Source: Takakia lepidozioides (Eukaryota > Plantae > Bryophyta). Taken from it: 64,000 nt of DNA. Below the pieces are notes generated by a model. That model searched no databases. It saw only the letters and a program-made list of their open reading frames with translations, and was not told the DNA's origin. The position numbers and the translations under genes were made by a program. The stretch lies in assembly GCA_030704615.1 (NCBI GenBank), contig CM060732.1, positions 24,180,001-24,244,000 of the forward strand, in the 5' to 3' direction. Below, in pieces: positions 1 to 64,000 of the stretch; the first letter of the stretch is position 1, and each line of letters begins with the position of its first letter.

Positions 1-154
1 CGGTCAATATGAGTAGATACACTTTCTGTCTTCCTCAGGTTACACTTAGAGGTCTATAAAGCATATCATATTTCGCCTCCCACTGATTCACAATTCCATC
101 TGTTTGTCTCCTTTTGGCTTGACCACGACTGTTTGTCTTTTGACACCAGGGCAG

Positions 155-3100
155 ATGTGTTGCCCAGGGCCTAATGTCCCCCCCCCGCCCCAGGGGATAG
201 ATCGTCAGAAGCACTGCATTCTGGTTGCAGCATCAAATCCGCACCGTCTCCCCACGCCTGTGATCCGGCCCCCTGTCCCTGCTCTCATGCAGCAAAGCGC
301 TAACGGGGAATTCCAGGCAGAACAGTGGTGGCTTGCTGATGGAGAAACAGTAGCCAAGGCTTTTCCTCAGGTACTGACAAAATGCATGCCACTTACTAAG
401 ATTGGCTTCTTTTGGTAGGGCGCTGTTTGAGTTACTTTGAAGGTTCTATGCACTTGCATGATTATTACGTTTAGTTTCTGTAGAGCAAGTATTAATCTGC
501 TCTTAGTAATCCATGTTGGTGCAATTGCACGGGTGCAATCTAAGGGCTTGAGGAGTGCAATCTTACTTTGTTCAGTCCTTGTGTACATCACAAGTAAACT
601 CATTGATGGTAGCATGTGTTGCCAGTGATCCGGTAGGCCAGTCGGTAGTCTTGGATCAGCCAGGATGTGATGGGATGGATTATTTTGTGCAGTGCCACGT
701 GTCTCTCTCAATCATTGCACCACGGCAGCTTCCATTGCTACGTGCAATCTACAATGGGGTTTGTTTTCCTGCTGCTTCTGCTCCCCTCATCGTTTGCTCG
801 TTGCAGGAGTTTGCAGTTCTTCTACAGTGGCTGGTTCGCAATTTGGTTGGAGAGAGAGGGGTGGACAGAGACATAGACACTTCCGTAGTCAAAGTCTTTG
901 CCATGCTACAAAGCTGGACCCCTGCATTTTTAACCCTATGGGACATTACAAGGGTGTGGCAATCTTCATATAGAGCTGCAATATGAAGCAGGTCCCATTT
1001 TGCTTAGTTGGTCTTTACTCCTAAATGGGCCTGGTTGCTCTGAGTACTGGAAAAGGATTAACACCTAACAACAGTGACATTTCCAAAAGGTGTCTGCACG
1101 ATTTGTTGCATCTGCATTTAAATGTGCCAGAAACCTCCTCTTTGGTGGGTGCAGCTCTCAGTTTTCCATGAGACCACTGATCAAAATACCATACTGGCCT
1201 GAGGGCTTCCATATCAGAGTTTGTGTTAGATCTGTTGTATCAGTGGCATGAAACATACACACTCACCCAGACAAAATTATACTGAGGAAAAATTATCTTA
1301 AACCTCATGCCAAATCATGCTGCAGGCCAAGCGCAATCCACGTGCTCTGGAGCCTGGGTCGGACACATCAAAGCAGTATCCTCAGCATTTGGTCCTACTC
1401 TCAGAGGGGTTTATGGAGGGTCGGATGGCCCTGCGGCGGGCTGTGGTGACATCTAATGCACTGGTGGCACCTGGGATAACTGCCAAAGTAGAACACCAAA
1501 ACGTGGCTCTGTCAACGCTCAGCAATCCCAGCCAGCCCCCAGCAGGTAGTGTTTGACCTTCTGTTACTCCTGTAAGTTTAATGCAAATGAGGGTTGGACT
1601 GTGTGGAACCTCACAGCAATGTGGTAGATTGACATTCACTCTTTGCTCATCATGAGAGAGAGAGATAGATGTATGCTCATGACTAGTTGCTGCAAGTGTT
1701 GGCTATTATGAGGTACGCTTCAGGGCATAGTCCCCATTGGATACTCCTGGAGCATGTCGTGGGTTTTAGGTGTAGGAAACTTACATTGACAGTATACTAG
1801 AAAGCACGAGTTCGATTCCAGCACCGTTAACTGTAGTCCTTTACCTTGCAACAGCTTTGCTACACATGTTGCAGTGGCACTACACACAGAGACAACTAGG
1901 GACAACAAGCTTTCTGGCTTGCCTTAAAGTTCTTTTGGCTACACATTAGCCATTGCAATTATAAGCTACTCCAGGCATCCCCTGCTTGTGGGATTCTATT
2001 GAGGCAAACAATGTCTCATGAGTACATTCTATTGAGGCACGTACTGGTTGTGGTGTGCAGCAATGACAGGTATAGCAGGGCGGCAGACCTCAAATGGAGT
2101 GGTCAATGTCAAAATGGTACATACTTAGATGCCTCTCTCTCTCTCATATGTGTATGTTCCTTTCTAATTTCTCTTGTAGTTCTGTACTAGCCACTTGTCT
2201 TCGTATTGGCCCAATCTCAAATCTCTGATGCATGGACGTGACTATTGCTGTAGTTACTAAAGGTTGTCTGTGGTGGCATTGCATGCTGGCTCCTAGGCTG
2301 GGCTCCATGTTTTTTGTAATTCTTGGATAGTCTACCGCTAGAAATTGTATTTATCAAAAGACTGAAGAGTGCACAAAGATTTCTGTCAAGTCCCTCTTAC
2401 GAAGTCATTAGCCACGAGAACAACTTTTGCAGCTTTTGTGGAACCCTCAAACACCATGAACTCGCCTCTATCTTTCAGAGTCTTCCAAAGGCTCACTTGT
2501 CTTAGGCTGTCTCTTGCTCAGGAGGCTGCATCAGGACAGGGGCTTGTCCCGACCTCAGGAGCACTGCCTTCGCTTTTGCACAGCACCGTGGGCACCCCCC
2601 CTCTCCAAATGCAGCACCCCTCTTCCTCAGGTCACTCAGGCCCAGATACGCTTCAGACCTCTGAAACTTCAGCTTCCAATCAAGATTTCAAACCCCCTGG
2701 GTCCCTTGCGGCGAACTCTGCAGCTGCCCTGGCCTTGTTAAACAACACACCTTCCCAAGCACGCCATGGGGCAGGGACTAACACCCTGGGCACCACAAGT
2801 GTGGCACCAGCTGGCATGTCGAGTGCTAGCATGATCTCTACAGGAGTCTCCAATCCCCTGTCTATTGGGCAATCGACTACCCTGGGGGCCACTGGAAGCC
2901 AGCTTGGTGTTGTAGGAGTGGCTCCGAGCTCTGTGGGCATGGGGACTGGTATCAATGTGGGACAGAACACACTAGGAGTAGGAGCCCACGGGAACAATGT
3001 GAACCTTGTGGGCACCAGTAGCCTCAGTTCTGGCCAAGGGGGAAGTACAGTCAACAGTATGGTTACAGGTGGACAGCCTGGGGTGGGACTTTCACAAGTT

Positions 3101-6100
3101 TCAGTAACCGGCGGAGGACAGCCTCAACCAACTGCACCTGGCGTACTAGCTGGGCTTGGGGGGACACCAACCGTTGGGTTGGGGACAGCTGGTGTGAGCT
3201 CAGGGGCAGGGACCATGATACCCACACCAGGGCTTACTCAGCCAGGTGGTCAAGGCATACAGTCTCATGGAGCCAGTAACAGTGTGCTCCCCAGCAGCCT
3301 GCATGGTCAGTCTGCTGGCACAACACTGCCTCAGCAGCAGCAGCAGCAGCAATTTAAGTATACCAAGCTTTGGGAGGTAAGTCTAGCTCCAATTTTATGC
3401 TCCACTTAATCATAGATCCTCTGTGCTCTGCCTGTCGCAGTCCTATCTTATTATCGTAAACCAGTCCCTACATAAACAAACTATGAGCAAGATAACCACC
3501 CAACCTAGAATCCTCTACTTGCCACTTGCTAAGGAGTATTCTCTAAGTCATGTAACCTGCTATTTTCTCAGCCTTGCTCTTCAAGGACAGCCTGTGTCTC
3601 CCCCTAGTGTCTCACATCAATACTCGCTGTGAGAATACCCTTTGGTATCCCCTTACTTGCTACCCTCAGATCTAACCCTTGGTCTTTACCATTCTGATTG
3701 TTCCCCTTCCCTTACTCGGTCATAAGTCTCTTCAGCTTCTGACATATTCTATATATTTATATATACGTCTGACACCAACCAGAGTTAGCGGAAATAAGAA
3801 CCTCTTCCCCTTGAGCCTTTCTTCTGGTATAACTTTCTATTTCCAGCTTTGCTTAGCCACTAACCTAGGCTACAAACCTAGTCCGTGACATTCTCTACCC
3901 CTTCAAGGTCATTGTCCTCAATGACAAACTCTAGATACTGCTCCCGTAGTATCCGTAAGTGGAAGCCCATGCCACACAACCAAACACTCCTTGATAAGCC
4001 GATAACGTAACCTGTGCTCTCTTCTATCCAAGATTCGACAAGCTCCATGCGCATCACTGTCAGCCTCCTGCAGAAGTATGGTGCCTTCAACTAAGTTACT
4101 GTATCTTGAGCTTGCTAGCTTGAAACACTGGATGTATCTTGCATGTATCTGGAAGCTCTAGTTTATATGCCACATCATTAATTCGTTTTTCACTTACCCA
4201 AGGTCCACAATACCAAGGTGATAACTTCCTGCAACTCTTCTTTTTGCTCTTCCCTTTCTCGAGGGTAGCGGCTGAAGATGGAATCAAAAGGAAGACTGTA
4301 TCCCCTTCCTCAAACTCTCTGTGCGTGCGTTTCTTATCCGCTTATGTCTTGGCCCTATCTAAGGCCTTGCAAATATTCAGCCTTGCACTTGCTATCTGTT
4401 CTTGCATTTGAGTTACAAACTCCGTCGCGCACTAGGTACGTCATTTTTTGAAACACCCAGAGCACTTGTGCTGGCTGGTCTATAGCCATATACTAACTCG
4501 AATGGACTTACACCTGCAGAAGAATATTTCTTGTCCTTGTAGGCAAACTCCAATAATGGCAAATACTATTCCCATCTAGTCTGTTTCTCACTCACATAGG
4601 CTCTCAACATTATCCTCTAGATCTTGGTTGACCCGCTCGGTCTGTCCATCACTTTGTGGATGATCTTACACTACTCATGTTCAACATGGTTTCCAGAATC
4701 TGAAAAGCAGCTGTCCAAAAATGACTCGAAAATCTAGGATCTCTATCCGATGCCGTGGACTCGGGCTGTCCATGTAACCGAAAGATATTGTGAACAATTC
4801 TGCTACCTCAGCAGCTCTAACCCTCTTCTTGGTAAGAATAAAATGCGCCATCTTAGATAACCTGTCCACAACTACTACTACTGCATCTTTCCCCCGTTCC
4901 CCATTCCAATGAATGCAAAAAGCCTGGAATTTTCGAGGCGGTCTCAGAATGAACTAATCCCTCTTTTTGCGCATTAGTATCTTGGTTAACCTTTTGCCAC
5001 ACACTTTGGATATATCATTGATGTCTTGAGCTGCTCTTATCAAAAGTGCTATCTATCACTGTAAACCTCATCTGATACATACTATGAGATAGTGCATCAG
5101 CATCCACATTATCTTGACCTTCCTATATTGAATCTCTATATGAAGTTCTTGCATCAATTCTGACCATCTAGCTTGACGTCCTGAGAGATTACGCTGGTTA
5201 CACAAATACATGAGGGTGTAAATTGTGCCCCATACAAATAATATACCTTCAAAGCATGTGTGATAGCATACAACTCCTGCTCATGAGTGGGATATCGCTG
5301 TTGAGCTGGATTCTGCTCCCTACTTTCAAAAGCAATTGGCTCATAAGGTAACCGAGGTTTGAGGAAAATCTGGTTATCAAGCTAATAGCTTTAGAACTGG
5401 AACACAGTGAGCATCCACTTGGTGGGTGACATTTAAGTTCTCATGGTAAGATAGGAAGCTGTGTATGTTTTTATTCTCTTGTCAGTATGTGTTCTTCATT
5501 TTTGCACAGGGAGTATTAGCAGGGCAAAGACAAGGAAAGCCTGTTCCAATTTGCAAGCTTGAGGTAATTAGGCTGACCTTCCCTGCTACTTCTAACCAAG
5601 ATAAAATGCATTACAATGTTATCTCTTCTTTCTTTCTGGTTGTCTGTGCGTGCTGCTTCTTAGTCAGTGCAATCTTAAAGGAGTAACAAGCAGATCTTGA
5701 CCGCATGCAGCCCCCCAATGTCTGTGCCCTGGCTGGTACAATAGGCATTCAGGTCAGGTGAGTGTCTTTTTCTTTACCTGTGAAAACACTCCATTTTAAC
5801 CAACACCAATCCAAGATTGGAACCTTTCACATACAAGGATAATTTTTTGCGAAGCATCTCAGAATAGGTGTTTTGTTTCCTACAAAGACTGGGTCCACTT
5901 CACTTGGGCTTCCTGCCATCATGATGGATGGTGAAATATAGGTGCAGTGTCACTGCTGACCAAGCCCTACTTTGGGTGAGGTTTACATTACATGACTGAT
6001 AGAGGGTGGCCTTAGACACTGACAATGCATGAGGCTCCCATTTTGTATGGTAGAATCTTGTTTACCAACGGGGAGGACTACGCACTGGTACCATTTTTAT

Positions 6101-9100
6101 ATTGGTCCTGGTACATTCACCAGGTACAAGCCATAGTACAGATCTACCATATTCTCATCTACCCTCAGTACGTATTACCCTGTTTTGAGGTAAGGTTTTG
6201 AGGAGATAACCACATGTTGGAATTCACATGTGGGTATTCACCACTCCTTAGAGAACCTCTTGTAAAGAAGGCCAAAAGCTGCAAAGGCAACAAAAGAGGC
6301 CCAAGGCCCAGAATGAAGGATGAGGTCCTCAGAAGAAGCAAAGTGTCTGGAACTATTTTTGAAGTGAGAACTACCTTTAGAGCGAAAAGCTTGAAGACCC
6401 TATCAAATGAAGCAACTTGAAGAAGAAGGCTCCTGACCTGAAGAACAGAATGAAGGCTGGGGGATCCTCTTAAGCATGGATGGCCAGTGAACATGCAGAA
6501 ACCTAAGCGGTTGCCACAAAAGACTACTAACCTTTCTTCCAAGGTAACTTTGGAGATATAGACACTGACAATTTTCTATGACATTTTGGAGCCTGATGGG
6601 CATGGGTCAGAGGGAGGAAAGACCTTATATGGGGCATGGTATGGGTGTGGCAGGGCTACCGGCAAACTATCTCGCCTGAAAAGTATGTGCACCTGTCCAA
6701 CCTCTTGTCAAACTCTGATATTTCTATCTCTAACCTCCTCAGTGTGCATAGTTGCTGCCTTGAGGCTGGTTGCTGCAATGTGAAACCAGAATGTGTATCT
6801 TGTTGAGACGAGATCATGCATGATGTATTGAAAGAGGTTTATTTTACTGTAGTAAAGTGTTTGGGGCATTTCCAGTGGTATCTGTGCATTTGCCACCTAT
6901 TGTGGACCATTTATGCAGTGTGTGGTGCATCCATCCTCATGTATGGGCATCACTGTTTCTCTGTTATCACCTTCATTGCCTCTTAAGTGCCTTACTCGGG
7001 GATTCCAATTGCCATTCTCTTTTCTTAGGAGGGGAGAGGACAGTGGCAAGATATTCCTTTACTCTTAGGAACTAATTGTCTGCGGTAGAGCAGTTAATTG
7101 GTGGACTAATGAGATTAAACACCCCTTTTTTTGTGAAAAATTGAACTTAGTTCTCAGAATTCGTCGCTAGTAGTGCGGAGCAATGCGAAGCCCCGGTAGC
7201 CCTTGCATGGCACTTTAAGAAAAGAACAGGACGGGTAGCTCAGTGCTAGAGCACCCCACCAGAATGGGGGAGGTCCTAGGTTCAATCCCTAGCCCAACCA
7301 TACGCGAGTGGTTTTCCAACATATGAGTATGCTCCCGATAAATTCAATATTTTTGCTTTTTGCAAGCAGATTGATGGCAGCACTGATTATACAACAGCAT
7401 AGTGTAAATTACAATGTCGCCACTGCGTTTGGGGCAATGTGTGCGAGTGTGATCAGGAATCTTGCACACACACTCACACACACACACATAAAGGGTTGCA
7501 AGATAGCATGTTTTCCGTGAAGGTGCAGTGCACAACTCACATTTTTGTGCATTTGTTGGTAAACATCAGTGATCAAATACCTCGCCGTGACCAAAAGGGC
7601 AGCCTCGAAAAAATGTAAACGGCAGTCATGTATGACAAAGGCCAGATGTCAAGGCCTTTCTTTTAAAAGTGCCTTGTACCCCCGATGAATTTCTTCTACA
7701 TGCACCGAGCATGCAATGTTTAGTCAGCTTAGAACATACTGCGTTCATATATAAGCAAATTGTGAGGAGGGGATGGGTTGGTGTTCACCTTGGCAAGGTG
7801 TGAAAGGCTATGAGTTCACACAGAAAGTGTATGTCTGTTTTGTAACTAGTTCAACTTTGCTTACTGCTGCTTCGTGCAGCTTTCTCAATATCAATCAAAT
7901 ATCTAACACCGTATCCTCACACATCGCGGCATAAACTTGCACTTGTTCAAGTTGGCAATCATGCTTATGATTGTGGCTTTTTACAGGATGAATGGTCTGG
8001 AACGGCTACGGTATGCCACGGTGAAGGAGAATATAGAACCTGAGAGTGTTCAGACGAGCCCTCTATAAAGAGTGCTGCAATTAGAGAATTGTGGGCGAGG
8101 TACTACCAGCTCCGTAAAGATATCAATCAGCTTGTTAGGTCTCAGAAGAAATTATACTGGGACAAGTTATACAGTGAAATAAACTCAAATCACCATGGTG
8201 GTAATGACAAGAAATTCTGGTTGGCCCTTCAACGTTTGTACAAACCGAAAAACGGTCAGCAAGTACAAGCGCTGAAGACTACTAAAGGTGCAGTGGTGAC
8301 TTCATCGGTTGACATTGTCAAAACCTTTGAAACTCACTACAGTATCCTTGGCAGAACTTCTAGGTCTAACAGTGAGGGGTCTTCTGCTGAATGGAGGGAC
8401 AGTTGGAAAAACTGTTCCTATGATTCAAAACAGCCCTGATGAACTGGAGTATATTTCAATGGCTTATAATGCTCCCATTAGTTCTTCTGAGATTGTGGAA
8501 GCAATTGAACATTTAAATGGATATAAAGCTGGTGGACCTGATGGTATTGTCAACAAGCTTATCAAGCACGGTGGCGATCCCATGATAGAGGCCCTAGTTC
8601 TCCTCTTTAACCTTATCTGGAAGACTGAAATGATCCCCTTTCGCTGGCGACAGGGGGTCATTGTCAATCTATACAAGAAGGGTGACAGAGAAGAACCGGG
8701 GAACTACCGTGGCATCACGCTCCTCAATGCTGTTGGCAAGACATTCTGCAGAGTTATAAGTACTCGTCTCGAGGTTGATCTGGAGTCCAGAGGTTGTTTC
8801 CACGAAGGACAAGCTGGCTTTCGGCGAAACAGGGGCTGTGTGGATCATATCTTCACTCTAAGCCAGATTATCCAGGGAAGGAAAAAAGAAGGGAAACCCA
8901 CTTATGTCTTTTTCCTGGATGTCAAAAAGGCTTATGACACAGTGTGGAGGGATGGCCTATGGTTCCGCCTCTGGTCTTGTGGGATCAAGGGAAAGATGTG
9001 GAGAGTTGTCCACAACTTGTATGCTCACACCAAAAGCTGTGTCACTGTTAACGGACAGAAGTCCAACTTCTTTGACATAGACCAAGGTGTAGCTCAAGGA

Positions 9101-12100
9101 TGTACTCTCTCCCCTCTGCTCTTCAATGTTTTCATCAATCAACTCCTCGAGGATGTGGAAAGTGAGGGATTTGGGTTAAGGGTGGGTGATACCACCATAC
9201 CAGCCCTTATGTTTGCGGATGACTTCGCAGGCATAGGGGAGACTCCAACCAATCTCCAGGAGTTGATTGATTGCGCAAAGAGATACTTTGATCTTTGGGG
9301 GCTAGAGGCTAATGTCAGCAAATGTGCAGTGGTAGCATTCAACGACAGAGGAGAGGGAGGAAGTGATCTTAAGTGGCAGTGGGGTAGCCAAGAGATCCCG
9401 GTCCTCCCTTCCTACACTTACCTGGGCGTTGAGTTCTCCTCCAATTGTAATTGGGATGCACATATCCGGAAAGTTGTTCAAACTGGCAAGGGCAAAGCTC
9501 TGGGGCTCACTAAATTTTTCCACTGCAGAGGGGTCAACTCTGAGGTTAAGAAAACGATGCTTTGTCGCGTTATTAGACCTGCCTTGGAGTACGGATCTGC
9601 AATATGGGTTGATAACTCCAACCAGGCTAAGTCTCTAGAATCCATTCAAGTGGGGGTGCTTAAGGAGTGTATGTCAGCATGCTCCAAAACAGCCAATGTG
9701 GCTGTTCGGGGTGAGTTTGGCATTCCGTCCTTAAGCTCCCGACGAGATGAATTCAAGGTCAGATGGTGGGGTCAGCTGCAACATATGCCCAACACCAGAT
9801 ATCCTAAATTAATCGACTCTATATCTTGGAAACAGGACCGCCCTGTCAAACAGGCTAAGTCCTGGCAGAAGAGAGTAGAAGAGATCCTCAAGGACCTGGA
9901 CCTGGATCCGCAAGTCTTGACCCTGCTGGATAAATCTAACTTAGAGGCTGTAGTGTCTGTTGCCATGAGATTGTCTGATGAAAATGAAGTTAGGCAGAAA
10001 ACTTCCCTGAACTTGTTTCCAGTCTGTGACATGGGGGAGGACATCTTGGATGACCTCAAGGGTCTACCCACTCTCGGCACTAGACTGAAATTTAAACTCA
10101 GGGCAGGAAGCCTACCTTTGAACAGCAAACAGAAGCAGAGAGGAAAGGGAGAGTGCAATTGCCCGTTGTGTGGGCAATCTGAAGACAGTATTCATTTTCT
10201 GATACACTGTCCGGGGTTCTCTCACCAAAGAGACGCTCTCTTCAAATCTATTAAGGGAATTGTGCCTGTACCCCTGTTTACCAACTTTGAAAGTCTCGAG
10301 GCTGAGCCAAAAGCCCAGGCCCTCCTGAGGCCTAGTTTTTGGGCAAATCACACACAGCAGATTGATGCTTGTGTGAAGGGATTTCTAGAGGATATCTGGA
10401 AAACCCGGATTAATTCTTTATATGGAGGTAAGTCTTACTACCAACGTCAGCCCCTGACAGAGGTAGGTTCTGTCCCTTTTGTTCCCGCTCAAACTGGGCG
10501 CGGGGTCAATGGCCACAAGGCTACGGCAAACAACGTCTTATGAGTACAATCTTAGGAAGCCAAAACAAGAGAAGAGTACCTGGACTTCCTGGAAAGAGAA
10601 CGGAAAAGAGAGGCACGGGTAGATGAGGACTCCAGGTTCCCCCTCGGCTGGACAGATTGAAATTCTGAGTTTCACGAGTTGATTACCTGATTGGAGGGTT
10701 GCTAAGAGATAACCAAGTGATTATGTTCATCTCAAGGGCAAGGGGATGATTCTGGCTCAGTAAGTGTGGCTTGGTGCCAGAGGTTATTTGTAGAGTGTTC
10801 GTACCTTATAAGTAGATGCAAGGTTTGTTTAATTTTTGTTTTTGTATTGTTGATGTGACAGATTGGCTGCTGATTGGCCAGCCACAATGCAGATAGTACG
10901 TCTGATTGCCCAGGATTACATGAACAGCAAGTACGCTAACCTCCCCGGCTTTTTGTTTTCTTACAAATTCTATTTTCTGAAAGTGATAAATGCTGAACAT
11001 TCTTGAAGAGGTCTTGTACATTTGTGTTTCTATGATGTTTTTATTTCTCAGTACGTCTGCACCCTCTGTCAGAAACTGATGAAGTCAGTAGGGGAGTTAT
11101 GACAGCTGTCACTGTTATATAGTATCTAGTTGATGGTCTCATGCCCTTGGATTGACTCTCCGAGTGATGAGACTCCATTCTTTCTGGATTCCTTCCCTTT
11201 TGCTATATTTCATTTCCTTGTCGTTTTGTCCTAAGGCTTTCGCTTTCATCTCATGTGCTCTTCTTAACCTTTGATGTGCCTATCTTTTAATCTTTGGTTA
11301 CCTCTCAGATGTCAGTTCAGAGTTTACTAGGCTCCCACGTTTATATATGTTTTAATGTCTCCTTGATTAATCCCTTGGCAAAGAGATTTGAACTCTCATC
11401 CGCCATCTGCTGATTCCAGTAGCCTACTGTGAACATGTAGGGAGGATAGAAATTGCAGTAAAAATCTTATATTGGGGTACTTTGATTCAGGGACTACCAA
11501 GGCAGGGCAGAACTTCTGGTGTTCCGACCTCTTTCATCCCACGGCTTTCTAGTGCAACTTGCTGAAAAAAAATTGGTATGCTAAACAAATTGTATTTAAT
11601 TACTTGGCCTCCTTTTGGACATGATACATTAATTACATCTGTGCTGCTAACGAGTTACTGGGTGGAATGTATCGAGATTCAGTGTGCAGTGATTCAGCTA
11701 CCATCGCAGACTCTTCTGTTGGCCAGCACTGAGAGGCCCGGCCGCATGATCGGCATGCTATTTCCAGGGGTCTGTCTCTCTCTCTCATAGTATTATATCT
11801 TTTGTACGTGGCACAAGATGAGATGGAGATTTTTTTGTGTTGAGAATCAGGTATGTAGGAAGACCAGTGCGGAAGCCGTAAATCCATCACTGTTCTTGTT
11901 CTGCATAGCAAGATGCTTCATTGATATGTAGAAGTTACATCCTGTCCAAGATACTTTTGCCTTTTTTCAAGGCAGGCGAGATAGAGGTATACTTCTTTAC
12001 ATCGCTTCGGCTAGGATATGCTTCAATTGAAAACGTTAGCAGTTTGGGCAACATTTGCAGCATGAAAGTCACTTCAGATGCCTCGAAGTACTGAAGCTCA

Positions 12101-12530
12101 TTTTGAACAACAAAACCACTTTCTTTTGAACCACACGGCATTGCCAATACTTGGAATATTTATTTCCTGATGGCCAACTGTAAATTCGGGTAGTACCTAC
12201 ACTTTCGCCGTCATGTCTAGATCAGGAATGATGCTTGAAAGGGCTGACTTTGCTGTTCTGGCTGACAGAATTGACAGGTTGGATTTTGTTTTTGTCTCTG
12301 ATCATAGATTTAAATCGATGTGGCAGGATAAGGTGGTGTTCAAGCCACAATTGTCATCCAGTGGTCAACCAGCAGGGGTAACAGGTGGAGCCACTGTGGG
12401 GGCAGCTCAGTCTTTAGGTCAGACAATGGGACAAACAACTTTCTCGCAAGGTCAATTGAGCACCCAACAAGCACGATCTCAGCTCATGCCAGGTCCGGCT
12501 AGTCTACAAGGTTCCAGTTTCTTGCCATAA
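155..12530 (+). CDS. MED25: Mediator subunit 25 (PFT1), 3' part; the 5' exons lie upstream of the window. Exons 155-370, 693-758, 1326-1545, 2061-2116, 2522-3376, 5510-5563, 6654-6682, 10862-10930, 11491-11575, 11683-11769, 12327-12530
   Basis: All junctions are GT-AG with consistent phases. vWA-end peptides: HCILVAASNPHRLPTPV, SLSIIAPRQLP, HLVLLSEGF. ACID-domain peptides: KYTKLWEG-LAGQRQGKPV, GYRQ, LAADWPATMQIVRLIAQDYM, CAVIQLPSQTLLL..RMIGMLFPGDKVVFKPQ, matching plant MED25. Confidence 0.93.
2007..2025 (+). mobile_element. Ultra-short 3' terminal fragment of the RTE-X-like LINE, with a 14-bp TSD
   Basis: ggcaaacaatgtctcatgagtacattct matches the LINE 3' end (ggcaaacaacgtcttatgagtacattct). 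It is flanked by the perfect direct repeat attctattgaggca (1993-2006, 2026-2039). Confidence 0.8.
3433..4900 (-). mobile_element. Degenerate Ty3/gypsy chromovirus remnant (integrase C-terminal half, chromodomain region, PPT, probable 3' LTR ~3433-3890) in a MED25 intron
   Basis: Minus-strand peptides VVDRLSKMAHF, HPQSDGQTERVNQ, KLSPWYCGP..NDVAYKLELPDTCKIHPVF..SKLK and terminal EDNDLEGVENVT. The purine tract gaaggggtagagaa precedes TGTCACGG at 3890. Many stops and frameshifts. Confidence 0.85.
7229..7300 (+). other. tRNA-like sequence (pseudo-tRNA or tRNA-derived SINE head)
   Basis: 72 nt with a D arm GCTC/GAGC containing an A box (TAGCTCAGTG), a perfect T arm CTAGG-TTCAATC-CCTAG (B box) and an anticodon arm CCCCA/GGGGG with nominal anticodon AGA. 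The acceptor stem has two adjacent mismatches. Confidence 0.7.
8420..10543 (+). CDS. LINE reverse transcriptase plus C-terminal Cys/His knuckle (open 707-aa segment from the first in-frame ATG; no endonuclease domain)
   Basis: Part of ORF 8309-10543, with intact RT motifs. The upstream part is frameshifted by a 2-bp deletion near 8400 relative to copy 2. Confidence 0.85.
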   Translation: MIQNSPDELEYISMAYNAPISSSEIVEAIEHLNGYKAGGPDGIVNKLIKHGGDPMIEALVLLFNLIWKTEMIPFRWRQGVIVNLYKKGDREEPGNYRGITLLNAVGKTFCRVISTRLEVDLESRGCFHEGQAGFRRNRGCVDHIFTLSQIIQGRKKEGKPTYVFFLDVKKAYDTVWRDGLWFRLWSCGIKGKMWRVVHNLYAHTKSCVTVNGQKSNFFDIDQGVAQGCTLSPLLFNVFINQLLEDVESEGFGLRVGDTTIPALMFADDFAGIGETPTNLQELIDCAKRYFDLWGLEANVSKCAVVAFNDRGEGGSDLKWQWGSQEIPVLPSYTYLGVEFSSNCNWDAHIRKVVQTGKGKALGLTKFFHCRGVNSEVKKTMLCRVIRPALEYGSAIWVDNSNQAKSLESIQVGVLKECMSACSKTANVAVRGEFGIPSLSSRRDEFKVRWWGQLQHMPNTRYPKLIDSISWKQDRPVKQAKSWQKRVEEILKDLDLDPQVLTLLDKSNLEAVVSVAMRLSDENEVRQKTSLNLFPVCDMGEDILDDLKGLPTLGTRLKFKLRAGSLPLNSKQKQRGKGECNCPLCGQSEDSIHFLIHCPGFSHQRDALFKSIKGIVPVPLFTNFESLEAEPKAQALLRPSFWANHTQQIDACVKGFLEDIWKTRINSLYGGKSYYQRQPLTEVGSVPFVPAQTGRGVNGHKATANNVL

Positions 12531-14289
12531 TATGCACTTGTAAAATGATTACAGCAAAGACTCAAGTTTTGAATGTTTGGCATGCTTGGCCTCTTTAAAA
12601 TGTCAGGAAAATGAAATGACCAAGGGATGCATGGGAGTCCTGTCCTCAGAGCGCCAGGATTTTCTGTCCAATTGTGCCCGTAGGAATATGAAAGGTAGTA
12701 AACGAGAAACCAGAAATGGTGACATGTCTATGTGCTTTGCCTCTATGTGGACTTCACAACGACGAGAACGTTTTTGATCAGCCAATGGAGGACTCAAACT
12801 ATATATACAAAATTCAATGTATATATACAATTGTGTAAAACACTCTTCTGTCTCCAGATTAGTTTTCTTGATGAGACAGTTAACATCGAGCATTAGACTA
12901 CGAGATGAGAACTATTCCAGCAAATACTCTTTTCTGAACTTGGGCTAGGACTCACAAATTTTAACATGATGTATGTCTATGTACACTGATGGGACGACAA
13001 CCATCGTTGCATATGCTGTTGCCTACACCAAGGCACTGACTTAGCACCCGACTTTATAGCAACAAGGGCAAAAGACGCATTTGAGACCGGGAAAAAAAAG
13101 CTTGAGTCCTGATCAACCCCCATTGGGATCTGTGCACAGTGATGCATCAGACATTGCCTTAGTAAAAATCGTGATTGAGAATTTAGATTCCCCAATCTAG
13201 TATGCGAGCAAATTACTCAAAAAAAGAATCATAGCACTATGAAGTGAAAAGCATTGACTATGATGTATGTTATTCAAAAGAGCCTGCAATACCTGCTATG
13301 TAATCAATTCAAGTTAATTGTGAACCATCAACCTCTGGTGCACTTGTCTAACCGACCAGGGTGGCACGATGGCTACCTACTACAGTTCTATGTGGAGGCA
13401 ATCCACAAACAGAAGACTACATGTCAGGGCTGACCACTTATCATGACCATGACTAGCCATGGGGGTTAAGGATCAACTACTGGATGCTAGTTTGTTCTTT
13501 GTTCAAAGAAGGACGAAGAGGAATTTGATCCCTTTAGATGTTCTAGGGGTATTCTACAAAGAGAAGGATTCTCTAAACATGTTTCGGAAGCACAATTAGT
13601 GAGGACAATTATTCTGTGACAACAACCTTGACTAGGAGGAACAAGATTTGGACAACCATACTCAAGCAATACCCAAACTAAGCATCTGCAGGCGGACAGG
13701 TACCTACGAAGTGGAGGCCGAAGATAGCCACTGCTCTTCACTCCATGGAAGACAATGGCTGGAAGAGCAGTAGACAGGCTGAAGCAAGGACTAAACTAAG
13801 GCATGAGAGGCACGTAGTAACGTCCACACCAACCACATCAAATAGTAAGCCCTTTGCGACCAAACAAACTCTCCTAGGCTATTGAAAAACAGTGGTTGGA
13901 CATGAAGCCATTCCATGACGCGCTGGAGGATTCAGTCACGTCACAGGTAGATTGGAAGAGAATTGGCATTGGGCCATCCGCTACCACGTAAAAACATGGT
14001 TGTTTCCATAGGAGTATACCAAGCAAGAAAGAAGAAGGTTATCCAATAAATAAGCCGTACACTTTGATTGAGATATCATTTAGAGGAGAGGAAAGCATCC
14101 AATAGATGGCCCCATGGTTAGGGCACAAAACTGCTTTACAAATAGGTGTATATTGGATGTCATCCAATATGTCCTACAAAGGTACACCCATAGAAAACGT
14201 CTGCCCCATAGGTTAGGTACCCCGTACCCTCCACATTTATATGATTAAAGAGACTCAGAAAAGAGCAACCAAGACCCACATACAAAAGT

Positions 14290-15077
14290 GGACCTAATCT
14301 AACGTACTCAACCTCAAGCTCTCCAACCACTTTTGGTAGACTAAAGCAGCCATTAACACAAAAATTAGACAAACTCTCCGCTTCCGCAACTCCCAATATA
14401 TTGGAAACCAGCACAAGCACATATTTTGGGCCCTCTCGCGACCCCTCTACTCGATATGTTCATCTAGCCCCTTGGCTCCAGACATTTGGCCTCATTCACT
14501 CGGTCACTGCACACACCCTGCCATACATGCGACCACCCGATCATTGTCCCACCATTAGTACTTTGCTAATGCTTCTCCCCACTGCCACTGCTCCTGCTAC
14601 TCCAGCCTCTAGCCTCTGCCCAGATATTCTACTAGTTTATGGTCTACACATTTCACCCTTCCCTCCTTTCGCGCCTACTAATGAGCTCACAGTCCGTTTT
14701 GTGGAATTCACCTACTGTCACGATCGTTACTCGGAACAAGCCATTCTCTCTACCAATCCTTGCCCTATAGCATTTGGGCTGATACGTAGGACCACTTACT
14801 ATCATCATGGTCGATATGCATGAAGGAATCTACACATAGAGGCTCGACTCTCTCCATACTGATCATATCTCCAAATGCTTAAGAAGACATCCATCTCACA
14901 ACCATTAGATCTCTCACAGCTCGTCACCAACAAACGAAAACACCAAAACAACCATTAACCCACCGGTTAGTACCATCACTCGCTATATATAACCTACCCG
15001 TAGTAGCCAGATATTATTGTTTTCTTTACGGAGCCCACTCCCGACAGAGGCCAGTAGCTGCAAGGTAAAGTGGCTCT
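14290..15077 (+). mobile_element. Degenerate 3' remnant of a restriction-like-endonuclease LINE (Dualen/RandI-like)
   Basis: Broken-frame peptides LSNHFW..IRQTLRFRNSQYIGNQHK and CPDILLVYG...VRFVEFTYCHD (PD..E-YC.D pattern). It is followed by a 3' motif (15030-15077) shared with the insert at 30694-30838. Confidence 0.65.
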
Positions 15078-18000
15078 TTGTGAGTTAATTTTTAGCGTCA
15101 AACTACATAGGCCATCTACAGCTCATAGTAAAACATGACATCCACGAAGGGGAAACTTGTTTTGAGGAATTGTTTAGCATCTTTATTTACTAATAAAAAT
15201 ACAATGTTTGGCTGTTCTAATCTATAGGTTTCATAGGTGAAACCTAATCAAACCAATACAGATATGTTATATGCACTGTCAAAATTGTATAGGTGGATAG
15301 TTGGGATTGGATCTGCTGCTAGGATGGAAAATATCTTATTTTCACATATGGTATTGAGGTTGGTTTCAAAAGTCTATAAGGTAGGTTGGGTCCAAAATAA
15401 AATGGTGTGCTAGGATATAATAATGGGGGAAATCAAACTTAAGTACTAGTATGTGATATGATTTGTTGTAAAAGGTCCGATAGGGTTGGCTCTTTGATAA
15501 TAGTGTTGATAATTGGTTTCATAACTAGCAAAACCGTGCATTTCATATCAACATTGGACTCTATATGTTTTCCCTTTGCAATGTGGTTATCGATAAATGA
15601 TTATACAAGACAATGTTTTAGAGCCAAGATCCAAAATAGATCTTTGCGCTTTGCAGTCTATGTTAAGACAAGAAGAAGAAATAAGCGTATTGCAAAAACA
15701 AACAAAATTTATGGCGTCATTTCACCCGAAATGGCTACTGTCTTTCACCGTGAACACCTTCAATGGTTGTAACCCGAACCTACCCCAATAACTTGAAATT
15801 AGTCCTTAAAGGTACCCACATATTAACAGCCAGTTCACCCCTTTTTATAGATGAGTTGGTCATAATGGGTGACAACAAACATAGACCAAAATCCAATACC
15901 ACTTGTAAGGCAACCTTGTGCCCTATCCACTATAAGGTCATATAAGGTCATATGGCAGATGTTCATCCTATTGTATAGTATATTTGTTTAGATCCATGAT
16001 GCAGTGGCATTTTGTGGACTTAGAGAAGAAGACACAAGAGACGCTCATGTATACGATGGAGGATATCAACATTTCACTGACAAATTCTCTTTGTAGGGAC
16101 ATATCTAGAGTGGAAGAGCAACATTGTTTGGAAGAAAACATTTCCTACGAAGTTTGAGAAAGAAAAAGACATCAAGAGGTTGCACGAGTTTGAGAATCAA
16201 TAAGGAAGAGGTTGTCATGAAGTGAGTTCTTTATAGATGAAACCCACATTATTTTTTCTTTTTTTGCCATGACATAAACATTAGAAAATTTGGAATGGTT
16301 GGTAGGACTTTTTCTTTTGTTAGTGCTGCAGTCGTTCTGCTGCTAGTATCTCTCTTCAATGTTGCAGCAAGATTATTGTGTTGAAATCAAAACTTTAAAA
16401 ATGGCTCAACGATGGTTAAGATAGCTTAATGACAATTTCTTGGGGTGGATTTTTTATTTTGGATATATATATATACACTTGACGTGATTGTTTAATAAAT
16501 ATTTTAGACTTTGTCCCTTAAAAAATAATTAAAATGACAAAAATCTTAAAACGAGTCAAGCTTGGCAAGTGGTTTGGTTTTCTATTTATTGCTCACTATC
16601 ATATCCAAAATCATATCCGACTAGTATCATCCCTCATTTCAATATCATAAATAAGCTCATTATATTTATTGTGGTTTGTTGCACTCTAGAATAATCCGGT
16701 ATTTGAAATCATTCAAGTTCCAATACTTGGACCTAATTGGTATGCCCAAAACCTATTAGCAGCCCAACATTGGTCTCTCCTTTCCTATCTTGATTCCATT
16801 CCTTATTTGTAGCCACCTCATTTTTTGTTCGGAATCGACCATTGCAATGGAGCTTATGAAGTTTCTATTATATCATTTTCGGGTTGGGCATCATTTTTCA
16901 GTGAATTGATTCCAAAACTCTAATGCCATGATATAATGTACAAAAGTTCACTTGCTTCGAAAATCCTCTCCGGATGTCAAAATGGGGGCAACATAGGTCT
17001 ATTAATGATAGAGAGACAGGACGGTGTGTACGTATTGCATGACAGAAGTTGGGGCATAAAAGAAGGCTGTCAACGCATGACAAATAGAAAGTCATGGGAA
17101 AATAGTGTGCGGTAACTGCACACTATCTTACAAGCCCATAAATGAGGTCTTATCAGCATCATATATGCGTCAGCAGTCATTCAAAAAGAGTACTCCATGT
17201 TAGCGCAGACCTTTGTAGCTATGCTGAGATTAGGGTTTATTTTAAGTTATTAATTAGAAATAATTAAGTAATTAATTTGACCATAGCCAACGTAAAGTAT
17301 CAATAGGTACAGATATCCGCACTATGTCGACAAGCCAAAAAGAAAATGAAAAAGAAATACAAAAACAAAACCTCGAAACAAAATCAAACCTCGTCTTATC
17401 ATACTAAGCCGCATGGTGTGCGTTGATGTACATTGTTTTTCCACTCTTTTACATCTATTTTAAAGCTAAAAATATATACAAAGTTAGTGGAAAAATAGTG
17501 TGCAGTGTGAGTCAACACATGTATGTTGTTTTATTATATTCTTCTTCTCATTTGAATCTAGAAAATACAACAGAGCATGGAAAAACAATCAAATGCATGC
17601 TTCAAGAGCAGCATTTTGGTGCTTTATTGCACTACACTCACAGGGTGTGGTACGGAAGAGTGGTGCTTCAAATGAACATTTCTGTTTTCGTGTATCATTA
17701 CTGAAAATTCTAGAGATATTTGTTGGAAGTTGGGTGTCTTTCCGCTTCAATTCACATCTGAACCCAAAAGTCCCACCCCTTATTAAGGATATCAACAATT
17801 ATGTGTCTTTACATATCTGACAAGAGGTGAATACATTCATTCTGGTGACAAAATGACATGGGGCAATTGTTGGCGGCCAGCCTGATGAAGATGACAGCGA
17901 CAAAAGGGCAAAACGTTCTTGTCAGGGCATATCAGTTAATTACGATTACATGACGACAAAGGACAAATTTTTCCTACAAATAATATTGAAGTTGGGATTG

Positions 18001-18502
18001 TATTCTAGGACATGATTGACTCTGCTTTGCCACATGCATTTTCCATAGTAAAGTCTTATTTTGTAGTGGTTGGACTACGATTGAGAACTTGTGGTGGCAG
18101 TAATATTTTCATGTTTCCTATCCAGTGTTTAGTGCCCGACCCAATTGTAGAGTTGTTAGTGGTGGGAGGAAAACCTAGTATATAGCCTTCACAGACAAGA
18201 ACTATTTTCAATCTTTCATGTCCACTTACATATAACATTCAACAAATTTAACTCCTGAAATGTTGCGTAGTGTGAAAATATGAGTGTGTAATGTAAATGG
18301 GATATTACTCCACAATCATTAATAACATAGCAAATTCAAATGAAGGTAGGGGCTAATAATGTCAAAACAAACATAGCTCTCATACATTACTCCTAAGACA
18401 TGGTGTGGTAGGGTTGTGTTTCAAAGTAGATCTCTTTCTCGTTCTTTCCTGAACAATGATTATTAAAGATCTGAATGGCTACATAAATATTGCGTTGTAT
18501 AT

Positions 18503-19295
18503 AGTTTCTAGGGATGATGCTTCCAAACCTCGTCTACCTAAAGAAAGTGCGCAACGTGTGATCCTAAGATATACACGTAAGCACTAGATAAGGCGTCTGT
18601 GTCGCGGCCCTTTGCCTTGAGGGCAGGGGTCGGGACACAAGAGGGGCTGCCCCTGTGGTGGGGGCAGTGGCAGCGATAGGTATGGGGGGGCTGAAGCACC
18701 CTTGAGTGCCCAAGGCACTCAAGGAGGCGGAGGCGCTCAATAGGTGGAGCCCCGCACACCGGGTTGCGGTGGGGGTGGCTCCACAAGGGGTGGTGGTAGC
18801 TTAGCGGGACTTAGTGAGGGTGGCATAGGACTCACCCTGGGGCGGAGGCCTCGTGGTGGGAGTCGTGGGGAGTCTTGGGACTCATCACGGTCCATAGGGG
18901 CCGTGGGATCTCCCATAGTTCCTTCTCTCGCAGAATTTGCTCAATTTTGAACGACCAAACTTGGTAGTTCTAAGCCCGATCAGCTTGTCACTATCACCGA
19001 AGGTAACCTTCGTAGCATCAAAAGAGGACGTCGTACAAGCCATCTTGACAAGCGGACGGAATAGATGAAGTCTTTAACTAAGATACTCATATCATAACTA
19101 AGTCAAGATTCCATGATTTCTCAAAGCTGAGCTCTGCTGCCATGTGGAAATTTTCAAATGTATAGATCTGCCATCTTTTCCCGACAGAGGGAAAAATTAA
19201 GTTTCTAGGGAGGATGCTTCCAAACCTCGTCTACCTAAAGAAGGTGCTAAGCGTGTGATCCTAAGATATAAACATAAGTACTGGATAAGACGTCT
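18503..19295 (+). repeat. Pair of ~96-bp direct repeats (18503-18598, 19200-19295) around a GC-rich interior
   Basis: agtttctaggga(t/g)gatgcttccaaacctcgtctacctaaagaa...cgtct occurs twice, with about 10 mismatches. Confidence 0.8.
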
Positions 19296-19640
19296 TCCTG
19301 ATTAGCTAGAAGACACACCGTAATCTAAGGATGGCGATCGTAGAGGGAATTAGTCACTGAGTTCAGGACGTATGTCAGCAAGATTAGCTCGAGAGCTATA
19401 AGCAGTGATGAAGAAAAGAGCCATGGAGATACGATTGATCTAGAAGATGAGCTCTAGACTAGGGAGTGTCAGAGAGTAAGAGGAAGATAAGGTATATACA
19501 TAGACCATGTGATATATCTTCTTCTCTATAAAGGTATTCAGTTCCTGAAAGCATAGTCTCTAGGATTAATGGAATAGTACGAGTAGTTTCATTACACATT
19601 GGTTGGATTTATTTTTCGGAGCGATTGGGGTGTTCATTAA

Positions 19641-20564
19641 CCCTTAAGGACCCACCATTGGGCAAATTACACACCCAAAAAATGACCTCTGACGAGGTAA
19701 GTTAAGCTACACACCTACCTAGTTAATTAAGAAAAAGAGGTGATCATTACTAGATTCACCTTGCCTACCATGTACATCCACTGAGCAAATTGCCGAGAAA
19801 TTCACCATATGACAAGAGAGTCAAAAGAGAAATTTTTATTTTTGGATTTTACAAAGTATGAAATGTCAGCTTTGACCAAGCTATTTGAATGACGGGTTGA
19901 TTTTTCTTGCTTCTGCCTCGATATAGAAATATGTATGTTATCCTAGCCAACTACTGTGAAAATTTGAAGCCAAACAACATTTGTTTTTATTAGGCTCCTT
20001 TGTATGGGTTTGACAGGGGGTCAAAATGACGTCCATAATGGCAATTCAAGGTGAGCCCAGTCCCAAAATTGACTCATTGATAATGAGATGTTTCATTCAA
20101 TCCCTCCTGCAAGGGTGTGGAATGCATTACGATATTGAGCCTGGGCAGAATTTACAAAAGTTATCACCCAGGAGTCCAACTCTGGGCCAATCATGTCTGG
20201 CCACCCAGACACTCAACTTTGCATGGCTCCTCTGGCATGATCCCTGCCTTTTCGAAAAAATCCACAGTTCAGAGAATTCAGTAGAATTGACTAGTTTCAA
20301 TGTTAGAAGGTGGGCCATGATGCTGTCAAGAGTTTAAATGCAGTTGGGACCATTAAGATCTGCATAAAAGTACATAGAAGATTCTACTTCGAGATCAGAG
20401 ACTCGAGTGAACTGGACTCCGGATGATGGGGCAGTGGGAAAAAAAAGCAGTCGACGAACTCTTCCCCTCAAACTTTTGGATTTTTCCTGCAAAAGTGCCC
20501 ACTACAAACCTATCCTGACAAAGAACACAAAGGTCGCAGCTGTGGTCTTCTGGGACCTTGAGGG
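19641..20564. mobile_element. Candidate non-autonomous piggyBac-like DNA transposon (924 bp)
   Basis: TTAA at 19637-19640 and 20565-20568 directly flank the inverted termini CCCTTAAGGACCCA / TGGGACCTTGAGGG (12/14 match, CCCT start). No transposase ORF inside. Confidence 0.62.
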
Positions 20565-20798
20565 TTAAATGATATTATTTCTATGGTCTCCTTGTTATCA
20601 ACACATGTTTCCGAATTGTGTTCTTCCCTTTCTGTACTAGCTGGGAACTTACTTACTCCCCTAGCCAAAAACATATATAACTTTTTGCCCAGAACCCTCA
20701 ATCCCAGCAAGCTAAGAGTGACAGTCATGATGGATGTATGGAGTAAAAACAAATGGCGAGGTGACAATGAGGCCTCTAGGTTTTTTTGGGGGACCACA

Positions 20799-23700
20799 TC
20801 ATCTCGGCCTGACACTTTCAAGCAGTGTCACCTCTTTGTTAATTTGCAAACTGGTAGCCGACATACTTGACAGAGGTGCATATTGCAGCTGCAAGAGCTC
20901 ATGCTTCCTGTATCGTAGTCGTTCATCTGACAGAAAGCCAGCCCAGAAACACAACCACCCAAAGAGAAGAATCAAATTTGTTTCATCTCACACTGTTGTA
21001 CAACATTTTCCAAACCAGATCTTCAATAGCGATTTGAGCTTTATGGAGCTGACTAACAAAGGAAATCCAAATATAACCGAGGACACAAAGTGTAGACGTG
21101 GATTTTCATCTTATGATCGACAACCACAACACCGATAGTTTTGGAGATAGGGATTTCACGGCTGATGAACATACCAAGTAGTGACGTAGGTCTACTGCTG
21201 CTGCCACCACTGCTATCACTGGAGCCTGCAGTAACTTTTCCCCTGCCCGCTGGTTTTCTCAAAGACTGGGTCTTCAAAGAGGAAACAGAGAACTCCCCAG
21301 GTTTCAATCTTGCACTCCCAGTAACTCTGAAATCGTGGAACTTTTTGGCGCCAACCACATCGGCAAACTCCTTACTGGCCACATTTTGGAGAGATTTGGG
21401 CGGCTTGCCAATGCTTACAAGGTTATAGTCATTCCATATTATCACTTGAGGGTGGGCTTTGCAGAAACTGAGCACCCATTCCTTTGAAAGCAGCCAGCAG
21501 TCTGAGAGATCAAACTCTTGCAAAAGAGGAGGGGTGCTGAACTGGCACAGACCTGTATCTGAAATCACTGCACCTTGAATTCCCAGGCAAAGAAGGTTGC
21601 TGAGTGATGAGAGTGGCTGTAGACATGCATCTGACAAGAAGTTGCTGTGAAGGTATAGATGCGTGAGCTGTTTGAGGCTTGCAAGATCCTCACAACCAAT
21701 GTCTGTGATACCTGTCCTCTCCAAGTCCAGTCTCCGCAGAGCCTGCAAATGCCGCAGGTGTAACAGCACTGAAGTTTGAACCCCCTCTCCTGCTTCAATT
21801 GCCGTAGTTCCTGTAAGCGTGCAGAACAAAACAATGACTTTCTGCCTGTCCTACACTCATGATCAAATATACAGTAAAGACTATGATAAGCAGGTCTCTT
21901 CTAAAGCAGAGAGAATGACGACACTGCTCGAGTTTTTGTAAATACGAGCCTGTTTCCCATGCAGACGTTGCCCCTTCAGGATGTGAGCTCTATCTTCCAT
22001 CTCTCTTGGGAGGAAACTAATTGTCTGCGGTAGAGCTGTTAATTGGTGGACCAATGAGATTAAACTCAAGATAGCTGAGAGACGAGCCCTCTATAAAGAG
22101 TGCTGCAATTTGAAAACCAACAGAGAATTGTGGGCGAGGTACTACCAGCTCCGTAAAGATATCAATCAGCTTGTGAGGTCTCAGAAGAAATTATACTGGG
22201 ACAAGTTATACAGTGAAATAAACTCAAACCACCATGGTGGTAATGACAAGAGATTCTGGTTGGCCCTTCAACGTTTGTACAAGCCGAAAAGCGGTCAGCA
22301 AGTACAAGTGCTGAAGACTACTAAAGGTGCAGTGGTGACTTCATCGGTTGACATTGTCAAAACCTTTGAAACCCACTACAGTATCCTTGGCAGAACTTCT
22401 AGGTCTAACAGTGAGGGGTCCTCTGATGAATGGAGGGACACAGTTGGAAAAACTGTTCCTATGATTCAAAACAGCCCTGATGAACTGGAGTATATTTCAA
22501 TGGCTTATAACGCTCGCCTTAGTTCTTCTGAGATTGTGGAAGCAATTGAACATTTAAACGGATATAAAGCTGGTGGACCTGATGGCATAGTCAACGAGCT
22601 TATCAAGCACGGTGGCGATCCCATGATAGAGGCCCTAGTTCTCCTCTTTAACCTTATCTGGAAGACTGAAATGATCCCCTTTCGCTGGCGACAGGGGGTC
22701 ATTGTCAATCTATACAAGAAGGGTGACAGAGAAGAACCAGGGAACTACCGTGGCATCACGCTCCTCAATGCTGTTGGCAAGACATTTTGCAGAGTTATAA
22801 GTACTCGTCTCGAGGTTGATCTGGAATCTAGAGGTTGTTTCCACGAAGGCCAAGCTGGCTTTCGGCAAAACAGGGGCTGTGTGGATCATATCTTCACTCT
22901 AAGCCAGATTATCCAGGGAAGGAAAAAAGAAGGGAAACCCACTTATGATTTTTTCCTGGATGTCAAAAAGGCTTATGACACAGTGTGGAGAGATGGCCTA
23001 TGCCTCCGCCTCTGGTCTTGTGGGATCAAGGGAAAGATGTGGAGAGTTGTCCACAACTTGTATGCTCACACCAAAAGCTGTGCCACTGTTAATGGACAGA
23101 AGTCCAACTTCTTTGACATAGACCAAGGTGTAGCTCAAGGATGTACTCTCTCCCCTCTGCTCTTCAAGGTTTTCATCAATCAACTCCTCGAGGATGTGGA
23201 AAGTGAGGTATTTGGGTTAAGGATGGGTGATACCACCATACCAGCCCTTATGTTTATGGATGACTTCGCAGGCATAGGGGAGACTCCAACCAATCTCCAG
23301 GAGTTGATTGATTGCGCGAAGAGATACTTTGATCTTTGGGGGCTAGAGGCTAACGTCAGCAAATTGCGCAGTGGTAGCATTCAACAACAGAGGAGAGGAG
23401 GAAGTGATCTTAAGTGGCAGTGGGGTAGCCAAGAGATCCCGGTCCTCCCTTCCTACACTTAACTGGGCGTTGAGTTTTCCTCCAATTGTAATTGGGATGC
23501 ACATATCCGGAAAGTTGTTCAACCTGGCAAGGGCAAAGCTCTGGGGCTCACTAAATTTTTCCACTGCAGAGGGGTCAACTCTGAGGTTAAGAAAACCATG
23601 ATTTGTCGCGTTATTAGACCTGCCTTGGAGTACGGATCTGCAATATGGGTTGATAACTCCAACCAGGCTAAGTCTCTAGAATCCATTCAAGTGGGGGTGC

Positions 23701-26700
23701 TTAAGGAGTGTATGTCAGCATGCTCCAAAACAGCCAATGTGGCTGTTCGGGGTGAGTTTGGCATTCCGTCCTTAAGCTCCTGACGAAATGTATTCAAGGT
23801 CAGATGGTGGGGTCAGCTGCAACATATGTCCAACACCAGATATCCTAAGTTAATCGACTCTATATCTTGGAAACAGGACCACCCTGTCAAACAGGCTAAG
23901 TCCTGGCAGAAGAGAGTAGAAGAGATTCTCAAGGACCTGGATCTGGATCCGCAAGTCTTGACCCTGCTGGACAAATCTGACTTAGAGGCTGTAGTGTCCA
24001 AAGCCATGTCTGTTGCCATGAAATTGTCTGATGAAAATGAAGTTAGGCAGAAAACTTCCCTGAACTTGTTTCCAGTCTGTGACATGGGGGAGGACATCTT
24101 GCATGACTTCAAGGGTCTACCCACTCTCGGCACTAGACTGAAATTTAAACTCAGGGCAGGAAGCCTACCTTCGAACAGCAAACAGAAGCAGAGAGGAAAG
24201 GGAGAGTGCAATTGCCCGTTGTGTGGGCAACCTGAAGACAGTATTCATTTTCTGATACACTGTCCGGGGTTCCCTCACCAAAGAGACGCTCTCTTCAAAT
24301 CTATCAAGGGAATTGTGCCTGTACCTCTGTTTACCAACTTTGAAAGTCTCGAGGCTGACCCAAAAGCCCAGGCCCTTCTGAGGCCTAGTTTTGGGCAAAT
24401 CACACAGCAGATTGATGCTTGTGTGAAGGGATTTCTAGAGGATATCTGGAAAACCCGGATCAATTCTATGTATCAAGGTAAGTCTTACTACCAACGTCAG
24501 CCCCTGACAGAGGTAGGTTCTGTCCCTTTGGTTTCCGCTCAAACTGGGCGCGGGGTCAATGGCCACAAGGCTACAGCAAACAGCATCTTATGAGTACATT
24601 CTCTTCCTGGTGAACCTGATCTTTTTCCTTGGTAATATCAGAGTCACGTGTGTCACACATGTTGCAAGCTAGAGAGCTAGAGGAACAGGACTAGAATCAA
24701 TCTCATGCTTTCTGGTGTAACATCAATCCCCGTTCATACTCACAAAAGAAAAAAAGGTTTCCTGTTGAGCAAGCGTAAATTACGGGGTCTCTTCAACTCA
24801 AAAGGGGCTACTGCTTTCTGTATGGAAGGTGGACACCTTGTACTCAGACTTCTCTATGACAACCTGAAGACAATATTCATTTTCTGATTCACTGTCCGGG
24901 GTTCTCTCACCAAAGAGACGCTCTCCTCAAATCTATCAAGGGAATTGTGCCTGTACCTCTGTTTACTAATTTTGAAAGTCTCGAGGCTGAGGCACAAGCC
25001 CAGGCCCTTCTGAGGCCTAGTTTTTGGGCAAATTACTTGTGTGAAGGGATTTCTAGAGGATATCTGGAAACCTGGATCAATTTTTCGTATCAAGGTAAGT
25101 CTTACTACCAACGTCAGCCCCTGACAGAGGTAGGTTTTGTCCCTTTGTGTTCCGCTCAAACTGGGCGCGGGGTCAATGGCCACAAGGCTACGGCAAACAA
25201 CGTCTTATGAGTACATTCTATGACATTGACAATGGAGAGAAATTTGGGCTCTGGGTGTGTTAGCATCCCAAGAGACTATGCTTCAGGGGTATGTCACAGC
25301 CAACATGCACAGGAAGTGATCAAGAATTACTGCGAACCTAAAGAATGACTATGATTGGAATCAGTAAGATATATGTCTTGCTCCATCTTCAAACGCAAGG
25401 TCCATCAGAGGAGCTATAAGGTCCTGGGGCCAGATCCCTAAGTTTCAACTGAATCCCTAAACTCTCTAACCCTATAATTGGTGGAAGATGATGCAACCCA
25501 TCCTCTAGAGCCAGAACTAAGTACTTACAAGCATAACAACAGGCTATGGAATCCTCTTTTCTCATGTAAATGCAAGAAGAAGCTCCAGCACTACATTTTC
25601 AAGTGCAAAGCTCAATGTCCAACTTCAGGGCTTGAAACATGTCAGAACCTGCCCATTGTTGCCAAACTCTCTGTAGTAGTTCCAGAAAGGCTCGACAACA
25701 GGATTATTCTGAAAAACACAGATGTACCTGATGTCTGAAGTTGCCCTGATTATCTTGAATTCAGTTTAAAAGAGTTAAATTCTAGTTTCGCTACATTCTG
25801 TTCGTGAGGGCTAAGAGCAATACCTGTTGTCTGAAGTTGCTCTAATTATCTTTGAAAGAGTTGAAAAGTTCTTGGTGAACTCTGAGCAGATGTGATAAAC
25901 CTGGGTGTCTTACCCTTGATCCGTTTCAAGAACAACAGTAAGACAATTTACACTTCACTCCCCAGAGATCTAAGCTGGAAATTGGAACAACTTCAAAGTT
26001 ACATCACTTTACGAGTTTCTCACCTTTCACAGCTGTGGAGCTCAGGTCAACACTGTGGAGCAAAGGCATGAGAGCCAGATATGCAAAGACAGAGTCATCC
26101 ACCAAAGTCGAGCTCAGCGAGAGTTGCTCCAGCTTGGGTACATTCCCCGTGAGTGCCCCAATACCTTGGGATCCCACCTTGGTGTGACTAAGATTGAGCC
26201 ACAATAGATTTGTCCCAAACTTGGCAAATGTAGGCATGGCATTATCCAACAAACCTGTGGAACTGAGGTCAAGGGCAGTGAGCTCTTGCATGGACACAAG
26301 CGTGTCCACATCTTTGACGTTTGATTCAGAAAGATCCAGCGACAGGACCCTTCTCATCCCAAGGCGGCCCAGAGCATCTTCCGGCGAGAGCACTGCTCTA
26401 GATAAATAGAGATTTCTCAATGGGCTATTGGGATTTTCCCAGTCCCTGAAGATGGAATCCACTGTACAGTTACAGAGGTTCAAGGATGTGAGTGAGTGTA
26501 AGGAGGGGATGACAGTGACGGGAGTCAACGCAAGGTTCAATGTTTTCAGGAATTTGCTGGATTGTAGAAGGAGAGCACCAGTATTGGTGATGTTGCTACC
26601 CCATAGGTCCAGGTGCTCCAGTTGCTTCAATGCCTGCACACATAGGTCATGGCAGCTGTCAGCATTAAACACAACCTTCAACACTACCTGTAGATTGTAG

Positions 26701-29700
26701 CACCACTTTGAACTTCATGGCTCTCTGATTGACATTGTCCTACATAGTGCAGCAGTGATAACTATGGCACAAGGGTGAGGTTTGCATCCATTGGCTGCCA
26801 GCATAACTATGTGCCTGTTTAGTGCTATGTTCCCACAAAAAGTAACAATTACTACGGACAGATAAATGTTTGCTGCCCTCACTATCATGGAAACAGACAC
26901 TACCTTTGTGAGGTAGTGGGTGAAGGAATACATCTATAATTCTCTGTCAGTGTATAGTGTAGGATGTACTAGATTATAGATTAAGGATGTGCAGTTACAT
27001 CCAAGTCTTACATCTGAAGTGGTTAGCTGGTTGAAGTCACCAAGGAGTGTGGAACGGTACAGAGCTCAACAGTTGAGTAGATGTAGAACCACCAGACTCA
27101 GCCGAGACACAGAGAGTGCAGATCTCTCTTGTGAACACTTTCTCTCTTGATGTAAGATCTATTTAATCTAGTTCTATGTTTTACACGATTATGTGTGTGA
27201 CTGACTCTGGATAGAATAGGTGTTTTCACATGGTATCAGAGCCATGGTTGTGGCTCGGGAGAGAGAGTGTCACTAATGAGAGCGAACTAATAATTTCGAG
27301 ACACAATGAAATTAAAAGGAGTCGATAGAGTTTGGAGGAGAGAACTAACAATTCTCCACGATGCATCAGCGTGGAAGAATTCTGTTTCTTATAGAAGAAC
27401 ACAAGTTCTAACATTGCCTGAATTCTGTGATGTTCATGCTTTCTTGGAAAGTGATAATTGATTGAGAGACTGGAATGGCTCAAAGAGTAGATGTGAGCAA
27501 TATTCCTAAGTTTGACGGCACATACTTCCATGTGTGGAAGCATAGAGTAACACTACTGTTAAAAGCAGAAAAACTATGGGCTCTAGTCGTAGGGACAGAG
27601 TTAAAACCAGTGGCTCCCACGGCAGCACAGGTTGCTGTTGGGCAGCAAGCGCTTCCAGCCACAAGTGTTGGGAGTATAGTGAACTGGGAAGAGAGAGATG
27701 CCCTCTCACTCACCATAATTAATAACTGCTTGGACAATAGTGTAGCGTCACATGTACAGTCGTGTACATCAGCTTTTGAAGCATACCGAGAGTTGACAAG
27801 GTTATATGAATCAAAGGATGCAGTAACCAAAATGTATCTTAGAGATAGAATTCAAACTTTAAAAATGAAAGAGAATGAAAATGTCACTAAGCATATACAT
27901 GTCTTCAAATCTTTGCTAGAATAGCTTTCCGCTGCTGGTTCCCCTGTGTCAGACGAGGATGCTGTCTTATCCCTAATGAGGAATATGCCGATGAGTTATC
28001 GGACATTTATAGGCTCTTTTAGGAGACAGCCGAATATAAGTCTACAGTCTTTAATTACAGACTTAATACAGGAGGAAACTTTAATGATGAGTCATGGACC
28101 TGCTACAGATTCAAAAACTGCATTTTACTCTGGACAGAAGTCTAGTACATATAATAGTTTTAATAGGAAGAAGCAAAATGAGGACAAAAGTAGTGTCAAG
28201 AAGGAGGATGGCGAAGGATCAAACTCAAATAAAGGAAAGAAGAACCAAATCAAGTGCTTTTTCTGTAAGAAGTTTGGACATATGATTAAGGACTGTAGGA
28301 AGAGGATTCCAGCTGAAGCAGCAAACAAACAAGCAACACAAGGACATGTTGCAGTCGAAGGCAATCAGCTCTATGTGGCAGCGATGATCATAAGTAAAGG
28401 GAAAGATTCAACTTGGTATGTGGACACATGAGCCACACAGCACATGGCGTATGACATACACACTTTTGCGACATACAAAGAGTGGAGACAAGGTCAGGTT
28501 GTCTATTTAGGGGATGACTCAACACATGAAATAGCAGGCCAAGGGTCAGCCATTGTGTTGTTGTGCAATGGACAACGAAGGGAGGTACCTGACGTGCTCC
28601 ATGTGCCAAGTCTCAAGAAGAATTTATTTTCTGTTAAACAATTAGACCTAGCTGGGGGAGAGATGAACATAAAAGAAGGTTGCTGTAACCTGAAGAATTC
28701 CAAGGGAAATCTCATAGCAAAATGTGAGATAGAGAACGGACTCTATAAGCTAGGAACTGCATTACAAAACTCACAAGTCATGGCAATGCCAACTGTCTTA
28801 GAGACTAACAAGGCAGATCTATGGCACTGTAGATTAGGTCATATGAACCAAGCTAGAATGCATCAGATGCAAACTAACTCAATGGTTAGAGGGCTGGATT
28901 CAGTAGATGTTAGGAAACTAACATTATGTAGAGATTGCATCTCAGGAAAACAACACCAAGAGAAATTCCCTGTAGAGGGAGGCACGAGAGCTACTGAACT
29001 GTTAGGCCTCGTACATACTGACATTTGTGGACCGATGCAAACTCTCACACACAACGGGTTTAAGTATTTCATCACATTTATAGATGATCTTTCAAGGTTT
29101 ACTGTTGTTTATTTATTAAAACAAAAGTCAGAGGCATTTGAGAGGTTTAAATGGTATAAGTTACTGGTTGAAAATCAGCTAAGTAAGAAGATCAAGGTTC
29201 TAAGGGCTGATGGGGGTGGTGAATACATTTCTAATGAGTTTAATTTATTCTGTCAAGAGAGTGACATAAAGAGGCAGTTTACTATAGCAGGAACACCACA
29301 ACAGAATGGGGTGTCTGAGAGGAAAAATAGGACCTTAGTGGAAGCAGTACTTTCCATGCTACACCAGGCTAGCTTACCAAATGTCTATTGGGGTGAAGCT
29401 CTTATGACTGCCACATACCTACAGAATAGGTCACCAACCAAAGCTCTACAGAATAACAAAACACCCATAAAGTTATGGACAGGTGTGAAACCTGATGTAT
29501 CACACTTGACAGTCTTTGGCTATAGAGCCTTTGCACTAGTACATAAGGATAATAGACGCAAACTAGACTCACACACTGTCGAGTGTACATTTTTGGGCTA
29601 TAGTAAACAGACCAAGGGTTACAAATTAATGACCAAACAAAAGACAATTATCATTTCCAGAGATGTGATATTCCATGAGGATAGTAATGACACAGTGGGA

Positions 29701-30687
29701 GATGCTATAGAAGAAGAAACACAAGCAGACAAAGATTCAATGCTATTAGATTGATCTTTCTTTAAGCAGTATGCAAACACTAATAATTTACCACTTCCTC
29801 GCACTCACATAGTACCACTAAACACTCACACAAGTCCAAGTGTGCAGTTTCCTAGGCCAAGTCAAGTAGTGGGAGCACTACCATCACCACTGAGCACAGG
29901 TTCAGTTAGAGGATATAGTGAGAGAAAATACCTCACCCAACGTAGGGAGTTCAAGACAGGCTAGGAGAGCGACATCAAGCTCACTAGGAAATAGACGATC
30001 TACTAGAATCAAGAAACCACCTGATAGGTTGATTGAGAGTGTAGAAGGTAGGAAACCCTGGAGAGCACTTTTGACACAAGCTTCTGTAAATGAACTTGTT
30101 ACCTTGAAGGAGGCTTTATCTTGTTCCGAAGCGAAACAATGGAAGAATGCTATAGATTCTGAGCTGGAATCTTTAAGAAGAAACAAAACATGGACAGTCA
30201 TGAAGCTACCAGAGAATAGAAAACCTATAGGTTGTAAATGGCTGTTCAAAGTAAAACTTCGGGCAGATGGGAGTGTGGATCGCTATAAAGCAAGATTGGT
30301 AGCAAAAGGATACTCACAGATATCTGGACTAGATTATACAGAGACCTTTTCACTAGTAGTCAAATTAACATCTATACGAGTGATACTTGAGCTTGCGACT
30401 CAATTTGATTTGGAAATTCAACAACTTGATGTTAAGACTGCCTTCTTGAATGGCTTCATAGAAGAAGACATTTATATGGAGTTCCTAGAAGGAGTCATAC
30501 AAGAGAGCAAATCTGGTTTAGCTTGCAAGCTGAACAAATCACTTTACGGGCTCAAGCAATCATCACGGGCATGGTACCAAAGATTTGACACCTATTTGAT
30601 GACAATAGGGTTTGATCGAAGCGTAGCTGATTCGAACGTCTACGTGCAGCGGAAGAGCACGAGTTACCTTATTCTGGCATTATATGT

Positions 30688-30722
<35 letters not shown>

Positions 30723-33700
30723 CTCCGGCCGAGGCCGGCGTAACTAAGAGCCACTTCACCTCCACTTCACCTTGCGGCTATTGCCCCCTTTCGGAGGTGG
30801 GCCCTATTACAAAAAAGTGTCCAGGTGGACACTAGGTGATATGTTGATGATACTATATTGGCTAGCAATGATGTGAATTTCTCGCAAGAGATCAAGAAGC
30901 TCCTCGAATCTGAATTTGAAATGATGGATATGGGGGAGATCCACTACTGCCTTGGGATGCAGTTTTCAAGAAACAGGGGAGAAGGATGGATCAGATTGTT
31001 GCAAGAAAGGTATTTGCTTGGAGTGCTACAAAGATTCGAAATGGAAAATTGTAAGCCAATAAGCACCCCAATGAGACCAAGGAGAAGCTAACAAAGTCAG
31101 ATTGCCCAAAAACTGAATATGGAAAAGCTTTGATGCAAGAAGTGCCTTATTCACAAGCAGTCGGTTGTTTGATGCATGCTGTTGTCAACACCCGACTTGA
31201 TTGCTCATTTGCAATGGGTAGTCTCGCTGAATTCCTATCGAACCCCGGAGAGCCTCATTGGCAGGCAACAAAGAGGGTGATGAGGTACATAAAAGGCACT
31301 CTTCACATTGGAATTCAGTATTGTAAATCGGACAAAGGAGCAACCCTAATAGGTTTTTCAGATGCGGATTGGGCTGGAGACATAGACACTCGACATTCAA
31401 CATCGGGTTTTTGCTTCAAGCTAGCAGGTTGTGCAGTAAGCTGGTCAAGCAAAAAGCAGAGGTCCATGGCTTTGTCAAGTACTGAATCCGAATACATGGC
31501 TTTATCAAAGGCTGCAGCAAAGGTAGTGTGGCTCAGGAGTTTGATGATGGACTTGGGATTTGTTCAGAAGAAGGCTACTATAATTTATGCAGATAATCAA
31601 AGTGCAATAGCGCTATCTGCAAATCCTAAGTTTCATGCTCGTAGTAAGCATATTGACATCCAGTATCACTACATACGAGAAAAGGTCCAGTCGAAGGAAG
31701 TGACACTGGAGTACCTTCCAACATCTGAAATGATTGCTGATTTCTTGACGAAGAGCGTTCCGAAGGAGAAACGCTTTCTTTGTGCGAGAGGGGCTGGATG
31801 GAAGTGGAACAAGAAGCCAGAGCAAGATTCAGACAAGATGGAAGACACTACGTATATACTGCCAGAGTATTAGTGGGAGTGAAAGAATACATCTATAATT
31901 CTCTGTCAGTGTATAGTGTAGGATGTACTAGATTACAGATTAAGGATGTGCAGTTACATCCAAGTCTTACATCTGAAGTGGTTAGCTGGTTGAAGTCACC
32001 AAGGAGTGTGGAACGGTACAGAGCTCAACAGTTGAGTAGATGTAGAACCACCAGACTCAGCCGAGACACAGAGAGTGCAGATCTCTCTTGTGAACACTTT
32101 CTCTCTTGATGTAAGATCTATTTAATCTAGTTCTATGTTTTACACGATTATGTGTGTGATTGACTCTGGATAGAATAGGTGTTTTCACAGTGGGACTTAC
32201 CTTGGTATCCAGATATCCTCGAGAAAGCCCTTCACAAAGAGAGAGGGAGATAGAATGTACTCGAAGATGTTGTTTTCCATAGCCTTGTGGCCATCGACCC
32301 CGTGCTCGTTGTTTGCAGTAGCCTTCTGGCCATTGACCCCGCGCCCAGTTTGAGCAAAACACAAAGGGACAGAACCTACCTTTGTCAGGGGCTGACACAG
32401 GTAGTAAGACTTACCTTGGAATAAACAATTGATCTGGGTTTTCCAGATATCCTTTAGAAATCCCTTTACACAAGCATCAACCCGCTGTGTGTGGTTTGCC
32501 CAATAACTAGGCCCCAAAAGGGCCTGGGCTTTTGGGTCAGCCTCGAGACTTTCAAAGTTGGTAAACAGAGGTGCAGGCAGGCACAATTCCCTTAATAGAT
32601 TTGAAGAGAGCGTCTCTCTGGTGAGAGAACCCCAGACAATGAATCAGAAAATTAATACTGTCTTCAGGTTGCCCACACAACGGGCAATTGCACTCTCCCT
32701 TTCCTCTCTGCTTCTGTTTGCTGTTCAAAGGTAGGCTTCCCGCCTTGAGTTCAAATTTCAGTCTAGTGCCGAGAGTGGGTAGACCCTTGAGGTCATCCAT
32801 GATGTCCTCCCCCACGTCACAGACTGGAAACCAGTTCAGGGATGTTTTCTGCCTAACTTCATTTTCATCAGACAATTTCCTGGCAACAGACATGGCTCTG
32901 GACACACCAGCCTCTAAGTCATAATTATCCAGCAGGGTCAAGCCTTGCGGGCTAATTTTCAGATCCTTGAGAATCTCTTCAACTCTCTTCCGCCAGGACT
33001 CAGCCTGTTTGGCAGGGCGATCCTGCTTCCAAGATATGGAGCCGATTAACTTAGGCCATCTGATGTTGGACATATGTTGCAGCCGACCCCACCATCCGAC
33101 CTTGAATACATCTCGTCGGGAGCTTAAGGAAGGGATGCCAAACTCACCCCGAATAGCCACATTGGCTGTTATGGAGCATGCTGACAAGCACTCCTTAAGC
33201 ACCCCCACTTGAATGGATTCTAGAGACTTAGCCTTGTTGGAGTTATCCACCCATATAGCAGATGCGTACTCAAGGCAGATCTAATAACGCGACAAAGCAT
33301 GATTTTTTTGACCTCAGAGTTGATCCCTGGAAAAAATTTAGTGAGACCCAGCGCTTTGCTCATGCCAGTTTGAACAACTCTCTGAATATGTGCATCCCAA
33401 TTACATTTGGAGGAGAACTCATTGCCGAGAGAGATTTTCTAGCAAAGTTCAATATGACCCACAGGAGCTGCCCCTATCATTATGTAAACAGCTTCTCTTC
33501 ATAGTACAGACATTTGTCACCACAAAACCTGCCAGAGAAGGAATTGTATTTAAGGTCTTGCTCATGCAAACTTGATGACTAGCATCCCTCCCTTCATGTG
33601 GAAGCTGTCAAGGTAGTAGCCAAAAATGCCCAACCACCACACACTGTTTGGCTAGAGGTGGAACTGGCCAGTCAAGAAAATGGGGCCCGGGGCTCACCTC

Positions 33701-35915
33701 CAAAAGGAGAGACACTTATTACTTGAGGACAGAGGATTAACAGACCTCAACAAAGACACCTAATCAACATGTGTTCCAAAAGAACCTTTAAACACATTGG
33801 TACACAATGTAGAAGTTGTAGTCAATGAAAAAGAACACAGAAAATTCTGGCATGTCACTCAATCCTGAAACAATCTTTGAGATGAAAAGGGGGACTAACC
33901 TGCAAAGAGGACAAATGAATGTCAGACACAGGACAGCCCCCCAAATCAAGGGAGGTAAGGGCTGTGAGAATTGACAGCTGCCCCAATCCTGTGGGTCCCA
34001 CACCTGTTCCGGCGAGTCCAAGCTTTTTGAGACCTGCCAGTGACACAATGTGACGGATACTCTCATCACTCACCTTCCGGCAGCGAGCCAGTTCCAGCTC
34101 CTCCATTTGTGGCAACCCTGGAAAACCGAACACATGGACTCAGACAACTAGTCCAGTGGATTGCTAGGCATGAATCATCTTCCTACAGCTGATTCCGCCA
34201 TACTGATCCTTGATACATAGGAGGAAACAAGGCTAAGTGTCCGCAAGAGTCCACCATTCCAACAAGCAGTCTCCAGCCTGAATATCCCCACTTGCATTCT
34301 CAACCGATTTGTTTCCCAGCTCGATACCTTGGCATGGAGGCATGAAAGTACTCTACTTGGCATCCCACCATTTCCTTTCCAGGTGCCTGATCTACCAGTC
34401 CTTTAAACTTGATTTTCTTTTGTCATTTCGTTTGCTAGCTGCTTCAATAATCTAACATATTGTACTCTCCACTCTCACCTACCTTTCGCGGTTAAGATGA
34501 ACAGGAATCGCAGAACAAATATTGAGTCGTGAAGCAGACATAGTGAACAGTGCAGGGGAAATGACGCCTTAACAACACAACACACCTGGTTTTCGGTGTA
34601 ACAGTGGTCCTGTCACTGTGCAGTATTATATTCTCTGTCTTGGGAAGAGAAAAGATAGAAGAGAATGTACTCATAAGCCGTTGTTTGATGTAGCCTTGTG
34701 GCCATTGCAAAGATAGAATAGAGTAGAGAGACTATGCCTGCCAGGTGCCAGATAGCATTATTGGTCAAAAGTTTGCAGTCTGCAGCACGCAGAACACGCA
34801 GGTGGCGAAACCCGCCTACATAAGCCATCCATTCAGCATCAACGCTGCCCTCTCCACTTAACTCCAACTCCACTACGGAGTACTGAAATAGTCTGCAAGG
34901 TACAGAGTACAGACAAACTCATTGCATGCCCTCAAATTGGGGAACCCAAGAGAAACCAAAAGGGCGTCAGGGGATAACAAGCTTTGCTTTCTCACAATTA
35001 CAGGTTTGTAGGTCATCTGACTGTTTTCAGTTTTGATGGCTAAAATTTCTCTCTTACAATTTGCAGAGAGCAAGCAGGGTGCCTCCAGACCACTCCACGC
35101 CCTTATTGCAGACCCAAGGTCTACATAAAACATAAAGCACCTCAAATGCAACAGTCAACAACAGGAGAAAGTTGACATGTGGTAAGTATGTTAGGTGGTG
35201 TTAAGACACACAATGTGGCAGACATGACAATACATGTCATGTCGAGCACACTTTCTTTTTAGAGCCGTTCAGGTACAGCATTGAGCTCGTCAATGTTACA
35301 TGTGGCTAGTCAATGCGAGCTTTACAATTCAGGCAGAGGAAACCGGTTGACAAGCTGCTCATAAACCCATCCCTCATGTAATACTCTGGGTCTCAAAGAT
35401 TACTAGCCTTTCCTACAACTGTTGACCTTCAAAGAGTCATCAACAAACGCAAGTGTAATTGGCTCACTACGCGAGACTAGTTCCTCAGTGGATCTGGCAA
35501 ACAGATTGGCTCGAACTCCGCTATACCCCTCAGCTTTAGTCCATCTCGAGACATGGTCATTGCACTAATATTGGAAATTTGAAGACAATACAATCCAATA
35601 TGTACAATCATCCCGTTAGGAGGGAAAACCTACATCAAACCTGCTAAGCTTAGATTGAAATACTTTGCACCAAGAAAGTCATCCACTCAAACTAGATACC
35701 TACTCCAGAAGAGGCGGAGTGAGGAGACGGGCTTGAAGGAGGCGATGCAAGAGAGGCTCTGCCAGCTGCGACGGAAGCCTTGCAAGAGTTCTCCGCTGCC
35801 GTCGCCAAACCCCCACACTGTGCTTGTCACGACAGGCAGCAATCACGCACAACTCTAGCAGACTAAGACCACGACGAGCAGCTTCCGCATCCCTTCCTCC
35901 CGAATCTAGATCCAT
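20799..35915 (-). CDS. CERES: CERES-like leucine-rich-repeat eIF4E-interacting protein (AT4G23840 family). Exons 35915-35704, 34892-34738, 34117-33900, 26633-26024, 21810-21175, 20926-20799
   Basis: N-terminus LLELCVIAAC..VGVWRRQRRTLARLPSQLAEPLLHRLL, then VDAEWMAYVGGF, RNI-like LRRs (LDLGG, LEHLDLWGSNITN, DLSDCWLL) and a C-terminal DERLRYRKHELLQLQ carrying YxxxxLphi. Phases are consistent; intron 2 has a GC donor. Confidence 0.9.
21999..24603 (+). mobile_element. RTE-X-like LINE copy 2 (5'-truncated, frameshifted, with stops) in a CERES intron, antisense to the host gene
   Basis: Near-identical to copy 1. ORF pieces at 22110-23462, 23598-23783 and 23826-24593; ends tgagtacattctc. The 5' boundary is approximate (weak tcttcc TSD). 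Confidence 0.9.
24862..25216 (+). mobile_element. RTE-X-like LINE copy 3 (3' 355 bp)
   Basis: Matches the LINE 3' end. TSD tctatgaca at 24853-24861 and 25217-25225. Confidence 0.88.
26921..27230 (+). repeat. Copia 5' LTR
   Basis: TGAAGG...TTCACA; about 3 differences from the 3' LTR; followed directly by the PBS at 27231-27243. Confidence 0.93.
27475..31873 (+). pseudogene. Copia gag-pol polyprotein, broken by stops, frameshifts and an insertion
   Basis: CFFCKKFGHMIKDC zinc knuckle; WYVDT*AT protease site with a stop; LWHCRLGH; LVHTDICGP/DDLSR/GGEY/ERKNR integrase; YKARLVAKG/LDVKTAFLNG/LYGLKQ/YVDD RT; DADWAG/DNQSA/ADFLTK RNase H. Stops at 27922, 28429 and 29752. Confidence 0.93.
30694..30838 (-). 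mobile_element. 145-bp non-LTR retroelement 3' fragment with a (TC)n tail, inserted into the Copia YVDD motif
   Basis: 12-bp TSD atatgttgatga (30682-30693, 30839-30850) and (GA)n at 30694-30719. Removing the insert restores LYVDDTILASND. It resembles 15030-15077. Confidence 0.85.
31880..32189 (+). repeat. Copia 3' LTR
   Basis: TGAAAG...TTCACA, preceded by the purine-rich agagtattagtgggag. Confidence 0.93.
32250..33422 (-). mobile_element. RTE-X-like LINE copy 4 (3' ~1.2 kb, more diverged, with a duplicated 3' tip). An older 3' fragment adjoins it at 32195-32240 and continues left of the Copia (~26890-26915)
   Basis: ORFs 32552-33250 and 32197-32586 match the LINE C-terminus; the copy ends cgagtacattctatc on the minus strand. 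Confidence 0.88.
34661..34708 (-). mobile_element. 48-bp 3' fragment of the RTE-X-like LINE
   Basis: The minus strand reads caatggccacaaggctacatcaaacaacggcttatgagtacattctc. TSD aaagatagaa at 34651-34660 and 34709-34718. Confidence 0.85.
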
Positions 35916-36700
35916 ACTTGCTCCAATCTCCCGCCCCACTCGTCCTCCTCCAAATCAATCGCTCACTCTCCACCCCTTCGCTCCCCCTCTCCCTCTCCCT
36001 CCACACATACTTGGACCCTCGGACCCAATCCTGCGTATTATCAGAATACAAACTACATCTCTCGCCTACACATACAAACAACCCCTCACTGTCTCTTCTC
36101 GTATTTTATTACAATTGGCAACCCTAAGTAACTTGAAAGGAGCAAAAACTACTAGGTCTATCTCCAAAATGTGGCCGACACAGTGACAACTTCAACGGTC
36201 CTTCCCCATCGAAAATAAAATTTAAGAAAACTAAATATGCATTTCATGCTCTTGACCCCCGTACTTTGTACAGTTACCTCATGTCAGTTTGTAAATAAAA
36301 GCTTTGCAGGGTTGACACAACACAGGTCCTCAAGATGAACGGCAATAAATTTCATCTAAACTGGATGGACGAGTAGTATGCACTTTTGTAAAACAATAAG
36401 AAATTTTTGCAGTCCAGATTTGTGCAATTGAGCGCCACATTTTCTAGTGCAGGAAATTTGGATTCACGCCTGAAGGGCGGCAACTACACCAAGTTTCGCT
36501 GCACTGCACTTTCTTCAGGATTTGTTTCTCTACTGCAGCTTTTGTGTCTGTTTTGTGCGCGCGCGGGAGAGGGACTGTCTGTGATCGCTGTGCTGATTAT
36601 TTAGCCGGCCTTACGACTGGAAGTATGCTTATACACCGCTGAAAAGTGACAAACTGATAACAATCTTGAGTCTGAATTCTCATCCTGAAAGCTGTGCATT
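35916..36700. promoter_or_regulatory. Divergent (probably bidirectional) promoter region between CERES and ABCG
   Basis: Head-to-head start codons only 785 bp apart. Individual cis-elements are not established. Confidence 0.5.
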
Positions 36701-38947
36701 ATGATAACAGTGCTGAATTCGAAGTCATTAAGTAGAAGTATGTCTTCCGGAAGCAACACAGGCTCGGTGGGGGACACAGAGATCGCAGAGCCCAGCCCGC
36801 AGGCTATGCACGTAAATCGTCACATGGCTCCTCCACACACGTTGCAAAGTCTAATTCAGGAAGTAGATGGCAGGAAGGGAGTGGCTCAGTTTGATCTTGA
36901 CATCGTTTTGGAGTTTCGTGACATTACATATACTGTTAACAAAGGGAGACAATCTATTCGGTCCTTGATAGAGGGTATTGCTGGTCTCTGCAAGCAGTCA
37001 TTCAAGCCTGATCGGCCGTCAAGCGTGAGCCTTCTGAAAGATGTTTCTGGCAGAGCAAGAGATGGAGAAATTATGGCCGTCATGGGACCAAGTGGATCAG
37101 GAAAGTCAACTCTGATTGATGCACTTGCTCAGAGAATCTCACGAGAAAGTCTCCAAGGCAGCATCACTCTTAACGGACAGGAAGTGGACAGCCACCAGCT
37201 GCGGAATATCTCAGGTTATGTCATGCAGGATGATCTCTTGTTTCCCATGCTCACTGTGCAGGAAACACTCATGTTCTCTGCTGATGTGCGGCTACCTCCC
37301 AGCCATAGTAAAGGAGCAAAGAAAGCTAGAGTCATCAGTCTGATTCGGCAACTCGGTCTTGAGAGGGTGGCAAATACAGTCATTGGCGATGAAGGTCACA
37401 GGGGAGTATCAGGAGGCGAGCGCAGGAGAGTTTCCATTGGAGTTGATATCATTCATGGACCTCTTCTGTTGTTTTTGGATGAGCCAACGTCCGGGCTCGA
37501 TTCAACAAGTGCATACATGGTCGTCAAGACTCTCAAACACATTGCGGAGATGGGAAGCATTGTCATGATGTCTGTCCATCAACCGAGCGATCGCATTCTG
37601 GGACTTGTTGACAATGTGATCTTCCTTGCAAACGGACAGATGATATACATGGGGCACCCTAAGGATCTCACGGCCTACTTTTCCGAGTTCAATCATGGTT
37701 ATCCCATTCCATCTGCTCACGGGAATGCTACAGAGTTTGCTCTTGATCTGATACAGGTGCTCAACTCCATGCCTGACGGTATCAAACCTCTTGTAGACCG
37801 TTTTAAGTCTATGAGCAATCTGCAATTGTCTGTCTTTCATCTTCGCAGCACACCTTCCAGTCATTCCTCCATACCGACAGGCGTCGCAGGTGCCATAGCA
37901 GCCAGCATCGCCAAAGGCAGGTTGATGGCTGCACCTGGTTACGTTGAGCATTGCAACGATAGTGCGACGCTTGTCTTGAAGTTTCCAAACTCAAGGTGGC
38001 ATGAGATACGTGTCTTGACTTGGCGGTGCATTACAAACATCCGCAGAACACCAGAGCTCTTTTACACAAGATTGGCCACAGTGACAGTGTCTGGTTTCCT
38101 GTTGGCTACAATCTTCTGGCACCTCGACCACAGCCCCAAGGGCTTACAGGAGCGTCTTGGTTTCTTTGCCTTCGCCATGTCCTGCACCTACTACTCTTGC
38201 GTGGATACCCTCCCAATCTTCCTTCAGGAACGTTTCATCTTCATTCGCGAGACTACGCACAATGCCTATAGAAAGTCATCGTACGTACTAGCAAATGCAA
38301 TCATCTATGTACCTTTTCTTGCAATTTTATCACTAGCTTTTTCTTCCACTACATTTTGGGCGGTTGGATTGTCGGGTGGGACTAGCGGATTCCTCTTCTT
38401 CTTCCTTGTGATCTGGGCCTCATTCTGGGCAGGGAACTCGTTTGCAACGTTCCTCTCAGCCATCATTCCCAATGTCATTCTCGGATATACAATTGTGGTG
38501 GCAGTCCTGGCATACTTTCTTCTGTTGAGTGGCTTCTTCAGAACCAGGGACCGGATCCCTCGTTACTGGATCTGGTTCCACTATATTTCCCTCATCAAGT
38601 ACCCCTACGAAGCTGCTGTTCGTAATGAGCTCACATCAGGCACTAGTGTTTGCTATGAGCGTGCCGGTGAAATCTTGTTGGGTACGCCTCTCGGTGTTCT
38701 TGTCCCGCAGCGTACTGTGGATGGTATTTGGGAAACCCTGAGCAGGGAGCGAAACCTCCGTGGAACAGTTTACGAACATTTGAATTCATCAACCTGCATG
38801 GTCGATGGCGCTGGAGTGCTTCAGAATCAAAGCATCACGCAGCTTGGAAAGTGGTATTGTCTGGCAATCACCCTCGCCTTTGGGGCTTTCTATCGCATTC
38901 TCTTCTACATTGCGCTTCGGATCAATGCGAAGAACCGCAGGCATTAG
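36701..38947 (+). CDS. Half-size ABCG (WBC) transporter, ABCG1/2/6/16/20 clade, intronless
   Basis: 748-aa ORF with Walker A GPSGSGKST, signature VSGGERRRVSIG, Walker B LLFLDEPTSGLD and H-loop SVHQPS. Clade-type motifs ARDGEIMAV, YVMQDDLLFPMLTV, IGDEGHRG, QERLGFFAFAMS, FWAGNSF and RDRIPRYWIWFHY. Confidence 0.93.
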   Translation: MITVLNSKSLSRSMSSGSNTGSVGDTEIAEPSPQAMHVNRHMAPPHTLQSLIQEVDGRKGVAQFDLDIVLEFRDITYTVNKGRQSIRSLIEGIAGLCKQSFKPDRPSSVSLLKDVSGRARDGEIMAVMGPSGSGKSTLIDALAQRISRESLQGSITLNGQEVDSHQLRNISGYVMQDDLLFPMLTVQETLMFSADVRLPPSHSKGAKKARVISLIRQLGLERVANTVIGDEGHRGVSGGERRRVSIGVDIIHGPLLLFLDEPTSGLDSTSAYMVVKTLKHIAEMGSIVMMSVHQPSDRILGLVDNVIFLANGQMIYMGHPKDLTAYFSEFNHGYPIPSAHGNATEFALDLIQVLNSMPDGIKPLVDRFKSMSNLQLSVFHLRSTPSSHSSIPTGVAGAIAASIAKGRLMAAPGYVEHCNDSATLVLKFPNSRWHEIRVLTWRCITNIRRTPELFYTRLATVTVSGFLLATIFWHLDHSPKGLQERLGFFAFAMSCTYYSCVDTLPIFLQERFIFIRETTHNAYRKSSYVLANAIIYVPFLAILSLAFSSTTFWAVGLSGGTSGFLFFFLVIWASFWAGNSFATFLSAIIPNVILGYTIVVAVLAYFLLLSGFFRTRDRIPRYWIWFHYISLIKYPYEAAVRNELTSGTSVCYERAGEILLGTPLGVLVPQRTVDGIWETLSRERNLRGTVYEHLNSSTCMVDGAGVLQNQSITQLGKWYCLAITLAFGAFYRILFYIALRINAKNRRH

Positions 38948-39523
38948 AATTTAACTTTGTCAAGTCGTGTCTTCTACCTATTGGCTTGATTGAGACCACC
39001 GTCTCATTCCTAGCTGTAGTCATCCGGAGACTTTGGTGTGCAGTATGTTTTTTTGGGTGTAAGTAGAGGCAATTGAAACATGTGGTTGTCTTTGCCATGC
39101 TCAGTTCTAAGCATGCCTTTCACGCGCTGCTTAAGCAGCCACTGTTTCCTCCCGCTGCATGCACTCTTCCTGCAAATTTGCAAAGAGCTGCATAAAATGC
39201 CACATATGTATTGGGGAGCCACATCAGATGTAGTTCTCAGTGACGTGGGACCTCAGCAGATTTCGTATTGTCGTATGTCCTCCTTGATACCTGGAGGTGT
39301 CGCAAGGGTGTTGCTTACCGGGTCCAAGCTTGTCAATTTTCTTTAGTCACTGATCACACACTGGAGTTGAGGTCTGTATCCACTGACCATACACCATTTC
39401 GCTGTTTTGCATTTTAGTTGGAAAGCATCCCTGCTAAAAATAGAGTAAATTTTGATGTACATTTGAGTTTTTTTACTACCACAAGAGTCTATTGACCGCA
39501 GAGTCTTTAGGCAATTTTGAAGT

Positions 39524-39903
39524 TAGTGGACACTGCCATGGCCCCTCCTCTCTGGAATAACGGGAACGATCAGAGGAAAATTCTTATTTTCTTGTGCACA
39601 CTTAGAAGATGGATTTCCTTATTGACGGACGTGGTATATAACTTAGTTTCATTCAGTATTGGGACATGTGCTGGTGAGTGTGTAGATTTCTGCTATCACG
39701 CAAGCAGGTATTGTTCAAGTAGTGGACACTGCCGTGAATACCCAAGCCCTCCTCTCTCTGGCATCATGGGATCGATCAGCAGGAGGAAAAGTATTCTTGC
39801 ACCTTCTTTTCTTGAGGATTTAGAAGATGGATTTCCTCGTTGACGAATTGGGTGTATAATTTCATTTAGTATTGGGACGTGCTGGTGAGTGTGTAGAGTT
39901 CTG
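39524..39903 (+). repeat. Diverged tandem duplication (two ~170-185-bp units)
   Basis: agtggacactgcc...ttagaagatggatttcct...gtattgggac..gctggtgagtgtgtaga occurs at 39524-39693 and 39720-39903. Confidence 0.75.
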
Positions 39904-42085
39904 GTGCCTATCCTGCAATCAGGTTTACTTCTTTACCGTGCTCTTTTATGTGCAAGCCTAGCAGGGATTGGGTATTGGCTCTCAAATGAGACCCCGACCT
40001 CATCAAGAATTCACGTTTACTCTTAGAAACAGGCTCTTTGTAACCAGACGCTTCTAAGCGACAAAAGTTTGGAACATAGTAAACATGAATTCAAACAAAA
40101 AGCGCAAAAAACAGGGGATGCTTTTATGTGGATGCCCCCGACGGATCCGGATCGCCTTCGACGGATCCGGATCGTCAATCGCTTTCATATCTGGACGACG
40201 CAAAGGCTACAAAAATCGATGGATCTGACGGTTCAAAACTTTTCTTTGTTCGTTGCGCCCTAAAAGACTAAATCCCAACGCACCTTCCAGTTTAACTTAG
40301 GCAGCTAGCCGCGCGGTGGCCGTGCGGTATTTCGTACGGGCGGTGCGTTTATCTAGGTTTTGGAAGTCAAGCCCTAGTTTTGCCTTGCCCCCACTGTGTG
40401 TGTGCGCGTGTGAGACAGAGAGTGTGTGTGTGTGAGAGAGAGACACAGCATTGCGGTGCTTTATTCCTGGAGTTGTTATTCCGAGGTGCATCCGAGTGTG
40501 GATGTGGCGAGGTGTAGCGCAAAGGTTCGCATTTTATTGGGGGAGTTGTTTGAGCATGCCGCTCTACGTGCTCTGCAAGTATCACCACAAGCGGCGTGTG
40601 TCCGAGTCTGCGATTGCTGGCTTCTTCCGGGCGTGGTGGATGTGAGGGTTTAGAGATTGGGGTGAATTATCTTTTGGAGATACAGCGTTGGTTTACCTGC
40701 AAACTCAGAATCCGGGGGTGCTCGGTTCTTGTTAGGCTCGCGCGCGGGTGATATGGGGGATTGCGATTCTGGCGGATTTACTTCAAAGATTTGAGTATTA
40801 GGGTTTTCTTCCAACTCTTTAGTTCGGACATGCATTTCCTCCCCGACAGATGCAACCTTTTTGTATCAGGATTAATCGATTTGTTAGCTTTGGAGTGGAG
40901 CATCCCTGCAGCGTCTTTCTCGAGGTCCATTGGTTGTTGGCAGGGAGCTTGAGCTGCTCAACAAGTTCAGTGTTTATGCATGTACGTAAGTACTGAAGTT
41001 GGTTTAGGAATGCTGTAATTTTCTGCTGGGTATGAGACTTTGCATTGTCCCCCATTGTTGATGTGTCCCCGCCCGTTTTTCACACTGCATTCACCTCCTT
41101 GTCAATTGTGCTGCAGCTGCCTCTCGTTCTCATGTTTACTACAGTAAACTAGGAGGTGGGAATATTTGAGAGTGGAGAAGACTGATGTCGAATTTGCTTG
41201 CTACAAAGTCTGTCGTCTGGGACCAGACACTGGAAGCTCCATAAAATTATAGTTTTGTTTTATGGTGCCTCTGTAGTTCAATGCAGTGCAAACCCAAGAG
41301 GAATTGGAGCTGAAAAGGGTGATGTGTGTGTGGCTGTGCACAGGTATAATGTGGAGTTGGAGATGGTTCCGAGGGATCCCACTGTAGAGACGAAATGCAC
41401 ACTAGATGCCTGAGCGGGACTCCATCATGTACTTTCCATTTCGCCATGACGCAAATGTCAAAGAGGTCCATCACTCTCCCATGTCAATTATACTCTCTAT
41501 TGTAGGAGATGGCACACAACCTGCTTTTTGAGACCGCAAACTCAACTTGCACAATCTGACTGCTACAGGAATTGTTTTCTTACTGGGAAGCTGAGGGCCG
41601 CCGGACCAAAGATATCTATGATGATGACAAAATTTCTTCCTATCTAGTTTAAAGATAGGAGAGACTTGATCAAGTCACATCTGATTTCTGCCAGCTTTGT
41701 CCGAAGTGGCTGAGCTGCCCTAAACTACTGATGCATTTTCCAAACCTTGGACGGCTTGGCCAAAATAGGTCAGAATCAGGAAGTATGCCCTTTTGCTGTC
41801 AAACTGTACTGGTTTGCTAGGATTGATTCTAACTGGTGTGTTTTGTAGCTGAGAGCTCTGACCAAACTGTCATGCTTGTTCTTACGCATTGACATGTTAT
41901 TTCTTTATCCAAGTATTAGTGGGTTTTCAACTGTAGGTTCACTGATGTAGTGCCAAAGATATACAGAAAGACAACACCTGAATTTTCTTGAACTTTGTGA
42001 AAGATGGAAAGGTGGCAAAAGCAGTATGCACACTTTACCAATTTAGAGTGAGATGCATCTAACTAAGAGTATGGTGTGTTTGCAG

Positions 42086-45000
42086 TCCATGCTTAATAGC
42101 TCGGCTTCAACCTTGCTTGACTCTGGCTGCTCAGCGCGGCCTTTTGCTTCATCATCTTTCTCGGCACAAACGGGGACAGCACCAGGGTTCCACCATGGAG
42201 GTATGGCTTCTTTGTTTCACGGTTCAAATGCTTCCACACCATTACATATAGCTGTTGTTGGCTAAACCCTAGGACCCAGGATTGAACCTGGCTCTTGTAT
42301 GAAATGTTACACCAGTACTTCTAGAGCAAGTACCAATGTACTAAACAGTGTCTGAGCAAGTTAACATCTAACCAAGAGACGAAGCTCTGTGTACACCGTG
42401 ACTCAGCACTTCGGTCTCCTTAAAGTACTTTCTGATGACTTCCCCCCTTCTTCTATCAAAGCTATTCCTAGTATCTTTTCTCCTCACCAAAGCCTGTCTC
42501 TTTTCTGCTGTTTCAATCTTTGTTGCTGACCATCAACTACTTTTTCCAGCCCTGCTTTAGTTTCTAAACAGTTGTTGCTAAACTGGGCTGATTCTTCAAA
42601 AGAGTGATATCAGCCCTCTGAGCTTTAATAGGTCCGAGTTAGTTATACCTGACTTCTAGTAGGGTTACAATATGCTGCTATGCTATGGGCCTGAAAATTC
42701 TAGGCAAGGTTGTGGCAGATGCAGTTTGGCTTTAAGATGGTTCCTTGTCTAGTGTGGGTTTGGTGCCAAGGAAATTAGGTGCTCCTATCACCAATATTAG
42801 GAAGTTCTGTTTGCATTGCAGGAAGCCTTCAGGGATTGCACAACATTCCGGCAAGCTACAACGTGCAAACAGTGCCAAATGCCTTATCCTCCAGGAATTC
42901 AGGGTTGGGAGGGGGCCCTTCAACTGGAGTACATCAACCAGGTGGGAGCTTGCCCACAGGCCGCTTCACCTCCAACAACCTGACTGTCGGTCTTTCACAG
43001 GTTTCTCCTAGGACCTTGTTTCGAGTGTTACCTCGAAGAACAGTAGGGATCGTTGGCTGTGGAACAAGTAATGAAGCAGGTTGCTGTTGTTGTCAATTTT
43101 TTTGGTCTCTTTATTTGGTTTGCCTTTGGGAAAAAAAATAGGCACCTTGTTGTAGTGGACCCTAGAAGCATTTTTTGTTGCATTACTCATCTGGAAATAC
43201 ATTGAAGCTTGAAAAGTTTCAGAAGAGAACACAAAGCTTGTGGTCACACTAGACTGGGGATGGTGTGTTTTGGCAGTTGTCACATGGAGGGCTTCATGGA
43301 CACTCTGCAATGACGAGCCGTACAGGGATTAGTGTAGGAGGAAATCATGCTTTCAGCAGTAGCATGAATGGAGTGGGAGGGTCAGGTCTGGGAACATCTC
43401 CTGGTGCTAGCAGTGTGGGGAATCGCGGCACTCTTGCGGGGTTGGGAGTGACCTCATCACCAATAGGAGGTACTGGCCCTCGAATTCTAGGGTCTGTTGG
43501 GAGCATCGGAGGAGGTGGCGGAGTTAGTCTCAGTGGAGGTTCGGGCCTTACTAGAGCGCTGAATGCAGCTGGTGGGGTAACGGTTTCAAGTTTGAATGGT
43601 TCACGTGTTAATATGGGACCTCTAAGTAGTAATAGTGGTGGGATTGGTGTGCAAGGCCCGGGGCGGCCTGCAAGCTCAATGTTGCAACAAGGGCTCAACA
43701 TGTCATCGTCTACTTACAACCCCTCTGGTGATTTGCTGGCGATGATAAGTCGAGGTATGAGATCTGGTTTGCGGAATTCTTTAAAAGTTCTATTCTGGAT
43801 TGTGGCAGTTGCCTTGCAAAGTCTTCTTCTTGGTTGTTTCAGATAAAACTAGATCCTAGATCCCTTTTCCATCACTTTAACGTCCTCATTGATTTCACAT
43901 AAAGCAAGTCATTCTGTATAATGAGTTTCCATAGCTGGTTCTACTCCTCACTGGTGTAGATAGCACTTAAGGTGTAAAGGGGAACACAACATGTTAATGC
44001 TTTAGAGGCTGTGAGCAAGTGATGAGGTTTGAAACTCTCTTCATATGTATTGACTAAATTGTTTCTCTGAATTGGTGGATTTTTCAATCCTCCAATTCAC
44101 ATCAGAGATAACCTTTTTTGGATGTCACATGAACTCGTTACAAGTAGCATTTGGAATCTAATTCATGTATATTGGGAGAGGTGGAGTGTTTGATGCAGCT
44201 AGTTTCATATTTGAGCACAACCTATTTATTGCCCAAGCACTAACTTTTAAAATCAAGGCCCAATCTTGTGAGCATATCATGTCGTTTGCCATATTATGAC
44301 GCAGTTATCCTGCTTTTGTGGTCACTTTGTTGGTATTGCTTAGTTTGGTGTCACATGGCGAGTTTTTGTGTCTTAATCTGGTATTGCAGGATCGCCACAA
44401 GCTGTGTCATTGCTGGGAGGGAATTTTTCAACTTCGCCAGGCTCAGGCATCCAGAGACACGTGCCTTCAGCAAATGGCCAGCTTGGCAGTATTGGACTCA
44501 CCAGTGATGGGGGGGTGAACGATGGTATAGCTTTCGACATCAATGACTTCCCACAGCTGAGTACCCGGCAATCTGTGTCTGGAGGGCTGCAAGGACCTGC
44601 AGGTGGGATTGTCTTTTGATCCTTTGTAACTGATGTTGTGTCACTCTCTAACTGTAGTGCAAGAGCAGTAAGTTATCAATATGAAGTCGAGATTTTTTCA
44701 TTCAGGCATTTGCCTATGAGACATTGCTGTGGGATTCCCAGGAGTAGCTACACTCGCAACCGATCCATCTGCCGTGACTGCTTGCTTTGCTCGCATGTGC
44801 GCACCTTAAAGCCCTCAATCAACACATACTTAAAGATGCAATTCTTCACAGCAACCACTGTTGGATAGAGCTTGGAGGATCTTCCCTTGCTGTGCTACCC
44901 AGAATGTAACTCTACCAGGCTGGGGAAAAAGAACAGGGGGATGAACGGCACTCTGGTGATGGCCTGACCGAGTTGTGCCGATGGTGTTGTGGCAGCTGCC

Positions 45001-48000
45001 TTGAGAAAGCAAGGGGTTGCTGTGAATGCCATTGTCCAGCAAAATCAAGAGTTTAGCATACAGAATGAAGATTTTCCTGCGTTGCCTGGTTTCAAAGGTA
45101 AGCCCACCGTTTCTATCTGTACCGTTTCCTGTGCAGCACTCTAGTTTCCTCCACTTTCTCCTGTGAACCCAGTAACCGCGAAGTAAACCAGAAAGAAGAG
45201 TTTACTTAACCCGCATCAATCAATCCATGGACTAAATACATTCTTGGGATCTCACAGCAATGCTTCACCATCATCCCCTTTAATGGCCCAGGACCTGATT
45301 GCACTCATTTGATCAAAGGATGTGTTTGTGATGGTTTTGGGAGTGATCTCAATGTGGATGTACGTTTGGACATCCTCCTGAGTGGACCAGTGTTACGAAT
45401 ACTTGAGCACCTTAGATTCGTGGCAGGCATCTGCCGCTCAGGGGTTCCTGAGGCGAAATTTTCTCTTGGGTGGCTGGTGTGCACGAATCTCATCTGGCTA
45501 TGCACATTTAGCACTTGGTACTTTGTGTGCAACTTGGCAACAGGAACAACCCGTAACGATTTTCAGCCCCTGTTGGTGTCACAGCCTGTCCTGGTTTTGG
45601 ACATTCTGGTTATGAACATACTTGTGTGCATTGGCATAGACTCTCACACACACTTTAGATGCAGAAACAGAGAGATCTGAGTGAAAACTTAGTTTGCAGA
45701 TTTGTTGGTGTGGATACAGGGGGGGGTGGTGATTTACAATCTGAAATGCAACATTCTAAGGAGCAGCAACATGAGAATGCACTGGCTGCTGCTATGCAGT
45801 CCCACCATTTCACGGTACAGATTGCCTCACACCTATCAGGCTCTTGCTACATCCATGATCTGTGGAGCTCCTACTTGAGTGTAGTTCTCGAAAGCTTTGG
45901 GAGATGGGGTTGCATTCTCAGAGGAGAAGTCCTGAACTGCTGGGAAGATTGATCGACATACTCTGCAGATGTATCAGTTCTCCTGGTGAATTGTTTAATT
46001 TATATTTGCACATTATGCAGACTCTTTTGACTGTGTGACTCTTTTGGCATTTATCATCATGCGACAGTAGAGAGGCTAATCACTATTTTATTTGAAGTAT
46101 TCAACAATCCCCTTGGCAAGAACCTGCTGTGTGGAGGTCTGTCACAAATAAGGGCCCTCCATCTGCAGCTAGTTCACATGGCCAAGTTTTCACAGTTTGA
46201 CCCAACATTACGAAGTGTATTGGTAGCATTGCTGACCCGCCAGCTCCCATGGTAGATCATTTTAAGCATTTCAGTTTTGGACCTTGCCTTGCAGCATAGG
46301 TTTTGAGAGTCGACTTCTTCTGTATCTGTATGAAGAAAGTAAAAGTCCATACTCCTCAACTCCTATGCATCACATCAAGTATGATGTTTGGATTGGAGTC
46401 AGTTAGAACATGTGGATGTCTGATCACCAGTATCGGGAGTTATAGTCCTGAAGGCCAACTTCTAGGAGGTCTATGGAGGTGAGTCTAAAGAATGTTAGGA
46501 GTGGGGATCTGTTTTGTTGGTGTTCTTTGGTTTAAGTCTAGACGGTCACATGAAATTCAGTGCAGATGGGGAGGTCTGCTGGATTTTCTCTGGGAGGGTA
46601 TGTCCCGCACCGGCAATTGCAGCAACAGCGGGCAGCCATGATGGCTTCAGGATCGATGGCATCTGCAAATGCCTCTGATCTGGAGCCCTTGCATGCCAGT
46701 GTCTCCGATTCCTTCCCTTCATCACATGGTCTCTCAGCTTCTTACCATTCTCAGGTAAGGCAGCTACATAATACTGGTGCTGAGTACAATTCCACAGAAC
46801 AGTTGTCACTATTACCACCAAATGTAACACGTTGTCACGTTTCCGGTTTGCTGGTTTGCACCACCTATCTGTGAATGTCCCTATTCAACCTCTTTTGCCA
46901 CATTCCTGGCTGTCACAAGAATATTGGAGCAATTATGGACCTGTGGGTAAGGCAGTCAGTGATTGAGTTGATGGCTTGAGCCACTTCCATCCAGTTGTCT
47001 TCCTTGTATTGTTATACTTTCAGGAAACTTTGAAATCACTTCAAACTCTGTTCCTCTAGTTTGTGTCATTATTGTGGCGTTCATGTGGGTAGTGGATCCC
47101 TCAGTGGATAGCTTCTAGGTGGTTCTTTGTATACGCTGGGATAGGAGGTCACATACATGTTGCTTTCCGAGCTGTGTATTGGAACTCATTTAGGAGGAAC
47201 TCTCCCCTACCATGGCAGTGTGATTATAGACGGGCTCATGGTGACGGTTGCCTACCTGGAAGTGAAAAAGTGATTTCTTACATACATTTTAGTCTGTACG
47301 TTTTGTACCACATGTATTTGAGTGGCTTGCCAACCTGGTACAAGCATTGGGAATTTTTAGTATGTTAATGTAGGACTCATCTTGGATTCACAAACACCCG
47401 TCGTCTGTTTAGTTACGATAGAATTTCAATGAGATAAAAATCTCTCAAGGATCTTTGCTTGGTGGCTGGTAAAGGCAGGGATGAGCCAGCATACAGTGGT
47501 TGGTAGTGCTGTCCTCTCTGATTATTTTCTTAGGTGGCACACTGAGGTTTCTTACTGTTTCTTATTCGTGTTCTGGCAGTTTCAACAATGATTGACAATA
47601 GTTGCATATTTTTGTCCCTTTGAGTTGTATGATATCCTTATTTTCTCTTAACATGCATTGGGGCCTCATTATAAATGGACAGGTGCAGGCAGTAGGCCCG
47701 CCTGGGGCTGGGGGAGGGCATACACATCGGTCAGGTGGAGGGGCTGGGGCAACTGGAGGGTTGGGGTCATACGACCAGCTGGTGCACCATTACCAGCAAC
47801 TGAGAGGGGTGGGTCATCAGCAGCAGCAATTGGGACAGTTGGCAAGAGAGTCCTTGAAGTTGGCACAGCAGGGAGGAGTGGCAGCTGCGCCAGACCGGTT
47901 TGGATTGCTAGGTTTGCTAAGTGTTATCAGGATGAGCGACCCAGACCTGACTACACTAGCATTGGGGACTGATCTCACTACTTTAGGACTAAACCTTAAC

Positions 48001-49903
48001 TCAAGAGAAAACTTGTACAAAATGTTTGCTTCTCCATGGGCTGAGGGCCCCACCCGGGGTGAGCCAGAGTTCACACTGCCGCAGTGCTATGTCCAACAAG
48101 CCCCCCTATTGCAGGTATACTCTTGTTTACATGTGGCCTCACCTACAGATTAGGGTGCATGTGGGGTAGGCTTCCTTGCTTGGTGGGAATACACATTGTG
48201 GTTTATTTACTTCTGTTAGTGTTATCCATCTTGCAAACATATAACAGGAATATTACTTTTTTGCCGTCAACTGCCCCCCTCCGACCCCCTGGAGGACATG
48301 TGAGGGATGTGTACAACGAGGTGAGCTTGATGTTGCATTAGCCCACATGATTGGATGTGCTGAAAGAGACTACAGTTCCATTAAGGAACCCTTAGACAAG
48401 ATCCTCTCAGAACTTGGGAGAGCTTTTTATCTACATGTGTTGGAGGTGGAAACGTGAGAAAGGAACCTGGCATGTTGTGCATCAAATCCCAGGTGTGCCA
48501 ATGTGTGGAGAGTGATAGAGGTTTGGGTTACAACAGACAGACAACTCTCGGAACACATTGAAACTTGTTTATGAGCTTCACTTTAGTTCTTTGACTTCAA
48601 TTTTTTTCTTCTCCTTCCGAAGTGGCAAGTGCTGTTAACACTCAGTGCTTATACCCACAAGATATCATTTCACAGCTCCAAATTCTATCTGTTTGAGGCC
48701 CTCTTTCTTATTGATGGTGCTGTTTCTCATGGTTTCTGCAGCCCGGCTATTTCACAAAGTTTCAGCAAGATACTTTATTTTACATATTTTACAGGTGATA
48801 ATCAATTCCTTTCATGTGTTGGTGCTCCTATCTCTATGCCTGCTTATTCTTACCCTTGTATAATCCACAGAATGACCTGTTATCTTACCTGACATCAATC
48901 GTATCCTGTAGTGTTGCGTCCATGTATTGATTGTCAGGTAAATCAGCAGCAGCAAATATGTCACAGGCATATTCTTTTTATTGCAGTGCATTTTGTTAGT
49001 GCCTAGATGTTCCGGTTTAGATGGTCGGATAAGCAGTGTCGGTATCTTAATACAGTGTTAAATAACCTGATATTGATTGATTCAGGTTAGTACAGTACAG
49101 TGTGACAGTGCTAGAAGAGCTGGGTTCTTTAAAGGCTTAACCATCCTGCTGTTGTTTTGGTTACTGTGCAGCATGCCCAACGACGAGTCTCAACTGTATG
49201 CTGCTGATGAGTTGTAAGTAGCAGCTTCTCTGCATTTGCTTATTCCCGGGAAGTGGTGGTTCTCTATCTTTCAACTGTGTGTTCTGGATTTTATTTTGTG
49301 AGCTTACTTCAGAATTACTTACTCAGAGGTGTCATACTGACTTCGTGTCATTGCCATGGGACTGCAGGTGCAGCAGAGGGTGGTTCTACCACAAAGAATA
49401 CAAGCTGTGGCTGACTCGGGTTCCCAACATGGAACCAGTGGTCAAGACAAACACGTATGAGCGGGGCTCATACTACGTTTTTGATCAGAGCACGTGGGAA
49501 ACTGTTCGGAAGGTATTCCCTTTGTCCGATATTATGGACTACTTGTGATATTTTTCAGTGTAACCCCCTTGTGCCTTCTTGGACTAGTCTCTCAGGTCTT
49601 GCTTTATCAGCCTACAGTGTTACCAGTGAATGCATGTACCTCCTCTCATCTTTCCCAATGTTAGACAAATTTGGTTGGTATCGCTATGTCTTGGAACAGG
49701 AATCCATAAGCATTGTGACTGTTTAGTGACGGGGTTAGAACTGGTGCCTAGTAATCAGTGAATGGAAGAGTTCGGAGGTGTAGCGGAAAGCAGCTAAAGT
49801 AACCTCTGTGATGATGTTGGGGTGGGGTGGGGGACCACAGGATAACTTTCTGTTGCATTATGAGCTGGTGGAGAAAAGACCACAATTGCCCTCTCAGCAC
49901 TAA
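42086..49903 (+). CDS. NOT2: CCR4-NOT subunit NOT2/VIP2. Exons 42086-42200, 42822-43000, 43277-43754, 44390-44602, 44996-45097, 45720-45814, 46566-46754, 47683-48114, 48742-48794, 49172-49213, 49368-49512, 49841-49903; possible first micro-exon MSNLLATKS from 41185
   Basis: GT-AG junctions with consistent phases. Peptides LQGLHNI, GRFTSNNL, FDINDFPQL, QQNQEFSIQNEDFPALPG, DRFGLLGLLSVIRMSDPDLTTLALGTDLTTLGLNLNS and the NOT box TLFYIFYSMP..RGWFYHKE..YERGSY..KDNFLLHYE. The start exon is uncertain. Confidence 0.93.
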
Positions 49904-51903
49904 CCTGCATCTTTCCTATGCCTGCTAGAATCAGAGGCTATGCTGGCACACACTTCGATACATCATGAGGGATCAGTTACATTTGCGTTCAAATGTTGCA
50001 AAATTTGTTCTCTTACATTAATGAACGCTGATTGACGTTGGATTGCTTCTCTTCTCTCTAACTAGTCTTCCTCAGAAAAGAAGTCCTCTCTGGTGGCAGC
50101 AATAACAGATTTTCAAGGCCAGCTTTTCTTTGACAAGGGGTCTTGTCGAGTGGGAGTCTGAATTCTGAGTCAAAGTGTGGTGACAAATTCAATGTATGTA
50201 AGGGAACGGGTCTAGGGTTTAACTGCTTCATGCACATATCAGCCTCTTACATACACAACTGTATACTCTTTGTTGAAATTTGTTGCTGATTGCCGTTACA
50301 GAATCGTTGTTGATCTGGACCACCAAATTGTTTCTGTGTGGCTCAGTTAATTCAGTCACGATACCCTAGTTATCTTCATGTAAGTAGATGCTAGATCCGA
50401 AATTGGAGTGTGGGATTTGAGCGCTGGTTGAGTGCCGGTCTCTTGTTGGGTAAGTGAATGGACAAGATCAACTTCTGACTTGTTATGGCACGCATTGCGA
50501 AGGACTTAAAGAGTATCCCTTCGTTTTATGTTTGAAGCTTGTCTTTGATATTCTTGCAATATTCAAGTGTTAAGTTGCTGTTGGAGTTGTCTAATTAGGA
50601 AGGTCTCTGGAAACGAACGTGTTTGCAAACTGATGCTGCGGATTCAAGCTGCTGGGCAGGTGGTGAATCTGTTCTTTGTTGTCTATGCCACGTTCTCAAA
50701 GGTACCCCAATGTAAGAATGGGTGAGGTAATCCGTTATGAGGATTGATGTTTTTCATTGTCTGCTGCATCCCTCCTGGATATTGGTGCTCAGTGCTGTGG
50801 TTTCCAAAACTTGGTTAAGGAGCAACAGGTATTACTGATCACCTTGTGTCGTTGGGCTAGGAGTAAGGATGTCACCTTTCTAGGTGGTTCTATTGAGTCT
50901 GGCAAATATTGTCAGCACAGTTTGCCGTGGACAAAGTAGAACTGACATTTGTCTCTCTACCCCCATTTGAGCCCACCCCCAACAGCAGTTGGTACTGGCA
51001 AGGGGAAGTGGCTCTTATTGGACTCTGGCTTCGGCCAGAGTCTTCTCCCTGTCTACTACTCCCCTTGTCTAATCCATGCTACGTGGTCATCGGTTCGATG
51101 GCTGCAAGGAGTCAAGCATCTTTTTCTCTATTCTTTCTCTAGGTCTATGCCTAAAGCAAGTGTACTTCATTGTTCTTCTCGCTTTTGTGAAGAAAGAGTA
51201 GGGACCCTTGAACACTGGCTCTGATGAAAAGTTGAAGACACTGAGAACTCTTTCGTTTAGAGGTGTCAGTGTGACAGTGATATACTGAATGGCTCACCCC
51301 AGAGTGCATGCCGGATAGATGAGAGAATCCCTGTTGAGGGAGGATGTGCAGAAATGTCTGCATATGACTAACCTTTGCTCCAATATTGGAACGACAACCA
51401 GCTTCTACCAGTTGGGCTGCTGGATCTCTGGCATGGCCAAAGTTTGGATGGAATCAAGGCTCACTGCATCTTAAAGCTGCCATGATCTTACCTCTCCCCT
51501 ACAACTCCTAGCAGGATTTGATAGATGCACAAGATTGAAATGTCTCTTTAAGGGGTCCTGCGTATTTACAAACCACGGTCATACCTTTGATCCTTCAATG
51601 AATACTCCAGGGAAGTGGTAGATGCCCACAGCCTTGAAATCGTTGCCCACCATAGAGCAACCACCTCATCTCAATGCACGTGCCAAGAGAAGCGATGGTT
51701 GCACTCCCCATCATGGGGGCAGTGCTTCAAAGCAGTCTTCAGTTTGGGAAAGGAGCAGATTGTCTGTGTTGTTGTGCAATACTGTGGGTGGAAAGAAGTC
51801 CCACTACACAACACCTGTCTGTCTCTCTGCAATATCCTTTCAGATCCAGCACCATTTGATTAGATGTCTCTCTCATCAACCATGTTCTGTGGAGATCTCC
51901 CCA

Positions 51904-54900
51904 TCACCAGTGTGTGAAGTCGGATGGTCGACGTGTTTCAGTTTCAATAATCGACTCTCGATAGACCTGATCCTCTCCGGTAGGCCCTAGACTCATTGGT
52001 GTTGACAATGCAACGATGAAGTCCTCCGTCTTGACAAAGAGCTTGCCGATGGCCACTTCCAGTGAGTCGTCCTCAACGGAAGTCTCCTTGCCCTCTTCAA
52101 TTTCTTTCACCATGTCTGGATCCCAATTAAGACACCCTGTGCCATGGTATACATGCAGGAAAGTTTCAGACCCAAGATTCAAAAACATTTGTCATAATCA
52201 ATTTACAGCAGATTTGTGAAGAGAGTGGTGAAGAGGATGAAGAGACCATGAGCTGGTCGGAATTCGTACCAGCTTCTCGGAAAACTTTGAAGATTTGGCG
52301 CTTCAGCTCCCTGATGAGTTTCAGGAAGTCATTGGAGTCTATTTCATCAAACATATCCTCGTCGTCGCTATCATCCAAGAATTTACCCAGCTTTTTACAC
52401 ATGGCTGCTTCTATTTGCTGCAGGTGAGACACCACAAAGATTCAACAGGCAAACATGGAATCCATGAAAGTGGTAATGTTTGTTCATAGTTTGAGCTACG
52501 TACTGTATACTTGCTTGCGCACAACTTTATGTGGCATTTGCTTTAGAAGCACAGATTTTTCAATCAGACCTGTTGTGGCCTCACAGATCATGGCCCTTAC
52601 TAGTTTGCTCTAGGCGCTTAAACAGTGAAGCTTGTCCAGAGAGAGACATGTCATTCCATGGGAATGTTGGCTTGCTTATGGCCATCAACCCCGCAGGAAA
52701 CTAACACCTCCTGGAGTCTTTTGTGGAGTTTGCACCCACCATTTAGCTTATCCTTGCATCTCAGCTGCAGGGATAAACTTATTTTCCTGCGACTGCCATT
52801 ACACAGAGGTACTTGTCCACATGCAAACTGGGTTGTTCATTTTAGTTTTACTGCCCTTCATGTGCCGCAAAAATGACATGCCCATCACTCTGGACTGTGT
52901 GCAGGGCGGGGGATAGAGAGAGAAATGAAACTGAAATGGTACTTATAGCGTAGCAGAAAGCTCAAAGAGCTTATGAGAGAGAGAGAGAGAGGGGGGGAGA
53001 GAGAGTGGCATACCATATTGAGATCTTGAACATCGCGGATAAGTTTAGCATGCCTTTCACGTGCTGCCACCAATTCGGGTAGAACTTCCTCCACCTGTTC
53101 CTTCTCGAGTTGTAAAGGCTTCTGAGTCATCATGAATGCCTTGATCTCTATGAGCTTTTCATACTTTTTGGTGTGTGGTTTTGAAACGAATTTTTGCTTG
53201 CCCTCATCTCCTTCGATCACAAACATCTTCTTCAAATTCTCATCCTGCAGCACAATTTTGGAAGACGCAAGCTTAAAACTTTTCGTGTGCTTGCATTTTT
53301 TGGGTTCTTCAGTTAACAGCTGTTGTATGATCGTTTGTGATGCTTTGAAGACTTTTGTAGCTTGTTGAACTGTCTGGTTATCAGTCCCGATTCTGTGCTA
53401 TGATCCTCACTGCACCTTGTCTTGCCCTCTCTTATCTGTGCAAAGGTAAGGTGCATTTTATTGGGGGAGTTTTGGACTAAAGGTGGAAGGGCAGTCTCAA
53501 CGTACAGTCATGAGAGGCAGCGTGGTTCGCCTTTTCTTCATATTTTCCGTCCTTTCTTTTTCGCTCTGAAGAGCAGTCTCAGCAAGAGGTCTGCCATCCA
53601 TGCCTTTCCAGGTTCCATATGTCTGCCACCTATCATAAGCGCTCTCTTCTTCCATCATTTCCAAAATCTCTGGTGGATACAATGACGATTGTGGGTAAAG
53701 AGACAAGTCAGTGACTCCAGCAGCTCCCACAGAAGCGAACACATGAGCTCTTGGAAAGCAGCACGCGGGTATGTGAGGTAAAGGGAGCGAATTTTGGAGG
53801 TGTCCGAGAAGAAATGAAGGATGATCACGGTGGACCTGAAATGAGTCTTTGATAGTCGTGTCGTTCTTCATACAACTCGTAGCTCTCGTTTACGATGTTG
53901 TTCATCTCCTTCATTTTGTCTTGCAACTCAATCTCCAACTTGGCGTGGAGCTCCTCGAACAGACCGTGTTCTATCTTGAGCGAGTTCATCTCGTCCTGCA
54001 TCACTTTGTTGTGGAGTTGCACCATCGTAAGGTCTTGGGTAGCCTGCCAAGCAAGATTGAGTGTGATAAAGTGTCCATACTCCATACCCTGGGGATCCAG
54101 AGGCAGAATTTCTTGGCCCTTTACTGTGCCTGGTGTGGAGGAGGAGAGTACCTTAGACACTCGGTTCTCCAAAATGTGGGTGTGGATCTGAGTGGCGTAG
54201 TTGTGCTCCTTGAAGGCATTGACACCCCCCATGGTTTTCTTGGAGGTGTACTCATCTGCGCCCAATGTGGCAATCGCCCTTTCAAGCTCATCCACACGCT
54301 TTGCCTCCAAGTCCATTTTGTCAATCCACATGCCACACTCGGCATTCAACCTCGCCATTTCCGCTGCATAATCCTGCTCCCCAAGGGGTTTCCAGTTCAG
54401 ACCTGTTAGCTTTCCTTCCACACTGTACACATTTCCTGCTACATCTCTGCTGGAACTTTGGTGATTTTGACTTGGACTGTAGATCATTTGCGCCGGTGAT
54501 CACGAGGTTCATGCAAGTAGGACTTAATGGAGGAACTGGTTGAGGGGAGTGTGCCTCAGGGTAGAAAATGTCAATCTTGTTTTGCGTGTTTCTGTTGTCC
54601 AGCTGCAGTGCTTCCAGCATCGCTGCCTGCCGCCGAAGCACCTGCTCACTTTCCTCATGATAGTGACGCTGGCTGGCCTCCATCTTCCTGTAGGTCTTGT
54701 GCAACTGTTTCATCTGAATACCAATTCACGTAATGGGGGCTTTTATTACGAGGCTGGAAAGGTAGTAGCATTTGCCGTTTGCACAAACAGTCCTTGATCT
54801 ACAACTTTTATGGGTGTATCTCTTCAGCTACCAAAACCCAACTGTACAGCATTCAGCATTCAGAAGCTCAGACAGTCCAATACGTTTTATGGTGCATGGA

Positions 54901-55125
54901 TTGCTGGCTGGCGGATGGTGAAATACGCAACATACTCTTTTAGACAAAGCTCGGTAGGATTGAGTTTGTGTGGGTTACCTCTTCTTCGACGGACAGCTTG
55001 TCCATTCCTTTTGGTACCAAAGGGCCCCATTGTTTGGGTGGAGGTTTTGGTGGCGGTGGTTTTGGTGGGAGTTCCTCAAGTTTCTTTGGTACGTCAGGGA
55101 TGATGATACTGGCCGATCGGCACCA
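51904..55125 (-). CDS. Divergent coiled-coil protein resembling outer-dynein-arm docking complex subunit ODA1/DCC2 (CCDC114/CCDC63 family). Tentative exons 55125-54979, 54713-~54555, ~54400-53836, 53669-53506, 53244-53014, 52417-52270, 52136-51904
   Basis: QLHKTYRKMEASQRHYHEESEQVLRRQAAMLEALQLDN; KKTMGGVNA..QIHTHILENRVSK; HNKVMQDEMNSLKIEHGLFEELHAKLEIEL..MNNIVNESYELYEER; VFREAGC across a phase-1 intron. The start codon and one junction are unresolved. Confidence 0.6.
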
Positions 55126-58100
55126 CTGTCACACACAGAAATCGAAGTGGAGAAAACAACCGATGAGTTTCCCTGCAACTTTTCTCTCTCGGTGATCAGT
55201 CCATCGATGTTAGATCATAAGCATCCTGGCATGAATGATGAATATCCAACTAATTGCAGTGGTGTCGAGTGGCTACCCGATCCAGAAAGGGATTTTAAAT
55301 TCTAGAACATCACAAGAAGCCTGGAGAGAGAGTTGAGATTTGGGTTTGAGCAACCCCTCAATTTATATGATCAGAGAAACAGGTATTGATTCAACATGGA
55401 GGTAAGGCATCTATTAGAACTCACACAATCTTTCTTAGGTATTCAAAATGCCTTGTCTCTATCCATACAAGTCTGTTTACTGATTCGAGAACTTGGCTGG
55501 TGCACTTTAGTATCAAGAAACATCCGTGTGCAGCTATAACCTTTCAGAAGGCTCAAGGTTTCCATGCTAAGTTTGGAGATTATGATGTCCAATTCTGACA
55601 GAAAGACAGCTGTTTGTTCACGACGCTTCATAATATATCACTCTGATGCCACGGATCATGTCTATGCAGTGTTTATGTGGCATTGCCAAGGCAGTTGTAG
55701 ACCTTTGGCCACCTCCATCTTTTTGGTTGCTTTGGCGTTGGTGGTTCTTCTGACGGGGGTGATGACGGCCTGTCGGAGATGGCACTAGCCGGTCGGACGG
55801 GCTTCTTTTCCTTCTGCAGGCCGATCCCAGGTACCGGAATGAAGAAGACAACTGATCAGTATCCAAAAACTTTGACTTGCAACACGGATATTTCCTAAGA
55901 ATTCCAAAGCAGCAGCGGCAAGAATGATGGCTCACACCAACCCGAATTGCAGTGGTGTCATGGCTACCCAACAATTCGCAAAGTTGCACCAGGAGAACCT
56001 TTCATCATCAAGCAGAATGACCAGCTGAACTGAGAAATTGGACGTGGCAGTATGTCAGTCTGCAAAATCCTTTACAGTGGAACTTACAGTACCTAGACAT
56101 ACTTTACTTCTAGGGCAAGGAAACGGATAATTGAGTGGATGCTAGAAGATCGCGCATCTTACCATGTTGCTCAACGATCTCACTGAGCTGAATCCCTGGG
56201 GCGGGGAAGAAGAATTGCGTCATTCATGTGCCTTCAGGGTAGCCCAGCTCCAGACACAAAGATTCAAGCGAAATAGAAGGAGGTTGCAGTGAAGTGTCAC
56301 GGAGCTACAGTTAGTTGGCAAGCAGGACTGAAGGGGCACCGGGTAGTTAATAAGTTGAATAGAAGGGACACTCATGCTCCATGGTGACTTGGTGGGCGGT
56401 GATTGATGAGAGCCGAGGATGGGTGATTACAGGTCGCGGGTAAGGAGCCAGTAAAAAAGCAGTTGTGGAGCTGATCAGAGGGCACAGGACGAGATGGGGA
56501 GCATTGTGGTGAAGGCGTCCGAAGTGCAGAGTTATTATTCGTAATCTAGTCTCGTGATAGGAGCGAGCGAGAAGTTCAGCTGCAATTTGACGTCCGGAGA
56601 TTCAGCCGAAGTCCGTTATGAGACGCCAGATGAACCAATGTGTCTCCGATCTAGTGGAGAGGCATATTTTCTGTTCGGCAAAGACCATGATGATGAGACC
56701 ACGATGATGGGAAGGATAGGCACCGGAAGGATAGGCACTGTCTCTGTTCTTGAATCAGAGGGGGTTAAGTACCAAGTGAGTTGAGAGAACATATAGATCG
56801 GTCATCAGTTGAAGGGAGAAAGGCAGAAAGAGAAAGGACTTGAACCAATATTAATGGGTTCATAGCCTGGTTTGTGATGGTTCATCTCTCCCTTGTTGTA
56901 TTTAGAAGAAAGCAGTTCAAGAGCAAAGAACCTTTATCACGTGATTTTGGGTTTAGTGTCTGTGTATGATGTACTCATAAATTAACATTGCTTGCAGTAG
57001 ATGATGGTAGAACCGATGCCCAGTTGAACGGAGCAGCATTTCAGGGTTGGAGAGGGAGAACAGGGAGACAGCACGGAGGCCACTAGAGTACCCTACGTCG
57101 AAGTTTGACCGTCCTCCAGCTACTGGCGAACGTGGGAAAAGCATTTGGGTAGATCTTGAAAGTGACGTCTTTTGGGATTGTATGCATGGGTTGGGAGATC
57201 GAATGAGCTACAGAGAGCATCACTTGACTGGTCGCATCAGCCTGCTTTTAGGAAGATAAGCATTGAAGCCACTTCCTCTTGCAGCCAGAATATGACAGTT
57301 CAGAATGACCTGGGCGGTTCCCACAAAGTTTTCTTACAAGCTTAGTGAAAGCTATGACATTCCAGAGCTGCTTTATGAAGTTCCGAAAGTCTAGGACCTC
57401 CTCTGTGATGGGGACCAAGACCATGTGAAGATAGCAAGGCTCGAGACACAATAGTTATCGACAGAGAAGACTATGCTCTTGTGGGACAGTCCGGGTGCTA
57501 AAGCTTACCATGTGAACACTTTTGGTCTTTCTGGGCCTTTCCACCGCCGGGCTTAGGTTTTCCTGCCTCTTCCTGCCTCTTCCTGCATGAAGTACATAGA
57601 GACAATTAATCCTGGAAAGAACTCTGCATCATGGTTTGGAGCTAATCAAACAGGGCAGAGGGGAGCTGGTAGTCATTTACCACCTCCAAGGATGACTTGA
57701 AAAGGAAAGGAGGTTGGTGCATGCAATGGAATTCTTTCTAGGTGGGTTTTGTGAGCATTCGGTTGGAACTTGAAGCAGAGAACATTGCAATTTATTTTCC
57801 TGGAAACAGATAATAAACCTCTGTTATCCAAAGGGTCATTGTAAGGCAACCTGCAAAATGGATTACATGTAGCATGTACCTGGTAACCTGGTAATGTCGT
57901 CGTTCACTGGGTCTCAGGCGTGGGTGTCAAGGGTGCAGTTCAATAATGATGGCAAAAACTGCAAACCTTGTGTTGGACTACATTCAGTAACCTTCACTGC
58001 AAGATCAACATGCAATCCCTTGGGGAAAATGCAGGGCGGATTGTAAAGTGGAGGTTGCAATGGCCCTGAATGTTCGGTTGGATCTGTGAAATTCTCACCA

Positions 58101-58889
58101 CGCTGTCGTTTTGCAAATTGAGGGTCTGTGGATCCCCTGTGGGTTCTTTCATACCAGCCGAGCTTTCCGATTTCGATGTGAGATTAAGAAGGTGCACAAT
58201 TCAGAAGACTTCTCTGTGTGATTCGATCATCTGCATTGAAGGAAAAATATCCATTCAAGGGGAAGTTTGGGCCCAGTTTGGGTTTCGGAAGCTGCAGCAG
58301 GCCCTAGCGGCGACCAGTGTAATGGTCCGCATGACATGAACTTAGATTGTTCAATCAGATTGTGCAAGCAACGTTGCCACCACCACAGTTCTCTTTCTGT
58401 GCCGGCATATCTCTCTCTCCATGTTGCTAGGCAGCAGTGGCAGTTACAGGCCGCCCACAGATTCACTCGAGTTGCATAGGTTCCCGAGAAAATCTACATC
58501 TTCCGAGAAAATCTACATCATGTGATAAACTTGGCCATCATCCGCCAACTTCTATCCGCCTTCATTGTAGTTGCAAAAGCCAAAACTGCACCGTGCTCAG
58601 ATCACGGATGAAAGCCATCCTTTCATGCTCGAAGCCCTTCACCCCACTTGGGCTGCGAAAGCCTGAAATTGGTGCCTTCAGAGAAGAAAGGCAGAAAAGG
58701 AAGGGACCCAACAATCGCTCAGGTCAGATGGGTAGCGGAAAAATGTTTGTGGTTGTAGAGATCCCCAGGAAGCAAACTTTTACCAGTCGGCCATCTGCTG
58801 GAAGCTGGAGGTGCATAGTCATAATTTCTGCAATGGGCTTGCTCCAAGCCAGCACAAAGGACGTTGGTTTCCTGTACTCCGCTCCGCTC

Positions 58890-59292
58890 CCTTGTTGCTC
58901 CCCGCTTACAGAGTTGGAATGGCAGCCGCCACTTTCCTCAACGCGCAGGTAGAGGCCATACCAAAAGCCGCGTACTGTTCTTGTGGTGAATGGGCGGAAG
59001 GGCTGACATCTCGCAGCAGATTGGCCGGCCACCATGTGGAGCTGGAATGCGTATCCAACTTGGGCCCGAGACCCTTGCTGCACCGCTGCCTTGTTGCTTC
59101 CCGCTCATAGAAGTGGGATGGCAGCGTGCTCCGCCCCTCTCCGCAGCGCGCAGGTGGAGGCCATACCCAGGACCCCGTCTTCTTCTTGTGGTGAATGGGC
59201 GGAAGGGCTGATATCTTGCAGCAGATTGGCGGGCCAGCATGTGGAGCTGGAATGCGTATCCAACTTGGCAATCCCAGGCCCGAGACCCTTGC
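58890..59292 (+). repeat. Tandem ~200-bp duplication of the first coding exon of the PPR gene
   Basis: Units 58890-59078 and 59089-59292 both encode MAA..AQVEAIP..SCGEWAEGL.S.SRLAG.HVELECVSNL..GPRPL, in different frames. Confidence 0.9.
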
Positions 59293-62200
59293 AAGTGATG
59301 GCTGTGACGCCTACCGTGCCTCCAAGGAAATCGAAGAAAGGTATTGATTGATATGCAACACTTCTCAGATTTTTTGGGTTTCCCAAATCGGTGCTTTGGA
59401 GCGATCCAGGCTTCATTGTCCTTCTCTCACTTCTCCTCTGATATATAATTTTATTTTTACCGGAGCGAGTTTAAGAGAAATGAAATGAAATGGTACTTTA
59501 TGGAGAGAGAGAGAGAGAGAGAGAGGAGAGCAAGTTGTAAGAATAACATCCTGGTGGAGGCAATTGGAAGCTAACAAACTTCTCATATTCGTCCAGTTTT
59601 TGCGCGCAGATCAAGGAATGAGCATAGAACGGCTCTGGCAGGAGTTCTTCTCAGATCCCTCACAGTGGTGGGATAACAGGTCTGCAAAGGTGAGCATTTC
59701 TTTATTATTGAGAGAGTTGGTCAAGGAGGGCTTGTCACTGCAGCTGAGCGGATTGGACCTCCAAGTCCTTAGGTGATTGCCAGTTCTGCTCTGTTTTTAG
59801 TGAACAACAGCAAAAGCGAATTATCAAAAGGTTAGCAGTGTCTGCAAGTAGGGAGTTCTTCCTTGGTTTCTGAAAGTGACTTTTAGCTTGGGTGGTTATA
59901 GCCTGCTCTATGCAATGCTGGTGCTGAAGCTATGGCTGCTGAGCTGTCCACTTGTCGATTTCACAGATAAGCCCGAGATCACCAGACTTCAGGCACAAAG
60001 AAACAAAGGAGGTCCTTTGGGTCGAGAGTTTGTTGAACCCGCCTTGGGTGAAAGCAGAGCTAGATGCCATGACAGGAGGTCGAGTACAATCTGGTGATAG
60101 TTCTGATGTCATTGTACAGGATGGAGCTCCAAGCGGAGAATACAATGGGTATTGTTTTCTTGATGATGATGATTGCAGTACATGTCTGCACTAGTCTTGG
60201 AACTTTGCCTCCTAAGTAGAATTCTCTTGGCAGTATCCAGAAGCTTTATGTGAGGGTGAGTTAATGCATCTAACTTGCATCTAACTTGCATCATGCAGGA
60301 CTGGACGGTTTAATCAGTCACAATTCTTTGTCAGACATTATACTGGTGGCAGGGTTAACACATCTGCCATCACAACTGCTTTTGAAAGAGGACCAAGAGA
60401 AGGAGTAAACTATAGCTCTTCTGACCCTAGTGGGGACCCAAGGACACCAATGGAGAGGATGCACATTTTGAATCTACGGGGCATTCGGGCAGATTTCCAT
60501 ACTTATGTCTGTCTGCTGCAGGAGTGTATCAACATGAAAGACCTAGCAGAAGGAAAGCAGCTGCACGCCCATATAATGCAAAGTGGATTCAAGCCAAACG
60601 TTTTTTTACTGAACTGCTTTATCAACATGTATGCGAAATGCGGGAGCCTTCTGGATGCACGCAAAGTATTTGACAAAATGCCTGAACGAACTTTGTCTAC
60701 TTGGAACATAATGATAGCAGGATATTCCAAGCGGGGGTATGGTAGGGAGGCTTTAAAAATATATGAGCAAATGCAACAGGAAGGGGTGACACCCAATAGG
60801 GTCACCTTCATTTGCACTGTCAATGCATGTGCCAGCTTAGGAATCCTGGAAAAGGGCAACAAGGTCCATGCTGATGTCATTAAAGCTGGAATTGTGTCGT
60901 ATATTAATTTGGACACTGCCCTTGTTGACATGTATGCCAAATGCGGGAGTGTGAATGATGCTCGTCAAGTATTTGACAACATGTCTGAACGAAATGTGGT
61001 CTCATGGAATGCCATGATCACAGGATACACTCAGCGTGGGTGTGGCATGGAGGCTTTTGAGATATATGAGCGAATGCAACAGGAAGGAGTGAAGCCTGAC
61101 AGGGTCACTTTCATTTGCGTTGTCAATGCACGTGCCAGCATTGGAGGCCTGGAAAAGGCCAAAGAGGTACATGCTGACATGATCAAAGCTGGAATCGCAC
61201 CAGACCTTGTTCTGCAGACTGCCCTTGCAGACATGTATTGCAAATGTGGGAGCATGAAGGATGCACGTGAAGTGTTTGATGGTATGGCTGAACGAAATGT
61301 CATCTCATGGAGTGCGATGATTGCAGGATATGCTCAGCATGGGTGTAGTAGGGAGGCTTTCGAGATGTATGAGCAAATGCAACTGGAAGGGGTGACACCT
61401 AACAGGGTCACATTCATTGCCATTCTCAATGCATGTTCCAGCCAAGGAGCCCTGGAAAAGGGCAAAGAGGTCCATGTTGACATTGTCAAAGCTGGAACTG
61501 CACCAGATATCATTCTAGAGACAGCCCTTGCTGACATGTATGCCAAATGTGGGAGCATGAAGGATGCGCGTCGAGTATTCAATAATATGGGTAATCGAAA
61601 TGTCATCTCATGGACTGCCATTATCAAAGGATATGGCCAGCATGGATGCGGTTGGGAGGCCCTGCAACTATTTGAACAGATGCAACTGGAAGGTTCGAAG
61701 CCGGACAGTATTACGTTCATGTCCCTTCTCTCCGCCTGCAGCCATGGAGGCCTAGTGGATGAAGGCCATCACTACTTTCATTCCATGTGTCGAGATCATG
61801 GTCTCACCCCTACAGTGGAGCATTTTAACTGCATGGTGGACCTTCTTGGCCGTGCAGGGCGATTGGATGAGGCAGAGGACCTCATTAACAAAATGCCACT
61901 CAAACCAGATGCAGGGGTGTGGAGAGCCTTGCTTAGTGCATGCAGAATCTATGGCGATGTGAAATTAGCAGAACACGCAGCAAAATCCCTTCTCAAGAGT
62001 GATCCACAGCAGGCTGGAGCTTATGTGCTGCTATCAAACATCTATGCTGCAGCTGGCAGGTGGGATGATAAAGCAAAGGTGAGAAAAATGATGGAGGACA
62101 GACATATCCAAAAGGAGCCAGGGCGCAGTTGCATTGAGATTGACAACAAGATACATACATTCATTGTTGAAGATAAATTGCATCCACAAATTGAGGAAAT

Positions 62201-62525
62201 CCATGCTGAGCTGGAGAGATTGTTTGGGCATATGAAGGAGGCCGGGTATGTGCCTGACACACGCTTTGTGTTACATGATTTGGAGGAGGAGCAGAAGGAA
62301 TTTTCTCTCTGCCACCACAGTGAGAAGCTGGCCATTGCTTTTGGCCTCATCAGCATGCCCCCTGGGGCAACTATCCGTGTCATCAAGAACCTTCGCGTGT
62401 GTGGTGACTGCCACACGGCCACCAAATTCATCTCAAAGATTGTTGGGCGGGCAGTTGTACTACGGGACGCCAACCGCTTTCACCACTTTCAAGATGGGGT
62501 TTGTTCTTGTGGGGATTACTGGTGA
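59118..62525 (+). CDS. PLS-class PPR-E-DYW RNA-editing factor with an N-terminal OSB-type PDF motif (predicted 903 aa). Exons 59118-59340, 59610-59689, 59967-60148, 60299-62525
   Basis: The last exon holds 14 PLS repeats, E1/E2, a PG box, HSEKLA, CGDCH and a terminal DYW. The upstream exons join by GT-AG in phases 1, 0 and 2 with no stop, and encode LWQEFFSDPSQWWDNRSAK-ISPRSPDFRHKETKEVLWVESLLNPPWV. Confidence 0.85.
59503..59525. repeat. (GA)n microsatellite in the first intron of the PPR gene
   Basis: Visible dinucleotide run. Confidence 0.85.
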
Positions 62526-64000
62526 AGCAAGCAACATGCATGAAATGCTTCTAATTTTGTCATCTTTGTGAGAGGAGTGAAGTTGAAGGGACGGTTTGTG
62601 TCATTCATTGACAGTCACCACTCCATCCTCTGTTGGCTGCTCATGGTACTTGTTACAGTTGATGTATGATCATCTATCTTCAGCTGTGAACTATTGCAGG
62701 GGAGTAATGACTTCTTGCAGGGCATAATTGGGAATGAAGACATTCCTCGAGTTATTATGGAGGTTGATAATTTTGCACAAAAGGTGGTTCATCATGGGCT
62801 CCCCATTGAAGGGCACTCAGTTTCTGGAGCTCCTCTTGAACTTCAAGCTATGCTGCTAGGCAGATTGTGGTATTAGTTGAGATGGTTTAGCCAAGGCAGT
62901 ACTGATCATCAGGCCAAAAGCAGTCTCAAGTTTGGTCACACTGTGTCTCCTGCATCCAACTGGCCCAATCAGCTTTCAGATTGATTTATAGACTCTCTCA
63001 ACCTGCTAAACAGCAAGATCTGGATCCAGTCACCAAGGAGACTGTGATCTGGATCCAGTGACCATTCTTGACAGACCTCAAGTTGGAGAGAACTGTCAGA
63101 AACAAGATGAAGGAGCAGAGGATAATGGTTACAACGAGAAAGTCACCCAGGGAGCCCGTTTTGTAGATAGACTAGAGAATTTCAGGTGTTTCCATTGTTC
63201 TCTGTCAGCATGGTGCATTTTATGGGACATGCGGGAAGTGACAAGCATACAATGAAATTCGGTCCAGAACTAGTGTCTGGTCTGGACTATTTCAACGCAG
63301 TTATCACCAAAATCAGAACAAAGCCTCAAAATAAGTGTATTTAAAATGTGCATTCCACAGTGTGCCAGTAATTCCACTTCCACGTATCTATCATGTACAT
63401 TCCACACAAGCAAGACGAGTCTCAGCAATGAAGCATCTGCAATTCATTGTGGTTCTGAGAGATCAACAAGTTCAAGTAGTTATTCTTCAAAAGCTCCCCA
63501 AATGACCGTGGTATGACAGTATTGATATGGTAGCTTGTACAGAGTACCCCACATCATTATCAGCAGTCCATTAGTTGATGGTATTGAATCATTCGGGGAT
63601 ATAGTATCTTTGTTGGGTGGAGAAAATGTGCACTCCGGGGAGGCTCGCTTCGCTTCCTGCTCTCTAGTTCATCATTCCCGGTTTCTCCACCCTTTTCTCC
63701 AGATCAGGATGGCAGAGACCTGGCAGTGTGCTTCACTGCTCCCCAGAGCGCGCAGGGAGAGGCCCTAGCCTTGCCTTCTCCTTGCGGTGATCGACCCGCA
63801 GGCAGTCTGCCAATCTAATTTGCGGAAAGAAAAGTGTTGTGGTTTGAGAAGGATGTTTTGACAGTTCAGCTTTATCAACAAAGGCACGCCAGTAAGGATC
63901 AGATCATCTGTTGGACGTGGGATGTGCGATAGAGGTTCACAACACCTCCTCATGTGCCTTCTCCCTTCATCATATAATTGAAAATCAACCACTGGTGGAG

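Follow-up and report, generated by a model that had tools for sequence, protein, structure and literature searches.

A gene on the forward strand of Takakia lepidozioides contig CM060732.1 appears to join, by conserved splicing, the PDF motif of plant organellar ssDNA-binding (OSB) proteins to a PLS-E-DYW protein, a fusion supported by its sequence. It lies at 59118..62525 of the window, the whole 64,000-nucleotide stretch analysed here. In existing descriptions, the PDF motif is peculiar to OSB proteins and a PPR-DYW editor consists of repeats and a deaminase; both parts are known, and their combination was apparently not described previously. With a probability of roughly 0.6, we read the gene as a nuclear gene for an organellar, site-specific C-to-U RNA editor of a PDF-PLS(-E-DYW) subfamily, in which the PDF module would act as an accessory single-strand grip.

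Four exons (59118..59340, 59610..59689, 59967..60148 and 60299..62525; 223, 80, 182 and 2227 nt) join into 2712 nt, or 903 codons, with no internal stop. The three introns (59341..59609, 59690..59966 and 60149..60298; 269, 277 and 150 nt) all run from GT to AG, in phases 1, 0 and 2, and the codons that they split are GAT (D) and GGG (G). The donor of exon 1 reads AAG/GTATTG and intron 3, at the PDF-to-PPR junction, reads GG/GTATTG..ATCATGCAG; branch-point-like CTAAC words precede acceptors 1 (at 59571) and 3 (two words). Introns contain 31-36% T and have a GC content of 40-46%, compared with less T and 47-60% GC in exons. The exon model of the first-pass annotation was confirmed when splice sites and frame were read again, as was its claim that an annotation based on open reading frames would miss the fusion. 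The linker ahead of the first PPR (60299..60494) contains the ATG (60450) at which an ORF caller would start, and the N-terminal codons of exon 4 lie upstream of it. Since the exon 4 frame is closed by a stop at 60282 and offers no ATG ahead of 60450, its first 50 codons are usable by splicing only. Retention of intron 3, which carries a stop at 60192, would yield a PDF-only peptide. Searches, alignments, trees and folds all took single exons or natural proteins as input, never the joined 903-aa model.

The 5' end is less clear. The start codon at 59118 is uncertain, with an in-frame ATG at 59034 and several other ATGs upstream, and exon 1 sits inside a tandem duplication of about 200 nt whose upstream copy (58881..59063) is 83-88% identical, has a frame stop at 59110 and may be a uORF or a non-coding leader. 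The 74 codons of exon 1, ending in phase 1, would encode a putative organellar targeting peptide or low-complexity leader. It had been called Ser/Ala/Pro-rich and transit-peptide-like; S, A and P do make up 12% each of this S/A/P/R-rich segment, yet it contains five Glu, and its transit-peptide character is only moderate. No exon 1 homologue was found among the fetched proteins. Coding constraint in this region is unsupported, as the two tandem copies show no synonymous excess in any frame.

The identity of the PDF motif proposed by the first-pass annotation is upheld by profile. Against a PDF profile of 51 positions, exon 2 aligns with 2-20 and exon 3 with 22-51; together they make up one complete motif that begins at 59633, is interrupted by intron 2 and ends at about 60062, where the linker starts. 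Scanning all six frames of the window gave exons 2 and 3 as the sole matches (E 5.7e-8 and 1.7e-13), and a chance motif was rejected. Exon 2 is an independent test of this identity because exon 3 served as the seed query; a phmmer search with exon 3 returned 186 relatives. A DNA alignment gave no support for the start of exon 4 being a decayed second PDF. The PDF module is confidently predicted to fold as a unit (pLDDT 91.6 when modelled alone), and in a model of a Sphagnum PDF-PPR protein it precedes the repeats as an ordered domain. No counterpart was found in Pfam, PDB sequences, Foldseek PDB, BFVD or VIA-align (best Z 3.2), although a match that weak is no proof of a new fold.

The architecture is not a singleton. 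The first-pass annotation had suggested a family, with similar N-termini on predicted moss PPR proteins, and the search found 127 proteins with PDF and PPR in Diphasiastrum, Sphagnum, Calypogeia and Adiantum; 52 of the 127 have DYW. The fusion is common to liverworts, mosses, lycophytes and ferns, judging by these annotated sequences. The PDF is often duplicated into arrays of two or three, and in one Logan contig a single ORF encodes three PDFs without interruption together with a PPR array. The three Takakia intron phases and its 80-nt exon all recur in two Diphasiastrum PDF-PPR genes, and therefore the fusion junction has homologous support; Sphagnum and Adiantum PDF-PPR genes share two of the three phases. 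The 80-nt exon, running from phase 1 to phase 0, was seen in Sphagnum gene L001, in L005 and in Diphasiastrum genes L006 and L007. A phase-1 intron just ahead of the PDF exon also occurs in Sphagnum, Diphasiastrum and Adiantum and in the Riccia OSB gene, and the position of intron 2 is matched in four PDF-PPR genes and the Riccia OSB gene. At the place equivalent to intron 3, L006 has a phase-2 intron reading GG/GTATGG..ATCATGCAG, and L007 likewise has one in phase 2; L001 lacks it.

We considered whether the PDF could be a passenger, the PPR exons having landed behind OSB-derived leader exons that provided a promoter and a targeting peptide, with no role in editing. Retroposition is the main route by which PPR genes spread in seed-free plants (PMC13386178), and moss PPR56 works without such a module, editing in E. 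coli with just 14 native residues ahead of its first PPR (PMC10482289); an accessory module is therefore not generally required. The Takakia linker between PDF and PPR is long (about 95 aa, versus about 10-16 in Sphagnum and Calypogeia and 45-58 in most Diphasiastrum proteins). Its exon 3 part is weakly similar to the linkers of Diphasiastrum PDF-PPR proteins, and its exon 4 part resembles the N-terminal region of a PPR-DYW protein that has no PDF (P0095, E 6e-5). In a quick DYW tree with two supported PDF clades, Takakia fell into neither with support; a single PDF clade, as one origin of the fusion would give, was not rejected by that tree (p-AU 0.16). Nevertheless, a dispensable part should decay, and pS far exceeds pN in both exon 2 (0.44-0.89 versus 0.16-0.40) and exon 3 (0.78-0.94 versus 0.23-0.39). 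The W, D, R, K, PDF, H, LW, P and W columns of the core are 94-100% conserved in 144 PPR-attached motifs, which come from liverworts, mosses, lycophytes and ferns; this is on par with or above motifs outside PPR proteins, and the Takakia motif retains every core position. Together with the frequent duplication of the PDF into arrays, this makes a passenger quite improbable.

PPR, E_motif and DYW_deaminase all score above Pfam cut-offs in exon 4. The 14 PLS-class PPR motifs (60495..61910; Pfam PPR_2, E 1.2e-80, and motif parse) follow the order L-S-P-L-S-P-L-S-P-L-S-P2-L2-S2, and are succeeded by E1 and E2 (61911..62114; Pfam E_motif and motif parse) and a DYW:PG cytidine deaminase domain (62118..62525; Pfam DYW_deaminase, E 6.9e-44; alignment to 9kfx, 7w86 and 7o4e). 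A PLS-DYW protein with HSE and CxxC was thus recognized correctly beforehand, with both zinc sites now located. PPR repeats read RNA 5' to 3', and the cytidine four bases past S2 sits in the DYW active site. From residues 5 and last, the predicted target is 5'-n(C/U)YnAUnAAnAGnU-nnn-C-3' under the PPR code as given in PMC10482289, a pattern with only about 10 specified bases; eight of the nine P/S motifs carry canonical pairs of that list.

The deaminase had been called intact, which is true of the HSE (62316-62324), the CxxC (62400-62411), the second zinc site and the DYW end, but not of the PG box. There, the conserved Trp is replaced by Cys (62130-62132), a column that holds W in 56 of 59 other DYW proteins and C in none. 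P, G, S and I of the box are present, and therefore the domain is of the PG and not the KP type; a KP-type U-to-C editor was rejected. The substitution and the disturbed 5' region could mean that this copy is weakened or decaying, or that it is not expressed as the full fusion, whether through retention of intron 3, expression of exon 4 alone from 60450 or an impaired enzyme. An L motif in which Cys has become Arg, the tandem duplication with its upstream ATGs and the failure to find a polyadenylation word downstream of the gene point the same way. Against this, the full frame runs for 904 codons free of stops with every splice site intact, the catalytic and structural zinc ligands (by alignment to 9kfx, 7w86 and 7o4e), E2 Val5/Lys34 and the PDF core are all kept, and junction 3 agrees with Diphasiastrum in phase and splice-site sequence. 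We regard decay or loss of the full fusion product as unlikely.

It was also suggested that the protein might be a natural sequence-guided ssDNA cytidine deaminase, in which the PDF would hold organellar ssDNA, the PPR array would read it and DYW would deaminate dC. Among PDFs, ssDNA binding has been demonstrated for AtOSB1 alone, where the PDF is sufficient on its own (PMC6963530). A designed PPR recognizes ssDNA through the same code (5orq; PMC13041630), a bacterial deaminase resembling DYW is reported to act on DNA (PMC11789416), and relatives of the PDF are found in phage replication modules and in proteins of the Rad52 family. However, PPR affinity for ssDNA is impaired (PMC13041630), the repeats obey the RNA code, and the DYW:PG domain is an ordinary one whose alignment with RNA editors covers its full length. 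The PDF is N-terminal in all 127 proteins, at the opposite end from the active site, and DYW is missing from 75 of them (59%) as annotated. Efficient DNA editing would, moreover, be expected to erase the abundant editing sites of these lineages. A DNA deaminase is thus very improbable.

We therefore return to an RNA editor with an accessory PDF. The 14 PLS repeats would bind a specific organellar RNA and deliver the target cytidine to the DYW active site, while the PDF module would probably lie where the bound RNA has its 5' end, upstream of the PPR site and far from the active site. Through its conserved Trp/Phe and Lys/Arg/His it may provide a sequence-independent single-strand grip, which would increase avidity or hold open the upstream transcript or a neighbouring nucleoid single strand; it would not switch the substrate to DNA. 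This reading is supported by the splice model, the domains, the shared introns, the core conservation and the excess of pS over pN. What speaks against a grip is that the phage and bacterial PDF relatives are all in DNA contexts and that the Takakia motif has a net charge of 0. None of the papers examined documents binding of RNA by PDF. Within the preferred reading, we lean, at somewhat under even odds, toward a grip on the RNA itself; a tether to nucleoid ssDNA or R-loops is a less likely option, and a protein-interaction or stabilising role comes slightly behind it. Nucleoid tethering with co-transcriptional editing, as proposed in the first-pass annotation, is one plausible role among several. 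A bolder view, which we hold to be unlikely, is that a large and ancient class of seed-free-plant editors docks on nucleoid ssDNA or R-loops via an ssDNA-recombination module, coupling editing to transcription without MORF and, at the extreme, performing PPR-guided DNA deamination.

The joining of OSB PDF and PPR-DYW in more than 100 proteins of liverworts, mosses, lycophytes and ferns was missed because there is no Pfam model for PDF and surveys required an OB fold (PMC13393729). The combination is absent from the 2026 surveys of OSB genes and of editing factors, PDF occurs 0 times in the editing-factor survey (PMC13386178), and we found no paper describing PDF-PPR(-DYW) proteins. The family offers a direct test of whether, and in what way, editing is linked to nucleoids. 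It also bears on the means available to editors where MORF proteins, which are confined to seed plants (PMC13386178), are lacking. In addition, a putative single-strand-binding module of 50 residues, predicted to be folded and without a solved structural match, could improve designer PPR editors. Its relatives in phages and bacteria indicate the source of the module.

Among known systems, the closest in the PPR and deaminase parts are the PLS-class DYW:PG editors (Physcomitrium PPR56 and PPR65, Arabidopsis OTP86 and the synthetic PPR-DYW of PDB 9kfx), with which the Takakia protein shares E1, E2, a box of the PG type, the HxE and CxxC zinc site, the second zinc site, the DYW end and canonical code residues; PPR56 likewise has 14 PLS motifs ending in P2-L2-S2. 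Takakia differs in the Cys at the PG-box Trp and in the PDF domain, predicted to be folded, that two extra exons add before the repeats. OSB proteins (AtOSB1-4/pTAC9; Riccia R1flu_021735) have the same complete PDF motif, and the Riccia gene the same phase-1 and phase-0 introns. Their PDF is C-terminal of an OB fold, whereas that of Takakia is N-terminal of a PPR array. No Pfam match to an OB/SSB fold was found in the upstream frames tested, exon 1 being 74 low-complexity residues, and membership in the OSB family as defined in PMC13393729 was rejected.

More distant PDF relatives lie in contexts of DNA replication and recombination, with no PPR or deaminase, unlike the Takakia protein. Phage proteins encoded between a PD-(D/E)XK nuclease and a DnaB helicase end in a PDF-like motif (47-56% identical over 34-43 aa), and Gemmatimonadota Rad52/22-family proteins carry the PDF core within a four-cysteine zinc ribbon, without the flanking helices. 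The bacterial matches came from a DNA pattern that required the cysteine variant and was designed after an Atlas lead, and are not an unbiased census; tblastn against annotated phages and a first GTDB scan gave no match. RRM-PPR, MORF-PPR and ORRM1 proteins (PMC13386178) similarly place an extra nucleic-acid- or protein-binding module on a PPR or DYW protein; the accessory domains in that survey are MORF, RRM and OZ, while that of Takakia is a PDF derived from DNA metabolism. The PDF-PLS(-E-DYW) proteins of Diphasiastrum complanatum, Sphagnum spp., Calypogeia fissa and Adiantum capillus-veneris have the same domain order as Takakia, which is set apart from them by its longer linker and by a DYW part that joins neither of their clades with support.

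The first-pass annotation described a gene of four exons (exon 1, 59118-59340; exon 2, 59610-59689; exon 3, 59967-60148; exon 4, 60299-62525) that joins the PDF motif of plant organellar ssDNA-binding (OSB) proteins in frame to a PPR-DYW editor. All four exons are present as proposed, totaling 2712 nt with three GT..AG introns of phases 1, 0, and 2. They join in frame, with split codons for D and G and the first stop only at 62523. Using exon 3 as phmmer query we retrieved 186 relatives, including Populus OSB1 and a Riccia SSB+PDF protein, from which a PDF profile of 51 positions was built. Positions 2-20 correspond to exon 2 and positions 22-51 to exon 3, the sole matches in a six-frame scan of the window. 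The match in exon 2, just upstream, is independent support because this exon never served as query. The motif is thus an OSB PDF, as had been claimed, and all of its core residues are kept. PDF is a 50-residue motif sufficient for ssDNA binding in AtOSB1 (PMC6963530). Against homologues, the two PDF exons gave pS of 0.44-0.94 and pN of 0.16-0.40. They appear to have been under long-term purifying selection, which speaks to past constraint and not to present activity of the window copy; that they are passengers is quite improbable.

The PPR, E, and DYW domains were all located by Pfam search in exon 4, which is limited upstream by an in-frame stop at 60282 and has its earliest ATG at 60450. The small exons had no meaningful Pfam match because Pfam has no PDF model. 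Searches were run exon by exon, and the joined model was neither searched nor folded. As read from the DNA, PDF, PPR, and DYW belong to one predicted spliced gene at this locus. The weak part of the model is its 5' end. Exon 1 lies within a tandem duplication of about 200 nt (58881-59268, 83-88% identity), whose upstream copy carries a 64-codon ORF from 58917 that ends at 59110, just short of the proposed start. Several ATGs precede this putative exon, and its comparison with the collected proteins found no homologue.

The splice model is supported because homologous genes share its intron phases and 80-nt exon. In PDF-PPR genes of Sphagnum and Adiantum, the 80-nt exon runs from phase 1 to phase 0 and an intron interrupts the motif at the identical position; phases 1 and 0 recur in the Riccia OSB gene. 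Two Diphasiastrum genes (L006 and L007) share the complete phase series 1, 0, and 2 as well as the 80-nt exon, and in L006 the intron between PDF and PPR has a donor and an acceptor nearly identical to those of the window gene. In one Logan contig, a single ORF encodes three unbroken PDFs together with a PPR array. With the uncertain 5' end on one side and these shared junctions on the other, a decaying window copy or exons that are not joined would be rather unlikely. The annotated 3' half of the Adiantum gene (GOP47_0023879) consists of many short spliced exons and looks mis-annotated or decayed.

The suspicion that this fusion belongs to a family was well founded. Searches with PDF regions of natural fusion proteins plus a local tally yielded at least 127 proteins that combine PDF with PPR, these being clusters that include a few isoforms and not a census (71 Diphasiastrum complanatum, 32 Sphagnum, 3 Calypogeia fissa, 1 Adiantum, and 20 unnamed). 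Among the matches listed, 52 of the 127 have a DYW domain (some entries lacking it may be incomplete annotations), PDF stands N-terminal of the PPR repeats in every protein, in 1 to 3 copies, and all named proteins come from seed-free plants. An independent route, structure search of the ESM Atlas, led to an SSB cluster and to three clusters of PPR/DYW proteins, the latter three with 57-127 members each. A quick tree built from the C-terminal part supported two PDF clades (Sphagnum with Calypogeia and one Diphasiastrum; a Diphasiastrum expansion) and the window row fell outside both; a single origin of the fusion was not rejected (p-AU 0.16). A second tree left out long-branch rows and near-duplicates. 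Three collected proteins without PPR (P0121, P0124, and P0126) contain as many as 13 PDF repeats, so long PDF arrays are possible.

In the AlphaFold model, PDF alone forms a compact domain in which a helix on each side flanks three short strands (pLDDT 91.6), and in a Sphagnum PDF-PPR-DYW protein it is modeled as an ordered domain ahead of the repeats. No solved structure matched this fold; Atlas leads were phage clusters (TM 0.65-0.70) and one Rad52 cluster. Genes with a PDF-like C-terminus were found at four phage loci (L008:2090-2686, L009:551-1099, L010:2051-2605, and L011:2246-2653). In the three whose neighbors were scanned (L008, L010, and L011), a PD-(D/E)XK nuclease and a DnaB-like helicase flank the gene on either side, a slot usually held by an SSB or annealing protein, and an AEP primase follows in L008 and L010. 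Two of the phage proteins, when tested, had no Pfam match. The PDF core also occurs within a zinc ribbon of four cysteines at 120 or more bacterial loci, most of them from Gemmatimonadota. In Gemmatimonadota (L012-L091, e.g., L013:2287-3159 and L035:256-1080) it is either C-terminal on Rad52/22-family proteins (6/6 longer bacterial proteins tested belong to this family) or near the N-terminus of proteins of about 170 aa with further zinc-ribbon matches. These phage replication and Rad52/22 settings tie PDF outside PPR proteins to ssDNA handling, a link for which no paper was found.

Exon 4 encodes 14 motifs, L-S-P-L-S-P-L-S-P-L-S-P2-L2-S2, followed by E1, E2, and DYW. The ninth P/S motif has an N/T pair, which leans to C. 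The other 8 of 9 have canonical code pairs (as listed in PMC10482289), and the predicted target reads n(C/U)YnAUnAAnAGnU, followed by three unspecified bases and the edited C. The DYW domain, aligned without gaps to a synthetic PPR-DYW structure (9kfx), is probably of the PG, C-to-U type. Its description as intact holds for HSE, CxxC, and the second zinc site, and the lysine preceding the PG box is also kept (residue roles in PMC7611903 and PMC10482289); it does not hold for the PG-box tryptophan, which is cysteine (62130-62132), a change seen in 0/59 other DYW proteins. T. lepidozioides has 2,016 PPR genes (PMC13386178) and massive editing (PMC10482289). Three S-P-L triplets (60600-61508) are 73-80% identical in DNA, and the repeat array may have grown by internal duplication of such triplets.

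Other features of the window include an intronless ABCG-type half transporter ORF of 748 aa (36701-38947), with no exact match in the protein collection. By eye, we recognized three related LINE-like reverse transcriptase ORFs, two of them broken (8309-10543, 22110-24593, and 32552-33250), a Ty1/copia-like element in pieces with gag, integrase, RT, and RNase H (27475-31873), and exon fragments of Mediator 25-like (2369-3409), leucine-rich-repeat (21053-26684, reverse strand), and NOT2-like (43265-48153) genes. A LINE copy appears to lie within introns of the leucine-rich-repeat gene.

PLS-DYW proteins edit organellar RNA, their repeats following the target in the 5' to 3' direction (PMC13041630). 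The N-terminal PDF, attached by a linker of about 95 residues, would be placed at least 17 bases 5' of the edited C. This distant place argues that PDF may serve an accessory purpose, gripping or tethering a single strand, and would not decide which substrate the deaminase acts on; that many PLS proteins without DYW also carry PDF points likewise to an accessory role. As for its partner, the DNA ancestry of PDF favors a nucleoid tether and the PPR partner domain favors RNA. Co-transcriptional editing and ssDNA deamination had both been proposed; an ssDNA deaminase, for which the ancestry of PDF would speak, is highly improbable. MORF cofactors occur only in seed plants (PMC13386178), and complementarity between MORF there and PDF-PPR proteins in seed-free plants is a lead.

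Literature searches combining PDF with OSB and PPR gave only reviews of OSB, subscription papers being mostly outside reach. A 2026 survey of OSB proteins demanded PDF plus an OB fold and never mentioned PPR (PMC13393729), and PDF is absent from the domain fusions listed in a kingdom-wide editing-factor survey of 2026 (PMC13386178). The PDF-PPR subfamily is apparently undescribed. Judged by its sequence, the window gene is probably a real one, encoding a variant of an established enzyme type with a putative accessory function.
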